Part shown: positions 1 to 45,642 of the stretch, piece after piece
Layout of the letters: each line of letters starts with the position of its first letter
Numbering within the stretch: position 1 is the first letter of the stretch
IMG/VR virus record: IMGVR_UViG_3300045391_001310
Location: 1 to 45,642 of that record
DNA from: a virus
Reading direction: 5' to 3' (one strand)
Length of the DNA stretch: 45,642 nucleotides
Made by a program: the position numbers and the translations under genes
The notes under the pieces: model-generated
Seen by the model: the letters and a program-made list of their open reading frames with translations, nothing else
What the model was told of the DNA's origin: nothing
Database searches by the model: none

Positions 1-50
1 CATCAAAAACTATTTTAGATTATGAGGATATAATTATTTCGACATCAACT
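1..50. repeat. Terminal direct repeat: bases 1-50 are identical to 45593-45642, indicating a circular or permuted contig overlap
   Basis: Character-by-character comparison of both ends gives the same string: catcaaaaactattttagattatgaggatataattatttcgacatcaact. Confidence 0.95.
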
Positions 51-500
51 CCGACGACATTTGTTTCTGGTACAAAAACATTTTATGATATTTTACATAT
101 AAGTAAATCAGACGATACAACAGGGAATATTGTTATAGCTAACTCAGCCTCAACAACTATTTCTCAACTTCCTCCAACGATAAGAACGGCTAGATATAAG
201 GTTATGAAATTAGGGTTAATTCCTGACGACGCATATTCTATGCGTGTACTTTATAAGAAGACAGTTAATAGATTGGTTAATGATAATGATTATCCTTTTA
301 TTTCGGCGGATGAATTTATAGTTACGCATTCTGTGGCTTATGGATTAATGCAAGAAAAAGAAACCGAAGGTCGTGCAGCTGCAATGTTTCAGAAAGCCTC
401 AGACGCTTTACAGGTTTTATTAAGAACACAGAATAATAGACTTGGGCCAGATTTTCAACATAAAATTACTAACGCATTTATGGATTCACACAGACGATGA
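1..500 (+). CDS. C-terminal part of the junction-spanning ORF that starts at 45136 (318 aa in total); putative head-tail adaptor / tail tubular A-like virion protein
   Basis: The frame with codons at 3, 6, ... is open from base 1. It is continuous with the frame of 45136..45642 across the 50-bp overlap. Its stop TGA (498-500) overlaps the ATG of the next gene. The function is guessed only from its position just upstream of the nozzle-like gene. Confidence 0.45.
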   Translation, partial: SKTILDYEDIIISTSTPTTFVSGTKTFYDILHISKSDDTTGNIVIANSASTTISQLPPTIRTARYKVMKLGLIPDDAYSMRVLYKKTVNRLVNDNDYPFISADEFIVTHSVAYGLMQEKETEGRAAAMFQKASDALQVLLRTQNNRLGPDFQHKITNAFMDSHRR

Positions 501-2101
501 AGAAATTATTAATTATAGCTTTATTATTATTTAGTTCTAAAGCATACGCTCAAGAGGCTTTACAAAAAATAAGAATAAGTGATTTCTCTGGAGGTATGTA
601 TAGCAACGCTCTTCCCGATGTTATAGAGCCTAAATATGGGGCTTCTATGTCGAATGTTGTCTTGAGTAAGCCAGGACAACTTTCTAAAAGAAAAGGACAG
701 ACTTTATTTAATGTAGATACTGGAAGTACTCCTCATGTTGGTGTTGGTAGATTTGATCCAGACGCAAATACTTCTTATTTAGTTATTGCCTCTGGCACAT
801 CAGTCGCAAGATCACAGTCTAATGGATATATTTGGACTTTAGCTAATCCAGCAAGTCCTTTAACATCTGGGCAGAATACAGAGTTTGTTCAAGCTAATGA
901 TTTGCTTTTTGTATTAAATGGTTTTGATAATACATCTTGGTATAACGGTTCTCAATGGTTTCAAAGCACAACCTACCCAACATCCCCACCAGTAGCCACA
1001 ACAGGGGCTTGGTTAAATAATTATCTTCTTCTTGGTGGTGGGACTACCGAGAAAGATTGGTTATATATTTCAAATAACCTTGACCCTCTTACCTTTGATG
1101 CCGATGATATTATTAAGATTAATACAGGTGATGGCCAAAAAATACAGAAGATTGTTCCTTTCAAATTGAATGAAGTTGTTGTTTATAAAGAAAGAAGCGT
1201 ATTCATTGTAGATACCACTGGCGACCCCCCTTCAATATGTACGACAAATTGCTGGACAGTACAACCAGTTTCTAATTCTATTGGGACTATTGCTCCAAGA
1301 TCGGTAGTTAACTTAGGTAATGACCATTGGTTTTTATCTAGCGAGCCTATTGCTATTAGAAGCTTAGTGCGTTCTCAATTTGATAAGATTTTCGTAGAAA
1401 TGATTTCTGCTCCTATACAAGATATATTTGACAATACTGGCCCAATAGCCATTAATCGTACATATATATCTAAAGCTGCAGCTACAATATTTGGTAATAA
1501 ATATTTCTTAGCTATCCCAACAGGAACATCTACTGTTAATAATACTGTATTAGTATATGACTTTATTACTAAAGGTTGGTCTATTATTAGCGGATGGTAT
1601 CCTGCTGATTGGGTTGTTTTTGATGGTAGGCTATTTTATATTGATGCTACAGATGGGCGAGTATTAGAATGTCTTACAGGTAATATATCAGATTTTGGAA
1701 TTGGCCCAAGCTCTATAACTTCTCCAGCAACACCGATAGAGTTTGATTATATTACTAAGTCTATTGATTTCGATAATCCAGAAAATTTTAAAGAATTAGA
1801 TTCTATTGAGGTTGAATTTCAACCTACAGGAAGTTTCTCAGCAATAGTTTCTACAAATTTAGATGGCGGTGGATGGGCTTCCATTGGTTCTGTAAGTTTA
1901 GCTGCAAATTCTTTAACATTGCCAACAACATTGCCATCTTCTTTAGGTGACAGTGGTGTCGCTAGAAAAACATATCAATTAACAAGTAAAGGTTCTTTTA
2001 AAAAAATTCAAATAAGAGTTAACCAGAATGAGGCAGATCATCAAGCAATATTACAACGGATTACTGTATTCGCTCGTGTACGTCCCTGGAGGAGAGAATA
2101 A
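497..2101 (+). CDS. Tail nozzle / tubular protein B-like virion protein with an N-terminal Sec-type signal peptide
   Basis: ATGA overlap with the upstream ORF. The N-terminus is MKKLLIIALLLFSSKAYA|QE. It is followed by IRISDFSGGMYSN...N.....G.LSKRKG, which resembles the N-terminal signature of T7 gp12 as I recall it. The 534-aa size and gene order also fit. Confidence 0.5.
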   Translation: MKKLLIIALLLFSSKAYAQEALQKIRISDFSGGMYSNALPDVIEPKYGASMSNVVLSKPGQLSKRKGQTLFNVDTGSTPHVGVGRFDPDANTSYLVIASGTSVARSQSNGYIWTLANPASPLTSGQNTEFVQANDLLFVLNGFDNTSWYNGSQWFQSTTYPTSPPVATTGAWLNNYLLLGGGTTEKDWLYISNNLDPLTFDADDIIKINTGDGQKIQKIVPFKLNEVVVYKERSVFIVDTTGDPPSICTTNCWTVQPVSNSIGTIAPRSVVNLGNDHWFLSSEPIAIRSLVRSQFDKIFVEMISAPIQDIFDNTGPIAINRTYISKAAATIFGNKYFLAIPTGTSTVNNTVLVYDFITKGWSIISGWYPADWVVFDGRLFYIDATDGRVLECLTGNISDFGIGPSSITSPATPIEFDYITKSIDFDNPENFKELDSIEVEFQPTGSFSAIVSTNLDGGGWASIGSVSLAANSLTLPTTLPSSLGDSGVARKTYQLTSKGSFKKIQIRVNQNEADHQAILQRITVFARVRPWRRE

Positions 2102-3366
2102 TGTTTAAAAAGTTTTATTTATCTTTAATTTTATTGTTTTTAACCCATAACGCCTGGGCTTTACACGCCGAGACTTATTTATTATACGGCGATACATCTA
2201 CTTTAACAGCACAGAATTTGAATGGTAATTTTAACAATATTAGAAATGTTTTAAATGGTGGTCTTGATAATACAAATGCTGATACAGCAAGAGGTTTTAG
2301 ATTTATAGAAATTGTTAGTTCTCTACCAGCAGCAGGAAATCAAGGTCGAACAGTATTTTTAACAGCAGATAACACTTTATATTTTGATACTGGATCTGCT
2401 TGGATTCCTGTTGTAACTATAAGTACAGCTGGGGTTCAAGGTGATATGATTTACCATAATGGAACTAATTGGACAGTTTTACATAAAGATACAAATGCTA
2501 CTAGATATGTAGCTAATACAGGAACAAGTAATAATCCACAATGGGATAAAGTAGATATTGTTCAGGGTGGAAAATGGTTAGGTCAAACAGCAGGGGATAT
2601 AATTTTCGCAAGTTCATCTTCTGTTGTTTCAAGACTTCCTATTGGACAAGAAAATCAAGCATTAATTGTAAGCTCTAGCGGTTTGCCATCTTGGGGGTTT
2701 GCTTCTACAGCTACAGTTTATTCTACAGCAGGAACATATTCATTTACACCACAAACAGGAATAGATAAGGTTTATGTGACTATGTGTGGTGGTGGTGGCG
2801 GTGGAGGTAGTGGAGAACCTAATAATGGCGGTGGTGGTGGAGGTGGTGCAGCTTCTCTTATTAAACATGAGCTTAAAGTTGCAACAGCTTCTTCTTATAC
2901 CGTAGTTGTTGGAGCAGGTGGGGCAGGTGGAGTTGGTGGCCCACATACAAATGGGTCTAATGGTGGTTCGAGTAGTTTTGCAGGAACAACATCCCCATCA
3001 TCTTATACGATAACGACTAATGGTGGTAGCGGTGGTGTTAGCGGATTTGGTTCTGGTGATGGTGGAGCTGGCGGAACTGGAAATACAAGTCTAGCTGGGG
3101 TTGGTAGAGCTGCTGGAGTCGCTTATGTTTATGCAGGTGGTGCTGGTGGAAATTATGGGGGTGGAGCAGGTGGAAGTGGAACTACACAAGAAGGTGGAGG
3201 CGGTGGGGCTTCTTATTTAGTTGCTGCAGGAGGGGTTGGTAGTACAGGAACAGGAACTCCAGCGTCTCCAGGGTTTTGTTCTGGCGGTGGTGGCGGTGGT
3301 GGTTCAGATGGATCTTCTGGTGCAGCTGGAGGAAGTGGATTAGTAATAATTGAATATTATAAATAA
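2101..3366 (+). CDS. Tail fibre-like protein with a C-terminal glycine-rich domain and an N-terminal signal peptide
   Basis: TAATG overlap with the upstream gene. The N-terminus is MFKKFYLSLILLFLTHNAWA. It has GD(M/I)IY..G..W..L-type fibre repeats. The last ~200 aa are dominated by GGGGGG / GAGGAGG runs and end in GLVIIEYYK. Confidence 0.55.
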   Translation: MFKKFYLSLILLFLTHNAWALHAETYLLYGDTSTLTAQNLNGNFNNIRNVLNGGLDNTNADTARGFRFIEIVSSLPAAGNQGRTVFLTADNTLYFDTGSAWIPVVTISTAGVQGDMIYHNGTNWTVLHKDTNATRYVANTGTSNNPQWDKVDIVQGGKWLGQTAGDIIFASSSSVVSRLPIGQENQALIVSSSGLPSWGFASTATVYSTAGTYSFTPQTGIDKVYVTMCGGGGGGGSGEPNNGGGGGGGAASLIKHELKVATASSYTVVVGAGGAGGVGGPHTNGSNGGSSSFAGTTSPSSYTITTNGGSGGVSGFGSGDGGAGGTGNTSLAGVGRAAGVAYVYAGGAGGNYGGGAGGSGTTQEGGGGGASYLVAAGGVGSTGTGTPASPGFCSGGGGGGGSDGSSGAAGGSGLVIIEYYK

Positions 3367-3367
3367 T

Positions 3368-3859
3368 ATGATTGAATTAAGAAAACTAACAAAAGAAGAA
3401 ATTAATCAAATAATTATTGAAGCAGAATCTACTGAAACAAAGTTCTTATTAGATTTCTGTAATAAAGAAAAAATACATCCATATGATTTTATTGATAGTT
3501 GTTCTATAAAAAACACTGGATTAGTTATAGATAGTAGGCCAGTTTATTTTGCTTCTTTAATTGAAAATACGCTTGGTCAAATAGAGCTTTGGACGGTTGT
3601 TAATAGTAATGTAAAAGAAAAATTAACTGTTTCAAAATATTCTAAGAAAGTATTAAATGAATGGTTAAAAGAAATTGAAGAAATTTATGCAACTATGGGT
3701 AAGCATGATGAAACAAATATGAAATGGGTAGAATGGTTAAATTTTAAAAAAATAGGCGAAGATGCCAATTATATAACGTATTTAATTAAAGGAGAATTAA
3801 ATGGGCTGCGGAAGCAAAACACCATCTTACACCCCACCACCAGCACCAGCGCCGATTAA
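3368..3859 (+). CDS. Hypothetical virion-module protein (weak GNAT-like C-terminus)
   Basis: The ATG at 3368 lies just after the upstream stop; the track start at 3350 is a TTG. The C-terminal ...MKWVEWLNFKKIGEDANYITYLIKGE resembles the end of a GNAT fold, but weakly. Confidence 0.4.
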   Translation: MIELRKLTKEEINQIIIEAESTETKFLLDFCNKEKIHPYDFIDSCSIKNTGLVIDSRPVYFASLIENTLGQIELWTVVNSNVKEKLTVSKYSKKVLNEWLKEIEEIYATMGKHDETNMKWVEWLNFKKIGEDANYITYLIKGELNGLRKQNTILHPTTSTSAD

Positions 3860-4649
3860 TTATCAGCAGGATATTTTAAATCCTACTATTTCGGCTTATC
3901 AAACTAATACGCCTCAAGCGTTTGGAGCTAGAGAGGGTGCATTAAGCACATTGTCTAATCCACAATCAACAATGGATTATTATAATGCTTTTCAACCTAC
4001 TTCTTTTGAGCAGGCATTAGGTAATCAATATTTCCAAAATATTTATCCTGATGTACAAAAACAAATAGCTGGGAGGTTATCTTCGGCAGGGATAGCTTCA
4101 TCTCCGATTCTAGCTAGATTAAGCGGTAAGGCTTACGGAGATTTAGGAGTACAAATAGGGCAATATTTAAGTAATCAAGCTAACGATAGAGCTACAGGCT
4201 CTTTAAATGCCAGATTAGGAGTTAACCCATGGTCTGATATTAGTCCAATGGCAAATCAAGGATTACAAAATGCACAATGGAATCAACAACAACAAGCTCA
4301 ATATGCTCAACAACAAGCTATGGCACAATACCAGCAACAAATGAATTCATATAATCAGAGCGCAGGAATAAAGAGTTTATTGGGTACTGGTTTGGGTGCA
4401 GGATTAGGAGCTTTATTTGCTTTACCGACTGGTGGCTTATCTTTAGCTGCTGGAGCTGGGTTAGGGTCAAGTATTGGTGGAGCAGGAGCACAATTATTTG
4501 GTGGTGGACAAGCTCCTATTAGTTTAGGCCAAGGACTAGGTATAGCAAATATGTTTCAACCAGGCGGTCTATCTTCATTAGGTAGTCCACAAAATGTATT
4601 TAGCTATGGGAATCCTTATTCGTTTGCACAAGCACCATATACAAAATAG
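3801..4649 (+). CDS. Internal virion / ejection protein candidate (Pro-rich N-terminus, Q-rich middle, Gly/Ala-rich hydrophobic C-terminus)
   Basis: A GGAG sits 6 nt upstream of the ATG. Sequence features: MGCGSKTPSYTPPPAPAP; NAQWNQQQQAQYAQQQAMAQYQQQ; GLGAGLGALFALPTGGLSLAAGAGLG (glycine-zipper-like). It lies upstream of the SLT-containing protein. Confidence 0.4.
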   Translation: MGCGSKTPSYTPPPAPAPINYQQDILNPTISAYQTNTPQAFGAREGALSTLSNPQSTMDYYNAFQPTSFEQALGNQYFQNIYPDVQKQIAGRLSSAGIASSPILARLSGKAYGDLGVQIGQYLSNQANDRATGSLNARLGVNPWSDISPMANQGLQNAQWNQQQQAQYAQQQAMAQYQQQMNSYNQSAGIKSLLGTGLGAGLGALFALPTGGLSLAAGAGLGSSIGGAGAQLFGGGQAPISLGQGLGIANMFQPGGLSSLGSPQNVFSYGNPYSFAQAPYTK

Positions 4650-4658
4650 GAGAATAAA

Positions 4659-5852
4659 ATGGCAGGGCAAGATATATTTGGATTTCCACAAGTAACAACT
4701 GGAATTGAACATTTAAACAATAATATAGGAACTGTTGGAGATTATTTTGGTCAACAGGTTGCTCAACAACAAGCTATTAAACAAGCCATTGCATTAGAAA
4801 AAGCTAAACAAGATTTAGAACTACAGCTTAATGCTAGAAGAATGCAACAATTTGGGCAATTCTTTTCTCCACAGACTGCTATGGGGAATGGATTTGGAGA
4901 TACAAATGCTCAACCTATACAACAATTTGGTTCTGTTCCAGCTCAAGAATCTTCTTATCAAAAAATGAATAGAGGTGTCCAAGAAAAGTTTGGGCAAGGA
5001 TTTCAATTTAATCCTAATGCTATGTTTGGGGATAAAGAAGTTATACAAAAAAATACTAATCCTGCTAATGATATAAGTAATCAAACTCCAGAGGAAGTTA
5101 GGTCTAATTTACAACAAACAAATCCTTCATACTTAAATTATCTTGATAAAGTAGGTACTGGAGAAATTCAAATAGGTGGGAGATCAACTAAACAACAACA
5201 AAAAATATTGCAAGATGTTGCTTATATTAATCCAGGATTAGACCAAAGCAAAATCCAAGCTAGATATAAAACAAGAAATGATTTTACTAGCGGTAAAGAA
5301 TCTTTACAAATTAAATCATTAAATACAGCTGTGAATCACCTTGGAGAATTAAATGATTTAATTCCTAAATTAAGTAATACAAATATGCAATTTATAAATG
5401 CTCCTAAAAATTTTACTGCTAAACAATTTGGCGATCCTGCTATAACTAGATTTGAAACAGTCAAAAACGCTTTAGCTGGAGAATTAGCAACAATATTTAA
5501 AAATACTGGTGGGACGGATACTGAAATTAAAAATATTGGAGCAACAATAGATGCTTCTGGTTCTCCAGAACAATTAAAAGGGAATATTCAGCAAGCAGTT
5601 AATTTAATGTATGGTCGTTTAAATGCTATTCAAGATAAATGGAAAAATAGTTTTGACCAACCAAATGACCCAGAGTTTCCTATAATTTCAGATAGGTCTA
5701 AAAATATTATTGCAGGATTAGGATTAAATGAAAACTCTGGACAAGTTCAAAATAATTCTCAACAAAATTATTTGCAAGAAGGACAAACAGCTACTAATCC
5801 AACAACAGGTAAAAAGATAATTTATAAAGGTGGACAATGGCAAGCTCTGTAA
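4659..5852 (+). CDS. Internal virion / ejection protein candidate
   Basis: A TAGGAG Shine-Dalgarno precedes it. It is a 397-aa Q/N-rich protein sitting between two ejection-type genes. There is no catalytic motif. Confidence 0.4.
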   Translation: MAGQDIFGFPQVTTGIEHLNNNIGTVGDYFGQQVAQQQAIKQAIALEKAKQDLELQLNARRMQQFGQFFSPQTAMGNGFGDTNAQPIQQFGSVPAQESSYQKMNRGVQEKFGQGFQFNPNAMFGDKEVIQKNTNPANDISNQTPEEVRSNLQQTNPSYLNYLDKVGTGEIQIGGRSTKQQQKILQDVAYINPGLDQSKIQARYKTRNDFTSGKESLQIKSLNTAVNHLGELNDLIPKLSNTNMQFINAPKNFTAKQFGDPAITRFETVKNALAGELATIFKNTGGTDTEIKNIGATIDASGSPEQLKGNIQQAVNLMYGRLNAIQDKWKNSFDQPNDPEFPIISDRSKNIIAGLGLNENSGQVQNNSQQNYLQEGQTATNPTTGKKIIYKGGQWQAL

Positions 5853-7930
5853 ATTTACCAGATGGTTTTGTATTAGATAACCAACCAAAAGGAAATAATA
5901 TACCTGATGGTTTTGTACTAGACAATAATCAAAAACCAAGTTTAATTCAAGACGCCTTTACTCCGATTAGTAAATTAATAACTGGAAAATCCGTTGGAGA
6001 AAGAACTGATTTTTTAAATAAAAGAGGGAATCAGAACGTTGCTTTATCCGATTTAAATACGCAGAGAGATTTACAGAAACAATCTGCAAGCGGAAAACTT
6101 CCTATAACTACTCCTAAAACACCTGGTCAATTTGGAATGTTTATGAATCAATTACCAAGCGCTACTGCTCAAGCTGTAACTAATATGGCAGATTTAACAC
6201 CATTCGACGTAGCGACTGCTGGCGCAACAAAAGGACTAGCAAACACTGGTTTTGGTAAATTTTTTGGTAATGTTATAACTAAAGATTTAACTCCTGGATT
6301 TGCAAAACCAATCGAAGATAAAATATTTGATTTATATAATTCTGCTATAGGAACAAAGATTAAAAATCCTGGCGATTTAAAGAACATAAAATCATCTAGG
6401 GTAAATGTTGTTAAAACAATATCTGAAAATTTACCAGAAATAAAACTTCCTAATCCTGACACTGGAGTTTTGGAATCAAGAGCACCACAAAATAGGTCAG
6501 AAAATTTAGATGCTTACCAACAAGCAAAACAATTAATTTGGAAAAAAGCAACCGATCTATCTCAAGGGGCAACAGAATCTGGAGCACAGATAAATTTATC
6601 AAAATTAGTGGATAGTGCGTTATTGGACGCAAAAAAAAATATTGGGGAAGTAGCGTTAGAAACAGACAAAAATTTGGCCGTATCATTGGAAAAAGAAGCA
6701 AACGATATAAAATCTTTTGGAAGTATTAACCCTAGCCAAGCACAAGATTATTTAAAATCTCTTAATGATAAAATCAAAGTTCTATATAAAAGCAATGTTC
6801 CAGTTGATTATTCTGTAAAAGATTTATTAAGTAATTTAAGATTTAAACTTGCAAACGAGACAGATAATGTTATTGAAAGTACTTTAAATAAATCCGGATA
6901 CAAAGATTTAAGAAAACAATATGCGGATTTGAGGGGTTCTCAAAATGAGATATTAGGTTCAGCTAATAAATATTTAAGACAGGCTGGCGGACAATCAGGT
7001 ACTCACCCTATTGTTGATTTATGGTCATTAGAAGAATTAATGCAAAGCGGTGGTCATTTATTAACTGGTAATCCTTTAGCTGCTGCTGGAAACTTAGGAA
7101 GGGCTGCTGCAATTAAAGCTTCTAGCAAATTACTAGATTTTATGAGAAGTCCAGATAAAAAGATTTCTCAAATGTATGAGTTAGCACAGAAATATGTTAG
7201 ACCAACATCTTCTGTTGTTCACACACCTGAAATATTAAATACTCGACAATCTCCTCAACAAATATTAGGAATCCCAGAACGTAAATTTGGGGCGTTGCCA
7301 TCACCAAAAGATGTCCCATATAATCCTAGTGGTCAAAGAGTTCCTGGTGGTAAACCTATTATCACTCCAAGCGCTGAACAGAATCCTGTTATCCCAGGTG
7401 AAAATCCAATTAAGAAATTAGATTATAAAACTATTATCACTCCACCGCCAACTAAAGAAATCAAGGGTGGAATGACTAAATCAAGTGAAAGAAAATTTGG
7501 AGAAATTTCTACTCCTAAAGTATTAGGTGCTGGTGCAGTTGGAGTTGGATTATCTTCTCAAGCCAATGCTAATGAAAATATTGATATGAATAAAATATTC
7601 AATATTGAAAGTTCAATGAATCCTAAAGCAGAGAATAAGAAATCTGGGGCTATTGGGTTGGGGCAAATTACACCTGTTGTCTTAAAAGAATGGAATAATA
7701 TTAATAAAGAAAAATATAGTAAAAATGATCTTTATGATCCAAAAGTAAATTCTAAAATCAGTGATTGGTACATAAATAAACGTATTCCTGAGATGTTAAA
7801 TTATTATAAAATTCCAGACAATACTAAAAATAGATTAATCGCTTATAATGCAGGAATTTCTTATTTAATTAAGAATAAAAAACTTCCTCAAGAAACGATT
7901 AATTATATTAAAAAATACGAGAAGAAATAA
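5837..7930 (+). CDS. Internal virion protein with a C-terminal lytic transglycosylase (SLT) domain
   Basis: The C-terminus reads NIESSMNPKAENKKSGAIGLGQITPVVLKEW...YDPKVN...AYNAG. This matches the classic E-S / GLxQ / AYNxG SLT pattern. The central region is Pro-rich. Confidence 0.8.
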   Translation: MASSVNLPDGFVLDNQPKGNNIPDGFVLDNNQKPSLIQDAFTPISKLITGKSVGERTDFLNKRGNQNVALSDLNTQRDLQKQSASGKLPITTPKTPGQFGMFMNQLPSATAQAVTNMADLTPFDVATAGATKGLANTGFGKFFGNVITKDLTPGFAKPIEDKIFDLYNSAIGTKIKNPGDLKNIKSSRVNVVKTISENLPEIKLPNPDTGVLESRAPQNRSENLDAYQQAKQLIWKKATDLSQGATESGAQINLSKLVDSALLDAKKNIGEVALETDKNLAVSLEKEANDIKSFGSINPSQAQDYLKSLNDKIKVLYKSNVPVDYSVKDLLSNLRFKLANETDNVIESTLNKSGYKDLRKQYADLRGSQNEILGSANKYLRQAGGQSGTHPIVDLWSLEELMQSGGHLLTGNPLAAAGNLGRAAAIKASSKLLDFMRSPDKKISQMYELAQKYVRPTSSVVHTPEILNTRQSPQQILGIPERKFGALPSPKDVPYNPSGQRVPGGKPIITPSAEQNPVIPGENPIKKLDYKTIITPPPTKEIKGGMTKSSERKFGEISTPKVLGAGAVGVGLSSQANANENIDMNKIFNIESSMNPKAENKKSGAIGLGQITPVVLKEWNNINKEKYSKNDLYDPKVNSKISDWYINKRIPEMLNYYKIPDNTKNRLIAYNAGISYLIKNKKLPQETINYIKKYEKK

Positions 7931-8214
7931 TGGCATTAGACTACGTCGGTAGAGCCCCAATTATAATTAATAAAACATTAACATTGGCTAATACTTGGTA
8001 TCAGGTAACTGCAGAGATTCGTGGCCCACGAAAATGGTTTTTAAAAGCACAGGAAGCGACCGACAATTCATTTGATTTGGCTTTTGCTGACGAACAGACT
8101 GAAATATTGACAAATTCTGGAATTGGATGGGCTTTTGATGGTTGTGAGATACCAAATATATGGTGTAGAAGCTCGACGGCTGGGACTGTTATAGAGCTTT
8201 GTTATTGGAACTAA
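7930..8214 (+). CDS. Hypothetical small protein
   Basis: A 94-aa ORF with TAATG coupling at both ends. Confidence 0.55.
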   Translation: MALDYVGRAPIIINKTLTLANTWYQVTAEIRGPRKWFLKAQEATDNSFDLAFADEQTEILTNSGIGWAFDGCEIPNIWCRSSTAGTVIELCYWN

Positions 8215-11200
8215 TGAAAAAATTTATTCTTTCCATTTACTTTATCTTAATTTCGACTTTATCTTTTGCTCAAGGATCTGGTCTTGGGACAATGGCAGTT
8301 GATAAAGCTTCTAAGATTAAGACAGATACATCTTCTTTTAATCATAATCTTTCTTCCTCAGATAATACGGTTCAAAAAGCTTTAGATACATTAGATAACA
8401 TGACTACAACAGGTGGTAGTGGAGCTTCTGCTATTACTGGTTTGACTGATGTTTCGACGGATTATACAAATACAAAAATATTAATAGCTGATGGAGATAA
8501 TTTTAATGGAGTCATACCTTCTGGTGATATAACAATTACTTCGACAGGAGTTACAGATATTGGAACATCAAAAGTTGGGAGTACGGAATTAATCTCAACC
8601 GCAGTAACGGCTGGGTCTTATACAACAGCAGATATTACTGTTGATTCTGACGGTAGAATTACATCGGCAGCTAATGGAGCAGCAGCAGGGTCTTCAACTG
8701 GCGGTTGGCAAGAAGAATATCCTATTGTTCATTTAATTAATGCTGGAGATAATGTTGGAATTGGCACAAGTACACCTGCACAACAATTAGAAATAACTAA
8801 AAATTTCAGACTTCCAGCTTCTACTTCAACTGTAGGTAATATTTATAAAGGTACATCATTATTTTTGAGTAATTTTGGTACAAATAATACATTTTTGGGA
8901 GTTGGGGCAGGCAATTTAACAGTCTCTGGGATAGCTAATATAAATATTGGTGATGGGGCTGGCGCTGCATTAACAAGTGGTGGGGATAATATATGTATCG
9001 GAACAGGTTCAAGTTTCCCAGCTTGTAATACGATGACTGATGGTGCTCAGAATACTTGTATTGGTGGTGGAGCGTGTAGTAGAAAAACATCCCAAACAAG
9101 TGATACTTGCGTTGGTCAAACAGCGTGTTCAAATAGCAATATAAATGATGGTGTTATCATCGGAAGAAATGCTCAAGTTGGGGTATCTACTCAAAGCAAT
9201 GGTAGTATTGTTATCGGAAGTGGTAGTGCTTCGGCTACAGGTACTGGGGCAATGTGTATTGGATATGGGTGTGTGGCAACAGCAGCCCATCAGGGATTGA
9301 TTGGAGCTGCTAATTCAACTGGAGTTATAACTGATTTGTATTTAGGAAATGGTGTAACCAATACAACGCCATCTTCTATCGTAGTTAATGCTTCTGGAGG
9401 TAGTGGTTCAAATGACAATGGGGCAAATTTATCAATAGCTGCAGGAAAAGCTACAGGAAATGCTATTGGTGGGTCAATAAATTTTCAAACATCAAATAAA
9501 GGTTCAAGTGGTTCAACTTTACAATCTTTAACTACAAAATTAAGCATTGCTCCTGATGGGCCAATTCAAGCAGCTTCTTCATTTACAGCTGCAGGGTATA
9601 TTACTTCTACAGCTAATGGATTTGTATTCCCAGACGCAACAATTCAAACTACAGCAGCTTCTTCAAGTCTTACAGGAATTACTGATGTAACAAATGCCAA
9701 TATTTTAGTTGCTAATGGAGTAAAGTTTCAATCAGTTGCTTTTGGTGGAGATGTAACAATAACAACGGCTGGTGCAACAAACGTCGGGAAAATTAATGGT
9801 GTTGCTTATAATGGAGATCCACTTACTCAATATGCTTTACTTGCTGGACGATCTGGTGGTCAAACAATTAATGGTGGTTTGACTGGAACAGACACATTAA
9901 CCCTTCAAGCCAATGCTGATTCTGCACCAAGAACAACAAGAATATCTACAGATATGTTAAGTGTATTTAATGGCACTTATACCTATCCAAGTGGTTCAGC
10001 AAGTAGTTTTGCTTCAATACTTTCTTCTCCTATAATTACAGGGATCGACGTTGTAAACCCATCAATATCTTCAATAACTGTTCAACCATCTTTTACTTAT
10101 ACAGTTGCACAAAATTGGGGATTAAGCCCCAGAAGTGGTTTAAATTTCGCTCCAACAATAAATAGCAATTTATCATCTGGTGGCACAGATTCAATGATAT
10201 TCCAAGGTGTGAACGGACAACCTAATTTTAATGGTACTGTTGGGAATAGATTTATTTCAAATCTTTGGGGTGTTGGTGGTGATCCAAGAATATTGGGGAG
10301 TTTGGGTGGGGCTATAACAGCTATTGATTTCAGAGCCAGAGGAAGCACAACATCTGGAACTCAAGTTACTAATTTTACTGCTTTTTATAATGATGCAATT
10401 ATAGCCTCTGGTTCTAATGTTACTAACTATACAGGGATTAAAATTACACCTTCATTAGCTGCTAGTTCAGTCACAAATTTTACAGCGTTAGACATTGACT
10501 CACAAACAGCTCCTACAGGAACGAATATAGCCATAAAACAATCTGGTGGTTTTATGACCAATCAATTACAGGGAAAACTAAAGGTTGGAGCGGTTTCAAC
10601 ACCAACAGAATCTTTGGATGTGTCTGGAAATATATTAACAAATGGATCTTTATCTGCTACATCAATGACATCAACTGGATCATTAACATTTAGTGGTGTA
10701 ACTTCAGATATATTGACAGGAACAAATGAACATCTTGCTTTAATGCCCAATGGTACAGGAAATGTTGGAATAGGTACGACTACGCCAGATCAAAAATTAA
10801 AAGTTGTTGGAACCATAGAATCTACAACCGGAGGATTTAAATTTCCTAATCAACAAACAATGGCAGCCCCAACGCTTACTGGATTATCAGATGTTGGAAG
10901 TGCTGCTATTACTGCTGCTAATGTATTGGTTGCAGATGGAGCTAAATATCAATCTGTCTCAATGAGTGGTGATATTACTATGAGTTCAGCAGGTGATACT
11001 CAGATTGGAGCAGATAAAGTCGGTTCCCCAGAAATTGTCTCTGATTCGGTTGGGTCAAGCGAAATAAAAAGTTCTGGAGTAATTGCTGCGCAATATACAT
11101 CAGCAACAGTGACTGTTGATGCTGACGGAAGAGTAACTAATGCAATGGCTGGTAGCCTTACAGGATTAACGGATGTATCGATTGCTGCGACGACGGGTTA

Positions 11201-11534
11201 TACCGTTGGAAGTATTTTGGTTGCAGATAGTACAAAATTTGTCAGCAACAGAACGACGATGACGGTAAGAACAGATACGGGAAATGTTGGTATCGGGATA
11301 ACTGCTCCCGCACAAGCTTTAGATGTTTCTGGATCAATCCAATTTACTGGCAGTTTATTAGGAACAAATACTAATTCATTAGGATGGACTGTTCAATCAG
11401 CAACTAATCAAGCTTGTAATACAACTTGTACTTCTGCTTGTGTCATAGGAATGAATACTGGTGTAAACCCAAATGCATTTTTAGCATGTTCAGATACAAC
11501 AACGGATTCTTGTCTTTGTGCAGGATCATCATAA
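8214..11534 (+). CDS. Large tail fibre (1106 aa) with a signal-peptide-like N-terminus, YadA-head-like repeats, LTGLTDV modules and a Cys-rich C-terminal tip
   Basis: The ATG at 8214 makes a TAATG overlap; the track start at 8199 is a TTG. The N-terminus is MKKFILSIYFILISTLSFA|QG. It has NVGIGT(S/T)TP..L motifs three times and an N.(C)IG..A repeat block. ITGLTDV...GRITSA modules are shared with 40623..42464. It ends NQACNTTCTSACV...CSDTTTDSCLCAGSS. Confidence 0.8.
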   Translation: MKKFILSIYFILISTLSFAQGSGLGTMAVDKASKIKTDTSSFNHNLSSSDNTVQKALDTLDNMTTTGGSGASAITGLTDVSTDYTNTKILIADGDNFNGVIPSGDITITSTGVTDIGTSKVGSTELISTAVTAGSYTTADITVDSDGRITSAANGAAAGSSTGGWQEEYPIVHLINAGDNVGIGTSTPAQQLEITKNFRLPASTSTVGNIYKGTSLFLSNFGTNNTFLGVGAGNLTVSGIANINIGDGAGAALTSGGDNICIGTGSSFPACNTMTDGAQNTCIGGGACSRKTSQTSDTCVGQTACSNSNINDGVIIGRNAQVGVSTQSNGSIVIGSGSASATGTGAMCIGYGCVATAAHQGLIGAANSTGVITDLYLGNGVTNTTPSSIVVNASGGSGSNDNGANLSIAAGKATGNAIGGSINFQTSNKGSSGSTLQSLTTKLSIAPDGPIQAASSFTAAGYITSTANGFVFPDATIQTTAASSSLTGITDVTNANILVANGVKFQSVAFGGDVTITTAGATNVGKINGVAYNGDPLTQYALLAGRSGGQTINGGLTGTDTLTLQANADSAPRTTRISTDMLSVFNGTYTYPSGSASSFASILSSPIITGIDVVNPSISSITVQPSFTYTVAQNWGLSPRSGLNFAPTINSNLSSGGTDSMIFQGVNGQPNFNGTVGNRFISNLWGVGGDPRILGSLGGAITAIDFRARGSTTSGTQVTNFTAFYNDAIIASGSNVTNYTGIKITPSLAASSVTNFTALDIDSQTAPTGTNIAIKQSGGFMTNQLQGKLKVGAVSTPTESLDVSGNILTNGSLSATSMTSTGSLTFSGVTSDILTGTNEHLALMPNGTGNVGIGTTTPDQKLKVVGTIESTTGGFKFPNQQTMAAPTLTGLSDVGSAAITAANVLVADGAKYQSVSMSGDITMSSAGDTQIGADKVGSPEIVSDSVGSSEIKSSGVIAAQYTSATVTVDADGRVTNAMAGSLTGLTDVSIAATTGYTVGSILVADSTKFVSNRTTMTVRTDTGNVGIGITAPAQALDVSGSIQFTGSLLGTNTNSLGWTVQSATNQACNTTCTSACVIGMNTGVNPNAFLACSDTTTDSCLCAGSS

Positions 11535-11542
11535 GGAGAATT

Positions 11543-11950
11543 ATGAAAAAATTTTATTTATTAATAACCATTTTGTTGACCTCAACAATATGCTATTCAG
11601 ATGAACAACCAACAGTGGTTGATACTTCAATAACAAAATATTCTGATACAGAAATACAAATCACAAAAACTTGGTCAACGACAACAAAACACATTTCTTT
11701 AAAATCTCTATATACAACAAAAGACGTTTATGAAAAACAAATAGTTGATTTACAAAATAAAATAAATGAAACACAAAACAATATTCTCGCATTTTCTGGT
11801 CTTGAAGCATTTAAAGAAGATGAACAGAAATCAAAAGATGACCAGGATATTTATATAAAACAAATAGCACAAATACAAAAACAAAAAGATTCTTTGGATG
11901 AAATGATTAATAAAGCAATAGAAATTGGGGTTGTCCAGGGAGATTTATGA
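11543..11950 (+). CDS. Secreted coiled-coil protein (135 aa)
   Basis: An AAGGAG sits 5 nt upstream of the ATG at 11543, so the track N-extension from 11426 was rejected. The N-terminus is MKKFYLLITILLTSTICYS|DE, and the C-terminal half is K/E/Q-rich. Confidence 0.6.
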   Translation: MKKFYLLITILLTSTICYSDEQPTVVDTSITKYSDTEIQITKTWSTTTKHISLKSLYTTKDVYEKQIVDLQNKINETQNNILAFSGLEAFKEDEQKSKDDQDIYIKQIAQIQKQKDSLDEMINKAIEIGVVQGDL

Positions 11951-12240
11951 TATTTATATTAATTTTTTTATTAATTTGTTCAGATTGTTTTGCTTTTAAT
12001 TGTATAAGCACAGAAAATTATTATGAATGGAATAAACAAGAAAAAAGAATGGATAAAATAGAACGAAAAACTATTGCCAAGAATTTTTATAATTATAGAG
12101 AAGCAGAAAAGTTCGCAAAGATTAAAAACATCCCAATAGAAAATATAATGAAAGATAAAGATATAAAAATGTGGGTAGTTGTAGAAAATCCTTATGCAGA
12201 AGATTATGTTTGTGCTGGATACGAAGATACTAATTATTAA
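11947..12240 (+). CDS. Small protein with a hydrophobic, signal-like N-terminus
   Basis: ATGA overlap with the upstream gene. The N-terminus is MIFILIFLLICSDCFA|FN. Confidence 0.5.
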   Translation: MIFILIFLLICSDCFAFNCISTENYYEWNKQEKRMDKIERKTIAKNFYNYREAEKFAKIKNIPIENIMKDKDIKMWVVVENPYAEDYVCAGYEDTNY

Positions 12241-12254
12241 CAACATGGGAGGGT

Positions 12255-12524
12255 GTGGTGGAAGAATCACTTAAACAGCTTTGGACTTTATGTATTTGGT
12301 TTTTTGGAATTAGCACAACTGTAACTTTAGGACTTTTTGGATGGTTAATAAATATAACCTCTAAAATTAATGTTGGGGAGTCTATTATAAAAAACATGAA
12401 TACTTTAGTTAAAGATGTTGACGATATTAAGAATGCTTTAATCGGGGATTATGATAAAAAGGGTTTAGTAACAAGACATTACGAATTAGAAAAAAGAGTT
12501 GAAGAGTTAGAGATTAATAAATAA
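12255..12524 (+). CDS. Type-II-like membrane protein (N-terminal TM plus coiled coil); holin or i-spanin-like candidate
   Basis: GTG start. The TM segment is LWTLCIWFFGISTTVTLGLFGWLINI, followed by a charged helical tail. Confidence 0.4.
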   Translation: MVEESLKQLWTLCIWFFGISTTVTLGLFGWLINITSKINVGESIIKNMNTLVKDVDDIKNALIGDYDKKGLVTRHYELEKRVEELEINK

Positions 12525-12595
12525 AGGAAGTTACCTGGCGACTATTGGTTGCTATAAAGCTAAGTACGAGAATGTTATTTAGTGTAACTTCCTTT
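12523..12595 (+). repeat. Perfect 12-bp inverted repeat (AAAGGAAGTTAC / GTAACTTCCTTT) closing a 49-nt loop, followed by TTTTAAAA
   Basis: 12523-12534 pairs with 12584-12595. It lies in one of the few non-coding gaps of the late operon. Confidence 0.6.
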
Positions 12596-12601
12596 TAAAA
12601 T

Positions 12602-12745
12602 ATGAATAAATGTTCTAATTGTAATAGTTATTATGCAAGATTGGCCTCAATTTATAAAATATCTAATAAATTAGAGAGAAGAACTTATTATTGTCCGATT
12701 TGTCATAGCAGCTGGACTGAAGAAAAGGAGATAAAAAATGAATGA
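12602..12745 (+). CDS. Zinc-ribbon mini-protein (47 aa), not in the ORF track
   Basis: Sequence MNKCSNCNSYYARLASIYKISNKLERRTYYCPICHSSWTEEKEIKNE, with a CxxC...CxxC pattern. Its stop overlaps the next ATG. Confidence 0.5.
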   Translation: MNKCSNCNSYYARLASIYKISNKLERRTYYCPICHSSWTEEKEIKNE

Positions 12746-12962
12746 ATCAAGCATTTTTGGGATTAGCGCCAGGGCTTATATTGTATTTATTCTAATATCA
12801 ACATTTTGCGTTATGTCTTTTATGGCTAAACCATTAGATGAAACATTTAAGAATTTAATTATTATGTGCGTAAGTTTCTATTTTGGAAATAAAACAGCTA
12901 GTAACGGAGATTCTAAATATAACACAACAGAACAACCAAAAAAGGAGAGTACAAATGTCTAA
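12738..12962 (+). CDS. Holin-like small membrane protein (2 TM)
   Basis: An AAGGAG Shine-Dalgarno precedes it. It has two hydrophobic segments (AYIVFILISTFCVMSFM and LIIMCVSFYFG) and a polar C-terminal tail. Confidence 0.45.
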   Translation: MNESSIFGISARAYIVFILISTFCVMSFMAKPLDETFKNLIIMCVSFYFGNKTASNGDSKYNTTEQPKKESTNV

Positions 12963-13116
12963 GAAAAGAATTATTATTACAATAGTAGGTGGAGCTTTTA
13001 CTGGAGGATTAGCAGCTGCGTCTAGCTGTTTCCCAGGGAATATCGCTGTTACGGCTATTTTTGCCTCAGCTACAGGGCTTGTGGGTGCGCTAGTAGCGTA
13101 CTTCGGCGGAGAATAG
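12955..13116 (+). CDS. Small Gly/Ala-rich two-helix membrane protein (53 aa); holin/antiholin-like
   Basis: An AAGGAGAG Shine-Dalgarno sits upstream of the ATG at 12955. Sequence: MSKKRIIITIVGGAFTGGLAAASSCFPGNIAVTAIFASATGLVGALVAYFGGE. Confidence 0.5.
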   Translation: MSKKRIIITIVGGAFTGGLAAASSCFPGNIAVTAIFASATGLVGALVAYFGGE

Positions 13117-13119
13117 AAT

Positions 13120-13359
13120 ATGGGAATAATCGATGGATTACTTTCTGGATTTCTTGGGCCATTAGGTAAAAAAGCAGCACAGTGGCTTCCAAGTAAAGAG
13201 GGATTAATGAGGAGAAAAATAGCTGATTATGAAAAACAACTTAAAGAATTACAAGCTGGGAAGTGGGATGCTCATGCTAGTTTTGAGCATAATCGTATTA
13301 ACGAGCTCTTGCGCCAAGAAAGAGTCAATCTCGATACCTACCTCTCCACCAACAGTTGA
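13120..13359 (+). CDS. Coiled-coil protein; i-spanin-like candidate (weak N-terminal hydrophobic segment)
   Basis: It starts MGIIDGLLSGFLGPLG and then has a charged helical region (RRKIADYEKQLKELQ...). It contains an out-of-frame lipoprotein ORF. Confidence 0.35.
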   Translation: MGIIDGLLSGFLGPLGKKAAQWLPSKEGLMRRKIADYEKQLKELQAGKWDAHASFEHNRINELLRQERVNLDTYLSTNS

Positions 13360-13435
13360 GTGGGGTAAAAAAGGTGAAGTACCTAAAAGCGTAATATATA
13401 ATTATGATTGGATTTGTTATCAGAAAGTTCCTTAA
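13229..13435 (+). CDS. o-spanin-like lipoprotein, overlapped (+1 frame) with 13120..13359
   Basis: The sequence MKNNLKNYKLGSGMLMLVLSIIVLTSS|CAKKE has a charged n-region, a hydrophobic core and an S-S-C lipobox-like site. The mature part is short and Pro-containing. It fills what would otherwise be a 90-nt gap. An alternative start is at 13268. Confidence 0.5.
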   Translation: MKNNLKNYKLGSGMLMLVLSIIVLTSSCAKKESISIPTSPPTVEWGKKGEVPKSVIYNYDWICYQKVP

Positions 13436-13448
13436 TAAAGGAGTTTTA

Positions 13449-13595
13449 ATGAAGCATAATCCCAGAACTTGTCCCCAATGTTTAAAAGAAAAAGAAAGTA
13501 TAGAAAATTGTAGGATACAAAGATTAGAAGATAGATTGAGAAGCTTGGAGGAGTTGGTTCATGATCTTTATGACAAGGTAATGAATGAAGACTGA
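13449..13595 (+). CDS. Small CxxC coiled-coil protein (48 aa)
   Basis: An AAGGAG sits upstream of the ATG at 13449. Sequence: MKHNPRTCPQCLKEKE... Confidence 0.45.
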   Translation: MKHNPRTCPQCLKEKESIENCRIQRLEDRLRSLEELVHDLYDKVMNED

Positions 13596-14457
13596 CGGAA
13601 AATTCGATTATCGAGTTGTAGATATTCCAGCAAAATATAATAAAGATATTCATATTATATTTCTTGGAGATGAACATTTTAACAGTCCTAATTTCGCTTA
13701 TAAGAAATTTATGGCAGATATGGAGGATATATCGTTACTTGTAAAGCGAGAAGAAGTTTATTTTGTAAAAACAGGCGATACTTTTGAGGCTTTATCTACA
13801 AGTGAAAGACAACATTTTTCTTATGGATTCCATGAAAGCAATGAAACTCGCTGGGAGAAAGAATATGCTAAAGAGGTTGGAGATTTTGTTAAGCACGTTC
13901 CTTTTCTTAAAAATAAAACTCTAGCTGTTTATGGTGGGAACCACTTCTTTAAGTTCTATAACGGAACCACATCAGATATGGCGTTGGCTTCTGCATTAAG
14001 TGCTCCGTATATAGGCTGTTCTGGTTATATAATATTAAACTTAAAATTCGATAAGCACCATTCTCAAACAGTTAAGATAGTATGCCATCATGGAAGAAGC
14101 TCTGGTAGGCGTGCTGGCTCTACTTTTAACTCGTTAGAGGACATGGCTAGTTATTTTAAAGACGCTGATATTATCGTTAGTGGGCACGATCATAAAGCAG
14201 GAGCTATGCAGTTACCTTCTATAGAGTGTAGGTCTGGTAAAGGTGGGCATTATAAAATACAGGAAGTTAATAGAATTATTGGGCGATCTGGTTCTTATTT
14301 AAAATCTTATGAACCTGGAGTAGCTAGTTATGCTGTTGATGCAATGATGCGACCATCTACATTAGGGTATCTTCATGTTATAGTAACACCTCGTAGAAAG
14401 TGTTATTCTAATAAAGGTATAGATGATCGCTGGATACAATTAAAAGCAATGGTTTAG
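13585..14457 (+). CDS. Calcineurin-like metallophosphoesterase
   Basis: The ordered motifs are LGDEHF, TGDTFEA, GGNHFF, CHHG and SGHDHK, matching the DxH / GDxx / GNH / H / GHxH pattern. Confidence 0.8.
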   Translation: MKTDGKFDYRVVDIPAKYNKDIHIIFLGDEHFNSPNFAYKKFMADMEDISLLVKREEVYFVKTGDTFEALSTSERQHFSYGFHESNETRWEKEYAKEVGDFVKHVPFLKNKTLAVYGGNHFFKFYNGTTSDMALASALSAPYIGCSGYIILNLKFDKHHSQTVKIVCHHGRSSGRRAGSTFNSLEDMASYFKDADIIVSGHDHKAGAMQLPSIECRSGKGGHYKIQEVNRIIGRSGSYLKSYEPGVASYAVDAMMRPSTLGYLHVIVTPRRKCYSNKGIDDRWIQLKAMV

Positions 14458-14467
14458 AAAGGACGGT

Positions 14468-14953
14468 ATGGGAACAGAAAATATTTGGTTAGTGTGTCTA
14501 GGTGGTTTATCTTCATTCTTAGGATGTTGTTGTTACGCTATGGGTGGAACTCAAGGATTTGGATTGTTTTGGCGCAGGTTTATTGGTAGCTTTATTCTAG
14601 TTTTATCTTGTAATTTAATTGCTGTTTATTTACATACATGGTCTGACAAAATGTTATTAATGTATCCTTGTTTAGTTGGTGGTATGTGTTTAGGATATGG
14701 TGGAGAATTGTTATTTCAAAAGATATATAAAAGAACAATATTTGCTCTAGGTTGTTGTTTTACTGGGTTTATTGGAGCGTGGGCTACTGGATTTACAGGT
14801 GCAGGAATTGGTATTTGTATATTTCAATTAATTATTGGTATGGGGAGTGTTTATTTAGGCGTAAGAAATCCTTATAATAATGCAGTTGTAGAACAATTCA
14901 TCATATCTTTATTATTAACTTTTACAATTCCTTTCTGGGGGTTCATCGGTTAA
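14468..14953 (+). CDS. Polytopic (about 5 TM) Cys/Gly-rich membrane protein of unknown function
   Basis: It is hydrophobic throughout. It is the last gene of the rightward unit and converges with the leftward unit with a 4-nt overlap. Confidence 0.65.
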   Translation: MGTENIWLVCLGGLSSFLGCCCYAMGGTQGFGLFWRRFIGSFILVLSCNLIAVYLHTWSDKMLLMYPCLVGGMCLGYGGELLFQKIYKRTIFALGCCFTGFIGAWATGFTGAGIGICIFQLIIGMGSVYLGVRNPYNNAVVEQFIISLLLTFTIPFWGFIG

Positions 14954-15117
14954 ACCCTTCTTGCTCCTAATTCAAAACTATTAGATTCGTAAATAGAATC
15001 TATCTTATATTTATCTAATTTACATAAATAAGTTGAATACTGAGATATTAATTCTTGTATTCTATTCATTCTTTTTTCTTCAAGCAACTTTTCTTCATAT
15101 TCACGCATTGAACTCAT
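14950..15117 (-). CDS. Small hypothetical protein (55 aa)
   Basis: Hand translation gives MSSMREYEEKLLEEKRMNRIQELISQYSTYLCKLDKYKIDSIYESNSFELGARRV. It has an ATGA overlap with the upstream ORF. Confidence 0.4.
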   Translation of the reverse strand: MSSMREYEEKLLEEKRMNRIQELISQYSTYLCKLDKYKIDSIYESNSFELGARRV

Positions 15118-15257
15118 AATTTATGCCTCAATACTTGTGTTGCATTAGCCAATAATTTAATTGCATTATTACACTTATAAATTCCATCTTCTAAATTCCA
15201 AATTCTTGCTGTTAAAAATGATGCCCAGATTATAATTAGAACAATGATTATTTTCAT
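15114..15257 (-). CDS. Small single-TM protein (47 aa)
   Basis: Sequence MKIIIVLIIIWASFLTARIW... The ATG directly follows the stop of the acetyltransferase gene. Confidence 0.45.
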   Translation of the reverse strand: MKIIIVLIIIWASFLTARIWNLEDGIYKCNNAIKLLANATQVLRHKL

Positions 15258-15887
15258 TTATCTTCCCCTTATTATTTTCTTAGCTGGTATACCAACATAA
15301 ACACCTGGCTCTTTTATATCTCTAATAACAACTGAATTAGCTCCAATAGTTACATTGCTACAAATATTTATATTATTGATGATTGTACAAGAAGCCCCAA
15401 GAAAACAAAAGTTACCAATCTTAACCCTACCAGCCAAAGTGCTACCAATAGAGATATGGTTGTGATCTCCAATCCTAACATCATGCTCTATTATAGCCCC
15501 AGTATTTATAATGTTATTGTTCCCGATAACAGCTCCAGCATTAATGTAAGCAAAAGCAAATATTTGATTGCTTATACCTAATTTAACCCTCTCTTCCACA
15601 ATAGCATTAGAATGTACAACATTCCCATCCAATAGATTCTTTTTATATCTATCAAACAAATCCCCTCTTTTAACATTATCCCCAATACTTAAAAATATCT
15701 TTTTCTTTTTTAAATCATTTGGCAATAAACCAATAATTTTGTGTCCAAATATTGCTTCATTGGGCTTAATGGCTTTGTCATAAATTCCTTTAATAATAAA
15801 TAAATTATCTTCAAGTAAATTAATCACACTACTGGTATGACTTCCAGCCCCAACAAGATAAACTTCTTTAAAAAATGATTGTCTCAT
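15258..15887 (-). CDS. NeuD/PglD-family sugar N/O-acetyltransferase (left-handed beta-helix)
   Basis: The N-terminal Rossmann-like segment is VYLVGAGSHTSSVINLL..IIKGIYD. It is followed by hexapeptide repeats (INAGAVIGNNNIINTGAIIEHDVRIGDHNHISIGSTLAGRVKIGNFCFLGASCTI...). Confidence 0.85.
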   Translation of the reverse strand: MRQSFFKEVYLVGAGSHTSSVINLLEDNLFIIKGIYDKAIKPNEAIFGHKIIGLLPNDLKKKKIFLSIGDNVKRGDLFDRYKKNLLDGNVVHSNAIVEERVKLGISNQIFAFAYINAGAVIGNNNIINTGAIIEHDVRIGDHNHISIGSTLAGRVKIGNFCFLGASCTIINNINICSNVTIGANSVVIRDIKEPGVYVGIPAKKIIRGR

Positions 15888-16060
15888 CTCCCCCCCCTCT
15901 CCTTTTCAATGTACTCTACGATGGCTTTTGCAATAGAAGTAGCCTCTTCACTCCACAAGATATAACTTTTATCCCAATCTCCAACAGCCATATTTAATGG
16001 TCTTAAATCAATGGATTGTATTATTTTCTTTATCTCTTCTTCTCTCTTATCGGCGGTCAT
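15884..16060 (-). CDS. Small hypothetical protein (58 aa)
   Basis: Hand translation gives MTADKREEEIKKIIQSIDLRPLNMAVGDWDKSYILWSEEATSIAKAIVEYIEKERGGR. It has an ATGA overlap with the acetyltransferase start. Confidence 0.45.
   Translation of the reverse strand: MTADKREEEIKKIIQSIDLRPLNMAVGDWDKSYILWSEEATSIAKAIVEYIEKERGGR
15890..15897 (-). repeat. G8 homopolymer (C8 on the + strand) inside the Shine-Dalgarno region of the acetyltransferase gene
   Basis: The minus strand reads GGAGAGGGGGGGGAGATG. This is the longest G/C run I saw in this AT-rich genome. Confidence 0.9.
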
Positions 16061-16063
16061 TGG

Positions 16064-16156
16064 TTAGCATCCAAATTTAATAGAAAAACGATACATGGCT
16101 ATCATAATCCCCATAATAAGACCAATTAAAAATAATAACCAATAAATAAATTTCAT
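16064..16156 (-). CDS. Tiny hydrophobic peptide (30 aa)
   Basis: Sequence MKFIYWLLFLIGLIMGIMIAMYRFSIKFGC, preceded by AAAGGAATGAT. Confidence 0.35.
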   Translation of the reverse strand: MKFIYWLLFLIGLIMGIMIAMYRFSIKFGC

Positions 16157-16200
16157 ATCATTCCTTTGCTATTAGTTAGGGTATCTTGCAGTTGGTCTGC
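16154..16200 (-). repeat. Copy A of a ~45-nt repeated cassette (hairpin GCAGACCAACTGC, then an AAAGGAA Shine-Dalgarno, then the ATG of a tiny TM peptide)
   Basis: It aligns with 18179-18222. Shared blocks are CATATCATT(T)CCTTT, TAGG, and the exact 13-mer GCAGTTGGTCTGC (16188-16200 and 18210-18222). Confidence 0.6.
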
Positions 16201-16493
16201 TTAAAACTATTTAAATAATTCATATAGTGCCTGTTACACATATTCTTGGCGTGAACTCTTCTACCACAATCTTTAACCCAACAGATTTTAATTGGATAAT
16301 GTGTTCTTGAGTGATGTTTACGGCAAAGCCATATAATTTCTAGTGGATAAGCATAGTCTAAATGATGGCGTTCTCCTGCAAGACCACAACCAGTAACGGA
16401 ACATTTCTGAGCTTCGGGGTAATAATACTGAGCCATATTCTGTGCTTTTACCTTATCCCTATTTAAATCTTTATATTTTTTATGTTTATCCAC
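16176..16493 (-). CDS. HNH endonuclease
   Basis: The motifs are CSVTGCG...ERHHLDY..PLEIIWLCRKHHSRTH plus a second Cys/His cluster. The start is GTG in the track, so the exact start is uncertain. Confidence 0.7.
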   Translation of the reverse strand: MDKHKKYKDLNRDKVKAQNMAQYYYPEAQKCSVTGCGLAGERHHLDYAYPLEIIWLCRKHHSRTHYPIKICWVKDCGRRVHAKNMCNRHYMNYLNSFKQTNCKIP

Positions 16494-16644
16494 GCCAAAT
16501 ATATCCTATGAGTTAAGTTTTAAATATTCCCGTCACGGATTATCCTTTCACTATGTCTTTGACCACCCTGTACACGGGTGCATAGGAATAGACGAGAGGC
16601 GGATTATTTATAAACTATACATATTTTATTATTCAAATATAGTT

Positions 16645-17118
16645 TTATGGTTTTTCTTTACTTTCAGGATAACAAATTAAACATTCGTTTGAACAAATAC
16701 TTGACCCGTTTTCAAAAGTTATTGGCTTATGTTTTATCTTTTCCGTCCCGAATCGCTGGCTCAATGCTTTAATAATCTCTTCTGCATATATTTTAGGTTC
16801 AGGTAATAATGATTCTTGGTTTGGTAAATGACAATGCTCATTAACAAATTCCCATATTAATTCTATGCTTTCCCACAATTCTTTTTTATTATCTGACCAC
16901 ATTTTTCTTTCTTCCAACCTCTCCAACTGCTCTGTAGGCTGGCAATTACAATCTTTTATAGCCTTTAATCCTTCAAATAACCATTGTGTTATAGCTGGCG
17001 GTAAATCTGCATTAACAACAACTCTCCAATGTGCTTCTGTCATTATCGGAGACCACTTAGAATAATGTGCTTTGCAAGAACAACAACCCTTTAACTCAAC
17101 CTCTTTTTCCTTATCCAT
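16645..17118 (-). CDS. Cys-rich hypothetical protein (157 aa)
   Basis: An ATG-initiated ORF with several CxC/CxxC clusters. Confidence 0.55.
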   Translation of the reverse strand: MDKEKEVELKGCCSCKAHYSKWSPIMTEAHWRVVVNADLPPAITQWLFEGLKAIKDCNCQPTEQLERLEERKMWSDNKKELWESIELIWEFVNEHCHLPNQESLLPEPKIYAEEIIKALSQRFGTEKIKHKPITFENGSSICSNECLICYPESKEKP

Positions 17119-17269
17119 TATTTGGCCTCTTCTTTCCGCAGATGGGGCAGTATTTCCATAAACTTGGTATAATTAGTTTAGAAATAATAATTTCATACCT
17201 ATGTAATCCTAACCAAAAAGTAGCGTCATTTCTCCATTTTATATGTTCACACCAATTCTTATTTTTCAT
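17111..17269 (-). CDS. Small protein with a C-terminal CxxC (52 aa)
   Basis: The ATG at 17269 is preceded by GAGGAA. The longer track version (to 17341) overlaps the better-supported peptide 17281..17379. Confidence 0.4.
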   Translation of the reverse strand: MKNKNWCEHIKWRNDATFWLGLHRYEIIISKLIIPSLWKYCPICGKKRPNNG

Positions 17270-17280
17270 TTGGGCGTTCC

Positions 17281-17379
17281 TCACGTTCCAAATATTAATA
17301 TTTTTAATGTTAGCCAAATAAATAATCCAAATAAACAACATAAATAACCTTGAACGAAACCCTTACAATATTCACTCAT
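17281..17379 (-). CDS. Tiny hydrophobic peptide (32 aa)
   Basis: Sequence MSEYCKGFVQGYLCCLFGLFIWLTLKILIFGT, preceded by a very strong Shine-Dalgarno, GGAGGGAGGAGAGGGA. Confidence 0.4.
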   Translation of the reverse strand: MSEYCKGFVQGYLCCLFGLFIWLTLKILIFGT

Positions 17380-17482
17380 TCCCTCTCCTCCCTACCTATT
17401 AGACCCAAACTTTAGCCACTTCGCCTGTTTAGTCATTAGAAACCCATTAATTTAACAATTAAATATCCTATAATTATGCCTA

Positions 17483-17827
17483 TTAGACCACCAAATAATC
17501 CACTTCTCCAGCCCATAAACCAGCATAAACTACTCTTGTATTTTGGCACTGCTCTTTTCTTGTAGCCCAACGACAATTTTCTTTGGAATAATTACCTTCG
17601 TTATCAATACGTTCCAATGTTGTCTGAGGATTGTGTTTTTTGTGTTCTAAATAACTTTCGTGCATATCCTGTTTAAATTCATTAAAATTAGACCACAAAC
17701 ATTTAATACCTCTTCCGCCGTAATTATGAAATGATTTGCTTTTAGGATTATTGCATCTTTGAAGAATTCCTCTCCATAAGATATAAAACTTAGTCTTGTT
17801 CATTCCATGTTTTAAATATTTTTTCAT
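17483..17827 (-). CDS. Homing-endonuclease-associated DNA-binding protein (the YxxWxxMxxRC...YGGRGI...RIDNxGNYxxxNCRWAT family)
   Basis: The motifs are [38 protein letters not shown]...[23 protein letters not shown]. This is a pattern common in phage HNH/AP2-like genes. Confidence 0.65.
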
Positions 17828-18108
17828 TACATATCCTCTATTGCTTTAATGCAATCACTCTTTTTGACGTAGCCAAGTTTTTCAGCCAATTTAACAGAAT
17901 CTTTCCACGTTGACTGGTCTATCCATCCCTCTTCTTTGTAATGCTCTTCGGCTATCTTGGCTAAGTCATCCCAATTCTGAATTTCTAATGTATAGTTAGA
18001 ACCGTTAAAACATTGTGTTTTAGTATAATCCAACTTAGCATTGATTTTTAATTTCTCTGCCAAACTCTTCTTCTTTACTTCTTGTCCGCACTTTTCGCAG
18101 TTAGTCAT
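17827..18108 (-). CDS. Hypothetical protein (93 aa, N-terminal CxxC)
   Basis: ATG with a GGAGA Shine-Dalgarno, and a TAATG overlap downstream. Confidence 0.55.
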
Positions 18109-18109
18109 A

Positions 18110-18181
18110 TTATCTCCAAATAAAATAAATGATTGTTAAAATAACTGCTGTTAAGAATAATCTTGTAAATAAAAAATCCAT
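18110..18181 (-). CDS. Tiny hydrophobic peptide (23 aa)
   Basis: Sequence MDFLFTRLFLTAVILTIIYFIWR, preceded by AAAAGGAAATGAT. This is part of repeat copy B. Confidence 0.3.
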   Translation of the reverse strand: MDFLFTRLFLTAVILTIIYFIWR

Positions 18182-18222
18182 ATCATTTCCTTTTTAATTT
18201 AGGCTAGTGGCAGTTGGTCTGC
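18179..18222 (-). repeat. Copy B of the repeated hairpin/Shine-Dalgarno cassette
   Basis: See 16154-16200. Confidence 0.6.
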
Positions 18223-18337
18223 GAGTTTTACTGGTTATTAAGTTGGCATTAGTTAGGCTTATTCGAAGCTCAGCGTTCCCATCCGCACAACACCATCATA
18301 GTTTACTCAGGCTTCCAAGCCACACTAGCCTTTATAT

Positions 18338-18619
18338 CTACCTCATTAAACAACCTTCTTTATCTAATCTGTTTTCACAAATATAATTAGACAATCTATC
18401 ATTGGTTTTATAATTTTCATTTTTTAATAAGTTAATCTCTTCCCACAATTTATGGATACTTTGATCTTGCATTTTCATTTTCTCTTTAGCAAAAGAAGCA
18501 AAAGATTCCGAACCATTGTTATAACTAATAGCCAATCCCATAAATACTATTATAAAAATAACAACCATTACTCCATAAACATTGTCTTTATTTTTAAAAA
18601 ATGACCAAATTTTAATCAT
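18338..18619 (-). CDS. Single-TM membrane protein (93 aa)
   Basis: The TM segment is VYGVMVVIFIIVFMGLAISY, followed by a coiled-coil tail. Confidence 0.55.
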   Translation of the reverse strand: MIKIWSFFKNKDNVYGVMVVIFIIVFMGLAISYNNGSESFASFAKEKMKMQDQSIHKLWEEINLLKNENYKTNDRLSNYICENRLDKEGCLMR

Positions 18620-18747
18620 CTATTATAACTCCATGTTACTGGTTGATAATATATAAACATAGATTTCATCGTACTCTTCCATGGACTTTTACTTTTATTT
18701 GGGTCAGTTCTTTTTCTTGGTTTTCTAACTTTTATTGGTCTGCTCAT
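18616..18747 (-). CDS. Small basic protein (43 aa)
   Basis: Sequence MSRPIKVRKPRKRTDPNKSKSPWK... It has an ATGA overlap with the next gene. Confidence 0.35.
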   Translation of the reverse strand: MSRPIKVRKPRKRTDPNKSKSPWKSTMKSMFIYYQPVTWSYNR

Positions 18748-19171
18748 ATTCCTTTAATTTATTTTCTAGATATGCCTTAACTGCGAATAAATCTGTTTTT
18801 CCTCTAAAAGATTTTAATAATTTTAGTCTTTCAAATACATCATATCCTCTAATTGCCTTTACCTTATCTTCGTAACTATCTTTTCTTCCTTGATTATGAA
18901 ATCCGAAAAAGTGTTCTCCTGCAGTTATACATATTCCGTTTTCTAAAGAATATCTTAAAGAATAATTAGGCTTCCCAGATAAATGATGGGCGTGTAGATT
19001 TTCTGTTTTACCAGATAATTCACTTTTATACCCTGCCTTTGCTTTTATACATTTTGCCCAAAGCTTGTCTAACTCTTTTAAGGTTGGCTTTCGTGTCTGC
19101 GTAAATAATCTTAATTTTAACTTGTTTATTATTTTCCTTTTGATAATTAACTCCTCTCCAAATAGCCCTTC
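18725..19171 (-). pseudogene. NinG-like reading frame (148 codons) with no ATG/GTG/TTG; a frameshifted continuation of 19026..19310 or a recoded gene
   Basis: Hand translation gives ...RKPTLKELDKLWAKCIKAKAGYKSELSGKTENLHAHHLSGKPNYSLRYSLENGICITAGEHFFGFHNQG... The layout resembles lambda NinG as I recall it (..IRxRD...CxxCG...H......LRF...N....C..C..H). This frame is +1 relative to the upstream 94-aa ORF. Confidence 0.45.
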
Positions 19172-19310
19172 TTATCTTCATTAAAGATAATTTCATTTGA
19201 ACAAAATCTTCTATTGGCACTAAACAATGAGTTGCATAATAAACTCTGGCTTTAATTTTTATAGCTTTCCTAATTTCTTTTTTAATATTAGCCATTCTAC
19301 GTTTATTCAT
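19026..19310 (-). CDS. K/R-rich 94-aa ORF; probably the N-terminal portion of the NinG-like gene
   Basis: ATG-initiated, with an 8-nt overlap with the upstream gene. Its last ~48 codons overlap the start-less NinG-like frame. Confidence 0.45.
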   Translation of the reverse strand: MNKRRMANIKKEIRKAIKIKARVYYATHCLVPIEDFVQMKLSLMKIRRAIWRGVNYQKENNKQVKIKIIYADTKANLKRVRQALGKMYKSKGRV

Positions 19311-19713
19311 AAACTACCTCGTTCGGATTTGGTATATAACATCCTAAATCTATACTTGCAAATTCTCTGATTTGTCTTAGGTATTCTTCCATTTTATTTG
19401 TCTTTAAATCTGTCGTAGAACATACTATTTTATAAGTTAATCCTCTAACAACTAGCCATTTACTTAGAAACTTAGACTTCATTAATTCATGCATATCTTC
19501 TACAGAATACCCTGTTTCTTCTGATAATAATTTTAAAACACATCCCCAATAATATTTGTTTTGGTTGTTGCTTCTTATTTCTTTCTCTGTGGCACTTTTA
19601 ATGGTTAAAAAGTATTCCCCATCTTTTAATGTATTACAATAATCCATTAACTTATCTAAGTCGTAACTTCCGAATTTATGATTTTGTAGAGTTATTCTGA
19701 ATTTAGGTATCAT
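19303..19713 (-). CDS. NinB/Orf-like recombination mediator (putative)
   Basis: The motif ..RSNNQNKYYWGCVLKLLSEETGYSVEDMHELMK.. resembles the R-S-x-x-Q-N signature of NinB. Its context next to the NinG-like and recombination genes also fits. Confidence 0.4.
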   Translation of the reverse strand: MIPKFRITLQNHKFGSYDLDKLMDYCNTLKDGEYFLTIKSATEKEIRSNNQNKYYWGCVLKLLSEETGYSVEDMHELMKSKFLSKWLVVRGLTYKIVCSTTDLKTNKMEEYLRQIREFASIDLGCYIPNPNEVVYE

Positions 19714-19855
19714 TTTTAATATAGCTTTTTATACAATTTGTAGCTGCCCAAATTTGTCCTATGATAAAATATAGATTTGAATAATCAATATTTCCAGCAA
19801 TAGCATAAACTATTTGAAAGAACATACATATTAAAGACATAATTAATGGTATCAT
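19703..19855 (-). CDS. Small membrane protein (50 aa)
   Basis: Sequence MIPLIMSLICMFFQIVYAIAGNIDYSNLYFIIGQIWAATNCIKSYIKNDT, with ATGA overlap upstream. Confidence 0.4.
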   Translation of the reverse strand: MIPLIMSLICMFFQIVYAIAGNIDYSNLYFIIGQIWAATNCIKSYIKNDT

Positions 19856-20484
19856 CGTCTTACCCTCAAATCATCTTCGCACCATATTTTAACTCCAGGG
19901 ATAGAAGCTTTATCTTTGAAAGTATTAACTGTTTTTCTAATTAATGACTCATCTACAATTAAGAATTCTTTTGGGATTAATTTCTCATCAATTATTGAAA
20001 ATTTCCACACTTTAACCGTAGAAACTCCTTCTTGTTTTTCAGCCTTAGTTTCGATTACTGGTGTAATAACCATCTGTGATTGTTGTAACTTTTCTTCAGC
20101 TTTATCGAAATTTCCATTTTCTATAGCTTTTTGTGCTTGTTTTTCTAACTTTTCTCTTTCTTTCTGAGCCTTAGCCTCTATTTCGGCTTGTAGTTTTAAT
20201 CTTCTTTCGTTTTCTTCTTTAGTAAATTGTAAAATCTTACCTTCAATAATCACTTCGCAACGCTCAATAGGTTCTAAATGTTTCTTCTCCTCACTAATTA
20301 ATGCCTTCCAAGAAGAATGGGCTTTCTGTATATGTGGACGGAATGTTTCTTTAACATTATCTTTTAACCCTCTTAATCCACGCAATACAGCAGAAGCCTT
20401 AGCGTTATCTTCGTTATTTTTAATCGTTATCTCTGCTAAACTTTGAGCCTCTTTTATCGGTTGTTCTAATTCAGCTAATTGCAT
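19852..20484 (-). CDS. Coiled-coil protein, Gam / Gp157-like (putative host-nuclease inhibitor)
   Basis: The ATG at 20484 is preceded by AAAGGAGAG. It has a long E/K-rich helix and a pattern A..vL..L..LK..v.e.f.p....AH..wK. Confidence 0.35.
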   Translation of the reverse strand: MQLAELEQPIKEAQSLAEITIKNNEDNAKASAVLRGLRGLKDNVKETFRPHIQKAHSSWKALISEEKKHLEPIERCEVIIEGKILQFTKEENERRLKLQAEIEAKAQKEREKLEKQAQKAIENGNFDKAEEKLQQSQMVITPVIETKAEKQEGVSTVKVWKFSIIDEKLIPKEFLIVDESLIRKTVNTFKDKASIPGVKIWCEDDLRVRR

Positions 20485-20495
20485 ATTCTCTCCTT

Positions 20496-20672
20496 TTAAA
20501 TACAAAATACTTTGTTAAACATTTCAATTATCTCTAACTTTGCTTTAAAAATCTTTGGGTCTCCTTTTGGGTCTAAAGTTTCTATTGCTCTACCAACAGC
20601 TGTCAATCTATTCAAACTAGAAATAATATAACCGAGAACAAACCCAGTAATTAACGTAATTACCAAAATCAT
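20496..20672 (-). CDS. Small N-terminal-TM protein (58 aa)
   Basis: Sequence MILVITLITGFVLGYIISSLNRL..., with an ATGA overlap with the nuclease gene. Confidence 0.4.
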   Translation of the reverse strand: MILVITLITGFVLGYIISSLNRLTAVGRAIETLDPKGDPKIFKAKLEIIEMFNKVFCI

Positions 20673-21262
20673 ATTAATCCCTCGCTTTTCTTTAGGTTAT
20701 ATATACTTAACATAAATTTAAAATAATTTTCATATTTAACGTCTATCTTTTGGTCATATTCAAATACATTCTTGTTATAGTCAAATCCCTTTAAGTCTGG
20801 GATAGTAAGAATATATAATTTTCTTATTTTATTCCCATAATAAAAATCTGGTTTCCCACAAAACTTCCATAAATCTGAGAACAACTTTTCTTCCATTCCT
20901 AATCCACTATTTTTAGAAGTTTCCACTAGAACTTTATAACCAAATATTTGTAATTTATTAGATAGCTTAGGAGTTTTAAAACTTTTCAAATCGACTATGC
21001 AATTTTTTAAGTCTATTGATTCTTTAAAATCTAGCCAGTGTTGCCAAATTATGCTATGGTCTGAATTAAAATTATTTATATCTCCCAATTCTCCTAATCT
21101 AACTACCTCATGAACTACATTCCCAAAGTTTATCGCTGGTTGTAATATATGATCTGGAACCATAGAAAAATCACTAAATCCGAAATGTTCTATAATCTCG
21201 CTAACACCAGGATATGACTTTCCATTCACTTCGTATTTGTGTTTTTCGTTTAATGTTATCAT
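20669..21262 (-). CDS. PD-(D/E)XK nuclease (recombination exonuclease / Cas4-like fold)
   Basis: The motifs are H.Y..NG..YPGVSEII, GNVVHE, IVDLKS and QIFGY (D-x-K ... Q..Y). It lies directly downstream of the annealing-protein candidate. Confidence 0.6.
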   Translation of the reverse strand: MITLNEKHKYEVNGKSYPGVSEIIEHFGFSDFSMVPDHILQPAINFGNVVHEVVRLGELGDINNFNSDHSIIWQHWLDFKESIDLKNCIVDLKSFKTPKLSNKLQIFGYKVLVETSKNSGLGMEEKLFSDLWKFCGKPDFYYGNKIRKLYILTIPDLKGFDYNKNVFEYDQKIDVKYENYFKFMLSIYNLKKSEGLI

Positions 21263-22089
21263 TTGGTAATATTCTCTGATCTCATGGTTTCATAATCAGT
21301 TTTCCTGCATGAAAAGAAAGCTTCTACTGTTTCATAATCATCTGCATTTAAAGCTGTGTATTTCTTATTAGCTTTATACCCAAGACTTCTGACGTTTGCT
21401 CCGATGTCCACTTCAGTCCATCCGTTGCCTAATGCCATTTTTACTAAATCGTCCCAAACAGATTGACTTATTCTAGGAATTTCTTGGATAACTTCGGATG
21501 GCCTAACTACAGGCTCGACTTTCTTGTGTAAATCTTCACCAGGCTTAACGATCTCTGTTTGTTTTGGCGTTTCCCTTGGCATATCTAAAACAGGCTTAGA
21601 ACTTATCATATCAATGGTTTCTGCATATTTTATAGTTTCAATTTCAGTTTCATCTAACATACCAAGACCACATAGAGCTAAAACAGCCCTTCTTTTAGCT
21701 TTAGTAACTGCCTTCATCATTGCGTTTGCTAAAATATCTCCTTTTAGCCCAGATATTGTTACTGCTCCATCTTCATCAGTGTGCCTATCTTTCATTATGG
21801 CTCTTACTGTTACACAATAAACATCTTCAATCTTCTCTTTTTTGGTAACTTCTGTGCTTATATTATAAATTTTACATAGTTGTTGGGCGCATCCTTTGTC
21901 TGCATAAAGGACTTCTTTCCCATTTAATTTTAAAAGTTTAAAGGGTTGAGTGGTTGGGTCTAAACCGATTCTTTCACAAAGAGAATTATAATATTGAACT
22001 TTTTGATTCGGCGTTAACTTACTAAGATCTCCTTGTAACACTAATGATGAAATTATTTCTTCTGATAATGATGATAACTCTTTGTTCAT
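21259..22089 (-). CDS. Single-strand annealing protein candidate (Rad52/Redbeta/Erf-like)
   Basis: The ATG at 22089 is preceded by GGAGGA. The motifs are LTPNQKVQYYNSLCERIGLDPTTQPF...VLYADKG...ANAMMKAVTKAKRRAVLALCGLG. It is paired with the nuclease. Confidence 0.5.
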   Translation of the reverse strand: MNKELSSLSEEIISSLVLQGDLSKLTPNQKVQYYNSLCERIGLDPTTQPFKLLKLNGKEVLYADKGCAQQLCKIYNISTEVTKKEKIEDVYCVTVRAIMKDRHTDEDGAVTISGLKGDILANAMMKAVTKAKRRAVLALCGLGMLDETEIETIKYAETIDMISSKPVLDMPRETPKQTEIVKPGEDLHKKVEPVVRPSEVIQEIPRISQSVWDDLVKMALGNGWTEVDIGANVRSLGYKANKKYTALNADDYETVEAFFSCRKTDYETMRSENITK

Positions 22090-22586
22090 TTTTTCCTCCA
22101 ATTTCTTCCAGAACTTATATGAGATATTGTAGAAGCGCAAACATTGTAATCTTTGGCTATTTTAGAATGATTTTCTCTATTATTTAATCTTTCTCTTATT
22201 TCTTTTACTTGATTTTTTGTTAAAGAAGAATTAGGGTTTCTTTCTCCGTTTTTATTAATTTTCTTGGAAAAATTAATTAATTTTTTAATTCTCCCATCTT
22301 CAGTTAAATGGCATTTTCTACATAACCATTTCCAATCACTTATTTCTCTTTTATATTCTCCACTAATATTTGCTAGATCATAAGGTTCTTTTTTTAAACA
22401 ATTCACACACAGTTTTGATTTTAATATTCTTCTCCGCATATACTGGTGAAGCGTTGTATAATTTTTTGAATTTCTGAATTTTATAATACTGTTTCTATCA
22501 ACAACGTCTTGTCTTTTACGAATATTTGGAATGACAGGAATTATATTCGCTGGAGTTTTTATTTCGTTTAATTGTAGATCGTTCAT
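22086..22586 (-). CDS. HNH homing-type endonuclease with a C-terminal HTH
   Basis: The motifs are CVNCLKK....WKWLCRKCHLTEDGR, with a C-terminal SKIAKDYNVCASTISHISSGRNW. Confidence 0.75.
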   Translation of the reverse strand: MNDLQLNEIKTPANIIPVIPNIRKRQDVVDRNSIIKFRNSKNYTTLHQYMRRRILKSKLCVNCLKKEPYDLANISGEYKREISDWKWLCRKCHLTEDGRIKKLINFSKKINKNGERNPNSSLTKNQVKEIRERLNNRENHSKIAKDYNVCASTISHISSGRNWRKK

Positions 22587-22587
22587 A

Positions 22588-22680
22588 TTATCTCCTTATA
22601 TCTAAACCAACGGTTAAACTTATAATTACAATTATTGCCATCAACATTAAACAGAAATAAAACATAGATTTACTGTTCAT
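22588..22680 (-). CDS. Tiny hydrophobic peptide (30 aa)
   Basis: Sequence MNSKSMFYFCLMLMAIIVIISLTVGLDIRR. Its stop lies 1 nt before the HNH ATG. Confidence 0.3.
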   Translation of the reverse strand: MNSKSMFYFCLMLMAIIVIISLTVGLDIRR

Positions 22681-22870
22681 AAAAACCACCGTTTATGATT
22701 ATTCCTTCTGGCGTAAGCTGAGAGTTCTTTCTTTGTATTTCCATAAATTTATTTCTAGCTTCTATTTTCTGACTTATTTCTTTTAATTCTTGTTCTAGCT
22801 CTAGCCGTATTTTCTTAATAGCTATTGATTGCTCTAATAAATCTAAAACTTCTTGTGCTAATGGATTCAT
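22670..22870 (-). CDS. Small coiled-coil protein
   Basis: A 66-aa, E/K/L-rich protein. Confidence 0.5.
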   Translation of the reverse strand: MNPLAQEVLDLLEQSIAIKKIRLELEQELKEISQKIEARNKFMEIQRKNSQLTPEGIIINGGFYEQ

Positions 22871-22877
22871 AGGGTTC

Positions 22878-23117
22878 CTATTCTTTTATTATTAATCGAC
22901 TTCTTTTTACTTGAATTGATTGAACTGTTCTGCCCAATAACTCTGCTAGCTCCATATCTATTCCTTTAAAATTGTTTAAAATTAGTATTTCTTTGCCACT
23001 CCATGTTCTCTTACCAAAAGAGTATATTCTCGATTTTTTATAGTTCCTTTTTCTTTCCCTATTCCTTCTTCTTAACATCTTTTCTCTATTTTTATATATT
23101 TTAACGTAACTTGGCAT
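22878..23117 (-). CDS. Basic protein with a Myb/SANT-like HTH
   Basis: The motif is RTWSGKEILILNNFKGIDMELAELLGRTVQSIQVKRSRL. Confidence 0.45.
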   Translation of the reverse strand: MPSYVKIYKNREKMLRRRNRERKRNYKKSRIYSFGKRTWSGKEILILNNFKGIDMELAELLGRTVQSIQVKRSRLIIKE

Positions 23118-23374
23118 TATAAACCCCCACCCTGATCTGATGTTTTATCATCAGAGAGCCGACCAAAGCGCAGGGTAGGGATAATTAAATGGTTAATATC
23201 ACAATTTACGCAACGTCCTGTTTCGTCTTGATCGCATTTTGGTATAGAGTTTCCACAGTCTATACAAGTAACTACATTTTGTTGTTCTCTTAATAATGAA
23301 TCTGGGAAGAAATATTTGTTTTCGTTTTGGTAATAAACTTGTTGCGATTCTAAGCGTGATTTTGGGAATGTCAT
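23117..23374 (-). CDS. Zinc-binding small protein
   Basis: The motif is CIDCGNSIPKCDQDETGRCVNCD, with an AAGGAGA Shine-Dalgarno. Confidence 0.5.
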   Translation of the reverse strand: MTFPKSRLESQQVYYQNENKYFFPDSLLREQQNVVTCIDCGNSIPKCDQDETGRCVNCDINHLIIPTLRFGRLSDDKTSDQGGGL

Positions 23375-23396
23375 TGGTCGGTCTCCTTTTTTGTTG

Positions 23397-23540
23397 TTAT
23401 TTTTTTGGGTTAATTATTTTACTTTCAAAAAAATCAATTAATACCGAAAGCTGTCCTTGTATTGTTCTCTTTTGTTGTTTACAAATCTTCGTTATTCTTT
23501 CATAATCTTCGTCGGAAATTCTTATCGTTTTGCTACTCAT
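23397..23540 (-). CDS. Ribbon-helix-helix (CopG/Arc-like) regulator (47 aa), not in the ORF track
   Basis: Hand translation gives MSSKTIRISDEDYERITKICKQQKRTIQGQLSVLIDFFESKIINPKK, which has a beta-strand then two-helix pattern. Confidence 0.55.
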   Translation of the reverse strand: MSSKTIRISDEDYERITKICKQQKRTIQGQLSVLIDFFESKIINPKK

Positions 23541-23577
23541 GAGTTATCCTTTCTTTGATTTCTAAAGGATTGTAACA

Positions 23578-24522
23578 TTAATTTGCTTTTGTGTCAAGTT
23601 TATTATTTTCATATTCCATTATCCATTTCCCGATAACATACGTTGAGCAAGGTGTTTGGCCGTTTCCGAGCATTTTAAGTCTGTGTATCCTATGGGTAAT
23701 CCCATTAGCCACTCGACCCACTCTGGATTCAACTGACCACCAATTTTTAAAGGGATTGATTTCCCATCCACACATTCTTTCAAGCCTTGAGTCTGTGGTG
23801 TCGGCCATAATCCTGCTTCCACCATTGCTACTTGATTGTTTATATGTAGAGGTAGCCCCTTCTTGTATCTCCTCTGAATATTTTTCACTTTCATTGCTCC
23901 TCTTGTGCAACTCGCATCTGGTGTTCTCCATAGGTGCATATTGCTCACTTGGTCTCTTAAATTCGCTGGTTTGCTTCTTCCTTTCCGAGAGACTTCCGCT
24001 TCTTTCTTCAATGCTTTCTCGCTTTTTGGTGGCAAGCTGTCCATCGTGTTTGGAGTAGCAAACAATCCAAAGGCGCTCTCTTTTGTGCCACGCTCCGAGT
24101 GAGTGAGATGAAAATACAATCGGCCAGCAGATGTAACCTTCACCCTCCAAATCAAATAATACAGTGTCGAGATAAATAGGGATGATACCAGGAACATTTT
24201 CGCAAATGACCCATCTCGGTTTAACATCTTTAATGATTCTAAACATCTCTGGCCAGAGGTTACGGTCATCGTCTTTTCCATTTTGCTTTCCTGCAACGGA
24301 AAAAGGCTGGCATGGAAATCCACCTGTGATGATGTCAACTTTTTTAAGCTCTTTGCCATTTAATTCCTTTATGTTTCTATATTTATTTGAATCGGGATAA
24401 CGTAACTCTAAAATCTTCTGACAATATTCATCAATCTCACATTGCCAAGAAATTTCCATACCAGCCATAAGAAAACCAAAATCTCCTAATCCACCACCAG
24501 AAAATAAACTTCCTATATTCAT
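23578..24522 (-). CDS. dcm: DNA (cytosine-5)-methyltransferase (frame A, 314 aa)
   Basis: The motifs are: I FSGGGLGDFG, IV GGFPCQPFS, VI ENVPG, VIII HKRERLWIV, and the C-terminal WWSVESRVGRVANG..RLKMLGNGQTP. The ATG is at 24522; the track start at 24540 is a TTG. Confidence 0.9.
   Translation of the reverse strand: MNIGSLFSGGGLGDFGFLMAGMEISWQCEIDEYCQKILELRYPDSNKYRNIKELNGKELKKVDIITGGFPCQPFSVAGKQNGKDDDRNLWPEMFRIIKDVKPRWVICENVPGIIPIYLDTVLFDLEGEGYICWPIVFSSHSLGAWHKRERLWIVCYSKHDGQLATKKRESIEERSGSLSERKKQTSEFKRPSEQYAPMENTRCELHKRSNESEKYSEEIQEGATSTYKQSSSNGGSRIMADTTDSRLERMCGWEINPFKNWWSVESRVGRVANGITHRIHRLKMLGNGQTPCSTYVIGKWIMEYENNKLDTKAN
23619..24359 (-). CDS. Nested +1-frame ORF (frame B, 246 aa) that reads like an MTase target-recognition / motif-IX region
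   Basis: It has its own ATG, preceded by AAGGA. It contains LFATPNTMD, LWRTPDAS, LWPTPQTQGLKEC and LNPEWVEWLMGLPIGYTDL..SET, and ends RMLSGNG. It lies entirely inside frame A. Confidence 0.4.
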   Translation of the reverse strand: MAKSLKKLTSSQVDFHASLFPLQESKMEKTMTVTSGQRCLESLKMLNRDGSFAKMFLVSSLFISTLYYLIWRVKVTSAGRLYFHLTHSERGTKESAFGLFATPNTMDSLPPKSEKALKKEAEVSRKGRSKPANLRDQVSNMHLWRTPDASCTRGAMKVKNIQRRYKKGLPLHINNQVAMVEAGLWPTPQTQGLKECVDGKSIPLKIGGQLNPEWVEWLMGLPIGYTDLKCSETAKHLAQRMLSGNG

Positions 24523-24524
24523 TT

Positions 24525-24764
24525 TTAAATTAATCTCCAAACATCTTCCCTTGTTTCTCCATACCCACGGAATCTTTTTTCTTGATCAGTTAATCTTCTT
24601 ATCTTCCCTTCCTGTCCTAACTGTCTGCATATCCTATCTGCTGTATTACAGTAGATACTTGTACCAAAGGCAATAACCTCGCTTGTTCGTGCGAATTCTT
24701 TTTCTTTTAGCCAAACTTCTATTTGTTCTTTTTTAGATAGTTTGTTGGCGTAAAGTTCTAGCAT
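24525..24764 (-). CDS. Small winged-helix-like protein (79 aa)
   Basis: The ATG at 24764 is preceded by a perfect AAGGAGG. Confidence 0.5.
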   Translation of the reverse strand: MLELYANKLSKKEQIEVWLKEKEFARTSEVIAFGTSIYCNTADRICRQLGQEGKIRRLTDQEKRFRGYGETREDVWRLI

Positions 24765-25461
24765 TTTCTTCCTCCTTTTGTTTTTCCCATCCATTGATTG
24801 TTTCTAATGGATTTTCTATTCTTGGTGTTCCTTTTTTAGCTTGGTTGCTAGGTATTCCATTTTTATTAATCCAGCTTAAAATTGTATGATAGTGGCTTTT
24901 ATATTTAGTTCCTTTAGAGCCTATATAATCATTCAAGTTACAAACCATTTTATTAAAAACATCCACTCCCAATCTTTCACACAACATATCTCTCTCATCT
25001 GAAGTCAAGTATACAAAATCTAAGAATTTAAGCTTTAACACTCGCTTCTCTTTAATATTCTCTATCTCCTTCTCTTTCTCTATCTCTATTGGAGTATCGA
25101 TACTCTTACTATACAGTATAGATACGGTATCTATAGAGTATCCAATCTTATTTAAACATTTATTAATAGGTAAAACCATCTTTTCGGATATAACATCTCC
25201 ATATTGAAAGTCTATAAACTTTATTATAAACCACTTATCTAATACTTTAATTACCTTATTATTAAAAACATCTAAACACTCATCTTCTATGTATTTTTCG
25301 TTTAACAGCTTAGAAACAGTTTTTAAATTCGGATCAAATATTCCAGCTGTATCACATTTTGTTAATATATAAAACCAAAGAACCTTGTATTTAGTTGGTA
25401 AGTCTAAAAACCAGTCTTTATCCCAAACAGAACCATCTATGAATCTCTTAGCCAAGCTCAA
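24733..25461 (-). CDS. Replisome organiser / DnaD-like replication initiation protein
   Basis: The N-terminus F.DGSVWDKDWFLDLPTKYKVLWFYILTKCD.AGIF is a typical phage replisome-organiser start. The C-terminus is YKSHYHTILSWINKNG. Confidence 0.6.
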   Translation of the reverse strand: MSLAKRFIDGSVWDKDWFLDLPTKYKVLWFYILTKCDTAGIFDPNLKTVSKLLNEKYIEDECLDVFNNKVIKVLDKWFIIKFIDFQYGDVISEKMVLPINKCLNKIGYSIDTVSILYSKSIDTPIEIEKEKEIENIKEKRVLKLKFLDFVYLTSDERDMLCERLGVDVFNKMVCNLNDYIGSKGTKYKSHYHTILSWINKNGIPSNQAKKGTPRIENPLETINGWEKQKEEENARTLRQQTI

Positions 25462-25807
25462 CTCCTTTAAATTGTCTTTTAAGGTAATATTTACTATAAG
25501 TTAGACAATCTTCTTTATATTCATGTTTTCTTAGTTTTTGATAGATAATTAAATCATCGTTATCTTCTTTAATATTTTTAGCTAAACTATTCTTTTGGTT
25601 TTCTACTTTATTTTTATCATTATAAAAACTAGAATGTAGCTCTGGTTTAAAGTATTCATCTTCTAACTCAAAATAATCTAAAATGTTTAAACCTACTCTT
25701 AATTTATGATATTGAGGCAAATTAATTAATTCCACTAAATCTAAACGATTACCATAATAAGAATCGCTATTTGCAATATAAGGTCTGTTTTTAAAATAAG
25801 TTTTCAT
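25448..25807 (-). CDS. First leftward gene, hypothetical (119 aa)
   Basis: An ATG-initiated ORF directly downstream of the structured leader. Confidence 0.55.
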   Translation of the reverse strand: MKTYFKNRPYIANSDSYYGNRLDLVELINLPQYHKLRVGLNILDYFELEDEYFKPELHSSFYNDKNKVENQKNSLAKNIKEDNDDLIIYQKLRKHEYKEDCLTYSKYYLKRQFKGVELG

Positions 25808-25815
25808 AAATAAAA

Positions 25816-25873
25816 AATCCCCCAGTGTTTAGACATGACTCTAAACATTACTCCGCTAGAAGTCTGGGGGATT
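25816..25873 (-). promoter_or_regulatory. Leader hairpin 1 (10-bp stem AATCCCCCAG/CTGGGGGATT with a nested 7-bp hairpin); it sequesters the G-rich Shine-Dalgarno-like element of gene 25807
   Basis: 25816-25825 pairs with 25864-25873. The inner hairpin is GTTTAGA(25827-33)/TCTAAAC(25840-46). On the minus strand the stem is followed by TTTTATTTATG. Confidence 0.55.
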
Positions 25874-25880
25874 AATAAAA

Positions 25881-25909
25881 AAACCAATCCTCGGCGAGAA
25901 AATTGGTTT
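25881..25909 (-). terminator. Leader hairpin 2: intrinsic-terminator-like (AAACCAAT/ATTGGTTT followed by a T-run on the minus strand)
   Basis: 25881-25888 pairs with 25902-25909. The minus-strand read-out ends ...ATTGGTTTTTTTATT. Confidence 0.5.
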
Positions 25910-25962
25910 ATCTTTTTATATTCATTTGTCATGTTTTATCCTCTAGCGTAATTTCTATTCGT

Positions 25963-25990
25963 ATTATATAAAACAGACGGTATTTGTAAA
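25963..25990 (-). promoter_or_regulatory. Sigma70-like leftward promoter (TTTACA, 16-nt spacer, TATAAT)
   Basis: On the minus strand the -35 TTTACA is at 25990-25985 and the -10 TATAAT is at 25968-25963. It lies about 150 nt upstream of the first leftward ATG. Confidence 0.5.
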
Positions 25991-26213
25991 GAAAAAAATA
26001 AATTATTTTTGACTAGCATAAAAACGTAAAAAAAGCTATAGAACCAGGGTATAATAATAAATGAAAAAATATTAAATAATTCTTTCTTTATTTTTTGTTT
26101 GTAGTATATTTGCGCTAGATAAATATTAAACAGAGGCTAAATATGAACAGACCGACACAAAAAACCAATCTAAAAAATGGGTTCTGGTTTCAATGTTTAG
26201 CCTTTTTATTTAT

Positions 26214-26480
26214 ATGAAAACTAGAATATTATATCAAGATCACAAATCAAAAGAGTGTAGCCTTTGCGATAATATTTTACCCTTATCTAGTTTTAATTTA
26301 TCATCTTCTCATAAGAACAAAAAAGCTGATACCTGTATAGGCTGCATGAAACAAACCAGGTCATTATCACATAACCTAACTTTAAAAGAAAGACGAGCCA
26401 TTGTAAGATCACAGATTAGACAAGTAAGGTCTCATGGACATTTAGAGGTTATGGATTGTTATGAGGACTGCCTTGTTTAA
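26214..26480 (+). CDS. Early small Cys-cluster (zinc-finger-like) protein
   Basis: Sequence MKTRILYQDHKSKECSLCDN....CIGC. The start was chosen at the second in-frame ATG. Confidence 0.45.
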   Translation: MKTRILYQDHKSKECSLCDNILPLSSFNLSSSHKNKKADTCIGCMKQTRSLSHNLTLKERRAIVRSQIRQVRSHGHLEVMDCYEDCLV

Positions 26481-26496
26481 GGTTTTATGCATAATT

Positions 26497-26718
26497 ATGG
26501 TTAAATTAATTAAAAACCTAGTTAGAAAAGTAATCCCAAAGCGTAGATTAAAGGTTCAACTTATTCATTCTCATAAATACTGGCGCTTAGTAGGGGCAAA
26601 TGGTGAGATTTTAGCACATAGCGAGATATACAGCACTAATCAAAAAGCCTTACAAACTGCTTTAATAGTGGCCGATTCAGGTGGTTTTAGGTATGAGGTA
26701 TTAAACTTCGAGAAGTAA
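26497..26718 (+). CDS. YegP/DUF1508-like small protein
   Basis: The motif ..YWRLVGANGEILAHSEIYSTNQKALQTALIV.. matches the pattern (f)rL.a.NGe.ia.Se.Y.s...a. The start is uncertain; the alternative is 26461. Confidence 0.5.
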   Translation: MVKLIKNLVRKVIPKRRLKVQLIHSHKYWRLVGANGEILAHSEIYSTNQKALQTALIVADSGGFRYEVLNFEK

Positions 26719-26741
26719 GGTTTTTTATATAGGACAGTTTT

Positions 26742-27011
26742 ATGGAAGAAGATTTACAAACTATTGAAATTAAAGAAGATATAAAGAATTCGCCAATTAA
26801 ACAGCGTTGTATCTATAAAAGCTGGTATTGGATAGAGAAGTTTTTTGATAATCCAAAGATTAAGTGCAAGGACAAAGCATATCTAGCTGTTAAGGTAGCA
26901 ACTAAGGATATGCCTACTGATTTAGAAGGTAGCTTGAACGTAAACGTAACGCTAGCAGACCTATTAAGAAATGCAGAACAATTTAGAAGAGTTACGCCAT
27001 CGGTTAATTAG
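26742..27011 (+). CDS. Hypothetical; possible small terminase subunit, by position only
   Basis: An 89-aa ORF immediately upstream of TerL and overlapping it. Confidence 0.25.
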   Translation: MEEDLQTIEIKEDIKNSPIKQRCIYKSWYWIEKFFDNPKIKCKDKAYLAVKVATKDMPTDLEGSLNVNVTLADLLRNAEQFRRVTPSVN

Positions 27012-28392
27012 TAATGGGACTACAAATCCTGTTGGGTTAGCTAAGAGTTTCTTTAATTCTGTTCTTTGGCAAAAGCAAGAGGAAATTATAGAGTCAGTTT
27101 GGAACAATCCCCGAACTGCGGTTAAGAGCTGTAATAGCGGTGGGAAGTCTCACGTTGCTAGTATTATAGCTGTACTATACTTATTGGCTTTTAGACCTTC
27201 AAGGGTTATTACAACAGCCCCTACCTTTACACAAGTTCAAGAGATACTTTGGAAAGAGATTCATTCTATATACCATCGATGTAATTGGCCTATAGGTGGA
27301 ACACTCAATCAGACAAGCCTTGAGCTTGGTGTCATTGATGGAAAGCCATGGGACGCCATGGGAATATCTACTAATGAGGTTAATAGATTCCAAGGGTTTA
27401 AAAGCCCGCATTTGTTAGTTATACTTGATGAGGCTTTAGGTATAGCTCCTGAGATATGGGAGGCTATGGAAGGGTTACAGCCACATAGGATACTCGCTTT
27501 AGGAAACCCTTTAGAGCCAGAAGGTGACTTTTATAAGTGTTTCAATAGTCCACTGTGGCATAAGATTACAATAGACGGTTTGGATGCGGTTAAATGGCAA
27601 CAGAAGCATGGTAAGATACCAGGGCTTATAAGTTTAGAGTGGATGGAAGAACGGGCTGAGGATTGGGGTAAGGGTAGTCCTTTATACATGGCTAGATGCA
27701 GAGGTGAGTTTCCCGAAGAAACAGCCTCAACGCTTATAAGTAGAGTTTGGGTAGATAGAGCTAGAAAAGGGTTGGGACAGGATGGTAAGCCGTTAGATGA
27801 TGATATTGAAGAGGATTCGGTTAAAGTTGTTGCTGCGGATATAGCAACCAAGCATGGGGAAAACGAAACGGTATTAGGTTATAGATATGGTCATACGATT
27901 AAAGAGATTAAAGGATTTTATCGGATAACGACATTTGATGCTACAGATAGAATAGCGGTTTATTGGTCAAGTAAGAAAGCTAATACGGTTGTGGTTGATT
28001 CGGATGGTGTTGGTGAGGGTGTCAGTGATGGTCTTACGGCTAAACACATACCAGTTACAGAGTTTCATGGTGGGTATGGTCATAAGGCAATGGAGCAGAT
28101 TAAGTTTAGAAATTTAAGGACGCAGTTTTATTGGTTAATAGCTAAGAAGTTTGAGAAGGGTTTATATAATCTTAAACATTTACCAGATAAAGAATACGAG
28201 ATTTTGAAAAATCAGTTGTGTAGTATAAAGCAGAAAGCGCCAGATTCAATGGGTAGGTTGCAGATAGAGACTAAAGAAGATTTAATGGCTAGGGGTATTA
28301 AGAGTCCTGATTTTGCAGATTGTTTTATGATGTTAGAGTATGGTAATTATATGAGTAGATTTCAAGAGTTAAGACCTTATAATTATAGATAG
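26971..28392 (+). CDS. terL: Terminase large subunit
   Basis: It has a Walker A-like CNSGGKSH and a Walker B LLVILDEA. The C-terminal nuclease-type acidic motifs are VVAADIA..GENETV, VVVDSDGVGEGV and DFADCF. Confidence 0.85.
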   Translation: MQNNLEELRHRLISNGTTNPVGLAKSFFNSVLWQKQEEIIESVWNNPRTAVKSCNSGGKSHVASIIAVLYLLAFRPSRVITTAPTFTQVQEILWKEIHSIYHRCNWPIGGTLNQTSLELGVIDGKPWDAMGISTNEVNRFQGFKSPHLLVILDEALGIAPEIWEAMEGLQPHRILALGNPLEPEGDFYKCFNSPLWHKITIDGLDAVKWQQKHGKIPGLISLEWMEERAEDWGKGSPLYMARCRGEFPEETASTLISRVWVDRARKGLGQDGKPLDDDIEEDSVKVVAADIATKHGENETVLGYRYGHTIKEIKGFYRITTFDATDRIAVYWSSKKANTVVVDSDGVGEGVSDGLTAKHIPVTEFHGGYGHKAMEQIKFRNLRTQFYWLIAKKFEKGLYNLKHLPDKEYEILKNQLCSIKQKAPDSMGRLQIETKEDLMARGIKSPDFADCFMMLEYGNYMSRFQELRPYNYR

Positions 28393-28398
28393 GTAACT

Positions 28399-28767
28399 AT
28401 GCCATTCAAAAAAGGACATAAGGGATATAAAACAAGTTCTAGATTCAAACCAGGACATAGGTTAAATATTGGTAAAGTTAGATTAGATATGGTTGGGGAA
28501 AATAACCATGATTGGAAGGGCGATAATGCTGGTTATGCAGCTAAACATGATTGGATAAGAAATCATTATGGTAAAGCTAAAGAATGTCAAAATTTAGATT
28601 GTAATTATAATAAGATACCAAAGAGATATGAATGGGCTGATGTTAGCGGAGAATGCATAAGAAATATAAATAATTTTATTCAACTTTGTTGTTCATGCCA
28701 TAGACAGTTTGATTCTGGTAAAATAAGTATAAAGGTTAAACCAGATAAAATAGGTGTGGCGGTATGA
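28399..28767 (+). CDS. HNH endonuclease (terminase-associated position)
   Basis: The motifs are ..NHDWKGDNAGY.AKHDWIR...C....C......NN.IQLCCSCHRQFD. Confidence 0.8.
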   Translation: MPFKKGHKGYKTSSRFKPGHRLNIGKVRLDMVGENNHDWKGDNAGYAAKHDWIRNHYGKAKECQNLDCNYNKIPKRYEWADVSGECIRNINNFIQLCCSCHRQFDSGKISIKVKPDKIGVAV

Positions 28768-28853
28768 ACACTTTAGGAATAGTTTTTTTGTTTGTGGTAG
28801 TGATAATCGCTATTGCTTGGGGCAATGACGATGATAATGGAGATTATATTTAG
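28764..28853 (+). CDS. Tiny TM peptide (29 aa)
   Basis: Sequence MNTLGIVFLFVVVIIAIAWGNDDDNGDYI, with ATGA overlap. Confidence 0.3.
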   Translation: MNTLGIVFLFVVVIIAIAWGNDDDNGDYI

Positions 28854-28865
28854 AAAGGGTGAAGA

Positions 28866-29276
28866 ATGAAAATCATTCCACTGGGGGATCGAATTTTAGT
28901 TAAAAGACGTACCGTAGGGGAGAAGTTAGGGACAAGTGGCTTATTGGTCTCAGCTGATGTTACTAAGGATAGGCCAACAGATTTAGCTGATGTAGTTAAG
29001 ATACCGGATCATAGTTTTGGGGACGAACAGTTAATTAATAATGCAGCTGCGATTATTACATCATTAACTACAAAAGCATTTGAAGGTGATGCAGAAGCGT
29101 TAAGAGCGTTGATTGATTTTAATTTGTTTTTAAAGATTAAAAGTATTAAACCAGGTGATACTGTGATGATTAGCAAATACATTGGGACGGATTTTAATAC
29201 GCAAGATAGCCAAGAATTAATAACTTTAGTTCGTGGCGATGATATTATGTGCATTTTGAAAGAGGATAAGAAATGA
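28866..29276 (+). CDS. groES: GroES-like co-chaperonin (Cpn10) with a ~45-aa internal insertion
   Basis: IIPLGDRILVKRRTVGEKLGTSGLLV aligns with the GroES start IRPLHDRVIVKR.E.E.K.aGGI. The C-terminal IKPGDTVMISKY.G......QELITLVRGDDIMCIL aligns with VKVGD.V.f..y.G......e.l.m.e.DILA. Confidence 0.7.
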   Translation: MKIIPLGDRILVKRRTVGEKLGTSGLLVSADVTKDRPTDLADVVKIPDHSFGDEQLINNAAAIITSLTTKAFEGDAEALRALIDFNLFLKIKSIKPGDTVMISKYIGTDFNTQDSQELITLVRGDDIMCILKEDKK

Positions 29277-29377
29277 CCGACCCGATAGACTTTACTAATA
29301 TTTGTTGTGGTATATCAATGTTAATGTTAGGTGTAAGTTTATTTATTCTAGCTCTAAAATCACATGGAGGTAAATAA
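29273..29377 (+). CDS. Tiny TM peptide (34 aa)
   Basis: Sequence MTDPIDFTNICCGISMLMLGVSLFILALKSHGGK, with ATGA overlap. Confidence 0.3.
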   Translation: MTDPIDFTNICCGISMLMLGVSLFILALKSHGGK

Positions 29378-29475
29378 TGAATATTATAGGTAACTTTATT
29401 AAATATAATTTCGGTTTCTTTATTTGCTTTTTAGCGTTATTAATAACCTGTGTAGCTTATATGATTTGGGGATAA
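29377..29475 (+). CDS. Tiny TM peptide (32 aa)
   Basis: Sequence MNIIGNFIKYNFGFFICFLALLITCVAYMIWG, with TAATG overlap. Confidence 0.3.
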   Translation: MNIIGNFIKYNFGFFICFLALLITCVAYMIWG

Positions 29476-29476
29476 T

Positions 29477-29683
29477 ATGATTAATGATGATAATATTATT
29501 TTTCAAGTATCAAATGATGGCAATGCAATGAAGGTTGAATTTAATCCCAAATATTCTTTACAAGTAGGTAGTTTAGCAGTTCGTTTAGCAAGCTTACAAT
29601 TAGATAACGCAATTATAGGCGCAGGACAAAAGCCAACAAGCCCAATCGTCATGCCACAGAGTATATTGGAAAGGCTTAAATAA
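29477..29683 (+). CDS. Hypothetical small protein upstream of the portal
   Basis: A 68-aa ORF, tightly coupled to its neighbours. Confidence 0.5.
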   Translation: MINDDNIIFQVSNDGNAMKVEFNPKYSLQVGSLAVRLASLQLDNAIIGAGQKPTSPIVMPQSILERLK

Positions 29684-31872
29684 TGGCAGAATTTTCAAAC
29701 CCAAATCAAGACATCCCATCCAACGACGATATAATTAAAGAATTAGATGAACAGAATGAGAAAGATTTTTATTCTGATTTAAAGAAAAAGAATAAGAAGT
29801 TTCTTATTTCTGGTTTATCTATATTAGAGCGAGAACGAATAGCTGAACATATTGTTGGGTTATATGAAGAAAGCAAAACTAAACATAAAGAGCTTTGTGA
29901 TCGTATTGATGAGAATGATGAAGTTTATAGAATGCGTCGTAAGCCTGTTCCTGGTGACGATGGTGACACTCCTAACTATCGTACTCCGATTTCTACTACA
30001 ACGCTTGAAGTAATCCATGCAAACATAATGAATGTATTCTTTACTCCAAAGGATATTATTCGAGTATTGCCTACCGAAGAATCAGATATCCCTAAGATTA
30101 AAAATCTCTCTATTTTCGCTAATTGGTCGTTTGATAATGAACTAAAAATATTTGAACAGGCTGACAGATTATTTCATGCCTCTAGTAAGAATGGAGAGGC
30201 TCCATATATTGTTCATTGGGTTAAAGAATATGGTGTTGAAATTAGACGTGAGCCTATCCGCAATCCTGCTAATCCTAAAGAGTTCTTATATGATGAAGAA
30301 ACCAAAGAACCTTTATATCAAGAGATTGAAGAACCTAAATTATTATTTAATGCTCCTAAATTAGAGACATTTTCTCGTAAAGATTATATTCAGCCAGAGA
30401 ATGCCATGATGGATGTAACTCCTGAATGGGAAATGAGAATGGTTAGGTTTTCTTATGATAAGTTTTTAAGAGAACAATTACAGGGGCGTATGTATGATAA
30501 GGCTATTGATGAGATCGTTGATTGGGAGCAAGGTGAGGAAGAGGCTGAAAAGCTAGATATTGATTACGATAGAATTCCTTTAGGAAAATGGAATCAAGAG
30601 TTTATTGAATTTTACGGTAGACTTAGAATTAATTTAATTAAGTCTGATGAGGCCAATGAGGTTGAAGAATACCAAGAGCTAGATGACGAGTTTATTGCAA
30701 TAGTTCATATTGAGTCTAAAACATTATGCCAGCTTCGTAAGAATAAATTCCCAATGAAGATGAGGCCGATTGGAATAGATTATTTCATACCAGATGACAC
30801 TGGCAGACGATCTGCTTTAGGAGTTATTGATTTTATGGATAGCGTTCAGAAGTGTTATGACTCTTTATATAACCAAACAGTGTTAGGTGTTATACAATCT
30901 AATAATCCTTTTGGATTTTTTACTCCATTAGGGAACATGAGAAATGAGCCAATTAAAGTTAAGAATGGATATTTATTTCCTACAGCTGATCCATCAAGCG
31001 TTAATATTGTTAAATTACCACCACCAGACGCATCTATCGAAAAAATGATGGAGTTGGTTCGTTTCTGGGCTCAGATGTTGTTTGGTATTGGTGACTATGC
31101 TGCAGGTCTTGAAAGCCAAATTGACCCATCAGCTCCTGCCAAGAAAGTTGAGGCGGTTGTTGCTCAGGGCTCTGTTCGCTTAAATATGATTATTAAGCGT
31201 AAGAATAAGACTATTCAAGACATTGCAAAGAGATGGTTTTTGTTATATCAAGACAATATGCCAGCTAATAAATATGTTCGTATTACTGGAGATAGTAAAC
31301 AAGACCCATGGAAGTTTCAAGCTATTTCAATGGAAGATTTTAACTTAAATGCTCTACCAGACTTTGAGTTAACAGGAAATATCTTAAATGCTAATAAGAC
31401 ATTAGAAGCACAAAAGAAAATAGGAACATATCAAGCTTTAATTGGTAATCCATTATTTGCTCCTGCGACCAAACAGGGTATTGCTTTGTTAATTGAGTTA
31501 ACTAAGTGGTTCTTAGATTCTATTGAAGAAACTGGATTGTCTAGGTTGTTACCAAAATCTGCTTCTGATACTATTTTCACACCAGAAGAAGAAAACGCTA
31601 GAATGTTACAGGGCGATGATATTGAGCCAGTGCAAGGTGAAGATCATGTTTATCATTTGAAAGTTCATAGAGATATGATAGCCGATCCGAATGTCGATCC
31701 TAAGATTAAAGAGCAGGTAGTATTACCTCATATGCAAGCAACGATAGATATGATGCACCAAGAGATTACTCAACAGTTGGTTATGCAACAAACAATGCAA
31801 CCATTACAAGGAGTTGAAAATGGAGGAATTGCGACGCCAGAGGCTCAAGGAATTCTTCAAGGACAGGCCTGA
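29683..31872 (+). CDS. Portal protein
   Basis: A 729-aa ORF in the canonical position after the terminase, with an acidic N-terminus and a Q-rich C-terminal barrel-like tail. The call rests on size, position and composition. Confidence 0.7.
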   Translation: MAEFSNPNQDIPSNDDIIKELDEQNEKDFYSDLKKKNKKFLISGLSILERERIAEHIVGLYEESKTKHKELCDRIDENDEVYRMRRKPVPGDDGDTPNYRTPISTTTLEVIHANIMNVFFTPKDIIRVLPTEESDIPKIKNLSIFANWSFDNELKIFEQADRLFHASSKNGEAPYIVHWVKEYGVEIRREPIRNPANPKEFLYDEETKEPLYQEIEEPKLLFNAPKLETFSRKDYIQPENAMMDVTPEWEMRMVRFSYDKFLREQLQGRMYDKAIDEIVDWEQGEEEAEKLDIDYDRIPLGKWNQEFIEFYGRLRINLIKSDEANEVEEYQELDDEFIAIVHIESKTLCQLRKNKFPMKMRPIGIDYFIPDDTGRRSALGVIDFMDSVQKCYDSLYNQTVLGVIQSNNPFGFFTPLGNMRNEPIKVKNGYLFPTADPSSVNIVKLPPPDASIEKMMELVRFWAQMLFGIGDYAAGLESQIDPSAPAKKVEAVVAQGSVRLNMIIKRKNKTIQDIAKRWFLLYQDNMPANKYVRITGDSKQDPWKFQAISMEDFNLNALPDFELTGNILNANKTLEAQKKIGTYQALIGNPLFAPATKQGIALLIELTKWFLDSIEETGLSRLLPKSASDTIFTPEEENARMLQGDDIEPVQGEDHVYHLKVHRDMIADPNVDPKIKEQVVLPHMQATIDMMHQEITQQLVMQQTMQPLQGVENGGIATPEAQGILQGQA

Positions 31873-32023
31873 TCTTTGGAAAGATATTAAAGCCGAGGTT
31901 GCTATTATGTTGTTTAGCTCTGAGTGTAGTTTAAAGTCAGTAGCTTGTAAGAGTAGAGATTTCTATGCAGGGAAATGTACAGCTTTTCAAGAGGTTATGA
32001 ATATGGAGGCTGACTATGAATGA
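31820..32023 (+). CDS. Small hypothetical protein (67 aa)
   Basis: The ATG is at 31820 (the track start is a TTG). It overlaps the portal 3' end. Confidence 0.4.
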   Translation: MEELRRQRLKEFFKDRPDLWKDIKAEVAIMLFSSECSLKSVACKSRDFYAGKCTAFQEVMNMEADYE

Positions 32024-32240
32024 TTTAAGTTTAGTATCTGAAGAGGCATTGATTAATGAATTGGCTAAAAGGAATAATTGTATTATTTATGTAGGAGTTA
32101 AAGATATTAGTCCTGTTGATAGGGTTTATTTAAGACGTTGGTTTGGAGATTCGCATAGATGTTCTGGTTTGTGTATGGATTTATCTGGGAATATTTTAGC
32201 TGAACATAATTCAAGAGAGAATCCAATAAAAGGATTTTAA
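32016..32240 (+). CDS. Small hypothetical protein (74 aa)
   Basis: An ATG-initiated ORF coupled to its neighbours. Confidence 0.5.
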   Translation: MNDLSLVSEEALINELAKRNNCIIYVGVKDISPVDRVYLRRWFGDSHRCSGLCMDLSGNILAEHNSRENPIKGF

Positions 32241-32413
32241 TGAATAAAAGCGTTGAGACTGCCATTGAGATTATTGCTTATGAGCTTGAAAGATTAGATA
32301 AGACATTTACAGGTAATATTAATTTTCAACTTAATTACCGAGAAGGTTCGGTGGGGAATATAAATAGTCAGTTAAATAAGTCTATAAAGGTGGAGGTTAG
32401 AAATGGGGTATAG
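32240..32413 (+). CDS. Small hypothetical protein (57 aa), not in the track
   Basis: Sequence MNKSVETAIEIIAYELERLDKTF..., with TAATG overlap. Confidence 0.4.
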   Translation: MNKSVETAIEIIAYELERLDKTFTGNINFQLNYREGSVGNINSQLNKSIKVEVRNGV

Positions 32414-32582
32414 TAGAGCTTCCAAGGATAGTATGAGATTAGGTGGTGGTGGAAAATTTCATAAATTAGAGGCTGAGTTAAAATCTAAAGGTGCTGAGAA
32501 TCCAGCTGCTCTCGCTGCATATATTGGACGGAAGAAATATGGTTCTAAGAAGTTTGCTTCATTGTCAAAAGGGGGTAAATAA
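32403..32582 (+). CDS. Small basic protein (59 aa) with a GGGKF..L...L...GA.NP.ALAAYIGRKKYG motif
   Basis: A GGAGG Shine-Dalgarno precedes it. I recall this motif recurring near head genes of various podophages; its function is unknown. Confidence 0.5.
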   Translation: MGYSRASKDSMRLGGGGKFHKLEAELKSKGAENPAALAAYIGRKKYGSKKFASLSKGGK

Positions 32583-32638
32583 TGTCAGGTGGGTTAAGAA
32601 AAAAACGAAGTAAAAAAAGAAAATAAAGGAGAGTTAAA

Positions 32639-33565
32639 ATGACGGCAGACCCAAACATGGTCACGGAAGAAGAGTTAATTAAAGATGTGGACATTGATGA
32701 GAATAGCAGGAAACGTCATCAAGAGTTAAGTAAGAAAACAGATAGGACTGAGGATGAGACCAAAGAACTTTCTGAACTTAAAAAAAATTACGGTAAAAAA
32801 GTACAAGAGAAAATCCAAAAGTATCGTTCTGATAGAGAGTCCGAGCGACAGCGTGCTGAAGCAGCTGAGGCTAAGGCTAAGGAATATGAAGAACGCCTTG
32901 CGAAACTTGAAAAGAATACAAAGCCGATTGAATTAAAAAGAGAAACCATTGAGGTTAATGGTAAGACTTATTACTCAGATGATGCCTTAATGCAAATGGT
33001 AGAGCGTGGTGAGATTACTAATGCCGAGGCTTTTAAACATAGTAAAGAACGAGATAAAGACGAGATAGAAGAAAGAATTACGAAGAAGATAGAGGCCAAG
33101 AATAATCAAACAGATGAGCAAAAAATTAGACAAGCAGATTTTGAAAAAGCATTCTCAGAGTCGCCAGAATGTTTTGAAAAGACACCAGATGGTAGACAAA
33201 ACCCGAAGTATGACCCTGAAAGCGCCTTGTATAAAACGGCTAATGAATTTTATGAAGGTGGCTTCAGATATAATCCAAGAGGATTAACTGAGTCTTTAAA
33301 AAAAGCAAAAGAGTTATTGGGTGTAAGGTCTAAAGTTGGTAATACTGATGACATTAGTTTATATAGTCCATCAAGCCCACAAGGTAGAAGCCAAACAATT
33401 AAGAAGGATGAAGTTCCTTTGACCAAAGAAGAAGAGGAAACTTCTTTAAGGCTTTATAGAGATATGGTAAATCCTAAAACTAATAGGCAATATACGGAAA
33501 CTGAGATATACGAAAAAGCTAAAAGAGCTAAAAACGAAAGACTTAACTCAAGGAGAGCTCAATGA
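32639..33565 (+). CDS. Scaffolding protein candidate
   Basis: A 308-aa, strongly E/K-rich helical protein between the portal and capsid genes, with an AAAGGAGAG Shine-Dalgarno. Confidence 0.6.
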   Translation: MTADPNMVTEEELIKDVDIDENSRKRHQELSKKTDRTEDETKELSELKKNYGKKVQEKIQKYRSDRESERQRAEAAEAKAKEYEERLAKLEKNTKPIELKRETIEVNGKTYYSDDALMQMVERGEITNAEAFKHSKERDKDEIEERITKKIEAKNNQTDEQKIRQADFEKAFSESPECFEKTPDGRQNPKYDPESALYKTANEFYEGGFRYNPRGLTESLKKAKELLGVRSKVGNTDDISLYSPSSPQGRSQTIKKDEVPLTKEEEETSLRLYRDMVNPKTNRQYTETEIYEKAKRAKNERLNSRRAQ

Positions 33566-34119
33566 TGGCAAAGCGTAAAGATGACGCAATAGCAGAAGTA
33601 GAAAAAGAGTTTGGTGGAAATATTGTAGATGTGAAACCAGAGCCTAAAGTTAATAAAGAATATACTTTAGAAATTGTTAAAGATTATGACGGTTCTATTG
33701 ATATTTGGCATTTATCTAACAAAGACCCTAATTATGAATATCGTTGGTTAAGATATGAAGAAAAGAACTTGTCTATGAAGACGAGTAACTATTTACATGA
33801 CCGTGGTGGGTGGCAAATCTGTCCTAAAGAACATCTTTTAAGATTAAAGATTATTCGAGGAGAGAAAGAGCTTCATCCAGACGGAACATTACGAAGAGGC
33901 GAGAACGTATTAGCGTTTATGCCAAAAGACCTCTACAAATCAAAAGAGGAAAAGAAAAGAAAGATAGCGAATGATCGTATGGACAGTATCCGCCGAATGG
34001 TTAAAAAAGGCGATCAAAAACCAGGCGTTCATTCTTCTATGAAAGGCCTCCAGACAGCAGGAGACCTTGGAATGGGTACTACAGGAAATATATCAGTATC
34101 TTCCGAAGAAGAAGGATAA
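33562..34119 (+). CDS. Hypothetical head-module protein (185 aa)
   Basis: ATGATG overlap with the scaffold gene. No catalytic motif was recognised. Confidence 0.5.
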   Translation: MMAKRKDDAIAEVEKEFGGNIVDVKPEPKVNKEYTLEIVKDYDGSIDIWHLSNKDPNYEYRWLRYEEKNLSMKTSNYLHDRGGWQICPKEHLLRLKIIRGEKELHPDGTLRRGENVLAFMPKDLYKSKEEKKRKIANDRMDSIRRMVKKGDQKPGVHSSMKGLQTAGDLGMGTTGNISVSSEEEG

Positions 34120-34150
34120 TTTAAAGTAGTAATTGGTAAGTCTAAAACAG

Positions 34151-34190
34151 ACCCCTAAGCTCAATAATCACCGAGTGTAGGGGTTTTTTT
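34151..34190 (+). terminator. Rho-independent terminator
   Basis: The stem ACCCCTA..GCTC / GAGTG..TAGGGGT is followed by seven T residues (34184-34190). Confidence 0.65.
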
Positions 34191-34213
34191 ATTAATTAAG
34201 GGAGGATATAAGA

Positions 34214-34768
34214 ATGGCTAGTCAAAAAGGTTTCTGGCCTATTGATCGTGATCCGCATACTGAGTTAATGGTTGATGTTGATTCAGCTAATGGAGCAGCG
34301 ATTTATGTAGGCGATTTAGTTTCAGTAGTAGCTGCAGGGACAGTTAATGCTTCTACGGCTGGAGATGCAAATATTGTATTAGGGTCTGTATTGGCTGTTT
34401 ACGATTCAAACGGTAATTCAGCTGGTCATCCTAATGGGTCATTGAGTACAAAATATTTGCCTGCTTCAACGGCTGGAAAAGTATTAGTTGCTCTAGCAAT
34501 TCCAGGACGACGTTTTAGAGCTCAATCAGCAACAGCTTTAACATCTGCTGCTCGTTTTGCTTCTTCAGATCACGTTGTAGGATCTGGTAGTTCGACTACA
34601 GGATTAAGCGCATCTACAGTTAATGGTGCTGATCTTAACTCTGGTGGTCAAGTTTTTATCGTTGATTTATACCCTGAACCAGGTAACAGTTATGGTGCAA
34701 ACCAAAGTTTAATTGTTATCTTTAATGAAGGTTATTTAATGGGTACAGGAAAATCAACAGGTATTTAA
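34214..34768 (+). CDS. Capsid decoration / auxiliary head protein candidate
   Basis: It has a strong Shine-Dalgarno (AAGGGAGG). It is a 184-aa A/S/G/V-rich beta-type sequence (..IYVGDLVSVVAAGTV...VLGSVLAV..) immediately upstream of the major capsid gene. Confidence 0.4.
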   Translation: MASQKGFWPIDRDPHTELMVDVDSANGAAIYVGDLVSVVAAGTVNASTAGDANIVLGSVLAVYDSNGNSAGHPNGSLSTKYLPASTAGKVLVALAIPGRRFRAQSATALTSAARFASSDHVVGSGSSTTGLSASTVNGADLNSGGQVFIVDLYPEPGNSYGANQSLIVIFNEGYLMGTGKSTGI

Positions 34769-34796
34769 CATAATTAATTAATCGGAGGAAATATAG

Positions 34797-35699
34797 ATGT
34801 CTATTAATTCCAGCACAATAGTAGATGCTTTAGATGCAAACCTGAATGAAATGTTTCAGGATGGTCTAAAGAGCTGGGGCAATGAATTTGAGAAGATTTT
34901 TAACGTACTTACTTCAGATAAACAATCTGAAAAAGATAGTTATGAATCTGGTTTCGGTTCTATGCCTCAAAAGAATGAAGGTGTTTCAGCAACCTATGAT
35001 GTAATTTTGCCAGGTATTAAAAAGGTTTATACTCATGCAACATATGCATTAGGTTATGAAATTACCGAAGAAGCCGTTGAAGATAATCTTCGTACGCCAG
35101 AAACTTTTAACAAGTTACCTCAAGCACTTAATCGTGCTGGTCAGGAAACTGTTGAAGTTACGGCTGCGAATGTCTTTAATAATGGTTTTTCAACAACTGG
35201 CTTTGATGGTAAAGCCTTATTTGCCACAGATCACCCTAATCTTGGTGGTGGTACGCAATCAAATACACCTTCAACGCAAGCTGACTTATCTGTTACATCA
35301 TTAACAGCTGGGTTAACTGCTATTGAAGGTTTCACAGATGAGCGTGGTTTAAAAAGACCAACTAAAGCTGTTATGTTGGCAGTACCTGTAAACTCTTGGA
35401 ACATTGCAGAAGAGTTATTAAAGTCTGAATATAAGCCTTATACGGCTAATAACGAAGTCAATGCTATTCAAGCAAAAGACTTACGTTATTTCGTATGGCA
35501 TTATTTAACAGATACTGACGCATGGTTTTTACTTTCTGAGAAGAGCGAACATATGTTGAAGTTCTTCTGGAGAGTTAAACTAGGTGCTTTACGACGTGGA
35601 ACAGATTTTGATTCTACGAACTTAAAGCATTTAGCTCGTATGCGTTTCTCAGTAGGTTATAGTCATTGGATGGGTACTTATGGTTCTTCTGGAGCCTAA
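34797..35699 (+). CDS. Major capsid protein (HK97 fold; Mu gpT-like size and N-terminus)
   Basis: It has a GGAGGA Shine-Dalgarno and is 300 aa long. The N-terminus MSINSSTIVDALDANLNEMFQDGLK... resembles gpT-type capsid proteins. The position also fits. Confidence 0.75.
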   Translation: MSINSSTIVDALDANLNEMFQDGLKSWGNEFEKIFNVLTSDKQSEKDSYESGFGSMPQKNEGVSATYDVILPGIKKVYTHATYALGYEITEEAVEDNLRTPETFNKLPQALNRAGQETVEVTAANVFNNGFSTTGFDGKALFATDHPNLGGGTQSNTPSTQADLSVTSLTAGLTAIEGFTDERGLKRPTKAVMLAVPVNSWNIAEELLKSEYKPYTANNEVNAIQAKDLRYFVWHYLTDTDAWFLLSEKSEHMLKFFWRVKLGALRRGTDFDSTNLKHLARMRFSVGYSHWMGTYGSSGA

Positions 35700-35714
35700 A
35701 AAGGAGCTAAAAAG

Positions 35715-36068
35715 ATGAAAAAAATAGTCTTAGTTATTTTAGCTCTTTTATCAACTGTTGGTATTGTTTATGCTCAAGTTTCCAATGGACGAAACCCTGC
35801 TATTAGTAATACTACCTATGAGGGTAAGACTGGTTTTACTCAAGTAGGAATACAGGGTTTGGATGTTCAAGGTAATCCTGGGTATTTAGAACTTGAAGGA
35901 GTTTCTACAAAATCAGGTACTAGATATACTTATTATCTTTGGGTAGATGAACTTGGAAAATTTCGTATAGCTTCTTATGCGGACGTTTCTGTTTATGCTA
36001 GTTTCCCAAATGGAGATTGGAACCGTGGTGGAATGCCTGTTGGAACAGTTGTTGGTGGTCAGAGCTAA
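35715..36068 (+). CDS. Secreted small protein encoded directly after the capsid gene
   Basis: It has an AAGGAG Shine-Dalgarno and the N-terminus MKKIVLVILALLSTVGIVYA|QV. Confidence 0.6.
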   Translation: MKKIVLVILALLSTVGIVYAQVSNGRNPAISNTTYEGKTGFTQVGIQGLDVQGNPGYLELEGVSTKSGTRYTYYLWVDELGKFRIASYADVSVYASFPNGDWNRGGMPVGTVVGGQS

Positions 36069-36080
36069 AGTAAAGGATTC

Positions 36081-36101
36081 GGGAGGCCTAATAAGCCTCC
36101 C
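36081..36101 (+). promoter_or_regulatory. GC-rich hairpin (GGGAGGC, 7-nt loop, GCCTCCC) without a T-tract
   Basis: It lies between the capsid block and the WaaL-like gene, so it may act as an attenuator or an RNA-stability element. Confidence 0.5.
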
Positions 36102-36109
36102 AACCCCTT

Positions 36110-37315
36110 ATGAAAATATTAAAAGAAAAAGATAAAACATTTTGGCTTGTTTTTGGAGCACTTATTACTGTTCCATTATCTTCTTGTTTAAAGATCGGCC
36201 CAGATGTTTGGTATTCTCAGGTTATATGGTTATTGGGTGTTCTCTGTGTTGGTATAGCATTAGAGCTTTGGAAATTTAATAAATATTTGTCAATATTTAA
36301 TATCGTTTTAATTTATTCTACTTTAGTTACTGCAAATCAAGGGTTAAGGTCTATATTTTATTTGTTTATAACTAGCATTGCCTTTCTTGCTTCTTATAAG
36401 ATAAGTTTGTTTAATAAAAAGCAAAGAGAATATTTGATTTATGCGATATTAGCAGTATTTTGTTTACAAGCGTTGTGGGTCATTTTACAGAAATTTAATT
36501 TAGACCCAATATTTAGTTATATAGATAATCCTGCATTAGACAATACCGTAGGGTTTTCTGGTAGCAGAAACCAAATAGGTTTATTTTTTGCTATTACATC
36601 TCCATTGGTTATTGCATTAGCGCCAATATTATTGCCTTTTACTATTATAGGATTATGGTTTTCTGCAACGACATCAGCTTTTGTAGCTTTTATCGTAGCT
36701 GGATTTGTTTATACTTCATTTTATTTAAAGCATTTAAGAATAGGTTTTGTTCTAATGACTATTTTAGCTACTATTATTTTCTTTTTAAAATATGAAAACT
36801 TTTCAATAGAATCTTATAAAGAAAGATTTGGATTAATTAAACATAGCGTTAATGAGATTATGACTGGAAAAGCTTTAATGAAACAGGACATGACTGAGCT
36901 AGATGGTAAGAAAATAACTAAGTTTACTGAGATTACGACTAATTTTATGCAAGGATATGGATTAGGAAATTTTATTAGAGTATCTCCATATACTCAATGG
37001 AAGTTTATGGATATTTATAAGGAAGGTGGTAATCCTCAGCATAGATATGAGCATATGCACAATGATTATTTTGAAATATTTTATGAGACAGGATTGGCTG
37101 GTTTTGTTTCTATGTTGTTTTTATTGTGGAACTTTTTCTTAGAGTTTATTAAGTCTAACAAAACTAAGTTAATGATTATTTCTTTTTGTTGTATTTTAGC
37201 TCAGATGGTTTCTGCACTAGGTATTTATACTGTTTATACCGCTGTTTCTGGGGTTTTGTTTATAGTTCTATATGGGATATTTAAGGGGGAAGAGAGGGAT
37301 TTATTATGTCATTAG
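36110..37315 (+). CDS. O-antigen ligase family (WaaL / PglL / Wzy_C-type) polytopic membrane protein
   Basis: It has about 10 TM segments and a large loop that ends in the family signature EHMHNDYFEIFYETGLAGF (H-x-H-N....E.G..G). No obvious Shine-Dalgarno is present. Confidence 0.7.
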   Translation: MKILKEKDKTFWLVFGALITVPLSSCLKIGPDVWYSQVIWLLGVLCVGIALELWKFNKYLSIFNIVLIYSTLVTANQGLRSIFYLFITSIAFLASYKISLFNKKQREYLIYAILAVFCLQALWVILQKFNLDPIFSYIDNPALDNTVGFSGSRNQIGLFFAITSPLVIALAPILLPFTIIGLWFSATTSAFVAFIVAGFVYTSFYLKHLRIGFVLMTILATIIFFLKYENFSIESYKERFGLIKHSVNEIMTGKALMKQDMTELDGKKITKFTEITTNFMQGYGLGNFIRVSPYTQWKFMDIYKEGGNPQHRYEHMHNDYFEIFYETGLAGFVSMLFLLWNFFLEFIKSNKTKLMIISFCCILAQMVSALGIYTVYTAVSGVLFIVLYGIFKGEERDLLCH

Positions 37316-37380
37316 AAGATAATTGTGGTTGCTGATATTTCAGCTAAGGCAGAATTAGAAAATAATAAAGAAATAAAATA

Positions 37381-38475
37381 ATGGCAACACATATTACTAA
37401 CGCAACCCAATTACAGAATATGAATCTTAATTTAACGGAAAATTATATTCTTGATAATGATATTGATTTAACTGGGGTTATTTGGACTCCTATAGGATCT
37501 GTTTCGCCATTCTTTTTTAGCGGTTCGCTTGATGGACAAGGATTTACAATTAGAAATTTAACAATAAATAATCCATCTGGGCTTGGAGGGTTATTTGATA
37601 CCCTTGGAGATGACTCCCCAGAAGTTTTTGCAACAATAAGTAATCTAAAATTAGAAAATTTTAACTTTACTGTTAACACCTTTTCAGGGGCATTAGCTGG
37701 AAGAACAATAAGAGCAACCTTAAATAATATATATGTTAATGATTTTGAAATTATACCATCTGATGATTCTCCAAGTTATTTAGGGGGATTAGTTGGTTAC
37801 ATGGCGGGTGGATCAACTAACCATACAACATTAAATGGTTATTATGCTGAGAATATAACTTTAGGTGGGGATGAATTTATAGGAGGAATTGCAGGGTACT
37901 CTCAGTATCTTGATTATCAAAAATGTTCTGTTAATAATTTATTAATTACAATTAGCGGAGATGATAGGTATGCAATAGCTGGATTAATCGGAGATTGCAA
38001 TTTTTCAACAGGGATAGATTGTTATGTTAACGGAGATATAAATGATGGTGGTGTATCTATTGGAGGATTGATAGGTAATTTAAGCAGTTCAGAGTTAAAA
38101 AATTCTTATTCAAACATTGCGATGACATCTTCAGCTACTGAAAAAGATTTGATAGGCGGTATTTGTGGGTTTATTGATACAGATAGTTTATTAAGAAATT
38201 GTTATTCGGTTGGGATTATTAGCATGACTGGTAATTTTATTGGAGGAGCTATTGGGCAAATAAATGGTACTCCGACCATTAACAATATTGCATGGTTTAC
38301 TGATTCTTTCACATATGCAATAGGTAAATACCCAACTGGTACAAATGCTATGTTACAAGCCTTGGGATATGGAACAGACGAACCAGATAACACACAATTT
38401 CAAAATGACGTACATCATGCGGTTTATGCACAGGGAACGGCTAATCAATGGGATTTTGAAAGGACGCAGAGTTAA
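37381..38475 (+). CDS. GLUG-repeat beta-helical protein (tail spike / adhesin-like), paralogue 1
   Basis: The N-terminus is I.NA.QLQNMNLNL.ENYILDNDIDLTG..W.PIG...F.G.LDGQGFTI.NL. It has repeated (I/L)GG(L/I)(V/I/A)G units. Confidence 0.6.
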   Translation: MATHITNATQLQNMNLNLTENYILDNDIDLTGVIWTPIGSVSPFFFSGSLDGQGFTIRNLTINNPSGLGGLFDTLGDDSPEVFATISNLKLENFNFTVNTFSGALAGRTIRATLNNIYVNDFEIIPSDDSPSYLGGLVGYMAGGSTNHTTLNGYYAENITLGGDEFIGGIAGYSQYLDYQKCSVNNLLITISGDDRYAIAGLIGDCNFSTGIDCYVNGDINDGGVSIGGLIGNLSSSELKNSYSNIAMTSSATEKDLIGGICGFIDTDSLLRNCYSVGIISMTGNFIGGAIGQINGTPTINNIAWFTDSFTYAIGKYPTGTNAMLQALGYGTDEPDNTQFQNDVHHAVYAQGTANQWDFERTQS

Positions 38476-39821
38476 TGGCTACCCATATAACTAATGCTAC
38501 TGAACTTCAAAATATGAATCTAAATATGAATGAAGATTATATATTAGATAATGACATTGATTTAACAGGGATTGATTGGAAACCTATTGGGTATGGAGAT
38601 CAACAATTTACTGATTTATCAACTGCTGGACAATTTACTGGTACTTTTGACGGGCAAGGATTTACTATATCTAATTTGTCTGTTTCAGCAACAAACTCAG
38701 CTCTTGGTGTTGTAGGTGGATTGTTTGGATTTCTTGGAAATGGTAGTTCTCGTCCATCAAAAGGCAACCCACCGATTAAAAACGCAACTGTTTCAAATTT
38801 AAATTTATCTAATGTTTCGTTAACAGGACATTATGCCTTGGGAGGATTAGCTGGTTTTATTATAGGGGCTGACATAACAAATGTTCATTTAGATGGTGTT
38901 GAAATTTCTTGGGATGGAATATCTACTGTTCATGCTTGCGGTGGTTTTGGTGGAGATTGTTACAATATATCAATAGATACAACGATAATTACAAATTGTA
39001 GTGTCGATGATGTCAGTATAACTGGAAAATTAAGCCAATATATAGGTGGATTCTTAGGAGATTGTTTTGTTTCTTCAGCGGTTACAGATTTTGTTGTACA
39101 CAAATGCTTTGCTACTAATGTAAGCATTATAGGAAATGCTGGTACAGCCGGATTCAATGGAGTCGGTGGGTTTGCAGGGTTATTAACAGGTACTATTTAT
39201 GATTGTTATGCCACAGGCACGATTGACGGTTCTGGAATACTTACTGTTTTTTATGATGTGGGCGGATTTGCTGGAGAAATAGATGCCACATTTAATAATT
39301 ATAATTGTTATTCTAATGTTGAAATTATATCAGTTGAAGTTACTCAGGATTATAACGGAATTGGTGGGTATATAGGTAAATTTTACGGTGGCCCTACAAA
39401 TTCTATAAGAAATGTTTATTCCGTTGGGACAATAACCGTCACATCTTTAGCTCAAGGTGTTGGTGGGTTAATTGGAATATATGACAATGGAGATTTATCA
39501 ACACCATCTTTAGCTTTAATAAATAATTGTGCTTGGTTAACAAGTATAGTGAATTGTGCTATTTCACAATTAGATAGATCAACTTATTCAGCATGGAACA
39601 GTGGAACAACTTATTCTATTGGTGATAAGGTTTTTAGTGGAAGTTATAACTGGATAAGTATTAAAAATTCAAATCTTAATAAATCTCCAGCTTTCCAGCC
39701 TTCTTGGTGGAGGAAGTTATACACAAGAGTTAACACTTTGACCGAACTTAGTTTTGGTACAGATGAAGCAGATATAAGCAATTTTTATACAACAGATCAC
39801 CCTGTCTATGCACAGGTCTAA
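38475..39821 (+). CDS. GLUG-repeat beta-helical protein, paralogue 2, with a C-terminal CBM5/12-like module
   Basis: It has the same N-terminus as 37381. The C-terminal YSAWNSGTTYSIGDKVFSGSYNWISIK....P....SWW matches the W..TtY..GD.V.y.g..Y pattern. Confidence 0.6.
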   Translation: MATHITNATELQNMNLNMNEDYILDNDIDLTGIDWKPIGYGDQQFTDLSTAGQFTGTFDGQGFTISNLSVSATNSALGVVGGLFGFLGNGSSRPSKGNPPIKNATVSNLNLSNVSLTGHYALGGLAGFIIGADITNVHLDGVEISWDGISTVHACGGFGGDCYNISIDTTIITNCSVDDVSITGKLSQYIGGFLGDCFVSSAVTDFVVHKCFATNVSIIGNAGTAGFNGVGGFAGLLTGTIYDCYATGTIDGSGILTVFYDVGGFAGEIDATFNNYNCYSNVEIISVEVTQDYNGIGGYIGKFYGGPTNSIRNVYSVGTITVTSLAQGVGGLIGIYDNGDLSTPSLALINNCAWLTSIVNCAISQLDRSTYSAWNSGTTYSIGDKVFSGSYNWISIKNSNLNKSPAFQPSWWRKLYTRVNTLTELSFGTDEADISNFYTTDHPVYAQV

Positions 39822-39823
39822 TT

Positions 39824-40636
39824 ATGGCAAACCCATGGGATTTTTCAACACCAGTATGGTTAACAGAATGTCACGACTTACCGACATTCGTTGGTTCAGA
39901 ATGTCCATGGAATACAAATTGCAACGATTATCCAGATTTTGTTGGATCGGCTTGTGGTGGCGGTTCAACATCATCTATAACTTTAGCCGAATTGGACAAT
40001 CCAGTCGAAGGATTGGTTACAGTATTTGCAACAGTCGTAGAAGTAACTTGTATTCAATATTACATAGATGGGATAGCAGTAGGTGGGCCATTTTATGATC
40101 CTTGGGATTTATTATTTGACACACATGAATATGAATCTGGAACGCATACAATATATGCTAAAAGTTGTGATGGTACGGTTACATCTAATACGATTAACGC
40201 TATTATCGTATCTACAGCAGTTTCTAGGCATACAGGTGATAAGCCACAGGATAAAGGACAGCAAAGAGAATGTATCGTTTGCGGATTTTGGTTTCCTGAG
40301 CGTGATTTTAGAATTCGTCAGAAAGATAAGCAATGGATTTGTAAGTGGGATTATGATGAAGTATCGGAGGATGATTCTCACGGTACAGTTGAGATTCATT
40401 TACTTAAAGGTCAGATGCGTAATTGCTCTATTTGTGATTTTTGGTTTGCTGAAAGAGATTATCGAATTCGTAAAGTTAGAAACAAATGGCTTTGTAAATG
40501 GTGTGAAGAATCTCAATATTATGATGATGACGAAGGTATCCCAGGAGACAATGTTGATTATTTACAACTCGAAGATGAAGATTCCTATTTGCTTGAAGAT
40601 GGAGGAAAGATAATCCTTGAAGATGACACTGAGTAA
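39824..40636 (+). CDS. Virion-module protein with an Ig-like domain, two duplicated CxxC..CKW zinc-ribbon-like units and an acidic tail
   Basis: The two units are RECIVCGFWFPERDFRIRQKDKQWICKW and RNCSICDFWFAERDYRIRKVRNKWLCKWC. The C-terminus is DYLQLEDEDSYLLEDGGKIILEDDTE. Confidence 0.55.
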   Translation: MANPWDFSTPVWLTECHDLPTFVGSECPWNTNCNDYPDFVGSACGGGSTSSITLAELDNPVEGLVTVFATVVEVTCIQYYIDGIAVGGPFYDPWDLLFDTHEYESGTHTIYAKSCDGTVTSNTINAIIVSTAVSRHTGDKPQDKGQQRECIVCGFWFPERDFRIRQKDKQWICKWDYDEVSEDDSHGTVEIHLLKGQMRNCSICDFWFAERDYRIRKVRNKWLCKWCEESQYYDDDEGIPGDNVDYLQLEDEDSYLLEDGGKIILEDDTE

Positions 40637-42464
40637 AATATTATTAATTTTATTATTAGCAACTAATGTATACGCTGCTGATCGAAAGATTACAGACTTA
40701 ACGGAAGATACTTCCCCAACATCGGATGACTTAGTAACAACAGTTAACGATCCTAGCGGTAGTCCTGCCAATAGAAAAGTTACTTTAGGGAATATATTTA
40801 CTTCTTTAGGAGTTACCGCAAGTGGGTATTCTGTAGTGGCTGATGAAGGAACTAATTTAACTGGTAGGTCGAAGATTAATTTTACTGGAAGTGGTGTGTC
40901 TTGTTCTGATAATTCTGGAAGCACAAGAACAGATTGTACTATTTCAAGTGGTGGAGCGACTACTATTACTGGGCTAACAGACGTTAGCACAACATATACT
41001 GATGGTAAAATATTAATTGCAAACGGATCTCAATTTAATGGTGTTTCAGTTTCTGGAGATATTACTATTACTAATAGCGGTGTAACAGATATTGGTTCAA
41101 GCAAGGTAGGTTCTACTGAAATTATATCCACCGCAGTAACAGCTGGGTCTTACACGAACTCTAATATTACAGTAGATGCAGACGGACGAATAACATCGGC
41201 TTCCAATGGTTCGGCTGGAAGCGGTGCTAGTTATATTACAGGATTAACCGATGTAACATCGACTTATGGGAATGGAAAAATATTAGTAGCAGACGTTGAT
41301 AACTTTAATGGTGTAGCAATGTCTGGTGATGTTACGATCAATAGTGCTGGAGTTACTGATGTTGGAACAGACAAAATAGGAACGACTGAGTTGTTATCTA
41401 CACAAGTCACTCCTGGATCGTATGGTTCTGCAGGTATTACAGTTGACGGCGATGGTCGTATTACTAACGCAATGGCTGGTAGTTTGACTGGTTTAACAGA
41501 TGTTGGGTCTGCTACGATAACATCTGGGAGAGTCCTTATTGCTGACGGAACGAAATTTCAGAGTGTTGGTATAAGTGGGGATGTAACTGTAACCAGCGCT
41601 GGAGTAGTTGATATAGGCACAGATAAAGTAGGTTCATTAGAGCTTTTAGCAACTCCAGTAGTTTCTGGTCAATATACAGCAGCTAATATTATTGTTGACG
41701 CAGACGGAAGAATAACGAATGCAGCGGTTAGCTCTTTAACTGGTTTGAGTGATATAGGAACAACAATAAATAAAACAGCTGGTAACATATTAATTGCCGA
41801 TGGGACTAAATTTCAAAGCGTGGCTATAGGCGGTGACATAACGATTACTTCCGCAGGGGCAACTGACATAGGAACGTCTAAAGTCGGGTCAACTGAGATT
41901 ATTTCAACAGCGGTAACTACTGGTTCATATACTAATACTAATATAACTGTAGATGGAGATGGTAGAATTACAACAGCTGCAAATGGAACGGATAATGGGG
42001 CTACGAGTTTAACTGGTCTTTCGGATGTAGGCAGTGCAACTATTACGGCTGGTAGAATTTTAGTGGCTGATGGAACAAAATTCCAATCTGTCGCTGTAAG
42101 TGGGAACGTAGCTTTGACATCGGCTGGGGTTGGGACTTTCTCAAGAACAATAGGAACTACTATATTATCACCTTCAGCCTCGACAAGTTACGCAAGTGTA
42201 AAATTAGCTAATAGCTCTACAGTGAGTAATTGCGAATGTTATCAAATGGGGGGGACTAATGCGGTATTAACTTTAAAACAATGCAACGGTGCTCAAAATG
42301 CTTGTGCCAATATTACAAATGCCACAACTTGCACTTCTTCTTCTACAACAATGACATTATCTGGGGCAGGTTCTTTAACTGGTGGTAATGATTTACAATA
42401 TTTAACAGGCTCATTTAGTGGTACACCAACACAGTTAAGATGGAGTTGTAAAAACACAGAATGA
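40623..42464 (+). CDS. Tail fibre (613 aa) built from tandem ~82-90-aa LTGLTDV...GRIT modules, with a signal-peptide-like N-terminus and a Cys-containing C-terminal knob
   Basis: The ATG is at 40623 (the track start at 40617 is a TTG). The N-terminus is MTLSKILLILLLATNVYA|AD. It has five full repeat units plus one partial one. Confidence 0.8.
   Translation: MTLSKILLILLLATNVYAADRKITDLTEDTSPTSDDLVTTVNDPSGSPANRKVTLGNIFTSLGVTASGYSVVADEGTNLTGRSKINFTGSGVSCSDNSGSTRTDCTISSGGATTITGLTDVSTTYTDGKILIANGSQFNGVSVSGDITITNSGVTDIGSSKVGSTEIISTAVTAGSYTNSNITVDADGRITSASNGSAGSGASYITGLTDVTSTYGNGKILVADVDNFNGVAMSGDVTINSAGVTDVGTDKIGTTELLSTQVTPGSYGSAGITVDGDGRITNAMAGSLTGLTDVGSATITSGRVLIADGTKFQSVGISGDVTVTSAGVVDIGTDKVGSLELLATPVVSGQYTAANIIVDADGRITNAAVSSLTGLSDIGTTINKTAGNILIADGTKFQSVAIGGDITITSAGATDIGTSKVGSTEIISTAVTTGSYTNTNITVDGDGRITTAANGTDNGATSLTGLSDVGSATITAGRILVADGTKFQSVAVSGNVALTSAGVGTFSRTIGTTILSPSASTSYASVKLANSSTVSNCECYQMGGTNAVLTLKQCNGAQNACANITNATTCTSSSTTMTLSGAGSLTGGNDLQYLTGSFSGTPTQLRWSCKNTE
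40965..42140 (+). repeat. In-frame tandem repeat array (about 5.5 units, period 82-90 codons) inside the fibre gene
   Basis: Units start at (I/L)TGL(T/S)D(V/I), at about residues 117, 207, 289, 374 and 464 of the track translation. A homologous unit occurs at 8433-8694 and at ~10870-11250 in the 1106-aa fibre. Confidence 0.8.
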
Positions 42465-42982
42465 GATACATATTATTAACTACTACTTTACTACTAATAT
42501 CTACTAAATTAGTATTTGCAGATAAAGTATATATTTTTATAGATAAGGTTGGAGTGGTTGATGTTGGTCAGGAAAAAGGACAGACATCTATTGGGGATAT
42601 TATACAGGTAGTTCCGTATAGTCCCCAATATGAACCAACTCAAGCAGAAAAAGATAGATGTAAGATATTAGTAACAGACTTAACTATGGACGAGATAGAT
42701 ACTTTAAGAAAACCTAAAACGCATACAGAAATATTACAAAAACAAATTACATTAGATAGTGCTGTATATGATTCTTTTAAATCTGATGCAATATCTAAAG
42801 ATAATGCAGTAGTAATAAATGAAAAAGATAATGGAGCGACTAAGACATTAACTTATCAATTTGATACAGAAGTACAAGATAAACCAAGAGAATTTAGTAT
42901 AGATTTGAAATCTTTTGATAAACAACCAGTTTCAGAGGTAAAAAGTGAAGAAGTTATTAATAATATTATTATTAAGCCTTAG
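42461..42982 (+). CDS. Secreted hypothetical protein (173 aa)
   Basis: ATGA overlap with the upstream gene. The N-terminus is MRYILLTTTLLLISTKLVFA|DK. Confidence 0.6.
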   Translation: MRYILLTTTLLLISTKLVFADKVYIFIDKVGVVDVGQEKGQTSIGDIIQVVPYSPQYEPTQAEKDRCKILVTDLTMDEIDTLRKPKTHTEILQKQITLDSAVYDSFKSDAISKDNAVVINEKDNGATKTLTYQFDTEVQDKPREFSIDLKSFDKQPVSEVKSEEVINNIIIKP

Positions 42983-44162
42983 CGTTATATCTAACTCTTA
43001 TTCGGCTACAGAGTTTGTTTGTACAGTTAACAAAACTGGGGAAGATTATAATACTATTGCTACTTGGGAAACAGCTATTCAATCTGATTTAACTTCAGCA
43101 GCAACTAAGGTTTTTTCTCATAGTGCTATCACAGGAACAATAGCCGATGGTTCGACAGTTACTGGTACAACATCTTTAGCAACAGGAACTGTTACTCATG
43201 CTACAGCCACCCAGATAATGATTAAAAATATTACTGGAACATTTCAGAGTGGGGAAATTATTTATCAAACAGTTGGTGTTAATTTTACAACAATTAATGA
43301 CGCAGGAGATAGTGTTATTGCCGTTTTAGAAACCTATGATGACGACGGAGCATTATCAGAAAATACAATAGATATTAACGGATGGACAACAAGCTCTACA
43401 AATTATATTAATATAAGAGCTCCCTCTGGGGAAAGACATAATGGTACTTTAAGAGCTGGAACAGCAGGATTGGGTTTTAGATTAACTTGTACAGTAGGAA
43501 ATACTTATTGTATTAAAAGCAGTGTAAATAATGCTAGATTTTCTTGGGCTCAAGTTTATATGGATGAAACTAATGATTTTGGTCAACTTGCCCTAGCAGG
43601 ATTTAGTCAGATCGATCATAATATTGTGGCTGGGAACAACACACATTTATCAAGTGGAGTAAGTCAAGAAAATTTTTCTAGCAGTTTAATTTATAATAAT
43701 ATTATTTATGATTTTAAAGCTGTTGCAGGAAATTCACATTGTATAAGAACCGATAACGTATCCGTGAGTATTTTTAATAACACTATGTATAATTGCGAAG
43801 ATGGACTTCATCCAATCGGTCACGGAGGAACTTCGGTTACAGCTAAAAATAATTTATCATATGGTAATACGGGTTTAGATTATTATACGGCTGGTGGTGG
43901 ATATACAACAACTTCTAAAAATATTTCGGAAGATACCAGTTCTCCAGATACATCTTATAGAAGTAAAACAATAACATTTGCTAATGCAGCTGGAAGAGAT
44001 TTCCATTTAGCAAGCACAGACACAGATGCGATAGATGCTGGTGACGATTTATCAGCAACTTTTACAGATGATATTGATGGAGTTACAAGGATTGTACCTT
44101 GGGATATTGGCGCAGATGAATATGTTGCCACATCAACAACAACTATGATGGATTTTATATAA
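42945..44162 (+). CDS. Right-handed parallel beta-helix protein (depolymerase / tailspike-like) with a signal peptide
   Basis: The GTG start is preceded by GAGGT. The N-terminus is MKKLLIILLLSLSVISNSYS|AT. It has N-N-x-I/M repeats (NNIIYDF, FNNTMYNC, AKNNLSYGN) and the C-terminal DFHLAS.DTDAIDAGDDL...DIDG..R....WDIGADEY. Confidence 0.6.
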   Translation: MKKLLIILLLSLSVISNSYSATEFVCTVNKTGEDYNTIATWETAIQSDLTSAATKVFSHSAITGTIADGSTVTGTTSLATGTVTHATATQIMIKNITGTFQSGEIIYQTVGVNFTTINDAGDSVIAVLETYDDDGALSENTIDINGWTTSSTNYINIRAPSGERHNGTLRAGTAGLGFRLTCTVGNTYCIKSSVNNARFSWAQVYMDETNDFGQLALAGFSQIDHNIVAGNNTHLSSGVSQENFSSSLIYNNIIYDFKAVAGNSHCIRTDNVSVSIFNNTMYNCEDGLHPIGHGGTSVTAKNNLSYGNTGLDYYTAGGGYTTTSKNISEDTSSPDTSYRSKTITFANAAGRDFHLASTDTDAIDAGDDLSATFTDDIDGVTRIVPWDIGADEYVATSTTTMMDFI

Positions 44163-44341
44163 TGGGAAAATTACCTTACTACGCAAGAGGGAAAAAGATT
44201 TTAGATGATATTGATGGTTCTGAGAACTATGAAAGAGATTCAAGAATGTACAAACAAAGAGGACTTAATGTCCATAAAACTAATTTAGATTTTTTAACAG
44301 ATGAGGCTAGAGAAGCCCAAATACAGAGGAGAGTAAGATGA
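44162..44341 (+). CDS. Small basic protein (59 aa), not in the track
   Basis: Sequence MGKLPYYARGKKILDDIDGSENYERDSRMYKQRG... It has a TAATG overlap upstream and an ATGA overlap downstream. Confidence 0.4.
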   Translation: MGKLPYYARGKKILDDIDGSENYERDSRMYKQRGLNVHKTNLDFLTDEAREAQIQRRVR

Positions 44342-44715
44342 AGAAGTTTTTAGTCGTGGTTGGATTAATATTAATTGCAATGCCTGTATATGCTCAAAGT
44401 CGTGGGCCATTAACAAATGTTTACGCCAGCATTGCTTCGGTAGCAGCGAATAGTAATAAAACATTTACTTTTCCATTTCAATCCAGAGATGTTTATATCC
44501 TAAATGATTCTGGGCAAAAGATATGCGTATCTCCCAAAGGAGAAACTATTGCTATTGACGTACCTACAGGATATTGTACCGTACCAACAGGAAATATTTT
44601 TCAAATGGCTACAGGAACACAGGTAGCATTGTATGATTTAGTTACAGATGCAGTTTCTGTAAGAAATACTGGAGCAGCTGCAGCTAGTCCAGTTAGTGTA
44701 ATTGTGGGGTATTAA
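44338..44715 (+). CDS. Secreted small beta-rich protein (125 aa)
   Basis: The N-terminus is MKKFLVVVGLILIAMPVYA|QS. Confidence 0.6.
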   Translation: MKKFLVVVGLILIAMPVYAQSRGPLTNVYASIASVAANSNKTFTFPFQSRDVYILNDSGQKICVSPKGETIAIDVPTGYCTVPTGNIFQMATGTQVALYDLVTDAVSVRNTGAAAASPVSVIVGY

Positions 44716-44942
44716 TGGAAGAAGCAAGAATATATGCTCCTAAAAAAAGGAAATCTAAGGTTCTTTTAGGGAAAGAATTTCCTTTTATAAGTGATTTGAA
44801 AGTTGGGGATAAGGGGCAGTTAGAAGTTAATTTATTAGTACAATCAGTATCTTTGATAATGGATTCTGAAGGAAATGAATTTAAAAATTTAACAGTAGAA
44901 ATAGTAGAAGCTAATCTAATAGAAGAAAAAATATATAAATAA
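44715..44942 (+). CDS. Hypothetical small protein (75 aa)
   Basis: TAATG coupling to its neighbours. Confidence 0.5.
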   Translation: MEEARIYAPKKRKSKVLLGKEFPFISDLKVGDKGQLEVNLLVQSVSLIMDSEGNEFKNLTVEIVEANLIEEKIYK

Positions 44943-45136
44943 TGCCTATCCCTATTGCAGAAATATTTAGACCTAATTTTGAAATATCTGAGAGTTTATC
45001 TTCAGATTTGTCAGATAAGGAGCCTGGGAACAAATTTAGAGCAATAATTAATTATGAGGTTATTGAAAAAACAAAAAGTTTTGTAATTTTAAGAATAAAT
45101 CATGTTCAATTATTGAACACAAAAAGGAAATACTAA
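44942..45136 (+). CDS. Hypothetical small protein (64 aa)
   Basis: TAATG coupling to its neighbours. Confidence 0.5.
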   Translation: MPIPIAEIFRPNFEISESLSSDLSDKEPGNKFRAIINYEVIEKTKSFVILRINHVQLLNTKRKY

Positions 45137-45642
45137 TGCTTAGTTTTCTTAATCTTTATACAGAAGTTGGAAGATTATTACAAAGAGTTGGGGATACAGA
45201 TTATGCAACAAAGATAAAAGATTGGGTAAATTTTTCTCATACTACATTAGCTAATGCTTATGATTATTGGAATGAATTAGAATCTATTCATAATTTTACT
45301 ACGGAAGATGGAGTTGAAAATTATTATATGCCAATATGGTTTGATAAACCTTTGAGAGTTTATGACTTATCAAACAATAGAAAATTAAAACTTATTACAG
45401 AAGAAGAATATTTTGATGCAAATGTTTCTAATATTTCTCAGGGTAATACTGCAGCTCCTATTCATGCAAGAATATATGGTTATAAAGGTGTTAATTCGAA
45501 TATAAGTTCATCTGGAACAAATGTTAAGGTTAAAAGTACAAGTGCAAGTGATACGGCTGGAGTAACAGTAAGGGTTGAGGGGTATACAGATTCATCAAAA
45601 ACTATTTTAGATTATGAGGATATAATTATTTCGACATCAACT
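45136..45642 (+). CDS. N-terminal part of the junction-spanning 318-aa ORF (continues at base 51 of the window and ends at 500)
   Basis: The ATG at 45136 overlaps the upstream TAA. The frame stays open to the window end and is in phase with 1..500 once the 50-bp duplicate is removed. Confidence 0.8.
   Translation, partial: MLSFLNLYTEVGRLLQRVGDTDYATKIKDWVNFSHTTLANAYDYWNELESIHNFTTEDGVENYYMPIWFDKPLRVYDLSNNRKLKLITEEEYFDANVSNISQGNTAAPIHARIYGYKGVNSNISSSGTNVKVKSTSASDTAGVTVRVEGYTDSSKTILDYEDIIISTST
45593..45642. repeat. Second copy of the 50-bp terminal overlap
   Basis: Identical to bases 1-50. Confidence 0.95.

Follow-up and report, generated by a model that had tools for sequence, protein, structure and literature searches.

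Tailed bacteriophages, to our knowledge, assemble their tails in the cytoplasm in every case studied. Virion proteins bearing signal peptides are exemplified by pIII and pVIII of Ff phages, which are held outside the cytoplasm until assembly at the membrane, where the single-stranded DNA is extruded through the envelope. In podoviruses, the tail hub or nozzle (Pa223 gp59, VP1, P22 gp10, Sf6 gp8, SU10 and T7 gp12) is a cytoplasm-made protein built from an interrupted β-propeller and an apical insertion domain, and its gene lies directly after that of the head-to-tail adaptor and before those of the ejection proteins. The N terminus of the Pa223 hub sits within the adaptor-binding apical domain, far from the tip, and P22 gp10 stays a monomer until it is assembled (preprint 10.1101/2025.06.11.659172). 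On the side of protein export, the Q-rule is a feature of Bacteroidota signal peptidase I (SPase I) (PMC5837995, Bochtler et al. 2018), and Porphyromonas gingivalis prophages encode Q-rule signal-peptide proteins that have been read as host-surface modifiers (PMC10367356). Here, we describe a clade of uncultured podophages in which the hub begins with a predicted Sec/SPase I-type leader in place of the customary hydrophilic N-terminal arm, and we consider what this implies for tail assembly.

The window, that is, the whole stretch of DNA analysed (45,642 nucleotides; IMG/VR record IMGVR_UViG_3300045391_001310), is a complete, circular 45.6-kb genome in which bases 45593–45642 repeat bases 1–50 (a 50-bp terminal overlap). 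The genome is AT-rich (~34% GC), with no tRNAs found, and encodes a tailed-phage set including a terminase, an SU10-type portal and an HK97-type capsid. The gene for the 318-aa adaptor wraps round the circular origin, its 5′ part at 45136–45642 (+) and its 3′ part at 1–500 (+) when the open reading frame is traced on the circularised genome. Its product scores 41.3 bits against Pfam SU10_adaptor (cut-off 27), substantiating the adaptor candidate that a first-pass annotation of this DNA had placed upstream of the nozzle. The adaptor stop codon (TGA, 498–500) overlaps the nozzle start (ATG, 497–499) as ATGA, the arrangement by which the start had been considered fixed; translation of the nozzle gene is coupled to that of the adaptor, genes for fibre and ejection proteins come next, and an SLT-domain internal protein is also encoded downstream. 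This portal–capsid–adaptor–hub–ejection protein module, with the hub directly downstream of the adaptor, has the same order in relatives L003–L007, and both synteny and leaders are kept in L003–L007, L009 and L010; an integrase is encoded by some relatives. A spanin-like pair at 13120–13435 (+), assigned by gene architecture (a 79-aa open reading frame with an embedded, out-of-frame lipoprotein frame at 13229–13435, lipobox LTSSC), points to a two-membrane (diderm) host and lytic release, and neither an endolysin nor a large-hole holin was recognised in the genome.

The nozzle gene (497–2101, +) encodes a 534-aa precursor with the N terminus MKKLLIIALLLFSSKAYAQEALQKIRISDFSGGM. Searches with its sequence against Pfam, NCBIfam and PDB sequences matched nothing useful, so identification required a comparison of folds. 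The AlphaFold (AF2) model (pLDDT 89.6, pTM 0.87) has its best Foldseek match in Pa223 (9nwi_Y; E = 2e-24, TM 0.72/0.75), followed by VP1, P22 gp10, Sf6, SU10 and T7 gp12 (E = 2e-24 to 1e-14). At the sequence level, tblastn aligns the nozzle to P22 gp10-like 'phage stabilization protein' genes at 29% identity over 92% of the query (E = 2e-39), and PHROG 3287 (virion structural protein) is matched at E = 2e-11. Profile alignments to thousands of nozzle homologues start at about profile position 22–34, so that the T7 gp12-like signature discerned at first pass is a real superfamily motif. The predicted mature nozzle (551–2098, +; 516 aa) comprises the β-propeller and apical insertion domain characteristic of podovirus hubs and is strongly constrained, with 56% identity and 50 invariant columns. 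We conclude that the open reading frame is, as had been suspected, a genuine podovirus nozzle and the sole tail-hub gene of this phage. The notion that a protein of nozzle fold has been recruited to a periplasmic job and is no longer the virion hub is barely credible: β-propellers are common in the periplasm, and BamB and YCF48 are among the weak structural matches, but the fold match is full length and takes in both the propeller and the apical domain specific to hubs (TM 0.72–0.75), and the gene is coupled to the adaptor, precedes the fibre and ejection genes and is the single candidate hub in a complete genome.

The first 18 codons of the gene (497–550, +) encode a signal-peptide-like leader, MKKLLIIALLLFSSKAYA, with cleavage predicted before Gln19. 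Signal-peptide calls throughout are based on our own rule-based test (n-region charge, hydrophobic core and the −3/−1 rule) together with conservation. The K-rich n-region, hydrophobic core and AxA-type site described at first pass are borne out as an MKK n-region of charge +2, an 11-residue core (LLIIALLLFSS) and A-Y-A at −3 to −1, with Gln at +1; in the AF2 model the leader forms a lone helix (residues 2–19) of lower pLDDT. The next in-frame ATG, GTG or TTG is codon 34, past the first conserved strand and indeed beyond the gp12-like signature, and no alternative start was found within the first 40 codons in relatives L003 and L006. Because no other usable start codon precedes codon 34, the leader must be translated; a leaderless isoform from an internal start is rejected, there being no start codon by which to bypass the leader. 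The leader has all the sequence features of a cleavable Sec/SPase I signal, and from these we infer export. Other routes were considered and rejected: a Tat signal, as the n-regions are mostly MKK or MRK without the S/T-R-R-x-F-L-K consensus; a lipoprotein (signal peptidase II) signal, as the nozzle leader in the window has no Cys; and type IX cargo, as the Pfam/NCBIfam C-terminal sorting domain is absent from the nozzle and from the leader-bearing proteins scanned.

The first-pass annotation had proposed checking whether homologues keep the leader and had overlooked that it is a clade-wide trait. The rule-based test is positive for 116–117 of 120 close nozzle homologues (49–67% identity) and for 4 of 132 distant full-length members of the nozzle superfamily. 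In 117/120 homologues the n-region bears a net charge of +1 to +4. Ala occupies position −1 in 94/117 (Ser, Gly, Cys or Thr in the others), Ala, Ser, Leu, Val and Cys predominate at −3, and Gln is found at +1 in 79/117 (68%). Leaders are rich in Leu (23%), Phe (13%) and Ile (11%), and their h+c region, with a median length of 16 residues (range 9–21), would be too short for a stable membrane anchor. Pairwise identity is 28% in the leader compared with 56% in the mature part (1891 pairs); family-wide, the predicted leader is conserved as a property and not as a sequence. The leaderless distant homologues start with an acidic 'MP..LDDP' arm, and profile alignments to them begin at the predicted mature part. 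Thus, unlike the known hubs, made in the cytoplasm, and 128 of the 132 distant homologues, with their hydrophilic arm, this clade has a Sec-type leader, which, with only 4/132 distant homologues possessing one, is derived and clade-specific. Judged by these features, its resemblance to a signal peptide is far beyond chance.

The Ala(−1)/Gln(+1) site fits the Bacteroidota Q-rule, and the leaders share with Q-rule SPase I substrates (PMC5837995) an MKK n-region, a core rich in Leu, Ile and Phe, Ala at −1 and, in 68% of family members, Gln at +1; those substrates are cellular envelope proteins, whereas the cargo here is a core component of a tailed-phage virion. They also resemble the P. gingivalis prophage proteins (PMC10367356) in being phage-encoded with Bacteroidota-type SPase I sites, and differ in that the latter are of unassigned function and the leaders here are on a tail hub and fibres. 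This Q-rule signature points to a host that may be a member of the Bacteroidota. No cultured or isolate relative was found with the nozzle, portal or capsid. A scan of a genome collection returned one related locus, in a metagenome-assembled genome (MAG) with the implausible label Methanobacteriota, and another relative carries the MAG label Obscuribacterales; these conflicting labels of related contigs probably reflect binning.

Leaders also occur on tail fibres and several late proteins here and in relatives, a point missed at first pass; in this genome they mark the two fibres (adjacent and long) and about six further late proteins. The tail-fibre-like protein encoded next to the nozzle (2101–3366, +; 421 aa) has the leader MFKKFYLSLILLFLTHNAWA ahead of LHAE and a C-terminal glycine-rich domain. 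It matches Pfam Gly_rich_2 (E = 1e-17) and PHROG tail-fibre families; its model reaches a pLDDT of only 65, so that of its Foldseek matches (Bxb1 tail tip and cyanophage Pam3 fibre) only that to the glycine-rich domain is usable. Its leader is kept in homologues within the clade and absent from distant ones. In the long-fibre position, a 1106-aa protein (8214–11534, +) carries the leader MKKFILSIYFILISTLSFA ahead of QGSG, and the L006 counterpart, likewise leader-bearing, is a Peptidase_S74 fibre. A conserved 117-aa protein encoded just after the capsid gene (35715–36068, +; leader ending in VYA before QVSN) is kept with its leader in L003, L004 and L006, and a conserved 125-aa protein encoded upstream of the adaptor (44338–44715, +; VYA before QSRG) has leader-bearing homologues in L004 and L003. 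The remainder are three accessory late proteins with weak domain matches only (40617–44162, +), of 615 aa (40617–42464), 173 aa (42461–42982) and 405 aa (42945–44162), and two small proteins with hydrophobic leaders (11543–12240, +), of 135 aa (11543–11950) and 97 aa (11947–12240). Gln occupies +1 in 4/9 leader-bearing proteins of this genome; we found no conserved cysteine pattern separating leader-bearing from other proteins.

By the same rule-based test, no leader is present on the portal, capsid, scaffold, adaptor or ejection proteins of this genome, nor on two putative spike proteins (37381–39821). In two leaderless relatives 0/22 genes were positive, and the fibre in L010 has a leader that its counterpart in L001 lacks. 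Among 26 late proteins of Bacteroides phage crAss001, the test was positive only for gp27, a lysis protein, and the idea that signal peptides are a general habit of Bacteroidota phage structural genes was accordingly rejected for crAss001. As the same type of leader is found on unrelated tail proteins, with homologues elsewhere lacking it, we favour a generic targeting signal over a structural helix specific to the nozzle. A leader devoid of targeting function could be a false resemblance to a signal peptide, or an AT-rich, weakly structured 5′ region favouring translation initiation; the genome is indeed AT-rich, as are the codons for Leu, Ile, Phe and Lys, and there is a precedent for dismissing predicted signal peptides on capsid proteins of phages (PMC10367356). 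This reading is nevertheless very unlikely, leaving unexplained the conserved −3/−1/+1 site, the n-region charge and the restriction to external tail proteins, while the highly expressed capsid, portal and scaffold genes have no leader and the feature is absent from 128/132 distant homologues and from the crAss001 structural proteins.

On balance, the most likely reading, to which we assign a probability of roughly 45%, is that the tail hub and fibres are exported and joined to adaptor-capped heads only at lysis. The nozzle precursor would be targeted to SecYEG and translocated unfolded; cleavage would occur after Ala18, with Gln19 possibly cyclised to pyroglutamate, and the cleaved nozzle would wait in the periplasm as a monomer alongside the fibres. 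That a hub monomer could be stored follows from the behaviour of P22 gp10, which remains monomeric until assembly. Heads would meanwhile be packaged with DNA in the cytoplasm and capped by the adaptor ring, and the half-products would meet when holin/spanin action breaches the inner membrane, allowing hub and fibres to add onto the adaptor; a conserved WaaL/PglL-type ligase encoded in the same gene module may act as a modifier of the cell envelope or of the exported components. Tail completion would span two compartments, because the adaptor and the two putative spike proteins are without a leader. The likeness to Ff pIII and pVIII lies in virion proteins with (here predicted) signal peptides; unlike Ff, this is a terminase/portal phage in which DNA packaging must be cytoplasmic. 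We agree with the first-pass annotation that an exported or tethered nozzle would be very unusual: a literature search, of incomplete coverage, turned up no nozzle or tail hub described as bearing a signal peptide. Several points count against export. In P22, DNA is lost from heads that lack gp10/gp26, so capping by the adaptor alone may leave heads unstable; assembly in the brief interval around lysis would need to be efficient; and the genome has no recognised endolysin or large-hole holin.

These difficulties of two-compartment assembly would be avoided if the leader were instead an inner-membrane tether, uncleaved or transiently inserted, that localises or delays tail assembly, for example by preventing premature hexamerisation, or if it were a helix retained in the virion. 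The nozzle N terminus is predicted to be helical, and membrane-associated steps are established in other phage assembly pathways, such as T4 head initiation. We nonetheless think this unlikely. By the positive-inside rule, the N-terminal lysines would place the mature domain in the periplasm and not in the cytoplasm; an h+c region with a median of 16 residues is short for a stable anchor; the strongly conserved Ala(−1)/Gln(+1) would be purposeless without SPase I cleavage; and the same leader is present on unrelated fibres. In Pa223, moreover, the hub N terminus is at the adaptor interface and not at the membrane-facing tip, and from that position far from the tip a retained leader helix would miss the host membrane.

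A different use of export could be envisaged in which most of the nozzle and fibre serves a non-virion role, such as superinfection exclusion, a decoy or modification of the envelope or receptor, and a minor unexported fraction builds virions. Exclusion and conversion proteins are commonly exported by phages, the genome holds envelope-glycan genes (the WaaL/PglL-like ligase and a NeuD/PglB/VioB acetyltransferase), and some relatives have the integrase noted above. Against this stand the single nozzle gene with no internal start for a leaderless isoform, the seeming fragility of failed export as the source of an essential six-copy virion part, and a mature domain as strongly constrained as structural hubs typically are (56% identity, 50 invariant columns); we regard such dual use as decidedly improbable.

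That over 100 diverged phages have predicted leaders on their hub and fibres suggests that at least one lineage breaks the rule of cytoplasmic assembly. If the export reading is true, this would be the first extracytoplasmic tail morphogenesis in a bacterial tailed virus, with morphogenesis split between cytoplasm and periplasm and virion completion coupled to lysis. How hub-less heads keep their DNA would then become a question, as would the role of the ligase embedded in the morphogenesis module. Possible payoffs of export would include oxidative folding, protection by pyroglutamate or glycans, concealment from cytoplasmic immune sensors and avoidance of premature triggering. In practical terms, these genes would be mislabelled by annotation pipelines for which a signal peptide speaks against a virion role, and the Q-rule signature gives a hint, from sequence alone, of which phylum an uncultured phage infects.

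A broader picture would be that of a two-compartment virion in a clade probably infecting Bacteroidota: DNA-filled, adaptor-capped heads would form in the cytoplasm, while hub and fibres, and perhaps further external proteins, would be Sec-exported, cleaved in the periplasm, given pyroglutamate termini and perhaps glycosylated by the phage's own WaaL/PglL-type ligase before being joined to the heads at lysis; we consider it possible, if doubtful. Its glycan component turns on a polytopic membrane protein that is conserved inside the morphogenesis module (36110–37315, +) and belongs to the WaaL/PglL (Wzy_C) superfamily of periplasm-facing glycan ligases. The protein scores 29.9 bits against Pfam Wzy_C, slightly under the cut-off of 31.7, and a profile search matches WaaL (7tpg, 2.9e-13) and an oligosaccharyltransferase (9rmk, 1.5e-9). 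All 34 of its homologues carry PF04932 and lie on phage-sized contigs, with no named bacteria among the matches. Invariant residues are R239 and H315/H317/N318/D319/E322, the last group forming an HxHND...E loop motif. Leader-bearing proteins show no enrichment of the Bacteroidota O-glycosylation sequon D-[ST]-[AILVMT] (z = −1.5), so a link between the leaders and glycosylation gains no direct support. The protein resembles the WaaL O-antigen ligase and the PglL O-oligosaccharyltransferase in its polytopic topology and HxHND...E motif, and differs from them in belonging to a family found only in phages, whose gene has a fixed place between those of the capsid and the adaptor; its acceptor may be lipid A-core or protein. 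Its gene occupies the same position in L003–L007.

The 534-residue product of the ORF at 497–2101 (+), with the N terminus MKKLLIIALLLFSSKAYAQEALQKIRISDFSGGM, has no match by sequence search in Pfam, NCBIfam or the PDB sequences. A tblastn search led to P22 gp10-like 'phage stabilization protein' genes (29% identity), and the AlphaFold2 model (pLDDT 89.6, pTM 0.87; 62 input sequences) has Pa223 as its best PDB match (E = 2e-24; TM 0.72/0.75), with VP1, P22 gp10, PhiM1, Sf6 gp8, SU10, GP4, T7 gp12 and the crAss001 muzzle also among the best, every one of them a podovirus tail hub. On the basis of the tblastn match, the model and its best matches, we consider the predicted assignment as nozzle secure, bearing out the homology to T7 gp12-like proteins proposed in the first-pass annotation. 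The adaptor candidate proposed upstream was likewise recovered, as a 318-residue protein above the cut-off for Pfam SU10_adaptor, encoded from 45136 to 500 (+) across the circular junction. Because positions 1–50 and 45593–45642 are an identical 50-bp direct overlap, the window represents one entire genome of 45,592 bp, circular or terminally redundant; it also spans the full length of its JGI contig. Also present are genes for a large terminase, an SU10-type portal and an HK97/Mu gpT-type capsid protein, and 3′ of the nozzle gene lie those for a fibre-like protein rich in glycine, for three proteins without a leader (one an SLT-domain internal protein) and for a 1106-residue protein; the arrangement is that of a standard podovirus morphogenesis module. 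By both fold and synteny the protein belongs to the podovirus hub superfamily, and its Sec-type leader sets it apart from characterised podovirus hubs, none of which has one. An exapted nozzle fold, a hub-like protein recruited to another role, is a very improbable rival reading. The nozzle ends in ...PWRRE (window ~2081–2098), in which W531, R532 and R533 are invariant or nearly so across the leader-bearing clade; L001 and L002, relatives without a leader, do not have this terminus, which may be a clade-specific adaptor contact.

The nozzle ATG overlaps the upstream stop codon as ATGA, and the sole other in-frame ATG, GTG or TTG in codons 1–40 is codon 34, past the first conserved β-strand; the nozzle genes of two related loci, L003 and L006, have none in their first 40 codons. 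The leader must therefore be translated, as the first-pass annotation had held, and a leaderless isoform made from an internal start is impossible. Its resemblance to a signal peptide also stood up to a rule-based test of n-region charge, hydrophobic core and the −3/−1 rule: a Lys-rich n-region of charge +2 and an 11-residue Leu/Ile/Phe core precede A-Y-A, with Gln at +1. Among 120 metagenomic nozzles (49–67% identity), 116–117 are positive, so that homologues do keep the leader; among 117 leaders, 94 have Ala at −1 and 79 have Gln at +1, and the median predicted cleavage position is 20. A preponderance of SPase I substrates with Gln at +1 is reported to be specific to Bacteroidota (PMC5837995). 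By sequence comparison, we thus show that the nozzle N terminus is a translated leader with conserved signal-peptide form. A membrane tether is a less probable reading of the leader: the median length of the h- and c-regions together is 16 residues, not enough for a stable membrane anchor, and, judged by analogy with Pa223, a retained N-terminal helix could not reach a host membrane. Leader identity among homologues is only 28%, versus 56% in the mature protein, a disparity that is the behaviour of a targeting signal rather than of a structural element; a non-functional resemblance to a signal peptide is an improbable reading.

Searched with a nozzle profile, 1.8 billion representative proteins yielded 6,513 relatives. 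Among the best 150, a hydrophobic N terminus is confined to the close clade and four distant homologues (P0141, P0150, P0206 and P0237), which argues that the leader is a derived trait substituting for the N-terminal arm; 128 of the 132 full-length distant relatives in this set carry an acidic 'MP..LDDP..D' arm, and two GenBank relatives are leaderless. P0237 represents a different route to a hydrophobic nozzle N terminus, as a transmembrane-like segment precedes an acidic 'LYNDLLDE' arm that is kept rather than replaced.

The window has Sec-type leaders on four more proteins, all encoded on the + strand: the post-nozzle fibre (starting at 2101), the 1106-residue protein (8214), a 117-residue protein 3′ of the capsid gene (35715) and a 125-residue protein 5′ of the adaptor (44338). 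Beyond these, another five late proteins begin with a hydrophobic leader; four are rule-positive, and the fifth, ORF 11947–12240, fails for want of n-region charge. A spanin-like lipoprotein comes in addition. Leaders are absent from the portal, scaffold, capsid, adaptor and ejection proteins, and from 21 of 22 early-strand genes. The relatives L003, L004/L005 and L006/L007 carry leaders on the same genes and share the order capsid, small leader-bearing protein, Wzy_C membrane protein, adaptor, nozzle, fibre; a 989-residue Peptidase_S74 fibre of L006 also begins with one. The glycine-rich domain of the post-nozzle fibre resembles virion fibre/tail-tip proteins of Bxb1 and cyanophage Pam3 (weak model, pLDDT 65), and its homologues bear leaders inside the clade and none among distant ones. 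Downstream tail genes are also leader-bearing in L009 and L010, more distant leader-bearing nozzle lineages. As controls, 0 of 22 genes were rule-positive in leaderless relatives and 1 of 26 late proteins in Bacteroides phage crAss001, the lysis protein gp27. Judged from these predicted leaders, we show the same signal on external tail proteins besides the hub.

The hub fold and synteny are known; new here is a podovirus hub with a Sec-type leader, and the literature searched contained no report of a signal peptide on a nozzle or tail hub. What comes closest is a note on P. gingivalis prophages, which describes proteins that follow the Q-rule and have no assigned function (PMC10367356). There is a real chance, at a probability of roughly 0.3, that the leader-bearing nozzle marks a new assembly pathway. 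In the mechanism that we tentatively favour, the nozzle would be exported by Sec and cut after Ala18, and periplasmic hub and fibres would join adaptor-capped heads after inner-membrane breach. Storage as a monomer is plausible because the Pa223 hub N terminus is part of the adaptor-binding apical domain and P22 gp10 is a monomer before assembly (10.1101/2025.06.11.659172). Counting against this mechanism, no precedent was found, heads lacking a hub are possibly unstable, and the adaptor and two putative spikes are leaderless. A less probable reading is dual use, in which an exported pool of nozzle and fibre protein serves a second purpose. The adjacent paralogues at 37381–38475 and 38475–39821 (+), both leaderless, share a near-identical N terminus (MATHITNAT.LQNMNLN...DNDIDLTG) and may be alternative tail spikes; GLUG-motif matches are weak and below cut-off in the first and clear in the second, and both lie inside a ~7-kb segment missing from L004 and L006.

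WaaL/PglL-type enzymes work at the periplasmic face of the inner membrane, and a morphogenesis module is an unusual location for such a ligase. A polytopic Wzy_C-superfamily protein, a predicted WaaL/PglL-type glycan ligase specific to phages, is nevertheless encoded at 36110–37315 (+), identified by profile matches and an invariant motif, and its gene is kept between capsid and adaptor, with small leader-bearing neighbours, in every relative examined (L003 7039–8208, L004 7259–8512, L006 7712–8854). All 34 homologues are on phage-sized contigs, with R239 and an HxHND...E motif invariant, and the family profile matches the WaaL O-antigen ligase 7tpg (2.9e-13) and the oligosaccharyltransferase 9rmk (1.5e-9). 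Its fixation beside predicted exported tail proteins is suggestive; as the leader-bearing proteins show no enrichment of the Bacteroidota O-glycosylation sequon, a link between ligase and tail proteins is speculative. The phage's second glycan-related gene encodes a NeuD/PglB/VioB-family sugar N-acetyltransferase (15258–15887, −; TIGR03570, 177.9 bits, above cut-off). Glycosyltransferase and methyltransferase clusters lie just 5′ of the adaptor–nozzle pair in L010 (69–4635) and 5′ of the nozzle gene in L001 (2065–3883), both of them more distant relatives, roughly where the window has its Wzy_C gene, which hints at virion or envelope glycosylation as a recurring theme of this phage group.

No endolysin was recognised in the window other than an SLT domain in the 697-residue internal protein (5837–7930). 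Small holin-like membrane ORFs (12255–13116) adjoin a spanin-like layout, in which a lipoprotein ORF (13229–13435, +; lipobox LTSSC) lies out of frame within a 79-residue ORF (13120–13359). The first putative ejection protein (window 3801–4649, +; L004 12752–13621; L006 14004–14834) has a conserved N terminus in the three genomes, where Met-Gly leads into a stretch rich in Pro and Ala (MGCGSKTPSYTPPPAP, MGLFGGKKAPTINIPAPP, MGKNAPTYNPPAP). A C5 DNA methyltransferase is encoded on the early strand (23578–24540, −; PHROG 363, E = 2e-62), and the gene for a GroES-like co-chaperonin, also present in L006, stands between those for terminase and portal (28866–29276, +).

What the first reader, a model, noticed from the sequence alone, without database searches (positions are those of the whole stretch)
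23578..24540. Two long same-strand overlapping reading frames in the C5-methyltransferase locus, both protein-like
**Frame A** (24522 to 23578, 314 aa) is a complete short C5-MTase. It has FSGGGLGDFG, GGFPCQPFS, ENVPG, HKRERLWIV, then WWSVESRVGRVANG..RLKMLGNGQTP.

**Frame B** (24359 to 23619, 246 aa) is +1 relative to A and lies completely inside it. It has its own ATG preceded by AAGGA. It still reads like real protein:
- three hydrophobic-x-TP loops (LFATPNTMD, LWRTPDAS, LWPTPQTQGLKEC);
- LNPEWVEWLMGLPIGYTDL..SET;
- an ending of RMLSGNG.

I recognise these strings, from memory and not from a search, as the variable/target-recognition and motif-IX-like C-terminal part of another group of phage- and Bacteroidetes-type C5 MTases.

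A stop-free run of 246 off-frame codons is well beyond the 60-100-codon off-frame ORFs that dominate the rest of this AT-rich window; only 40083..40613 (176 codons) comes close. The opposite strand is also open for 155 codons (23591..24058), so stop codons are depleted in several frames at once.

Possible explanations:
- a genuinely overprinted gene pair, i.e. a catalytic MTase plus a nested TRD-like subunit (split two-subunit C5 MTases such as M.AquI are a precedent);
- a +1 frameshift after motif VIII that yields a second MTase isoform with a different specificity domain;
- a relic of one MTase type converted into the other by frameshift.
Basis: partly seen in the sequence, partly recalled or inferred. 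Interest (0 to 1): 0.88.

Follow-up and report, generated by a model that had tools for sequence, protein, structure and literature searches.

The report
Nested two-subunit phage cytosine methyltransferase gene
One stretch of phage DNA is read in two frames to make the two halves of a DNA cytosine methyltransferase (a catalytic subunit and, nested inside its gene, a DNA-recognition subunit); this layout was shown experimentally for one E. coli enzyme in 1995 and turns out to be the rule for a very large phage and prophage family.

Summary
Frame A (24522→23578, 314 aa) and the nested +1 frame B (24359→23619, 246 aa) are both open, and far beyond chance: P(B open | A protein) = 8e-8, and P(A open across B's core | B protein) = 2e-6.

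Frame A is not a complete methyltransferase. It carries motifs I–VIII and X, the catalytic "large domain". Residues 161–274 between them are unconserved and predicted disordered.

Frame B carries the conserved variable/target-recognition-like region and a motif-IX-like segment. It has its own ATG with an AAGGA ribosome-binding site.

Across about 130 related loci:
- Selection follows A through motif VIII, switches to B through the recognition region and IX, then returns to A for X.
- Both ORFs still stay open over their full length.
- The part of B that overlaps A's motifs IV–VIII shows excess synonymous constraint.

This fits two separately translated polypeptides, not a frameshift product.

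The closest precedent is M.EcoHK31I (β encoded inside α in another frame, both needed). Some relatives are split like M.AquI.

The arrangement was found in 79/79 α-selected viral loci and 66/68 analysable bacterial-genome loci, and the β profile matches more than 21,000 protein clusters.

Verdict: a real overlapping gene pair, a new member of a known but obscure kind, whose prevalence seems unrecognised.

The parts
23578..24522 (-). alpha ORF (frame A), 314 aa plus stop: the catalytic large-domain subunit of a C5 cytosine DNA methyltransferase
   Evidence: ORF list. Pfam PF00145 E=3.4e-42 and TIGR00675. phrog_363 E=5e-62. AF2 model confident for residues 1-160 and 278-313. Foldseek matches M.HhaI/M.HaeIII over about 165 columns at 2.2-2.7 A.
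23619..24359 (-). beta ORF (frame B, +1 of alpha), 246 aa plus stop: nested subunit with an N-terminal extension, a recognition region and a motif-IX-like segment
   Evidence: ORF list. 956 homologues at E<=1e-3. Profile search: 39,214 representative clusters at E<=1e-3 and 21,312 at E<=1e-10. phrog_1008 E=3.5e-26. P(open|alpha)=8e-8.
24365..24369 (-). Shine-Dalgarno-like AAGGA, 5 nt upstream of the beta ATG (24359..24357)
   Evidence: Sequence. In relatives, a frame-B ATG/GTG between the upstream stop and motif IV (typically 26-62 nt upstream of it) carries an SD of at least 5 nt in 36/65 loci, against 5% for control ATG/GTG. For SD of at least 4 nt the figures are 54/65 against 22%.
24475..24504 (-). 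alpha motif I (FSGGGLGDFG, AdoMet binding)
   Evidence: Invariant G9, G11, G13, D14, G16 in 40 homologues; coordinates.
24298..24324 (-). alpha motif IV (GGFPCQPFS, catalytic Cys71); read in beta as VDFHASLFP
   Evidence: Invariant G67, G68, F69, P70, C71, Q72; two-frame listing.
24187..24201 (-). alpha motif VI (ENVPG); read in beta as KMFLV
   Evidence: Invariant E108, N109, V110.
24061..24087 (-). alpha motif VIII (HKRERLWIV); the selected frame switches from alpha to beta just after it
   Evidence: Invariant H146, R148, R150, W152; codon-position entropies.
24099..24161 (-). core of true dual coding: beta residues 67-87 (YYLIWRVKVTSAGRLYFHLTH, predicted beta-hairpin) over the alpha region between motifs VI and VIII (about residues 121-142)
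   Evidence: This is the strongest synonymous-site constraint within the N-extension: a3 entropy observed/null is about 0.1-0.6 per column. The regional ratio is 0.72 against 0.95 in the alpha-only control, using alpha-selected loci. AF2 hairpin 68-88 has pLDDT 74-82.
23701..24042 (-). alpha linker (residues 161-274): hydrophilic, unconserved, predicted disordered; kept open so that alpha reaches motif X
   Evidence: No consensus across about 110 columns in 40 homologues. pLDDT 36-44. The first codon position is the most variable, so alpha is the passenger frame here. P(open|beta)=1.9e-6.
23946..24059 (-). beta conserved block, residues 101-138 (ATPNTMDSLPPKS...RKGRSKPANLRDQV)
   Evidence: Nearly invariant P103, N104, T105, D107, P110, S113, R125, G127, R128, P131, N133, L134, R135, V138 in 39 sequences. 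The beta third position is the most variable, at 1.64 bits.
23742..23945 (-). beta variable region with hydrophobic-x-TP repeats (LWRTPDAS, LWPTPQTQ); repeat number and length vary among relatives
   Evidence: Alignment A1; relatives with 2 to 8 repeats.
23673..23741 (-). beta motif-IX-like segment (GGQLNPEWVEWLMGLPIGYTDLK); read in alpha as WWSVESRVGRVANGITHRIHRLK
   Evidence: Invariant N211, V215, E216, M219, G220, P222. The only hhalign hit to M.HhaI is its motif IX (residues 272-290), E=0.15. Synonymous-site ratio 0.51.
23650..23691 (-). alpha motif X with its preceding helix (RIHRLKMLGNGQTP)
   Evidence: Invariant R281, L282, G286, N287, G288. AF2 helices 278-285 and 291-313. Synonymous constraint returns to control level here, ratio 0.94.
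23622..23672 (-). beta C-terminal tail (CSETAKHLAQRMLSGNG): not conserved, and the stop position varies among relatives
   Evidence: Alignment A1; observed entropy about equal to null.

Best explanation
The locus encodes a heterodimeric C5 cytosine DNA methyltransferase from two same-strand overlapping genes.

**Alpha (frame A, 314 aa).** It supplies the whole catalytic/AdoMet 'large domain': motifs I–VIII plus motif X. In place of the usual small domain it has a ~110-residue disordered linker. The linker's amino-acid sequence is not selected, but its reading frame is kept open.

**Beta (frame B, 246 aa).** It is translated independently from its own AAGGA-N5-ATG, which lies just upstream of alpha's motif IV. 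It supplies what alpha lacks: the variable/target-recognition region (a conserved block plus variable hydrophobic-x-TP repeats) and motif IX. Together these are the 'small domain'. Its ~100-residue N-terminal extension is overprinted on alpha's motifs IV–VIII and probably helps dock beta onto alpha. In M.EcoHK31I, the N-terminus of beta is needed for association.

**Role.** The phage most likely uses the enzyme as an orphan methylase to protect its DNA from host restriction.

**Shown here:** both ORFs are conserved and open well beyond chance; the selected frame switches A→B→A; there is excess synonymous constraint in the overlap; the internal start signal is conserved; alpha has the large-domain fold and a disordered linker.

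**Inferred:** separate translation, heterodimer formation, the role of the N-extension, the specificity role of the repeats, and the biological purpose.
For: **1. Chance is excluded.** In the window, P(B open|A) = 8e-8 and P(A open|B) = 1.9e-6. Every one of about 70 divergent loci gives 5.9e-2 to 3e-9 for each test, nearly all below 2e-2.

**2. The arrangement is general, and this does not depend on how loci were chosen.**
- In 79/79 viral loci chosen by alpha similarity, the +1 ORF is at least 166 codons and opens 26–260 nt upstream of motif IV. The +2 frame there is open for only about 9 codons in the median.
- 66/68 analysable bacterial-genome loci, from many phyla, have the same layout.
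- About 70/80 loci chosen by beta similarity have it too.

**3. The selected frame switches.** Entropy of codon positions 1/2/3:
- alpha-only N-terminus: 1.01/0.84/1.63;
- recognition region read in the beta frame: 1.24/1.14/1.64, with alpha as the passenger;
- motif IX read in beta: 0.52/0.52/1.09.
After 'GYTDLK', constraint returns to alpha only.

**4. Synonymous sites of alpha are constrained in the overlap.** Wobble entropy, observed/null, in alpha-selected loci: 0.95 in the control, 0.84 over beta 1–60, 0.72 over beta 61–100, 0.51 over IX, 0.94 after IX. A beta-selected set gives the same picture.

**5. The internal start is conserved.** SD of at least 5 nt at the frame-B ATG/GTG in 36/65 loci against a 5% background.

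**6. Structure predictions fit.** Alpha residues 1–160 and 278–313 are confident and match the M.HhaI/M.HaeIII large domain. Residues 161–274 have pLDDT below 45. The alpha family has no consensus across the linker, whereas the beta family is strongly conserved there.

**7. Relatives carry the same parts in other partitions.**
- L004: alpha stops right after motif VIII, and beta carries the recognition region, IX and X in one frame.
- L005: motif X is in beta.

**8. There is an experimental precedent.** M.EcoHK31I beta is encoded entirely within alpha in another frame, both polypeptides are required, and beta's N-terminus is needed for association (PMC2836561; PMC3404938).

**9. Annotators have already called the nested ORF.** Paenibacillus larvae phage records list it as a second gene, e.g. 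'g55 internal gene'.
Against: - There is no expression, proteomic or activity data for this locus or any close relative.
- The AF2 model of beta alone is poor: mean pLDDT 56, with residues 1–62 below 50.
- Motif IX in beta is not statistically established. Pfam does not extend into it in fused constructs, and hhalign to M.HhaI gives E=0.15.
- The beta profile has no relative of solved structure.
- The M.EcoHK31I sequence could not be obtained, so homology to the precedent is untested.
- The published description places the predicted TRD of M.EcoHK31I in alpha. Here the conserved recognition-like region is in beta.
- A few database relatives (P0029, P0116, P0216) have the two frames fused by single-base differences. 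This could hint at frameshift-tolerant expression rather than errors.
- The synonymous-constraint null ignores phylogeny. It is controlled only by the alpha-only regions of the same alignment.
Confidence: 0.75

Rival explanations
1. A single-chain methyltransferase is made by programmed recoding. Ribosomes start in frame A, shift +1 after motif VIII into frame B (recognition region and IX), and shift -1 at the A-run in 'TTA AAA TGC' back into frame A for motif X. The result would be a canonical I–VIII / TRD / IX / X polypeptide of about 314 aa.
For: The frame under selection switches at exactly these two points. Both junctions lie at short homopolymers, GTTTG and TTAAAAT. In L004 a single +1 shift would give a canonical enzyme. 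Fused-frame variants exist in databases.
Against: A frameshift product needs neither frame A to be open for the ~110 codons after the first junction nor frame B to be open for ~100 codons before it. Yet both are held open in essentially all relatives. Frame B also has a conserved ATG with an SD, and its N-extension shows synonymous constraint. In the window, motif IX in B and the helix before motif X in A use the same nucleotides, so one chain cannot contain both complete. There is no zero-frame stop or known slippery heptamer at the first junction. Pfam scores the hypothetical chimera no better than frame A alone, 139.6 against 145.5 bits. In the experimental precedent the two polypeptides are separate.
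Confidence: 0.08
2. Alpha alone is the working methylase, a minimal enzyme with a degenerate variable region. Beta is a real but separate protein, for example a modulator of specificity or activity or an unrelated phage factor, that happens to be overprinted on the gene.
For: Alpha is a full-length ORF with every catalytic and cofactor motif. Short alpha relatives of 241-245 aa exist that seem to lack the IX-shadow (P0209, P0213, P0223). The beta model is poorly folded on its own.
Against: Alpha lacks any conserved or structured variable region and lacks motif IX. In known C5 enzymes these form the DNA-recognising small domain (PMC3404938). Beta's best and only match to M.HhaI is motif IX. In L004- and L005-type relatives beta also carries motif X, so there it must be part of the enzyme. 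M.EcoHK31I needs both chains.
Confidence: 0.1
3. Frame B is an untranslated shadow ORF, kept open only by amino-acid and codon composition of the methylase gene. The 'homologues' are gene-caller artefacts.
For: Pfam and NCBIfam have no family for B. Many conserved residues in B's N-extension are arithmetic shadows of alpha motifs: GGFPCQ↔VDFHAS, ENV↔KMF, W90↔G36.
Against: With alpha's protein and codon usage fixed, 11.3 stops are expected in B. In the recognition region the wobble position of B, not of A, is the variable one, and A has no consensus there. The start signal is conserved. B residues such as W71 require one particular synonymous Leu codon in alpha in all 39 aligned sequences.
Confidence: 0.02

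Closest known systems
M.EcoHK31I (E. coli HK31, YGGCCR), a two-polypeptide C5 methyltransferase (Lee, Kam & Shaw 1995, as described in PMC2836561 and PMC3404938)
   Same: Beta is encoded entirely inside the alpha gene in a different reading frame. [quoted passage not shown] Both are needed for activity, and beta's N-terminal part is needed for association. Alpha is of nearly the same size (309 aa by my recollection, against 314 aa here).
   Different: Published accounts place the predicted TRD in alpha. Here the alpha variable region is unconserved and disordered, and the conserved recognition-like region is in beta. Beta here is longer (246 aa, against about 176 aa by my recollection). M.EcoHK31I belongs to a restriction-modification system, whereas this one is a phage gene with no nuclease seen nearby.
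M.AquI (CYCGRG), a two-subunit C5 methyltransferase (Karreman & de Waard 1990, as described in PMC3404938)
   Same: A natural split of a C5 methylase within the variable region into two polypeptides. Relatives of this locus (L004/P0026) have exactly this partition: alpha = I–VIII, beta = rest of the variable region + IX + X.
   Different: In the window motif X stays in alpha, and beta is fully nested rather than following alpha.
Monomeric C5 methyltransferases M.HhaI and M.HaeIII (PDB 1HMY, 2UZ4, 1DCT)
   Same: Alpha's predicted fold superposes on their large domain over about 165 columns at 2.2-2.7 A. Beta residues 208-226 align with M.HhaI motif IX with identical spacing, LxPxExxxxMGxPxxY.
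   Different: In those enzymes one chain carries I–VIII, TRD, IX and X in a single frame.
Paenibacillus larvae Fernvirus phages (Bloom gp56/gp57, Shelly gp55/gp56 'g55 internal gene'); PHROG families phrog_363 and phrog_1008
   Same: The same nested +1 ORF inside a 345-351 aa cytosine methylase, about 33% identical to frame B. Both ORFs are annotated in some records.
   Different: Motif X follows the IX-shadow after a spacer, 129 nt from the start of IX instead of 42 nt. The genomics paper on these phages (PMC6070908) lists two methyltransferase genes but does not discuss the overlap.

Membership tests
C5 cytosine DNA methyltransferase (Pfam PF00145 / TIGR00675) | Motifs I (FxGxG), IV (PCQ, catalytic Cys), VI (ENV) and VIII (QxRxR-type) in order, with a significant profile match | tested here: met
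   Frame A: PF00145 at 145.5 bits (cut-off 22), E=3.4e-42. TIGR00675 at 120.3 bits (cut-off 100.65). Motif residues are invariant in 40 homologues.
C5 cytosine DNA methyltransferase (Pfam PF00145 / TIGR00675) | Variable region (TRD), motif IX and motif X in the same polypeptide | tested here: not met
   The Pfam match of frame A covers only profile positions 1-233 of 324. Residues 161-274 are unconserved and disordered. Motif X is present (R281, L282, G286, N287, G288), but the IX-like segment lies in frame B.
M.EcoHK31I-type nested two-polypeptide C5 methyltransferase | The second ORF lies entirely within the methylase ORF, on the same strand, in a different frame | tested here: met
   Frame B 23619..24359 lies inside frame A 23578..24522, offset +1. 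Conserved in 79/79 and 66/68 loci.
M.EcoHK31I-type nested two-polypeptide C5 methyltransferase | The large chain holds motifs I–VIII and X | tested here: met
M.EcoHK31I-type nested two-polypeptide C5 methyltransferase | The small chain holds motif IX | tested here: inconclusive
   The only hhalign hit of the B-family profile on M.HhaI is its motif IX (B 208-226 against HhaI 272-290), but E=0.15. Pfam does not reach IX in fused constructs. The position between the variable region and X in single-frame relatives (P0026, P0074) is as expected.
M.EcoHK31I-type nested two-polypeptide C5 methyltransferase | The predicted TRD is located in the large chain (as published) | tested here: not met
   The alpha variable region has no consensus and pLDDT below 45. 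The conserved region is read in frame B, with b3 the most variable position. The published assignment was itself a prediction.
M.EcoHK31I-type nested two-polypeptide C5 methyltransferase | Both polypeptides are made and both are required for methylation | not testable with these tools
   Only indirect support is available: the conserved ATG with SD, both ORFs held open and synonymous constraint.
M.EcoHK31I-type nested two-polypeptide C5 methyltransferase | Sequence homology to M.EcoHK31I alpha and beta | not tested
M.AquI-type split C5 methyltransferase | alpha = I–VIII (plus part of the variable region); beta = rest of the variable region + IX + X | tested here: not met
   In the window motif X is in alpha. 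The feature is met in the relative L004, and partly in L005.
Programmed ribosomal frameshift gene | The zero frame closes soon after the shift site, the new frame need not be open before it, and there is a recognisable slippery or stall site | tested here: not met
   Frame A stays open about 160 codons past the junction, and frame B is open about 100 codons before it, both under selection. There is no stop or canonical slippery heptamer at the junction.

The most novel reading that the evidence does not exclude
The nested alpha/beta layout may be the standard architecture of a very large family of phage and prophage C5 methyltransferases, not a curiosity of one E. coli enzyme.

- The beta profile matches more than 21,000 clusters (at 50% identity).
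- Loci occur in Bacillota, Bacteroidota, Proteobacteria, Verrucomicrobiota, Actinomycetota, Chloroflexota, Planctomycetota, Spirochaetota and other phyla, and in coliphage N15.
- These genes are almost universally annotated as single-chain enzymes.

In this reading DNA recognition resides in the nested beta chain, contrary to the published assignment for M.EcoHK31I. About 100 codons, spanning alpha motifs IV–VIII and the beta N-terminal domain, are genuinely dual-coding. That would make this one of the longest and most widespread same-strand overlapping gene pairs known in bacteria and their viruses, with beta's N-terminal domain born by overprinting.
Probability: 0.55. Interest if true: 0.75.

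Novelty: new member of a known kind. Interest (0 to 1): 0.6.

Why it matters
**Annotation.** Thousands of phage and prophage 'DNA cytosine methyltransferase' annotations would describe only half of an enzyme. The specificity-determining half would be hidden in an unannotated +1 ORF, or listed as a hypothetical protein. This affects prediction of methylation specificity, REBASE-style cataloguing, interpretation of phage anti-restriction, and any attempt to express these enzymes from the annotated ORF alone.

**Overlapping genes.** The family offers a deep, multi-phylum natural data set of a ~740-nt same-strand overlap. It contains clearly separable zones: alpha-only, beta-only, truly dual, and 'open but unselected'.

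**Protein engineering.** A natural split of the large and small domains, with a swappable recognition subunit, is the kind of scaffold that was sought when M.EcoHK31I was used for targeted methylation (PMC2836561).

Tried and rejected
- **blastn ('distant') of the locus against phage genomes** gave only short matches of 6-11% of the query, so no close DNA relative was found.
- **Pfam and NCBIfam on frame B:** no hit.
- **Pfam on hypothetical chimeras** (window A1-154 + B101-229 + A284-314, and an L004 chimera): the match did not extend into IX or X and scored no better than frame A alone. This gives no support for a single-chain reading and no proof of motif IX.
- **B-family profile against PDB sequences:** nothing at E<=1.
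- **AF2 of beta alone:** too low in confidence for a fold search, so none was run on it.
- **The original M.EcoHK31I paper and the supplement of PMC2836561** are not held, so direct comparison with the precedent was impossible.
- **Three further literature searches** for descriptions of nested or overlapping methylase genes in phages found nothing relevant. The Paenibacillus phage genomics paper does not discuss the overlap.
- **Technical failures:** a first Monte-Carlo shuffle timed out and was replaced by an exact dynamic-programming calculation. One script failed on an over-strict motif-I pattern.
- **Corrected assumption:** my first guess about the antisense frame was wrong and was corrected.
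- **Possible selection bias:** the beta-selected loci might have inflated the synonymous constraint, so the analysis was repeated on alpha-selected loci, with the same result.
- **Antisense 155-aa ORF rejected as a gene:** the same frame is open for at least 120 codons in only 14/65 relatives.
Full report
**1. The observation**

The window is a whole 45,642-bp JGI contig. It is a phage: a large terminase subunit, a replisome organiser and an exonuclease lie around the locus, and GC is about 33%.

On the minus strand the ORF list shows:
- frame A, 23578..24540 (320 aa from a TTG; 314 aa from the ATG at 24522, which matches homologue N-termini);
- frame B, 23619..24359 (246 aa), offset +1 and entirely inside A.

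AAGGA lies 5 nt before B's ATG.

I tested chance with an exact calculation. One protein is held fixed, synonymous codons are redrawn from the window's own codon usage, and the probability that the other frame stays stop-free is computed.
- Frame B should contain 11.3 stops. P(open) = 8.2e-8.
- Frame A should contain 8.9 stops across 92 codons of B's core. P(open) = 1.9e-6.

**2. What each frame encodes**

*Frame A.*
- It matches Pfam PF00145 (E=3.4e-42), but only over profile positions 1-233 of 324. It also matches TIGR00675 and phrog_363.
- Forty homologues share invariant residues of motifs I, IV, VI and VIII and of motif X (R281, L282, G286, N287, G288). They have no consensus at all over about 110 columns between VIII and X.
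- AlphaFold2 with that alignment gives a confident model for residues 1-160 and 278-313, with pLDDT 36-44 for 161-274.
- The confident part superposes on the large domain of M.HhaI and M.HaeIII.
- Frame A is therefore the catalytic large domain interrupted by a disordered linker. It is not a complete enzyme.

*Frame B.*
- It has no Pfam or NCBIfam family. It has 956 homologues in the 5.8-billion-protein collection, matches phrog_1008 'DNA methyltransferase', and as a profile finds 39,214 clusters at E<=1e-3 and 21,312 at E<=1e-10.
- Its alignment is strongly protein-like: a nearly invariant block WATPNTMDxLPxRSxEALxRQAxxxRKGRxxPANLREQV, a variable number of hydrophobic-x-TP repeats, and GGQLNPxWVEWLMGxPIGWTDL.
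- That last segment aligns with motif IX of M.HhaI with identical spacing. It is the only hhalign hit, though at E=0.15.
- AlphaFold2 of B alone is weak (mean pLDDT 56). It is confident only for a hairpin at residues 68-88, a helix at 114-122, and the IX region.

**3. Relatives**

*Annotated phages.* Paenibacillus larvae phages, about 33% identical in B, annotate both a 345-351 aa methylase and a nested 234 aa ORF, called 'g55 internal gene' in one record. Coliphage N15 gp58 and an Acinetobacter phage methylase contain the same +1 ORF without annotation.

*Viral contigs chosen by B.* An IMG/VR scan with the B alignment found 584 relatives. In about 70 of the 80 loci fetched:
- A is complete;
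- B opens 35-240 nt upstream of motif IV;
- motif X sits in frame A, 42 nt after the start of IX in frame B, exactly as in the window.

*Viral contigs chosen by A.* Loci chosen through B could be biased, so I repeated the scan with the A alignment. In 79/79 loci with a recognisable motif IV, the +1 ORF at motif IV is at least 166 codons, against a median of about 9 codons in the +2 frame.

*Bacterial genomes.* In one genome per bacterial species there are more than 558 loci, from Bacillota, Bacteroidota, Proteobacteria, Verrucomicrobiota, Actinomycetes, Nitrospirota, Acidobacteria, Chloroflexota, Planctomycetota, Spirochaetota, Synergistota and others. 66/68 analysable loci have the same layout.

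*Openness in relatives.* Each relative gives 5.9e-2 to 3e-9 for either frame staying open, nearly all below 2e-2.

*Variants.*
- In L004 (P0026), A stops right after motif VIII, and B carries the recognition region, IX and X in one frame.
- In L005 (P0074), A runs through the linker but X is in B.

The same set of parts is therefore always present, partitioned between the two frames in a few different ways.

**4. Which frame is selected where**

*Codon-position entropy over 65 loci, positions 1/2/3.*
- Alpha-only N-terminus: 1.01/0.84/1.63. This is classical coding in A.
- Stretch overlapping B's N-terminal extension: 0.95/0.71/1.30. Still A-like, but with a damped wobble.
- Recognition region read in B: 1.24/1.14/1.64. 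This is classical coding in B, with A the passenger.
- Motif IX read in B: 0.52/0.52/1.09.

*Synonymous-site test.* I redrew A's synonymous codons under the condition that B stays open, and compared wobble entropy with the observed value. Observed/null is 0.93 in the alpha-only control, 0.78 over B's N-extension, 0.69 over the recognition region and 0.70 over IX.

*Per-column view.* The strongest constraint inside the extension falls on B residues about 65-90, the predicted hairpin, which overlaps alpha residues about 121-142. Constraint vanishes right after 'GYTDLK', where A's motif X takes over and B's tail is free.

*Control for selection bias.* On alpha-selected loci the ratios are 0.95 (control), 0.84 (B 1-60), 0.72 (B 61-100), 0.51 (IX) and 0.94 (after IX).

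*Start signal.* A frame-B ATG or GTG, typically 26-62 nt upstream of motif IV, is preceded by a Shine-Dalgarno match of at least 5 nt in 36/65 loci, against 5% for other ATG/GTG in the same genes.

**5. Mechanism**

Selection follows A (I–VIII), then B (recognition region and IX), then A (X). Either a double frameshift or two overlapping genes could produce that pattern.

What separates the two is the material that selection keeps open without selecting its sequence:
- A's linker is needed only if alpha is translated through to motif X.
- B's 100-codon extension, with its own ATG and SD and with partial amino-acid constraint, is needed only if beta starts near motif IV.

In the window the IX segment (in B) and the helix preceding X (in A) also use the same nucleotides, so no single chain could carry both complete.

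I therefore conclude, at confidence about 0.75, that two polypeptides are made:
- alpha, the large domain with a disordered linker;
- beta, an N-terminal docking extension plus the small domain (recognition region and IX).

In known structures the large domain is formed by I–VIII and X, and DNA-specific contacts come from the small domain (PMC3404938).

No restriction gene is evident nearby, so the enzyme is probably an orphan phage methylase. That last point is inference.

**6. Comparison with what is known**

Only two natural two-polypeptide C5 methylases are cited in the literature I could read: M.AquI and M.EcoHK31I (PMC3404938).

*M.EcoHK31I is the close precedent (PMC2836561).*
- Alpha holds I–VIII and X, and beta holds IX.
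- Both are required, and beta's N-terminus is needed for association.
- Removing beta start codons silently in alpha abolishes activity.

*Difference.* The TRD of M.EcoHK31I was predicted to be in alpha. Here the alpha variable region is unconserved and disordered, and the conserved recognition-like region is in beta. I could not obtain the M.EcoHK31I sequence, so I cannot say whether this is a real difference or an old misassignment.

*M.AquI.* L004-type relatives reproduce the M.AquI partition.

*Literature gap.* I found no paper in the held library describing this architecture as general for phage methylases.

**7. Verdict**

The locus itself is an ordinary member of its family, and the kind has had an experimental precedent since 1995. 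I therefore file it as a new member of a known kind.

What appears under-appreciated is:
- the scale of the family, tens of thousands of clusters across many phyla;
- the location of the recognition region in the nested chain;
- the roughly 100 codons of genuine dual coding.

Interest: 0.6.

Noticed in passing
window 40083..40613 (+), inside 39824..40636 (+): A second long nested +1 ORF (176 codons) lies inside a 270-aa acidic, Cys-repeat protein (motif C.(V/I)C.FWF.ERD.RIR occurs twice). With the host protein fixed, 6.6 stops are expected and P(open)=6e-5. The translation is rich in I, L, V, M and F and does not look obviously protein-like. No homology search was run.
   Followed up: partly
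window 23591..24058 (+): A 155-aa antisense ORF lies opposite the recognition region. In 65 relatives the same antisense frame is open for a median of 76 codons, and for at least 120 codons in only 14. It is a by-product of the doubly constrained sequence, not a conserved gene.
   Followed up: yes
L249 (P0116), junction just after motif IV (about L249:590-610); also P0029: In two divergent contigs one T is missing right after motif IV (..CAGCCCTTCCCGTTG.. instead of ..TTCTCCGTT..). This fuses alpha motifs I–IV in frame to the whole beta ORF. The rest of alpha (VI, VIII, X) continues open in the -1 frame. It could be a pseudogene, an assembly error or a lineage variant; this is unexplained.
   Followed up: partly
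P0216 (304 aa; contig not fetched): A relative in which the alpha frame runs into the beta frame in the middle of the recognition region, giving I–VIII + part of the linker + the beta C-terminus in one ORF. This is another single-base frame fusion.
   Followed up: no
P0209, P0213, P0223 (241-245 aa alpha relatives): These short alpha homologues have linkers that lack the 'EPxVGRVAxG' shadow of motif IX. They may have no nested beta, or a very different one.
   Followed up: no
L087 = Escherichia phage N15 AF064539.1 44546..45541 (gp58); L088 = Acinetobacter phage vB_AbaM_ABMM1 gp60: Both annotated single-chain cytosine methylases contain an unannotated +1 nested beta-like ORF. tblastn with frame B gives 28-34% identity.
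   Followed up: partly
window 23569..23597 (-): A strong sigma-70-like promoter match (TTGACA-17-TACAAT with an extended -10 TG, 11/12) lies within the last codons of the methylase gene, just upstream of the small ORF 23397..23540. The total number of promoter-like matches in the region does not exceed shuffled controls.
   Followed up: no
L192-L194, L197, L198 (one uncultured Roseovarius MAG chromosome, OX638333.1): Five loci on a single chromosome gave identical match statistics to the beta query (33% identity, residues 5-233, E=2e-28). This suggests a multi-copy prophage, a gene-transfer-agent-like element or a repeat element; the five sequences were not compared directly.
   Followed up: no

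Follow-up and report, generated by a model that had tools for sequence, protein, structure and literature searches.

The window analysed here is a 45,642-nucleotide viral stretch (IMG/VR record IMGVR_UViG_3300045391_001310, positions 1 to 45,642) in which a gene for a predicted membrane glycan transferase lies after the major capsid gene and before fibre-like genes carrying a GLUG motif (Table 1), the position given for it by a sequence-only reading that preceded this analysis. That reading had also described a GC hairpin directly upstream and no obvious Shine-Dalgarno sequence. Both observations hold: the hairpin is present and conserved in relatives, and no Shine-Dalgarno sequence lies within 15 nt of the ATG (cccaaccccttATG). 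A simple scan did not call the hairpin a terminator, as it has no T-run in the window; a hairpin occurs at the same position in 16 of 16 related loci, with a T-run after several of them. Its probable function is to end the highly expressed capsid unit, as an attenuator or terminator. By the same kind of scan there was no significant excess of promoters or terminators near the gene, and no tRNA genes were found.

Table 1. Positions of the genes, motifs and other features discussed in the text, numbered along the window.
Feature	Position	Strand	Remarks
Nozzle (tail hub), 534 aa	497..2101	+	Predicted Sec-type signal peptide, MKKLLIIALLLFSSKAYA followed by QE; podophage nozzle fold
Tail-fibre-like protein	2101..3366	+	Gly_rich_2; phrog_863; predicted signal peptide conserved in orthologues
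1106-aa late protein	8214..11534	+	Predicted signal peptide, MKKFILSIYFILISTLSFA followed by QG; no family match
NeuD/PglB/VioB-family sugar N-acetyltransferase	15258..15887	-	In the oppositely oriented early/middle block
Major capsid protein	34797..35699	+	phrog_371; anchors the conserved synteny
Small signal-peptide protein, 117 aa	35715..36068	+	Predicted signal peptide, MKKIVLVILALLSTVGIVYA followed by Q; no known family
GC-rich hairpin	36081..36101	+	GGGAGGC-loop-GCCTCCC, between the small secreted-protein gene and the Wzy_C gene
Predicted Wzy_C-superfamily (WaaL/PglL-like) membrane glycan transferase	36110..37315	+	401 aa; ATG start; 12 TM helices in the model
Periplasmic loop after TM5, aa 127-155	36488..36574	+	Q127-x4-D132-P-x-F; V-G-F-S-G-S-x-N154-Q
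R239 codon	36824..36826	+	Sole invariant arginine, in 126/126 representatives
Predicted catalytic His motif, aa 311-331	37040..37102	+	H-R-Y-E-H315-M-H317-N318-D-Y-F-E322-...-G328-L-A-G331; end of the large periplasmic loop
613-aa fibre-like late protein	40623..42464	+	Predicted signal peptide
173-aa late protein	42461..42982	+	Predicted signal peptide
405-aa late protein	42945..44162	+	Predicted signal peptide
125-aa protein	44338..44715	+	Predicted signal peptide; conserved across 12 loci, directly ahead of the head-tail joining genes

The gene encodes a predicted enzyme of the WaaL/PglL superfamily

Pfam Wzy_C (PF04932) matches aa 177-334 of the window protein (E=5.5e-7; 29.9 bits, which is 1.8 below the gathering score of 31.7) and matches all 34 of its homologues (best E=1.8e-16). 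The best match of the family profile among solved structures is the O-antigen ligase WaaL (7TPG, E=1.1e-12), not an oligosaccharyltransferase; it also matches 9RMK (E=1.4e-9, profile positions 59-355), an oligosaccharyltransferase chain whose numbering matches that of N. meningitidis PglL. PHROGs and NCBIfam gave no family for the window protein. A Foldseek search of its model against the PDB returned only weak matches to SEDS proteins (FtsW and RodA, E=0.25-0.8) and not WaaL, and a search against BFVD returned nothing. Because the protein is all-helical and membrane-embedded, we consider this outcome uninformative and relied on the profile-sequence matches instead. The earlier assignment to the WaaL/PglL family is thus upheld by the profile search that had been proposed for it, with both a Wzy_C match and a conserved catalytic His motif, and the signature string it rested on, EHMHNDYFEIFYETGLAGF, is found at aa 314-332, where the large periplasmic loop ends. 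We conclude that the product is, by its sequence matches, an enzyme of the WaaL/PglL (Wzy_C, GT-C-like) superfamily, polytopic and set in the inner membrane; within this superfamily, sequence does not by itself separate WaaL from PglL (PMC3643930).

The AlphaFold model of the protein (pLDDT 91.7, pTM 0.90) has 12 TM helices, not the roughly 10 first counted, and a 90-residue loop or domain (aa 229-318) between TM9 and TM10. The short loops carry 14 Lys and Arg residues on the cytoplasmic side versus 4 on the periplasmic side, obeying the positive-inside rule. In this topology both termini are in the cytoplasm, and the conserved loops and the catalytic His motif face the periplasm.

Across 126 representatives, overall identity is only 27-49%, yet Q127, D132, R239, G282, H317, N318 and G328 show little or no variation. 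H317, N318 and G328 are invariant in the 112 ingroup representatives and present in 13-14 of the 14 from the outgroup. H317-N318-x9-G328-x2-G331 conforms to H-N-x9-G-x2-G, a form of H-[NSQ]-x9-G-x2-[GTY], which we take to be the expected ligase motif. In the alignment, H317 falls on the catalytic His in 7TPG and on H349 in 9RMK, and R239 on R242 of 7TPG and R280 of 9RMK. Taking residue roles from PMC3643930 and PMC12800693, the catalytic His is H338 in E. coli WaaL and H349 in N. meningitidis PglL (PMC3643930). The two canonical arginines (R215 and R288 in E. coli WaaL, R224 and R298 in PglL) are not conserved in the profile alignment: R191 of 7TPG and R224 of 9RMK align with a Thr in an S-T-T stretch of the family, and R265 of 7TPG and R298 of 9RMK fall in a variable hairpin region. 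The loop at aa 127-155 aligns with IQFAGWEdtPLF and GQRNN (the Q178/N180 region) of 9RMK; of the PglL_B residues, N180 is matched by N154, but Q178 aligns with a Ser. Neither the window protein nor any of its 34 homologues matches the PglL_A motif (PF15864). PilO is also without motif PglL_A and without PglL_B (PMC3643930), so their absence here does not exclude oligosaccharyltransferase activity.

Wzy_C is a core late gene of a family of uncultivated podophages

Every related genome examined has the same slot, in which the major capsid gene is followed by the gene for a small secreted protein, the GC hairpin and the Wzy_C gene. The Wzy_C position is occupied in loci L001-L017 and also in L042 and L043, which were chosen through their nozzle genes and not through Wzy_C. 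Public data hold more than 200 nozzle homologues of the family, and the Wzy_C clade comprises about 112 full-length clusters at 50% identity whose scores stand far clear of all others. Across the family, identity is 66-83% among the capsid proteins and 27-49% among the Wzy_C proteins. A sister Wzy_C clade occurs in two other podophage lineages, beside the adaptor gene and between the adaptor and nozzle genes; this context comes from the two nearest outgroup members, both of which have the gene within a phage structural module. Searched by tblastn against 50,697 phage records, neither the window protein nor the two outgroup proteins gave a match, and by this measure no isolated phage appears to carry this type of Wzy_C. 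None of the ORFs scanned has an integrase or recombinase domain.

A genome scan found one full-length cellular relative, 37% identical, in an Omnitrophota chromosome. In the tree this copy falls within the phage clade, nine nodes down, and a search started from it returned only relatives on phage contigs. We therefore rejected a cellular source of the gene, the sole chromosomal copy lying within the phage clade. A 201-aa signal-peptide protein encoded upstream of the Omnitrophota copy was considered as a counterpart of the 117-aa phage protein and is not homologous to it. We conclude that Wzy_C belongs to the core late genes in a large family of SU10-like podophages and is not a stray moron; it would be transcribed together with the structural genes, right after the conserved hairpin that closes the capsid unit.

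Late proteins carry predicted signal peptides

Signal peptides were called with our own heuristic, not with SignalP. They were found on 10 of the 50 window genes and on 73 of 273 ORFs in the family loci, compared with 1 of 58 in DSL-LC04, 4 of 45 in HTVC023P and none in the tail region of ctKR88, three relatives without Wzy_C. Two of the HTVC023P proteins have convincing signal peptides although that phage has no Wzy_C. By the same heuristic a Sec-type signal peptide is present in 117 of 120 nozzle homologues, and when these are aligned with the nozzle of a relative without Wzy_C, which has no signal peptide, homology starts at residue 20, where the mature protein is predicted to begin. In all three Wzy_C-bearing lineages the product of the gene following the major capsid gene has a predicted signal peptide; the protein in this position in DSL-LC04 and HTVC023P has none.

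The sequence-only reading had listed ten late proteins with signal peptides and suggested a connection with the enzyme. Nine of the ten pass the heuristic; the one starting at 11947 fails for want of a charged n-region, and those at 11543 and 11947 resemble an ordinary lysis cassette, not virion parts. The suggested connection gains comparative support, in that enzyme and signal peptides are both conserved in the family and co-occur in two further lineages, a comparison of three Wzy_C-positive lineages with three negative relatives. We conclude that, as sequence predictions, the signal peptides on the late proteins are real and conserved. A NeuD-type acetyltransferase had been proposed as a further component. 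Its identity stands (177.9 bits against TIGR03570, cut-off 160.8), but not its link to Wzy_C: the gene is on the opposite strand 20 kb away, and a weak scan of viral contigs by exact peptides found no copy on any related phage contig.

Within the family, the gene for the 117-aa protein always lies between the major capsid gene and Wzy_C, directly before the latter, making its product a candidate partner or acceptor of the enzyme. Searches of PDB, Pfam and PHROG gave no match for it, and neither the 'cement' protein of DSL-LC04 nor gp41 of HTVC023P shows detectable homology to this protein. The Ser/Thr fraction of its flexible N-terminal linker is not significantly enriched (0.22 vs 0.19).

A possible periplasmic oligosaccharyltransferase

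We propose, with a probability of roughly 45%, that in the periplasm the phage enzyme passes on a lipid-linked glycan en bloc, with exported phage proteins as the most likely acceptors. As in the superfamily generally, a host undecaprenyl-pyrophosphate-linked glycan would be picked up on the outer side of the inner membrane and transferred en bloc to an acceptor hydroxyl. From comparative context, the acceptors would be phage-encoded proteins exported by Sec-type signal peptides, the 117-aa protein encoded directly upstream being the first candidate, followed by the fibre-like proteins and the nozzle. The enzyme would then be a phage O-oligosaccharyltransferase glycosylating virion-associated proteins late in infection. 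Its gene adjoins that of a conserved signal-peptide protein, and a gene adjoining that of its acceptor is the rule for PglL homologues (PMC3643930).

More doubtful is an extension of this proposal in which virion morphogenesis runs partly through the periplasm and yields glycan-coated virions. The nozzle, the fibre-like proteins and the head-associated small protein would be exported by Sec and glycosylated en bloc with the host lipid-linked glycan by the WaaL/PglL-type transferase, and would join the cytoplasmic DNA-filled heads only later, for instance once holins have made lesions. It is difficult to square export of the nozzle with heads and tails being joined in the cytoplasm, and the signal peptides may therefore have another meaning.

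The PglL/PilO (TfpO)/PglS enzymes share the superfamily with the window protein, whose profile aligns to 9RMK over most of the membrane domain; the likeness includes the Q-x4-[DE]-x2-P-x-F loop and G282/G284, which correspond to G316/G318. As pglL and pilO adjoin pilin genes, the window gene adjoins that of a small exported protein. Here, however, the neighbour is not a pilin, the enzyme is phage-encoded and presumably expressed late, and it is without both PglL_A and the large C-terminal periplasmic domain. Virion glycosylation has a precedent in mycobacteriophages, where phage enzymes encoded beside structural genes are described as giving O-glycosylated capsid or tail proteins (PMC11652166, citing Freeman et al. 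2023). These are soluble cytoplasmic glycosyltransferases acting on cytoplasmic virion proteins, whereas for the window enzyme the site would be the periplasm, the transfer en bloc and the substrates exported proteins. Separately, the related podovirus ctKR88 has a block of glycosyltransferase genes comparable to those mycobacteriophage genes.

The main rival to protein glycosylation is LPS ligation with surface remodelling, a serious possibility that we nonetheless consider unlikely. The enzyme would put a lipid-linked glycan on lipid A-core, or another envelope lipid, late in infection, which would spare progeny from loss on debris or infected neighbours, or keep superinfecting phages out. 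WaaL (7TPG/7TPJ of Cupriavidus metallidurans; E. coli) is the best match among solved structures, and the window protein resembles it in size, in the Wzy_C domain, in the 12-TM architecture, in the large periplasmic loop that precedes TM10, in the E-H-x-H-N-D motif that holds the catalytic His and is identical in both (EHAHND in the match of the family profile to 7TPG) and, by expectation, in chemistry on Und-PP-linked glycans, and it has no C-terminal periplasmic domain of the PglL/PglS kind. All phage-borne Wzy_C genes known so far modify O-antigen (PMC9658991, PMC4815439). However, the arginine equivalent to R215 of E. coli and R191 of C. metallidurans is replaced by Thr, that equivalent to R288 and R265 is not conserved, and the gene lies in a phage head-tail structural operon and not in an LPS core cluster. 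P. aeruginosa D3 (Wzy-beta), phi297 and Variovorax VarioGold (VG_p25) are phages that likewise encode polytopic Wzy_C proteins, about 400 aa long (PMC9658991, PMC4815439), but such surface-conversion genes are morons of temperate phages that lie beside integrase or lysis genes, set against the late genes, and are thought to be expressed in lysogeny (PMC9658991). The window gene instead is a syntenic core gene between capsid and connector genes, in phages with no detectable integrase and with no BLAST-level similarity to any deposited phage by tblastn, and its sister clade sits between adaptor and nozzle genes. None of the marks of D3-type serotype conversion (a temperate phage, a moron near the integrase, an inhibitor partner) was found. 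LPS ligation also leaves the co-occurring signal peptides on virion proteins unexplained.

The same phage precedents, and the fact that Pfam Wzy_C also covers polymerases, bear on a Wzy-type polymerase that would join O-antigen or capsule repeat units through a new linkage, like D3 Wzy-beta. This seems to us quite improbable: the invariant H-N-x9-G-x2-G and the identity with WaaL in EH-x-HND point to ligase or oligosaccharyltransferase chemistry, neither an integrase nor an Iap-like partner was identified, the gene sits in the structural module, and the 50,697 phage records without a match are expected to include the known seroconverting phages. Rather better placed, if still improbable, is a role in lysis or as a membrane platform or chaperone for exported phage proteins without glycan transfer to them. 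For lysis, Und-PP-linked precursors (lipid II, O-units) would be consumed or hydrolysed in the periplasm, blocking wall synthesis and aiding lysis, or freeing undecaprenyl phosphate. The window has no recognisable endolysin, its sole muralytic domain being an SLT within a 697-aa virion-type protein; the top Foldseek matches, FtsW and RodA, are lipid II polymerases; and P2-like phages have lysis genes between head and tail genes. Against this, those matches fall short of significance (E=0.25), in sequence the protein resembles ligases and oligosaccharyltransferases and not SEDS proteins, a candidate lysis cassette lies elsewhere in the window (11543..12524) and, to our knowledge, single-protein blocks of wall synthesis come only from very small phages. 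A passenger gene acquired from a host and without a phage-specific role, for which the Omnitrophota copy could be cited, is very unlikely: the slot is fixed, catalytic residues are invariant in proteins far more divergent than the capsids beside them, the chromosomal copy lies deep in the phage clade, and searches found no other cellular relatives of the subfamily.

Implications

Phage-borne Wzy_C has so far been known only as lysogenic-conversion cargo; here it is fixed in the particle-building module of a widespread podophage family, alongside an unusually large number of signal peptides on proteins of the virion module, the nozzle included. A sugar-transfer enzyme together with predicted exported tail, fibre and head-associated proteins hints at an undescribed route for sugar-coating or assembling virus parts. 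If late LPS remodelling were its role instead, that too would be a new viral use of a WaaL-type enzyme. If exported phage proteins are glycosylated, this would be the first phage-encoded en bloc (oligosaccharyltransferase-type) protein glycosylation system and would imply an extracytoplasmic step in tailed-phage assembly, with a bearing on how virions are built, how they may evade recognition and where new oligosaccharyltransferases for glycoengineering may be found.

A closed podophage genome carrying a Wzy_C gene

The window is a podophage genome with a GC content of 34%, and a 51-nt terminal direct repeat (nt 1-51 = 45592-45642) indicates a circularly closed assembly of ~45,591 bp. The late block runs on the + strand from 26193 across the junction to about 14950, and the - strand block (15258..25807) carries genes for replication, nucleases, and a C5 methylase. 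Besides the tail of Pa223, Foldseek matched the nozzle protein to VP1, P22 gp10, SU10, and T7 gp12, and fibre-like proteins are encoded as well. No integrase and no recognisable endolysin was found in any ORF scanned in the window; the sole muralytic domain is the C-terminal SLT domain of a virion-type protein, 697 aa long (5837..7930). By capsid, the closest isolated phages are DSL-LC04, cyanophages, and the pelagiphage HTVC023P, at merely 35-41% identity. A GroES/Cpn10-like gene is annotated in DSL-LC04 and HTVC023P too.

Positions of features in the window and, in the last row, on the Omnitrophota contig
Feature	Position	Strand	Remarks
Adaptor gene	across circular junction		C-terminal part is ORF 204..500
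Nozzle gene	497..2101		predicted signal peptide; identity confirmed by structure (Foldseek E=6.8e-21 to Pa223 tail)
Other fibre-like/virion-module genes with predicted signal peptides	2101..3366, 8214..11534, 40623..42464, 42461..42982, 42945..44162, 44338..44715		
C5 cytosine DNA methylase	23578..24540		early block
Terminase gene	26971		
GroES/Cpn10-like gene	28866..29276		between terminase and portal genes
SU10-type portal gene	29683		
Major capsid gene	34797		
GC hairpin	36081-36101		upstream of Wzy_C
Wzy_C gene	36110..37315	+	ATG start, 401 aa
Omnitrophota two-gene insert	L020 (JBGAJA010000002.1) 9323..11233		201-aa signal-peptide protein and 410-aa Wzy_C homologue

The Wzy_C protein belongs to the WaaL/PglL superfamily

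The sequence-only reading had proposed a WaaL/PglL-family membrane enzyme, and database searches agreed. PF04932 (Wzy_C, 'O-antigen ligase') matches aa 177-334 of the window protein in Pfam (E=5.5e-7) with 29.9 bits, 1.8 bits under the curated gathering score. Because all 34 database homologues also match Wzy_C (best E=1.8e-16), we attribute the marginal score to divergence rather than chance. PHROGs and NCBIfam searches with the window protein returned no family. In sequence-based comparisons, the family profile matched two solved structures: C. metallidurans WaaL, an O-antigen ligase (7TPG, E=1.1e-12), and 9RMK, a 610-aa 'oligosaccharyltransferase' (E=1.4e-9) whose numbering (R298, P313, G316, G318, H349) agrees with that given for N. 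meningitidis PglL in Schulz et al. 2013 (PMC3643930).

A confident AlphaFold model built from the 34-sequence alignment (pLDDT 91.7, pTM 0.90) bore out a membrane protein with a large loop, but with 12 transmembrane helices instead of the roughly 10 first proposed. Between TM9 and TM10 lies a loop or domain of 90 residues (aa 229-318), made up of a single helix, a beta-hairpin, and some short helices. Short loops hold 14 Lys+Arg on the predicted cytoplasmic side versus 4 on the periplasmic side, which places both termini in the cytoplasm and the conserved loops in the periplasm. Foldseek with this model returned FtsW and RodA weakly (E=0.25-0.8) and no viral model.

We compared 112 ingroup representatives, from the phage clade that includes the window protein, and 14 outgroup representatives (clusters at 50% identity; 27-49% identical to the window protein). 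Nine residues are invariant or nearly so across all 126 (Q127, D132, R239, G282, G284, H317, N318, G328, and G331), and H315 and E322 are invariant inside the ingroup. The ligase-type histidine motif, H317-N-x9-G328-x2-G331, lies within EHMHNDYFEIFYETGLAGF (aa 314-332); H317 aligns to the catalytic histidine of 7TPG, with E-H-x-H-N-D in both, and to H349 of 9RMK. The N-terminal half aligns better to 9RMK than to WaaL: the Q127-x4-D132-P-x-F loop corresponds to IQFAGWEdtPLF, G-S-x-N154-Q to G-Q178-R-N180-N, and G282-x-G284 to G316-x-G318.

Arginines held to be essential in E. coli WaaL (R215, R288) and PglL (R224, R298) have been described (PMC3643930). Equivalents of the two WaaL residues are not conserved in the profile alignment of the phage family, where the first is a Thr and the second falls within a variable hairpin. 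R239 is the one arginine that is invariant, and in both 7TPG and 9RMK it aligns to a different arginine. PglL_A, the PglL-specific Pfam motif, is absent from the window protein and the 34 homologues, as it is from PilO (PMC3643930). The window protein is thus a WaaL/PglL superfamily member with an intact histidine centre, whose subclass is not assignable by sequence.

Wzy_C is a core late gene of a phage family

Wzy_C is a core gene of this phage family rather than a moron. Seventeen related loci from ENA, JGI, NCBI, Logan, and IMG/VR share one gene order: the major capsid gene is followed by the gene of a small signal-peptide protein and by Wzy_C, and after an optional variable insert come the gene of a 125-aa signal-peptide protein, two small genes, the adaptor gene, the nozzle gene, and a fibre-like gene. 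Identity across these loci is 66-83% for the capsid versus 27-43% for Wzy_C. Two more genomes, picked by nozzle independently of Wzy_C, both carry it in the same slot. When 1.84 billion representatives were searched exhaustively by HMM, ~112 full-length clusters scored 250-544 bits, with scores of at most 136 bits below that tier. Both next-tier members examined lie on phage contigs of other lineages (GC 47-50%), directly 3' of an adaptor-like gene and 5' of a nozzle-like gene. Neither the window protein nor the two outgroup proteins had a detectable homologue in deposited phage genomes.

The GC hairpin noted upstream of Wzy_C is present, and each of 16 loci compared (16 of 16) has a GC-rich hairpin at this site. 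Its sequence varies, with a G-rich 5' arm in nearly all; a T-run follows it in several relatives and not in the window, where a simple terminator scan did not call it. Most likely it acts as an attenuator at the end of the highly expressed capsid unit, read-through of which would give low expression of the membrane enzyme.

Directly 3' of Wzy_C, a variable slot that is short or otherwise filled in most relatives holds tandem paralogues (37381..38475 and 38475..39821) whose N-termini are near-identical (MATHITNAT[QE]LQNMNLN); the second paralogue has a GLUG motif. Their products are probably exchangeable receptor-binding proteins. The product of the next fibre-region gene (39824..40636) contains a Cys-rich motif twice, C-x2-C-x-FWF-x-ERD-[FY]-RIR ... 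W-x-CKW, and the two copies resemble duplicated zinc-ribbon units.

Virion-module proteins carry predicted signal peptides

Signal peptides were called by a simple heuristic, not SignalP (charged n-region, uncharged hydrophobic h-region, small residues at -3/-1, non-hydrophobic mature start). It called 10 of the 50 window genes, all but one of which belong to the late block, and 73 of 273 ORFs in family loci versus 1 of 58 for DSL-LC04 and 4 of 45 for HTVC023P. In relatives the signal sequences diverge but the feature is kept. A Sec-type signal peptide is found in 117 of 120 nozzle homologues, with Gln at +1 in 67. When the nozzle was compared by tblastn with podovirus ctKR88, the nearest Wzy_C-less relative, the match began at residue 20 of the query, where the mature protein is predicted to start; the ctKR88 nozzle and neighbouring proteins lack signal peptides. 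The product of the gene after the major capsid gene has one in all three Wzy_C-bearing lineages, whereas its same-slot counterparts, the DSL-LC04 'cement protein' and HTVC023P gp41, have none.

Of the ten signal-peptide late proteins in the sequence-only reading, two are encoded by genes, 11543 and 11947, that sit beside a small TM gene, 12255. These three small signal-peptide/TM genes (11543..12524) together look like an ordinary lysis cassette of the spanin/holin type.

From these counts and lineage comparisons, Wzy_C and exported virion-module proteins co-occur, in a sample of few lineages; HTVC023P has two convincing signal-peptide proteins and lacks Wzy_C. In that phage gp45 and gp46, downstream of the capsid gene (L046, its compared locus, 23481..25556), have signal-peptide-like N-termini, and Ser, Thr, and Asn are extremely abundant in mature gp45.

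A chromosomal copy offers a weak host lead

Among 185,579 species genomes scanned, the only full-length Wzy_C relative (37% identity) was in an Omnitrophota MAG, in a two-gene insert between gmk and rpoZ, among housekeeping genes on a 793-kb contig. The accompanying signal-peptide protein is not related to its phage counterpart. Genes resembling those of type IV pilins are found 5 kb upstream of the insert. In a neighbour-joining tree the Omnitrophota copy is nine nodes deep within the phage clade, and when it served as the query, all relatives recovered were on contigs that were either of phage size or very short; transfer was therefore probably from phage to cell, making Omnitrophota a weak, and the sole, host lead. 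Bacteroidota seldom use Shine-Dalgarno sequences. Since sequences resembling them precede most listed window genes, a Bacteroidota host is disfavoured, despite the frequent Gln at +1 of predicted cleavage sites.

Possible function and relation to known systems

Enzyme class, topology, core-gene status, and co-occurrence with signal-peptide virion proteins are established here, and what is said of function is computational throughout. As a superfamily member, the enzyme would use an Und-PP-linked glycan in the periplasm and transfer it en bloc, and the genomic context suggests exported phage proteins as acceptors. The small protein encoded directly upstream would be the first candidate, just as pglL and pilO adjoin the genes of their pilin substrates (PMC3643930). 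We give this reading a probability of roughly 45%. An exported nozzle would still have to meet a head that is cytoplasmic.

Alternatively, the enzyme could ligate to lipid A-core and so remodel the surface at a late stage of infection. This would agree with the similarity to WaaL but is at odds with the structural-module position and the signal peptides, and we consider it doubtful. A part in lysis or precursor diversion, or as a non-catalytic platform, is improbable; a Wzy-type polymerase is more improbable still, and we give very little credence to a functionless passenger.

The acetyltransferase at 15258..15887 does belong, as first read, to a sugar N-acetyltransferase family (NeuD/PglB/VioB). 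Its proposed coupling to the ligase as a module is not supported, since it lies on the opposite strand, 20 kb away, and an exact-peptide scan, a weak method, found no copies on related viral contigs. No further sugar-pathway genes were found in the window.

The temperate phages D3, phi297, and VarioGold carry Wzy_C genes (PMC9658991, PMC4815439), but as moron-like conversion genes by integrase, unlike the core structural-module gene described here. Mycobacteriophage virions are glycosylated via cytoplasmic glycosyltransferases, according to work cited in PMC11652166. A similar arrangement is seen in the related uncultured podovirus ctKR88 (MW202524.1; nozzle 29% identical), where annotated glycosyltransferases and methyltransferases lie directly upstream of the tail genes (L053, its compared locus, 1..6883). 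This block may represent a cytoplasmic virion-glycosylation route in the same broad group. Literature searches turned up neither a WaaL/PglL-type enzyme encoded by a core gene of the structural module nor a report of nozzle or fibre proteins with Sec signal peptides. The enzyme family and phage-borne members of it are already known; what is new, at the computational level, is its genomic role and its coupling to exported virion proteins.

Follow-up and report, generated by a model that had tools for sequence, protein, structure and literature searches.

The window analysed here, IMG/VR virus record IMGVR_UViG_3300045391_001310 over its full length of 45,642 nucleotides, is a complete 45.6-kb circular genome of an uncultured podovirus. 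Its late genes include a series of proteins that start with a Sec-type leader (Table 1). Ten late proteins carry such a leader, including four of the five ORFs in the interval 40623-44715 and the tail nozzle encoded at 497..2101. A membrane ligase gene of the PglL/WaaL type lies beside the capsid gene.

Table 1. Features of the window; a slash marks the predicted cleavage site
Position	Strand	Product	Leader	Observations
40623..42464	+	613-aa fibre protein	MTLSKILLILLLATNVYA/AD	Five tandem repeats of about 84-90 aa; C-terminal domain with 8 Cys; PHROG hits of unknown function; 31% identity to a Synechococcus phage S-RIP1 protein; accessory gene, absent from close relatives (no orthologue in clade loci)
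42461..42982	+	173-aa protein	MRYILLTTTLLLISTKLVFA/DK	Start overlaps the fibre stop codon; no family match; inferred, from position only, to be a fibre assembly helper (chaperone) in the same compartment as the fibre
42945..44162	+	405-aa protein, GTG start	MKKLLIILLLSLSVISNSYS/AT	Possible right-handed beta-helix; C-terminal ...DIGADEY motif resembles choice-of-anchor Q (NCBIfam choice_anch_Q, E=0.0017, below cut-off); PHROG 358, E=1.6e-4; no PDB sequence match
44162..44341		59-aa ORF	None
44338..44715	+	125-aa core-clade protein	MKKFLVVVGLILIAMPVYA/QS	Leader in all orthologues; mature part predicted as a small jelly-roll-like beta sandwich of unknown role (AlphaFold pLDDT 87; only generic fold matches)
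45136..45642	+	5' part of the 318-aa adaptor (SU10_adaptor)	None	Runs across the circular junction and continues at 51..500; 11 of 11 orthologues lack a leader
51..500	+	3' part of the adaptor	None
497..2101	+	534-aa tail nozzle/hub (P22 gp10-like)	MKKLLIIALLLFSSKAYA/QE	AlphaFold pLDDT 92; top 29 Foldseek PDB hits are podovirus nozzles, best E=1.9e-24, TM 0.72-0.75
2101..3366	+	421-aa tail fibre (Gly_rich_2)	MFKKFYLSLILLFLTHNAWA/LH	Pfam E=1.1e-17; PHROG tail families; N-terminal domain conserved in the clade, C-terminus variable; orthologue leaders mostly end ...YA/GT
8214..11534	+	1106-aa Ser/Thr-rich protein	MKKFILSIYFILISTLSFA/QG	One segment resembles the Bdellovibrio fibre protein Bd2133 (PDB 8ond_A, E=9.5e-7); leader-bearing proteins at the same position in the phage loci L082 and L083
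11543..11950	+	135-aa protein	MKKFYLLITILLTSTICYS/DE	Remainder looks coiled-coil by eye
11947..12240	+	97-aa protein	MIFILIFLLICSDCFA/FN	Weaker leader-like N-terminus (score 4.37, charge 0; no positive n-region)
13229..13435	+	68-aa lipoprotein-like ORF	…LTSSC/AKK	Overlaps 13120..13359 in another frame; resembles an outer-membrane spanin (inferred from sequence), which would imply a host with two membranes
15258..15887	-	NeuD/PglB/VioB-family sugar acetyltransferase		NCBIfam TIGR03570, 177.9 bits, above cut-off; Pfam PglD_N plus Hexapep; context gene related to glycan metabolism
35715..36068	+	117-aa core-clade protein directly after the capsid gene	MKKIVLVILALLSTVGIVYA/QV	Leader found in 15 of 17 orthologues (the other two are ORFs called with a long upstream extension that masks the N-terminus); A20 and Q21 nearly invariant; no PDB or family match
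36110..37315	+	401-aa multi-pass membrane protein, WaaL/PglL (Wzy_C) ligase superfamily	None; hydrophobic N-terminus is the first transmembrane helix	Pfam Wzy_C E=5.5e-7, stronger in relatives; conserved HxHND..E motif and Arg; PDB profile hits to an oligosaccharyltransferase (9rmk_A, E=1.1e-13) and WaaL (7tpg, E=8.5e-10); in all 13 clade loci that cover the position

Leaders in the late module

The original prediction described a run of late genes in 40623-44715 that all encode signal-peptide-bearing proteins, and listed eight N-termini from this run and from elsewhere in the genome. This observation is confirmed, and it is larger than first described: all eight N-termini are present in the sequence at the starts given for them. 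Some details differ. The interval holds five ORFs rather than four, and one of the five has no leader. Of the eight listed sites only three (8214, 35715 and 44338) expose Gln at +1 instead of the four that were claimed; the fourth Gln site is that of the nozzle, which had not been listed among the eight N-termini. The fibre label given to the 40623 product is supported by its tandem repeats, whereas the description of the 42945 product as beta-helix depolymerase-like rests only on the sub-threshold choice-of-anchor-Q match and a weak PHROG hit. The nozzle, which is the most telling case, and the neighbouring ligase gene had both been missed.

To compare the leaders with chance expectation, we used a rule-based predictor of our own that evaluates n-region charge, the h-region and the -3/-1 rule, and that accepted OmpA, MalE, PhoA and Bla and rejected LacZ. 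It identified 8 strong hits among the 60 genes of the window compared to a mean of 0.17 (maximum 2) in 300 shuffles, and all hits lie in the late (+ strand) module. By contrast, 2 of 893 genes were flagged in phage loci that share only a distant capsid protein, and three cultured Bacteroidota phages had 1-2 hits per genome, which were mostly lipoprotein-like and none of which was on a large structural protein. The predictor is crude and gave low-score false positives in ORFs in non-coding frames (8 of 37 at any score), and in principle hydrophobic N-termini could arise from AT-rich sequence or wrongly chosen start codons. However, at the strong threshold only one non-chosen ORF was flagged, and this is the plausible spanin lipoprotein at 13229. 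Moreover, the leaders are conserved across more than 100 independent contigs, and no downstream start is available because the mature parts begin with Gln. We therefore regard an origin by chance or annotation artefact as very unlikely and as effectively refuted by the conservation among orthologues.

Conservation and distribution of the leaders

The 497..2101 product is identified as the tail nozzle by its predicted structure, the Foldseek matches of which include Pa223, VP1, P22 gp10, Sf6, SU10 and T7 gp12, and by its position after the SU10_adaptor gene. All 120 nozzle homologues examined (at least 49% identical) carry a leader. Among the 119 that were aligned, +1 is Gln in 103 (87%), and in those 103 sequences -1 is A/S/C/G in 96%, -3 is A/V/L/C/S in 96%, and -2 is mostly F/Y. 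Identity is 0.29 in the leader compared to 0.56 in the mature part. This is the signature expected of a cleavage site under selection and not of a plain hydrophobic anchor. No conserved internal start codon that would give a leaderless nozzle is visible in an alignment of nine orthologues. Absence of the leaders from homologues had been named beforehand as an outcome that would refute the original prediction; instead, leaders are present in every orthologue of five protein families; in the 35715 family our predictor found the leader in 15 of 17 orthologues, the N-terminus of the other two being masked.

The original prediction offered two readings, i.e. that receptor-binding proteins mature outside the cytoplasm and join particles late, or that the N-termini are membrane or assembly anchors. 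This interpretation is partly supported, in that the conserved signal peptidase I site favors cleavage and hence the first reading, although the choice between the two remains an inference from sequence. In a version of the second reading, the N-termini act as membrane tethers or timing devices that hold tail proteins at the inner membrane, uncleaved or cleaved only at lysis, so that tails do not assemble or fire prematurely, and there is no soluble periplasmic stage. The n-region and h-region architecture would also insert as a type II signal anchor, and the paradox of an exported nozzle is softened if the proteins stay membrane-bound close to the heads. However, a signal anchor with a positive n-region still places the bulk of the protein in the periplasm, the conserved small residues at -1 and -3 and Gln at +1 are not needed for an anchor, and the h-regions are short (about 9-15 residues) as in cleaved signals. 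We consider this reading unlikely.

Alternatively, the leaders could be cytoplasmic propeptides unrelated to Sec that are removed by a phage or host protease, or are kept in the virion as a hydrophobic assembly or membrane-penetration element. Capsid proteins flagged as having signal peptides in Porphyromonas gingivalis phages were attributed to cleavage by the prohead protease (PMC10367356), and AlphaFold models the leader as a separate N-terminal helix. On the other hand, the same n/h/c architecture with an AxA/Q site recurs on unrelated proteins (nozzle, fibres and small beta-sandwich proteins), which is the signature of host signal peptidase I and not of a shared phage-protease site, and no prohead protease was identified in the window. 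This possibility therefore appears remote.

The leader is a derived trait. More distant nozzle homologues start at the mature N-terminus, and about 130 of 149 cluster representatives of the wider nozzle family have no leader. Nozzle and fibre leaders appear or disappear together: leader-bearing nozzles in the window clade and in the phage loci L085, L086, L087 and L090 all have leader-bearing fibres next to them, whereas the leaderless nozzles in L081, L088 and L089 sit in loci with no signal peptides at all. The L085 fibre aligns to the leaderless MW202524 fibre directly after its leader. Conversely, the capsid, portal and adaptor, the capsid-neighbour protein 34214, and ejection-type proteins including the SLT-domain protein lack leaders. 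Not every external protein follows the rule, as three fibre-like proteins in the same cassette (37381, 38475 and 39824) have no leader.

A further possibility is that the exported pool serves a non-virion purpose, such as masking or destroying receptors, loosening capsule or envelope from within, or blocking superinfection, and that virions are built from the fraction of precursor that escapes export. Phage-encoded secreted proteins that obey the Q rule have been proposed to modify the cell surface in P. gingivalis prophages (PMC10367356), the fibre and possible beta-helix proteins are plausible surface-glycan binders, and a surface-glycan ligase is co-encoded. This does not explain a leader on the nozzle, which has no obvious role outside the virion, nor why nozzle and fibre leaders co-vary. 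Reliance on export failure for an essential virion part in more than 100 genomes seems unlikely, and no leaderless second copy exists. We regard this reading as unlikely.

Proposed route of tail assembly and comparison with known systems

Combining these data, we suggest that the leaders are genuine Sec/signal peptidase I signal peptides placed on the distal, externally exposed parts of a podovirus tail, i.e. on the nozzle, the fibre that follows it, extra fibre or spike proteins and their likely helper, and on a few small core proteins, whereas the leaderless capsid, portal, adaptor and ejection proteins stay cytoplasmic. In this model, the leader-bearing proteins would be exported across the inner membrane, cleaved by host signal peptidase I at an A-x-A/Q type site, probably cyclised at the new N-terminal Gln as in Bacteroidota, and folded in the periplasm. 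DNA-filled, adaptor-capped heads would meet them only when the holin breaches the inner membrane, so that the tail is completed at or after that point. Our analysis establishes the leaders, their conservation, the identity of the nozzle and the clean split between leader-bearing and leaderless proteins; export, cleavage, Gln cyclisation and the timing of head-tail joining are inferred from these. The data thus imply, but do not prove, that the outer tail is made outside the cytoplasm and joined to the head late, which has not been described for tailed phages, and we consider this model about as likely as not. In P22-type phages the nozzle is added in the cytoplasm and heads lacking it lose DNA, and an assembly route after permeabilisation has no known precedent. 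Moreover, no enrichment of Cys or of the Bacteroidota O-glycosylation motif was found in the leader set, so the benefit of export is unexplained. With respect to the host, the Gln rule, which is documented for signal peptidase I substrates of Bacteroidetes (PMC5837995), points to Bacteroidota, but heavy use of Shine-Dalgarno sites (37 of 60 genes) conflicts with the SD-less translation of Bacteroidia (PMC7797042, PMC9976891, and the three cultured control phages). Both features are real and point in different directions, and the original prediction was right to treat the Gln sites as only a weak hint.

The nozzle shares its fold and its gene position directly after the adaptor with the podovirus nozzle/hub proteins P22 gp10, Sf6 gp8, SU10 nozzle, T7 gp12, Pa223 and VP1. 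The solved examples, such as P22 gp10 and T7 gp12, are cytoplasmic proteins that are not known to be made with a leader, whereas this clade adds an 18-38-residue Sec-type leader with a conserved cleavage site. In the Q-rule proteins of P. gingivalis prophages (Matrishin et al. 2023, PMC10367356), predicted signal peptidase I cleavage likewise exposes Gln; however, those are five proteins of unknown function proposed to modify the host surface, while here the leaders sit on identified tail parts, number about ten per genome and are conserved across a large clade.

The 36110 product has the HxHND..E motif of PglL/WaaL (Wzy_C) glycan ligases, and related phages carry glycosyltransferase cassettes at the same locus. 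Known virion glycosylation in phages, as in mycobacteriophages, uses cytoplasmic glycosyltransferases; a periplasmic ligase acting on exported virion proteins has not been described, and the target here could be LPS or protein. The Bdellovibrio mosaic adhesive trimer fibres such as Bd2133 (PDB 8ond), which a segment of the 1106-aa protein matches over only about 80 residues, are phage-tail-fibre-like proteins that a cell exports to its surface, which would show that such fibres can fold outside the cytoplasm, but they are cellular adhesins and not parts of a virion.

Exported phage lysis proteins, i.e. SAR or Sec endolysins, spanins and the T4 antiholin RI, are also late proteins that use the host Sec pathway (PMC7312051, PMC8385771), but none of those is a virion component, and typical phage genomes have 0-2 such proteins (PMC5723332), as in our control phages. 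The coat proteins g3p and g8p of filamentous (Ff) phages are virion proteins made as precursors with Sec/YidC-dependent leaders and processed by host leader peptidase before assembly (see also PMC8310372). Filamentous phages, however, assemble by extrusion through the envelope without lysis and have no capsid, portal or tail, whereas here the genome is packaged into a cytoplasmic head by a terminase and a spanin-like lysis gene is present.

Genome context and occurrence of the leaders

The first and last 50 bases of the window are identical and it is therefore a complete circular genome of 45,592 bp with a G+C content of about 34% (see the table of features). A DNA search against 50,697 GenBank phage records returned no relative, and the capsid and terminase relatives in these records are at most 41% identical; we therefore conclude that it is an uncultured short-tailed phage. 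A search for related loci with the 697-aa SLT-domain protein recovered no relatives, and PADLOC gave no defence-system matches.

Features of the genome and of related loci
Feature	Coordinates	Strand	Remarks
Terminal overlap	1-50 and 45593-45642		Identical 50 bp
Late genes	26193 round to 14953	+	
Early genes	15258 to 25807	-	
Adaptor	45136 through 500		SU10 type; runs across the junction; no leader
Nozzle, 534 aa	497-2101	+	Leader; directly after the adaptor gene
Fibre, 421 aa	2101		Leader; Gly_rich_2
Putative ejection protein	3801-4649	+	No leader; likely packaged in the head
Protein likely packaged in the head	4659		No leader
SLT-domain protein	5837-7930		No leader; typical of ejected internal proteins
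Leader protein	8214		
Leader protein	11543		
Protein with weaker leader	11947		
Lysis region	12255-14953	+	Transmembrane proteins
Spanin-like lipoprotein ORF	13229-13435		Overlaps 13120-13359; carries a lipobox
Cys-rich membrane protein	14468-14953		In the lysis region
C-5 cytosine DNA methylase	23578-24540	-	In the early region
Large terminase	26971		
HNH endonuclease	28399-28767	+	Next to the terminase gene
GroES/Cpn10-like co-chaperonin	28866-29276	+	Between the terminase and portal genes; Pfam Cpn10 E=4.3e-8, N-terminal part only
Portal	29683		No leader
Major capsid protein	34797		No leader
117-aa protein	35715		Leader; after the capsid gene
Wzy_C-family membrane protein	36110-37315		Hydrophobic first helix
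GLUG-motif protein	37381-38475	+	No leader
GLUG-motif protein	38475-39821	+	No leader
270-aa protein	39824-40636	+	No leader; two embedded copies of the CxxC-gene motif
Fibre, 613 aa	40623		Leader
405-aa protein	42945-44162		Leader; GTG start
59-aa protein	44162-44341	+	No leader; cysteines lost
125-aa protein	44338		Leader
CxxC gene, clade locus L082	8030-8206		58-60 aa in relatives
CxxC gene, clade locus L083	8065-8247		58-60 aa in relatives
Glycosyltransferase/methyltransferase cassette, L081 (MW202524)	1052-9883		Between capsid and adaptor genes
Glycosyltransferase/methyltransferase cassette, L089	2536-7867		Between capsid and adaptor genes
Glycosyltransferase/methyltransferase cassette, L085	69-4635		Between capsid and adaptor genes

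The observation in the original prediction, that a run of late genes in 40623-44715 and four further genes encode proteins with signal peptides, holds: every N-terminus it listed is present. The interval contains five ORFs, four of which carry leaders, i.e. the 613-aa fibre, the 173-aa protein, the 405-aa protein and the 125-aa protein. Elsewhere, leaders occur at 2101, 8214, 11543 and 35715 as predicted; the leader at 497 (MKKLLIIALLLFSSKAYA, followed by QE) had been missed, and there is a weaker one at 11947. The hydrophobic start of the protein at 36110 is the first helix of a multi-pass membrane protein and not a signal peptide.

To assess whether the leaders could have arisen by chance, we used a rule-based predictor of our own (charge, hydrophobic core and the -3/-1 rule), which recognised four E. 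coli signals and rejected LacZ. At a strict threshold it identified 8 of 60 genes in the window, all in the late module, compared to 0.17 expected from shuffled proteins. By comparison, it identified one of 37 out-of-frame ORFs, itself a plausible spanin lipoprotein, 2 of 893 genes in 62 phage loci that share only a distant capsid protein, and 1-2 genes in each of three cultured Bacteroidota phages, mostly lipoprotein-like and none on large structural proteins. We consider an artefact very improbable. Nine of the ten window leaders have a positively charged n-region and all have the hydrophobic h-region. None of the ten has a lipobox with Cys at +1, the only one being that of the spanin-like ORF, and the n-regions are MKK, MRK or MFKK without the S/T-R-R-x-F-L-K motif of twin-arginine signals; lipoprotein and Tat signals are rejected on these grounds. 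Pfam searches gave no hit to type IX secretion C-terminal domains in any leader protein.

Conservation of the cleavage site and identity of the proteins

The capsid protein recovered 18 IMG/VR loci with closely related capsid proteins (61-83% identical). In these, five protein families carry a leader in their orthologues: the 117-aa protein after the capsid gene, the 125-aa protein, the 534-aa protein, the N-terminal domain of the 421-aa fibre, and the hydrophobic first helix of the membrane protein. For the 117-aa family the predictor found the leader in 15 of 17 orthologues, the other two being ORFs called with a long upstream extension. The adaptor (11 of 11) and several other late proteins never carry one. 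A database search with the 534-aa protein returned 211 homologues, and all 120 examined (at least 49% identical) have a leader. In an alignment of 119 of these, 103 (87%) have Gln in the +1 column; among those 103, position -1 is Ala, Ser, Cys or Gly in 96% (A70/S18/C6/G5/P4), position -3 is Ala, Val, Leu, Cys or Ser in 96% (A39/V19/L15/C14/S12), and position -2 is mostly Phe or Tyr. The same pattern of small residues holds in the 35715 and 44338 families. The nozzle leaders average 21 residues and are only 29% identical pairwise, compared to 56% for the mature part. Thus, the sequence drifts while the cleavage-site rule is kept, which is what a functional signal-peptidase-I site looks like and is not required of a simple membrane anchor; tethering at the membrane without release is an unlikely alternative in our view.

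The key result concerns the 534-aa protein. Its AlphaFold model is confident (pLDDT 92), and its best 29 matches among solved structures are all tail nozzle or hub proteins of short-tailed phages with the beta-propeller-based nozzle fold (Pa223, VP1, P22 gp10, Sf6, SU10, T7 gp12 and others; E down to 1.9e-24, TM 0.72-0.75). The gene sits directly after the adaptor gene, as nozzles do. Its best PHROG match is a family labelled 'amidase' (phrog_5107) and GenBank homologues are labelled 'phage stabilization protein'; given the nozzle fold, the amidase label looks like an annotation error. The 421-aa fibre that follows has tail-fibre PHROG matches, a conserved N-terminus and a variable C-terminus. 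Within 40623-44715, the 613-aa protein has five tandem repeats of 84-90 residues and a Cys-rich end. The 173-aa gene overlaps the fibre's stop codon, which is the usual place for a fibre assembly helper, a role that we infer from position. For the 405-aa protein, which has no homologues from which to build an alignment, there are only weak signs of a beta-helix, i.e. a sub-threshold choice_anch_Q match and PHROG 358 without a Pfam Beta_helix hit. The 125-aa protein is predicted to fold as a small beta sandwich with only generic jelly-roll or cupin-like matches. Sequence-only searches of the PDB with the nozzle, the 405-aa protein and the 117-aa family gave nothing useful. The three larger leader genes of this interval are accessory and absent from close relatives, whereas the 125-aa gene is core. 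Relatives have a 58-60-aa CxxC gene between the ligase and the 125-aa gene, and the copy in the window (44162) has lost the cysteines.

The leader is a derived add-on. A profile search of 1.84 billion cluster representatives found 6,676 nozzle relatives; among the best 149 representatives only the window clade and a few divergent lineages have leaders, and about 130 begin directly with the mature domain. The nearest GenBank homologue, in a Manatee Spring podovirus (29% identical), aligns from residue 20 of the window protein and has no leader, and none of the 20 late-region genes examined in that phage has a signal peptide. We also examined the genomic context of seven lineages, each represented by a locus. 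Loci with a leader-bearing nozzle (L085, L086, L087 and L090, plus the window clade) have leaders on the adjacent fibre and on the following small proteins, whereas loci with a leaderless nozzle (L081, L088 and L089) have none among 20, 6 and 23 genes, respectively. The L085 fibre aligns to the leaderless Manatee Spring fibre starting just after its own leader (61% identity over 28 residues). Parts that must bind each other thus gain or lose the leader together, as expected if the leader determines the compartment.

Within the virion, the capsid, portal, adaptor and the proteins likely packaged in the head have no leader, whereas the nozzle and what hangs on it do. This is the split predicted if the proximal half is built in the cytoplasm and the distal half outside it. 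There are apparent exceptions to the rule that external proteins carry a leader: the two adjacent, paralogous GLUG-motif proteins (37381 and 38475), which are probably beta-helical, have nearly identical N-termini (MATHITNAT.LQNMNLN) and are absent from close relatives, and the 270-aa protein at 39824. The putative ejection protein at 3801 starts with MGC(G/F/L)xxK followed by a Pro-rich stretch in four of the six clade orthologues compared, while more distant relatives start with MGS. In the lysis region no recognisable endolysin is present, and the only muralytic domain is the SLT domain at the end of 5837-7930.

Neighbouring glycan genes and the host

Directly after the capsid gene and the small leader protein, all 13 clade loci that cover the position encode a multi-pass membrane protein of the Wzy_C family with an HxHND..E motif and an Arg; H315, H317, N318, E322 and R239 are invariant in 14 orthologues. 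Pfam Wzy_C scores 29.9 bits in the window, below the 31.7 cut-off, but is a firm hit in relatives. The profile matches a solved oligosaccharyltransferase (9rmk_A, E=1.1e-13) and the O-antigen ligase WaaL (7tpg, E=8.5e-10), a margin that is not decisive, and from sequence alone the target could be LPS or exported phage proteins. The window also encodes a NeuD/PglB/VioB-type sugar acetyltransferase. Leaderless relatives carry glycosyltransferase and methyltransferase cassettes at the same position. So does one leader-bearing relative, L085, which rules out that such cassettes and leaders are mutually exclusive. Glycan chemistry is therefore a recurring theme between the head and tail genes of this group. 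However, neither Cys content nor the Bacteroidota O-glycosylation motif D[ST][AILVMT] is enriched in the leader set.

Gln after the cleavage site is the Q rule of Bacteroidetes, for which the species average is 71%; it is below 9% for most Chlorobi, the other comparison phyla are significantly lower, and Ignavibacterium album reaches 77% (PMC5837995). Of all 77 strong leaders in the clade, 31 have Gln at the crude predicted site and 40 of 77 within two residues, compared to a Gln background of 3.7%; in the window the count is 4 of 10. Five of the seven named relatives of the acetyltransferase are Bacteroidota, and the spanin-like lipoprotein implies a host with an outer membrane. In contrast, 37 of 60 genes (62%) have a Shine-Dalgarno core upstream, with a background of 9%, whereas three cultured Bacteroidota phages show 2-6 per genome (4-10%) and Bacteroidia ribosomes do not use such sites (PMC7797042, PMC9976891). 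A scan of 185,579 bacterial and archaeal species genomes with the nozzle alignment returned one mis-binned lake metagenome contig and no prophage. Contigs of this phage clade are deposited in metagenome-assembled genomes labelled Candidatus Obscuribacterales, Euryarchaeota and Methanobacteriota, which are almost certainly binning errors and not host evidence. A lineage that follows the Q rule but lies outside class Bacteroidia would be one way to reconcile the two signals, with Ignavibacteria as the candidate.

A possible assembly pathway and comparison with known systems

Combining these data, we suggest that the leader proteins are exported by Sec, cleaved by signal peptidase I, probably N-terminally cyclised and folded in the periplasm, and that they meet adaptor-capped heads once the holin opens the inner membrane. 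While the analysis demonstrates the leaders and their cleavage-site conservation, the nozzle identity, the co-variation of nozzle and fibre leaders and the partition within the virion, each step of this pathway, including translocation and cleavage, is inferred. We regard the model as about as likely as not. The interpretation in the original prediction, that receptor-binding proteins mature outside the cytoplasm and join particles late or, alternatively, that the N-termini are membrane or assembly anchors, is partly supported, with the former favored. The main difficulty is that in P22-type phages the nozzle is needed to keep DNA in the head, and the adaptor of this clade would therefore have to hold the DNA alone for a time. 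Alternatively, the exported proteins may have a non-virion role with virions built from precursor that escapes export, which we consider slightly less likely than tethering, or the leaders may be Sec-independent propeptides, which is improbable.

In a more far-reaching version of the model, which we consider unlikely but not excluded, this clade has split virion assembly between two compartments: heads, adaptor and ejection proteins would be built in the cytoplasm, and the nozzle, fibres and small accessory proteins would be exported in order to be matured in the periplasm, with an N-terminal pyroglutamate and glycosylation by the phage's own PglL/WaaL-type ligase. Leaderless relatives would achieve glycosylation instead with the cytoplasmic glycosyltransferase cassettes at the same locus, and the tail would dock onto heads only after the holin opens the inner membrane.

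Tailed-phage morphogenesis is taught as a wholly cytoplasmic process. An essential tail hub with a conserved export-and-cleavage signal in more than 100 genomes would mean that head-tail joining can be postponed until the inner membrane is breached, and that external virion proteins can gain periplasmic chemistry such as pyroglutamate, disulfides and glycans. This would change how lysis timing is understood in such phages and would suggest a natural route to displaying periplasm-folded or glycosylated proteins on tailed phages. Moreover, the residue after the cleavage site would become a usable host-lineage marker for uncultured phages. The data also flag a problem for annotation pipelines, i.e. 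signal peptides on structural proteins and nozzle proteins labelled 'amidase' or 'stabilization protein'.

Full-text literature searches for Sec leaders on a tailed-phage nozzle or its fibres found no report, although absence from the texts searched is not proof of absence. Signal peptides on virion proteins are normal in filamentous phages, exported lysis proteins are normal in tailed phages, and Q-rule signal peptides have been noted on unknown prophage proteins in P. gingivalis (PMC10367356). What differs here is that the leaders lie on a tailed-phage nozzle and its fibres, with a substantial chance that they reflect an undescribed assembly route.
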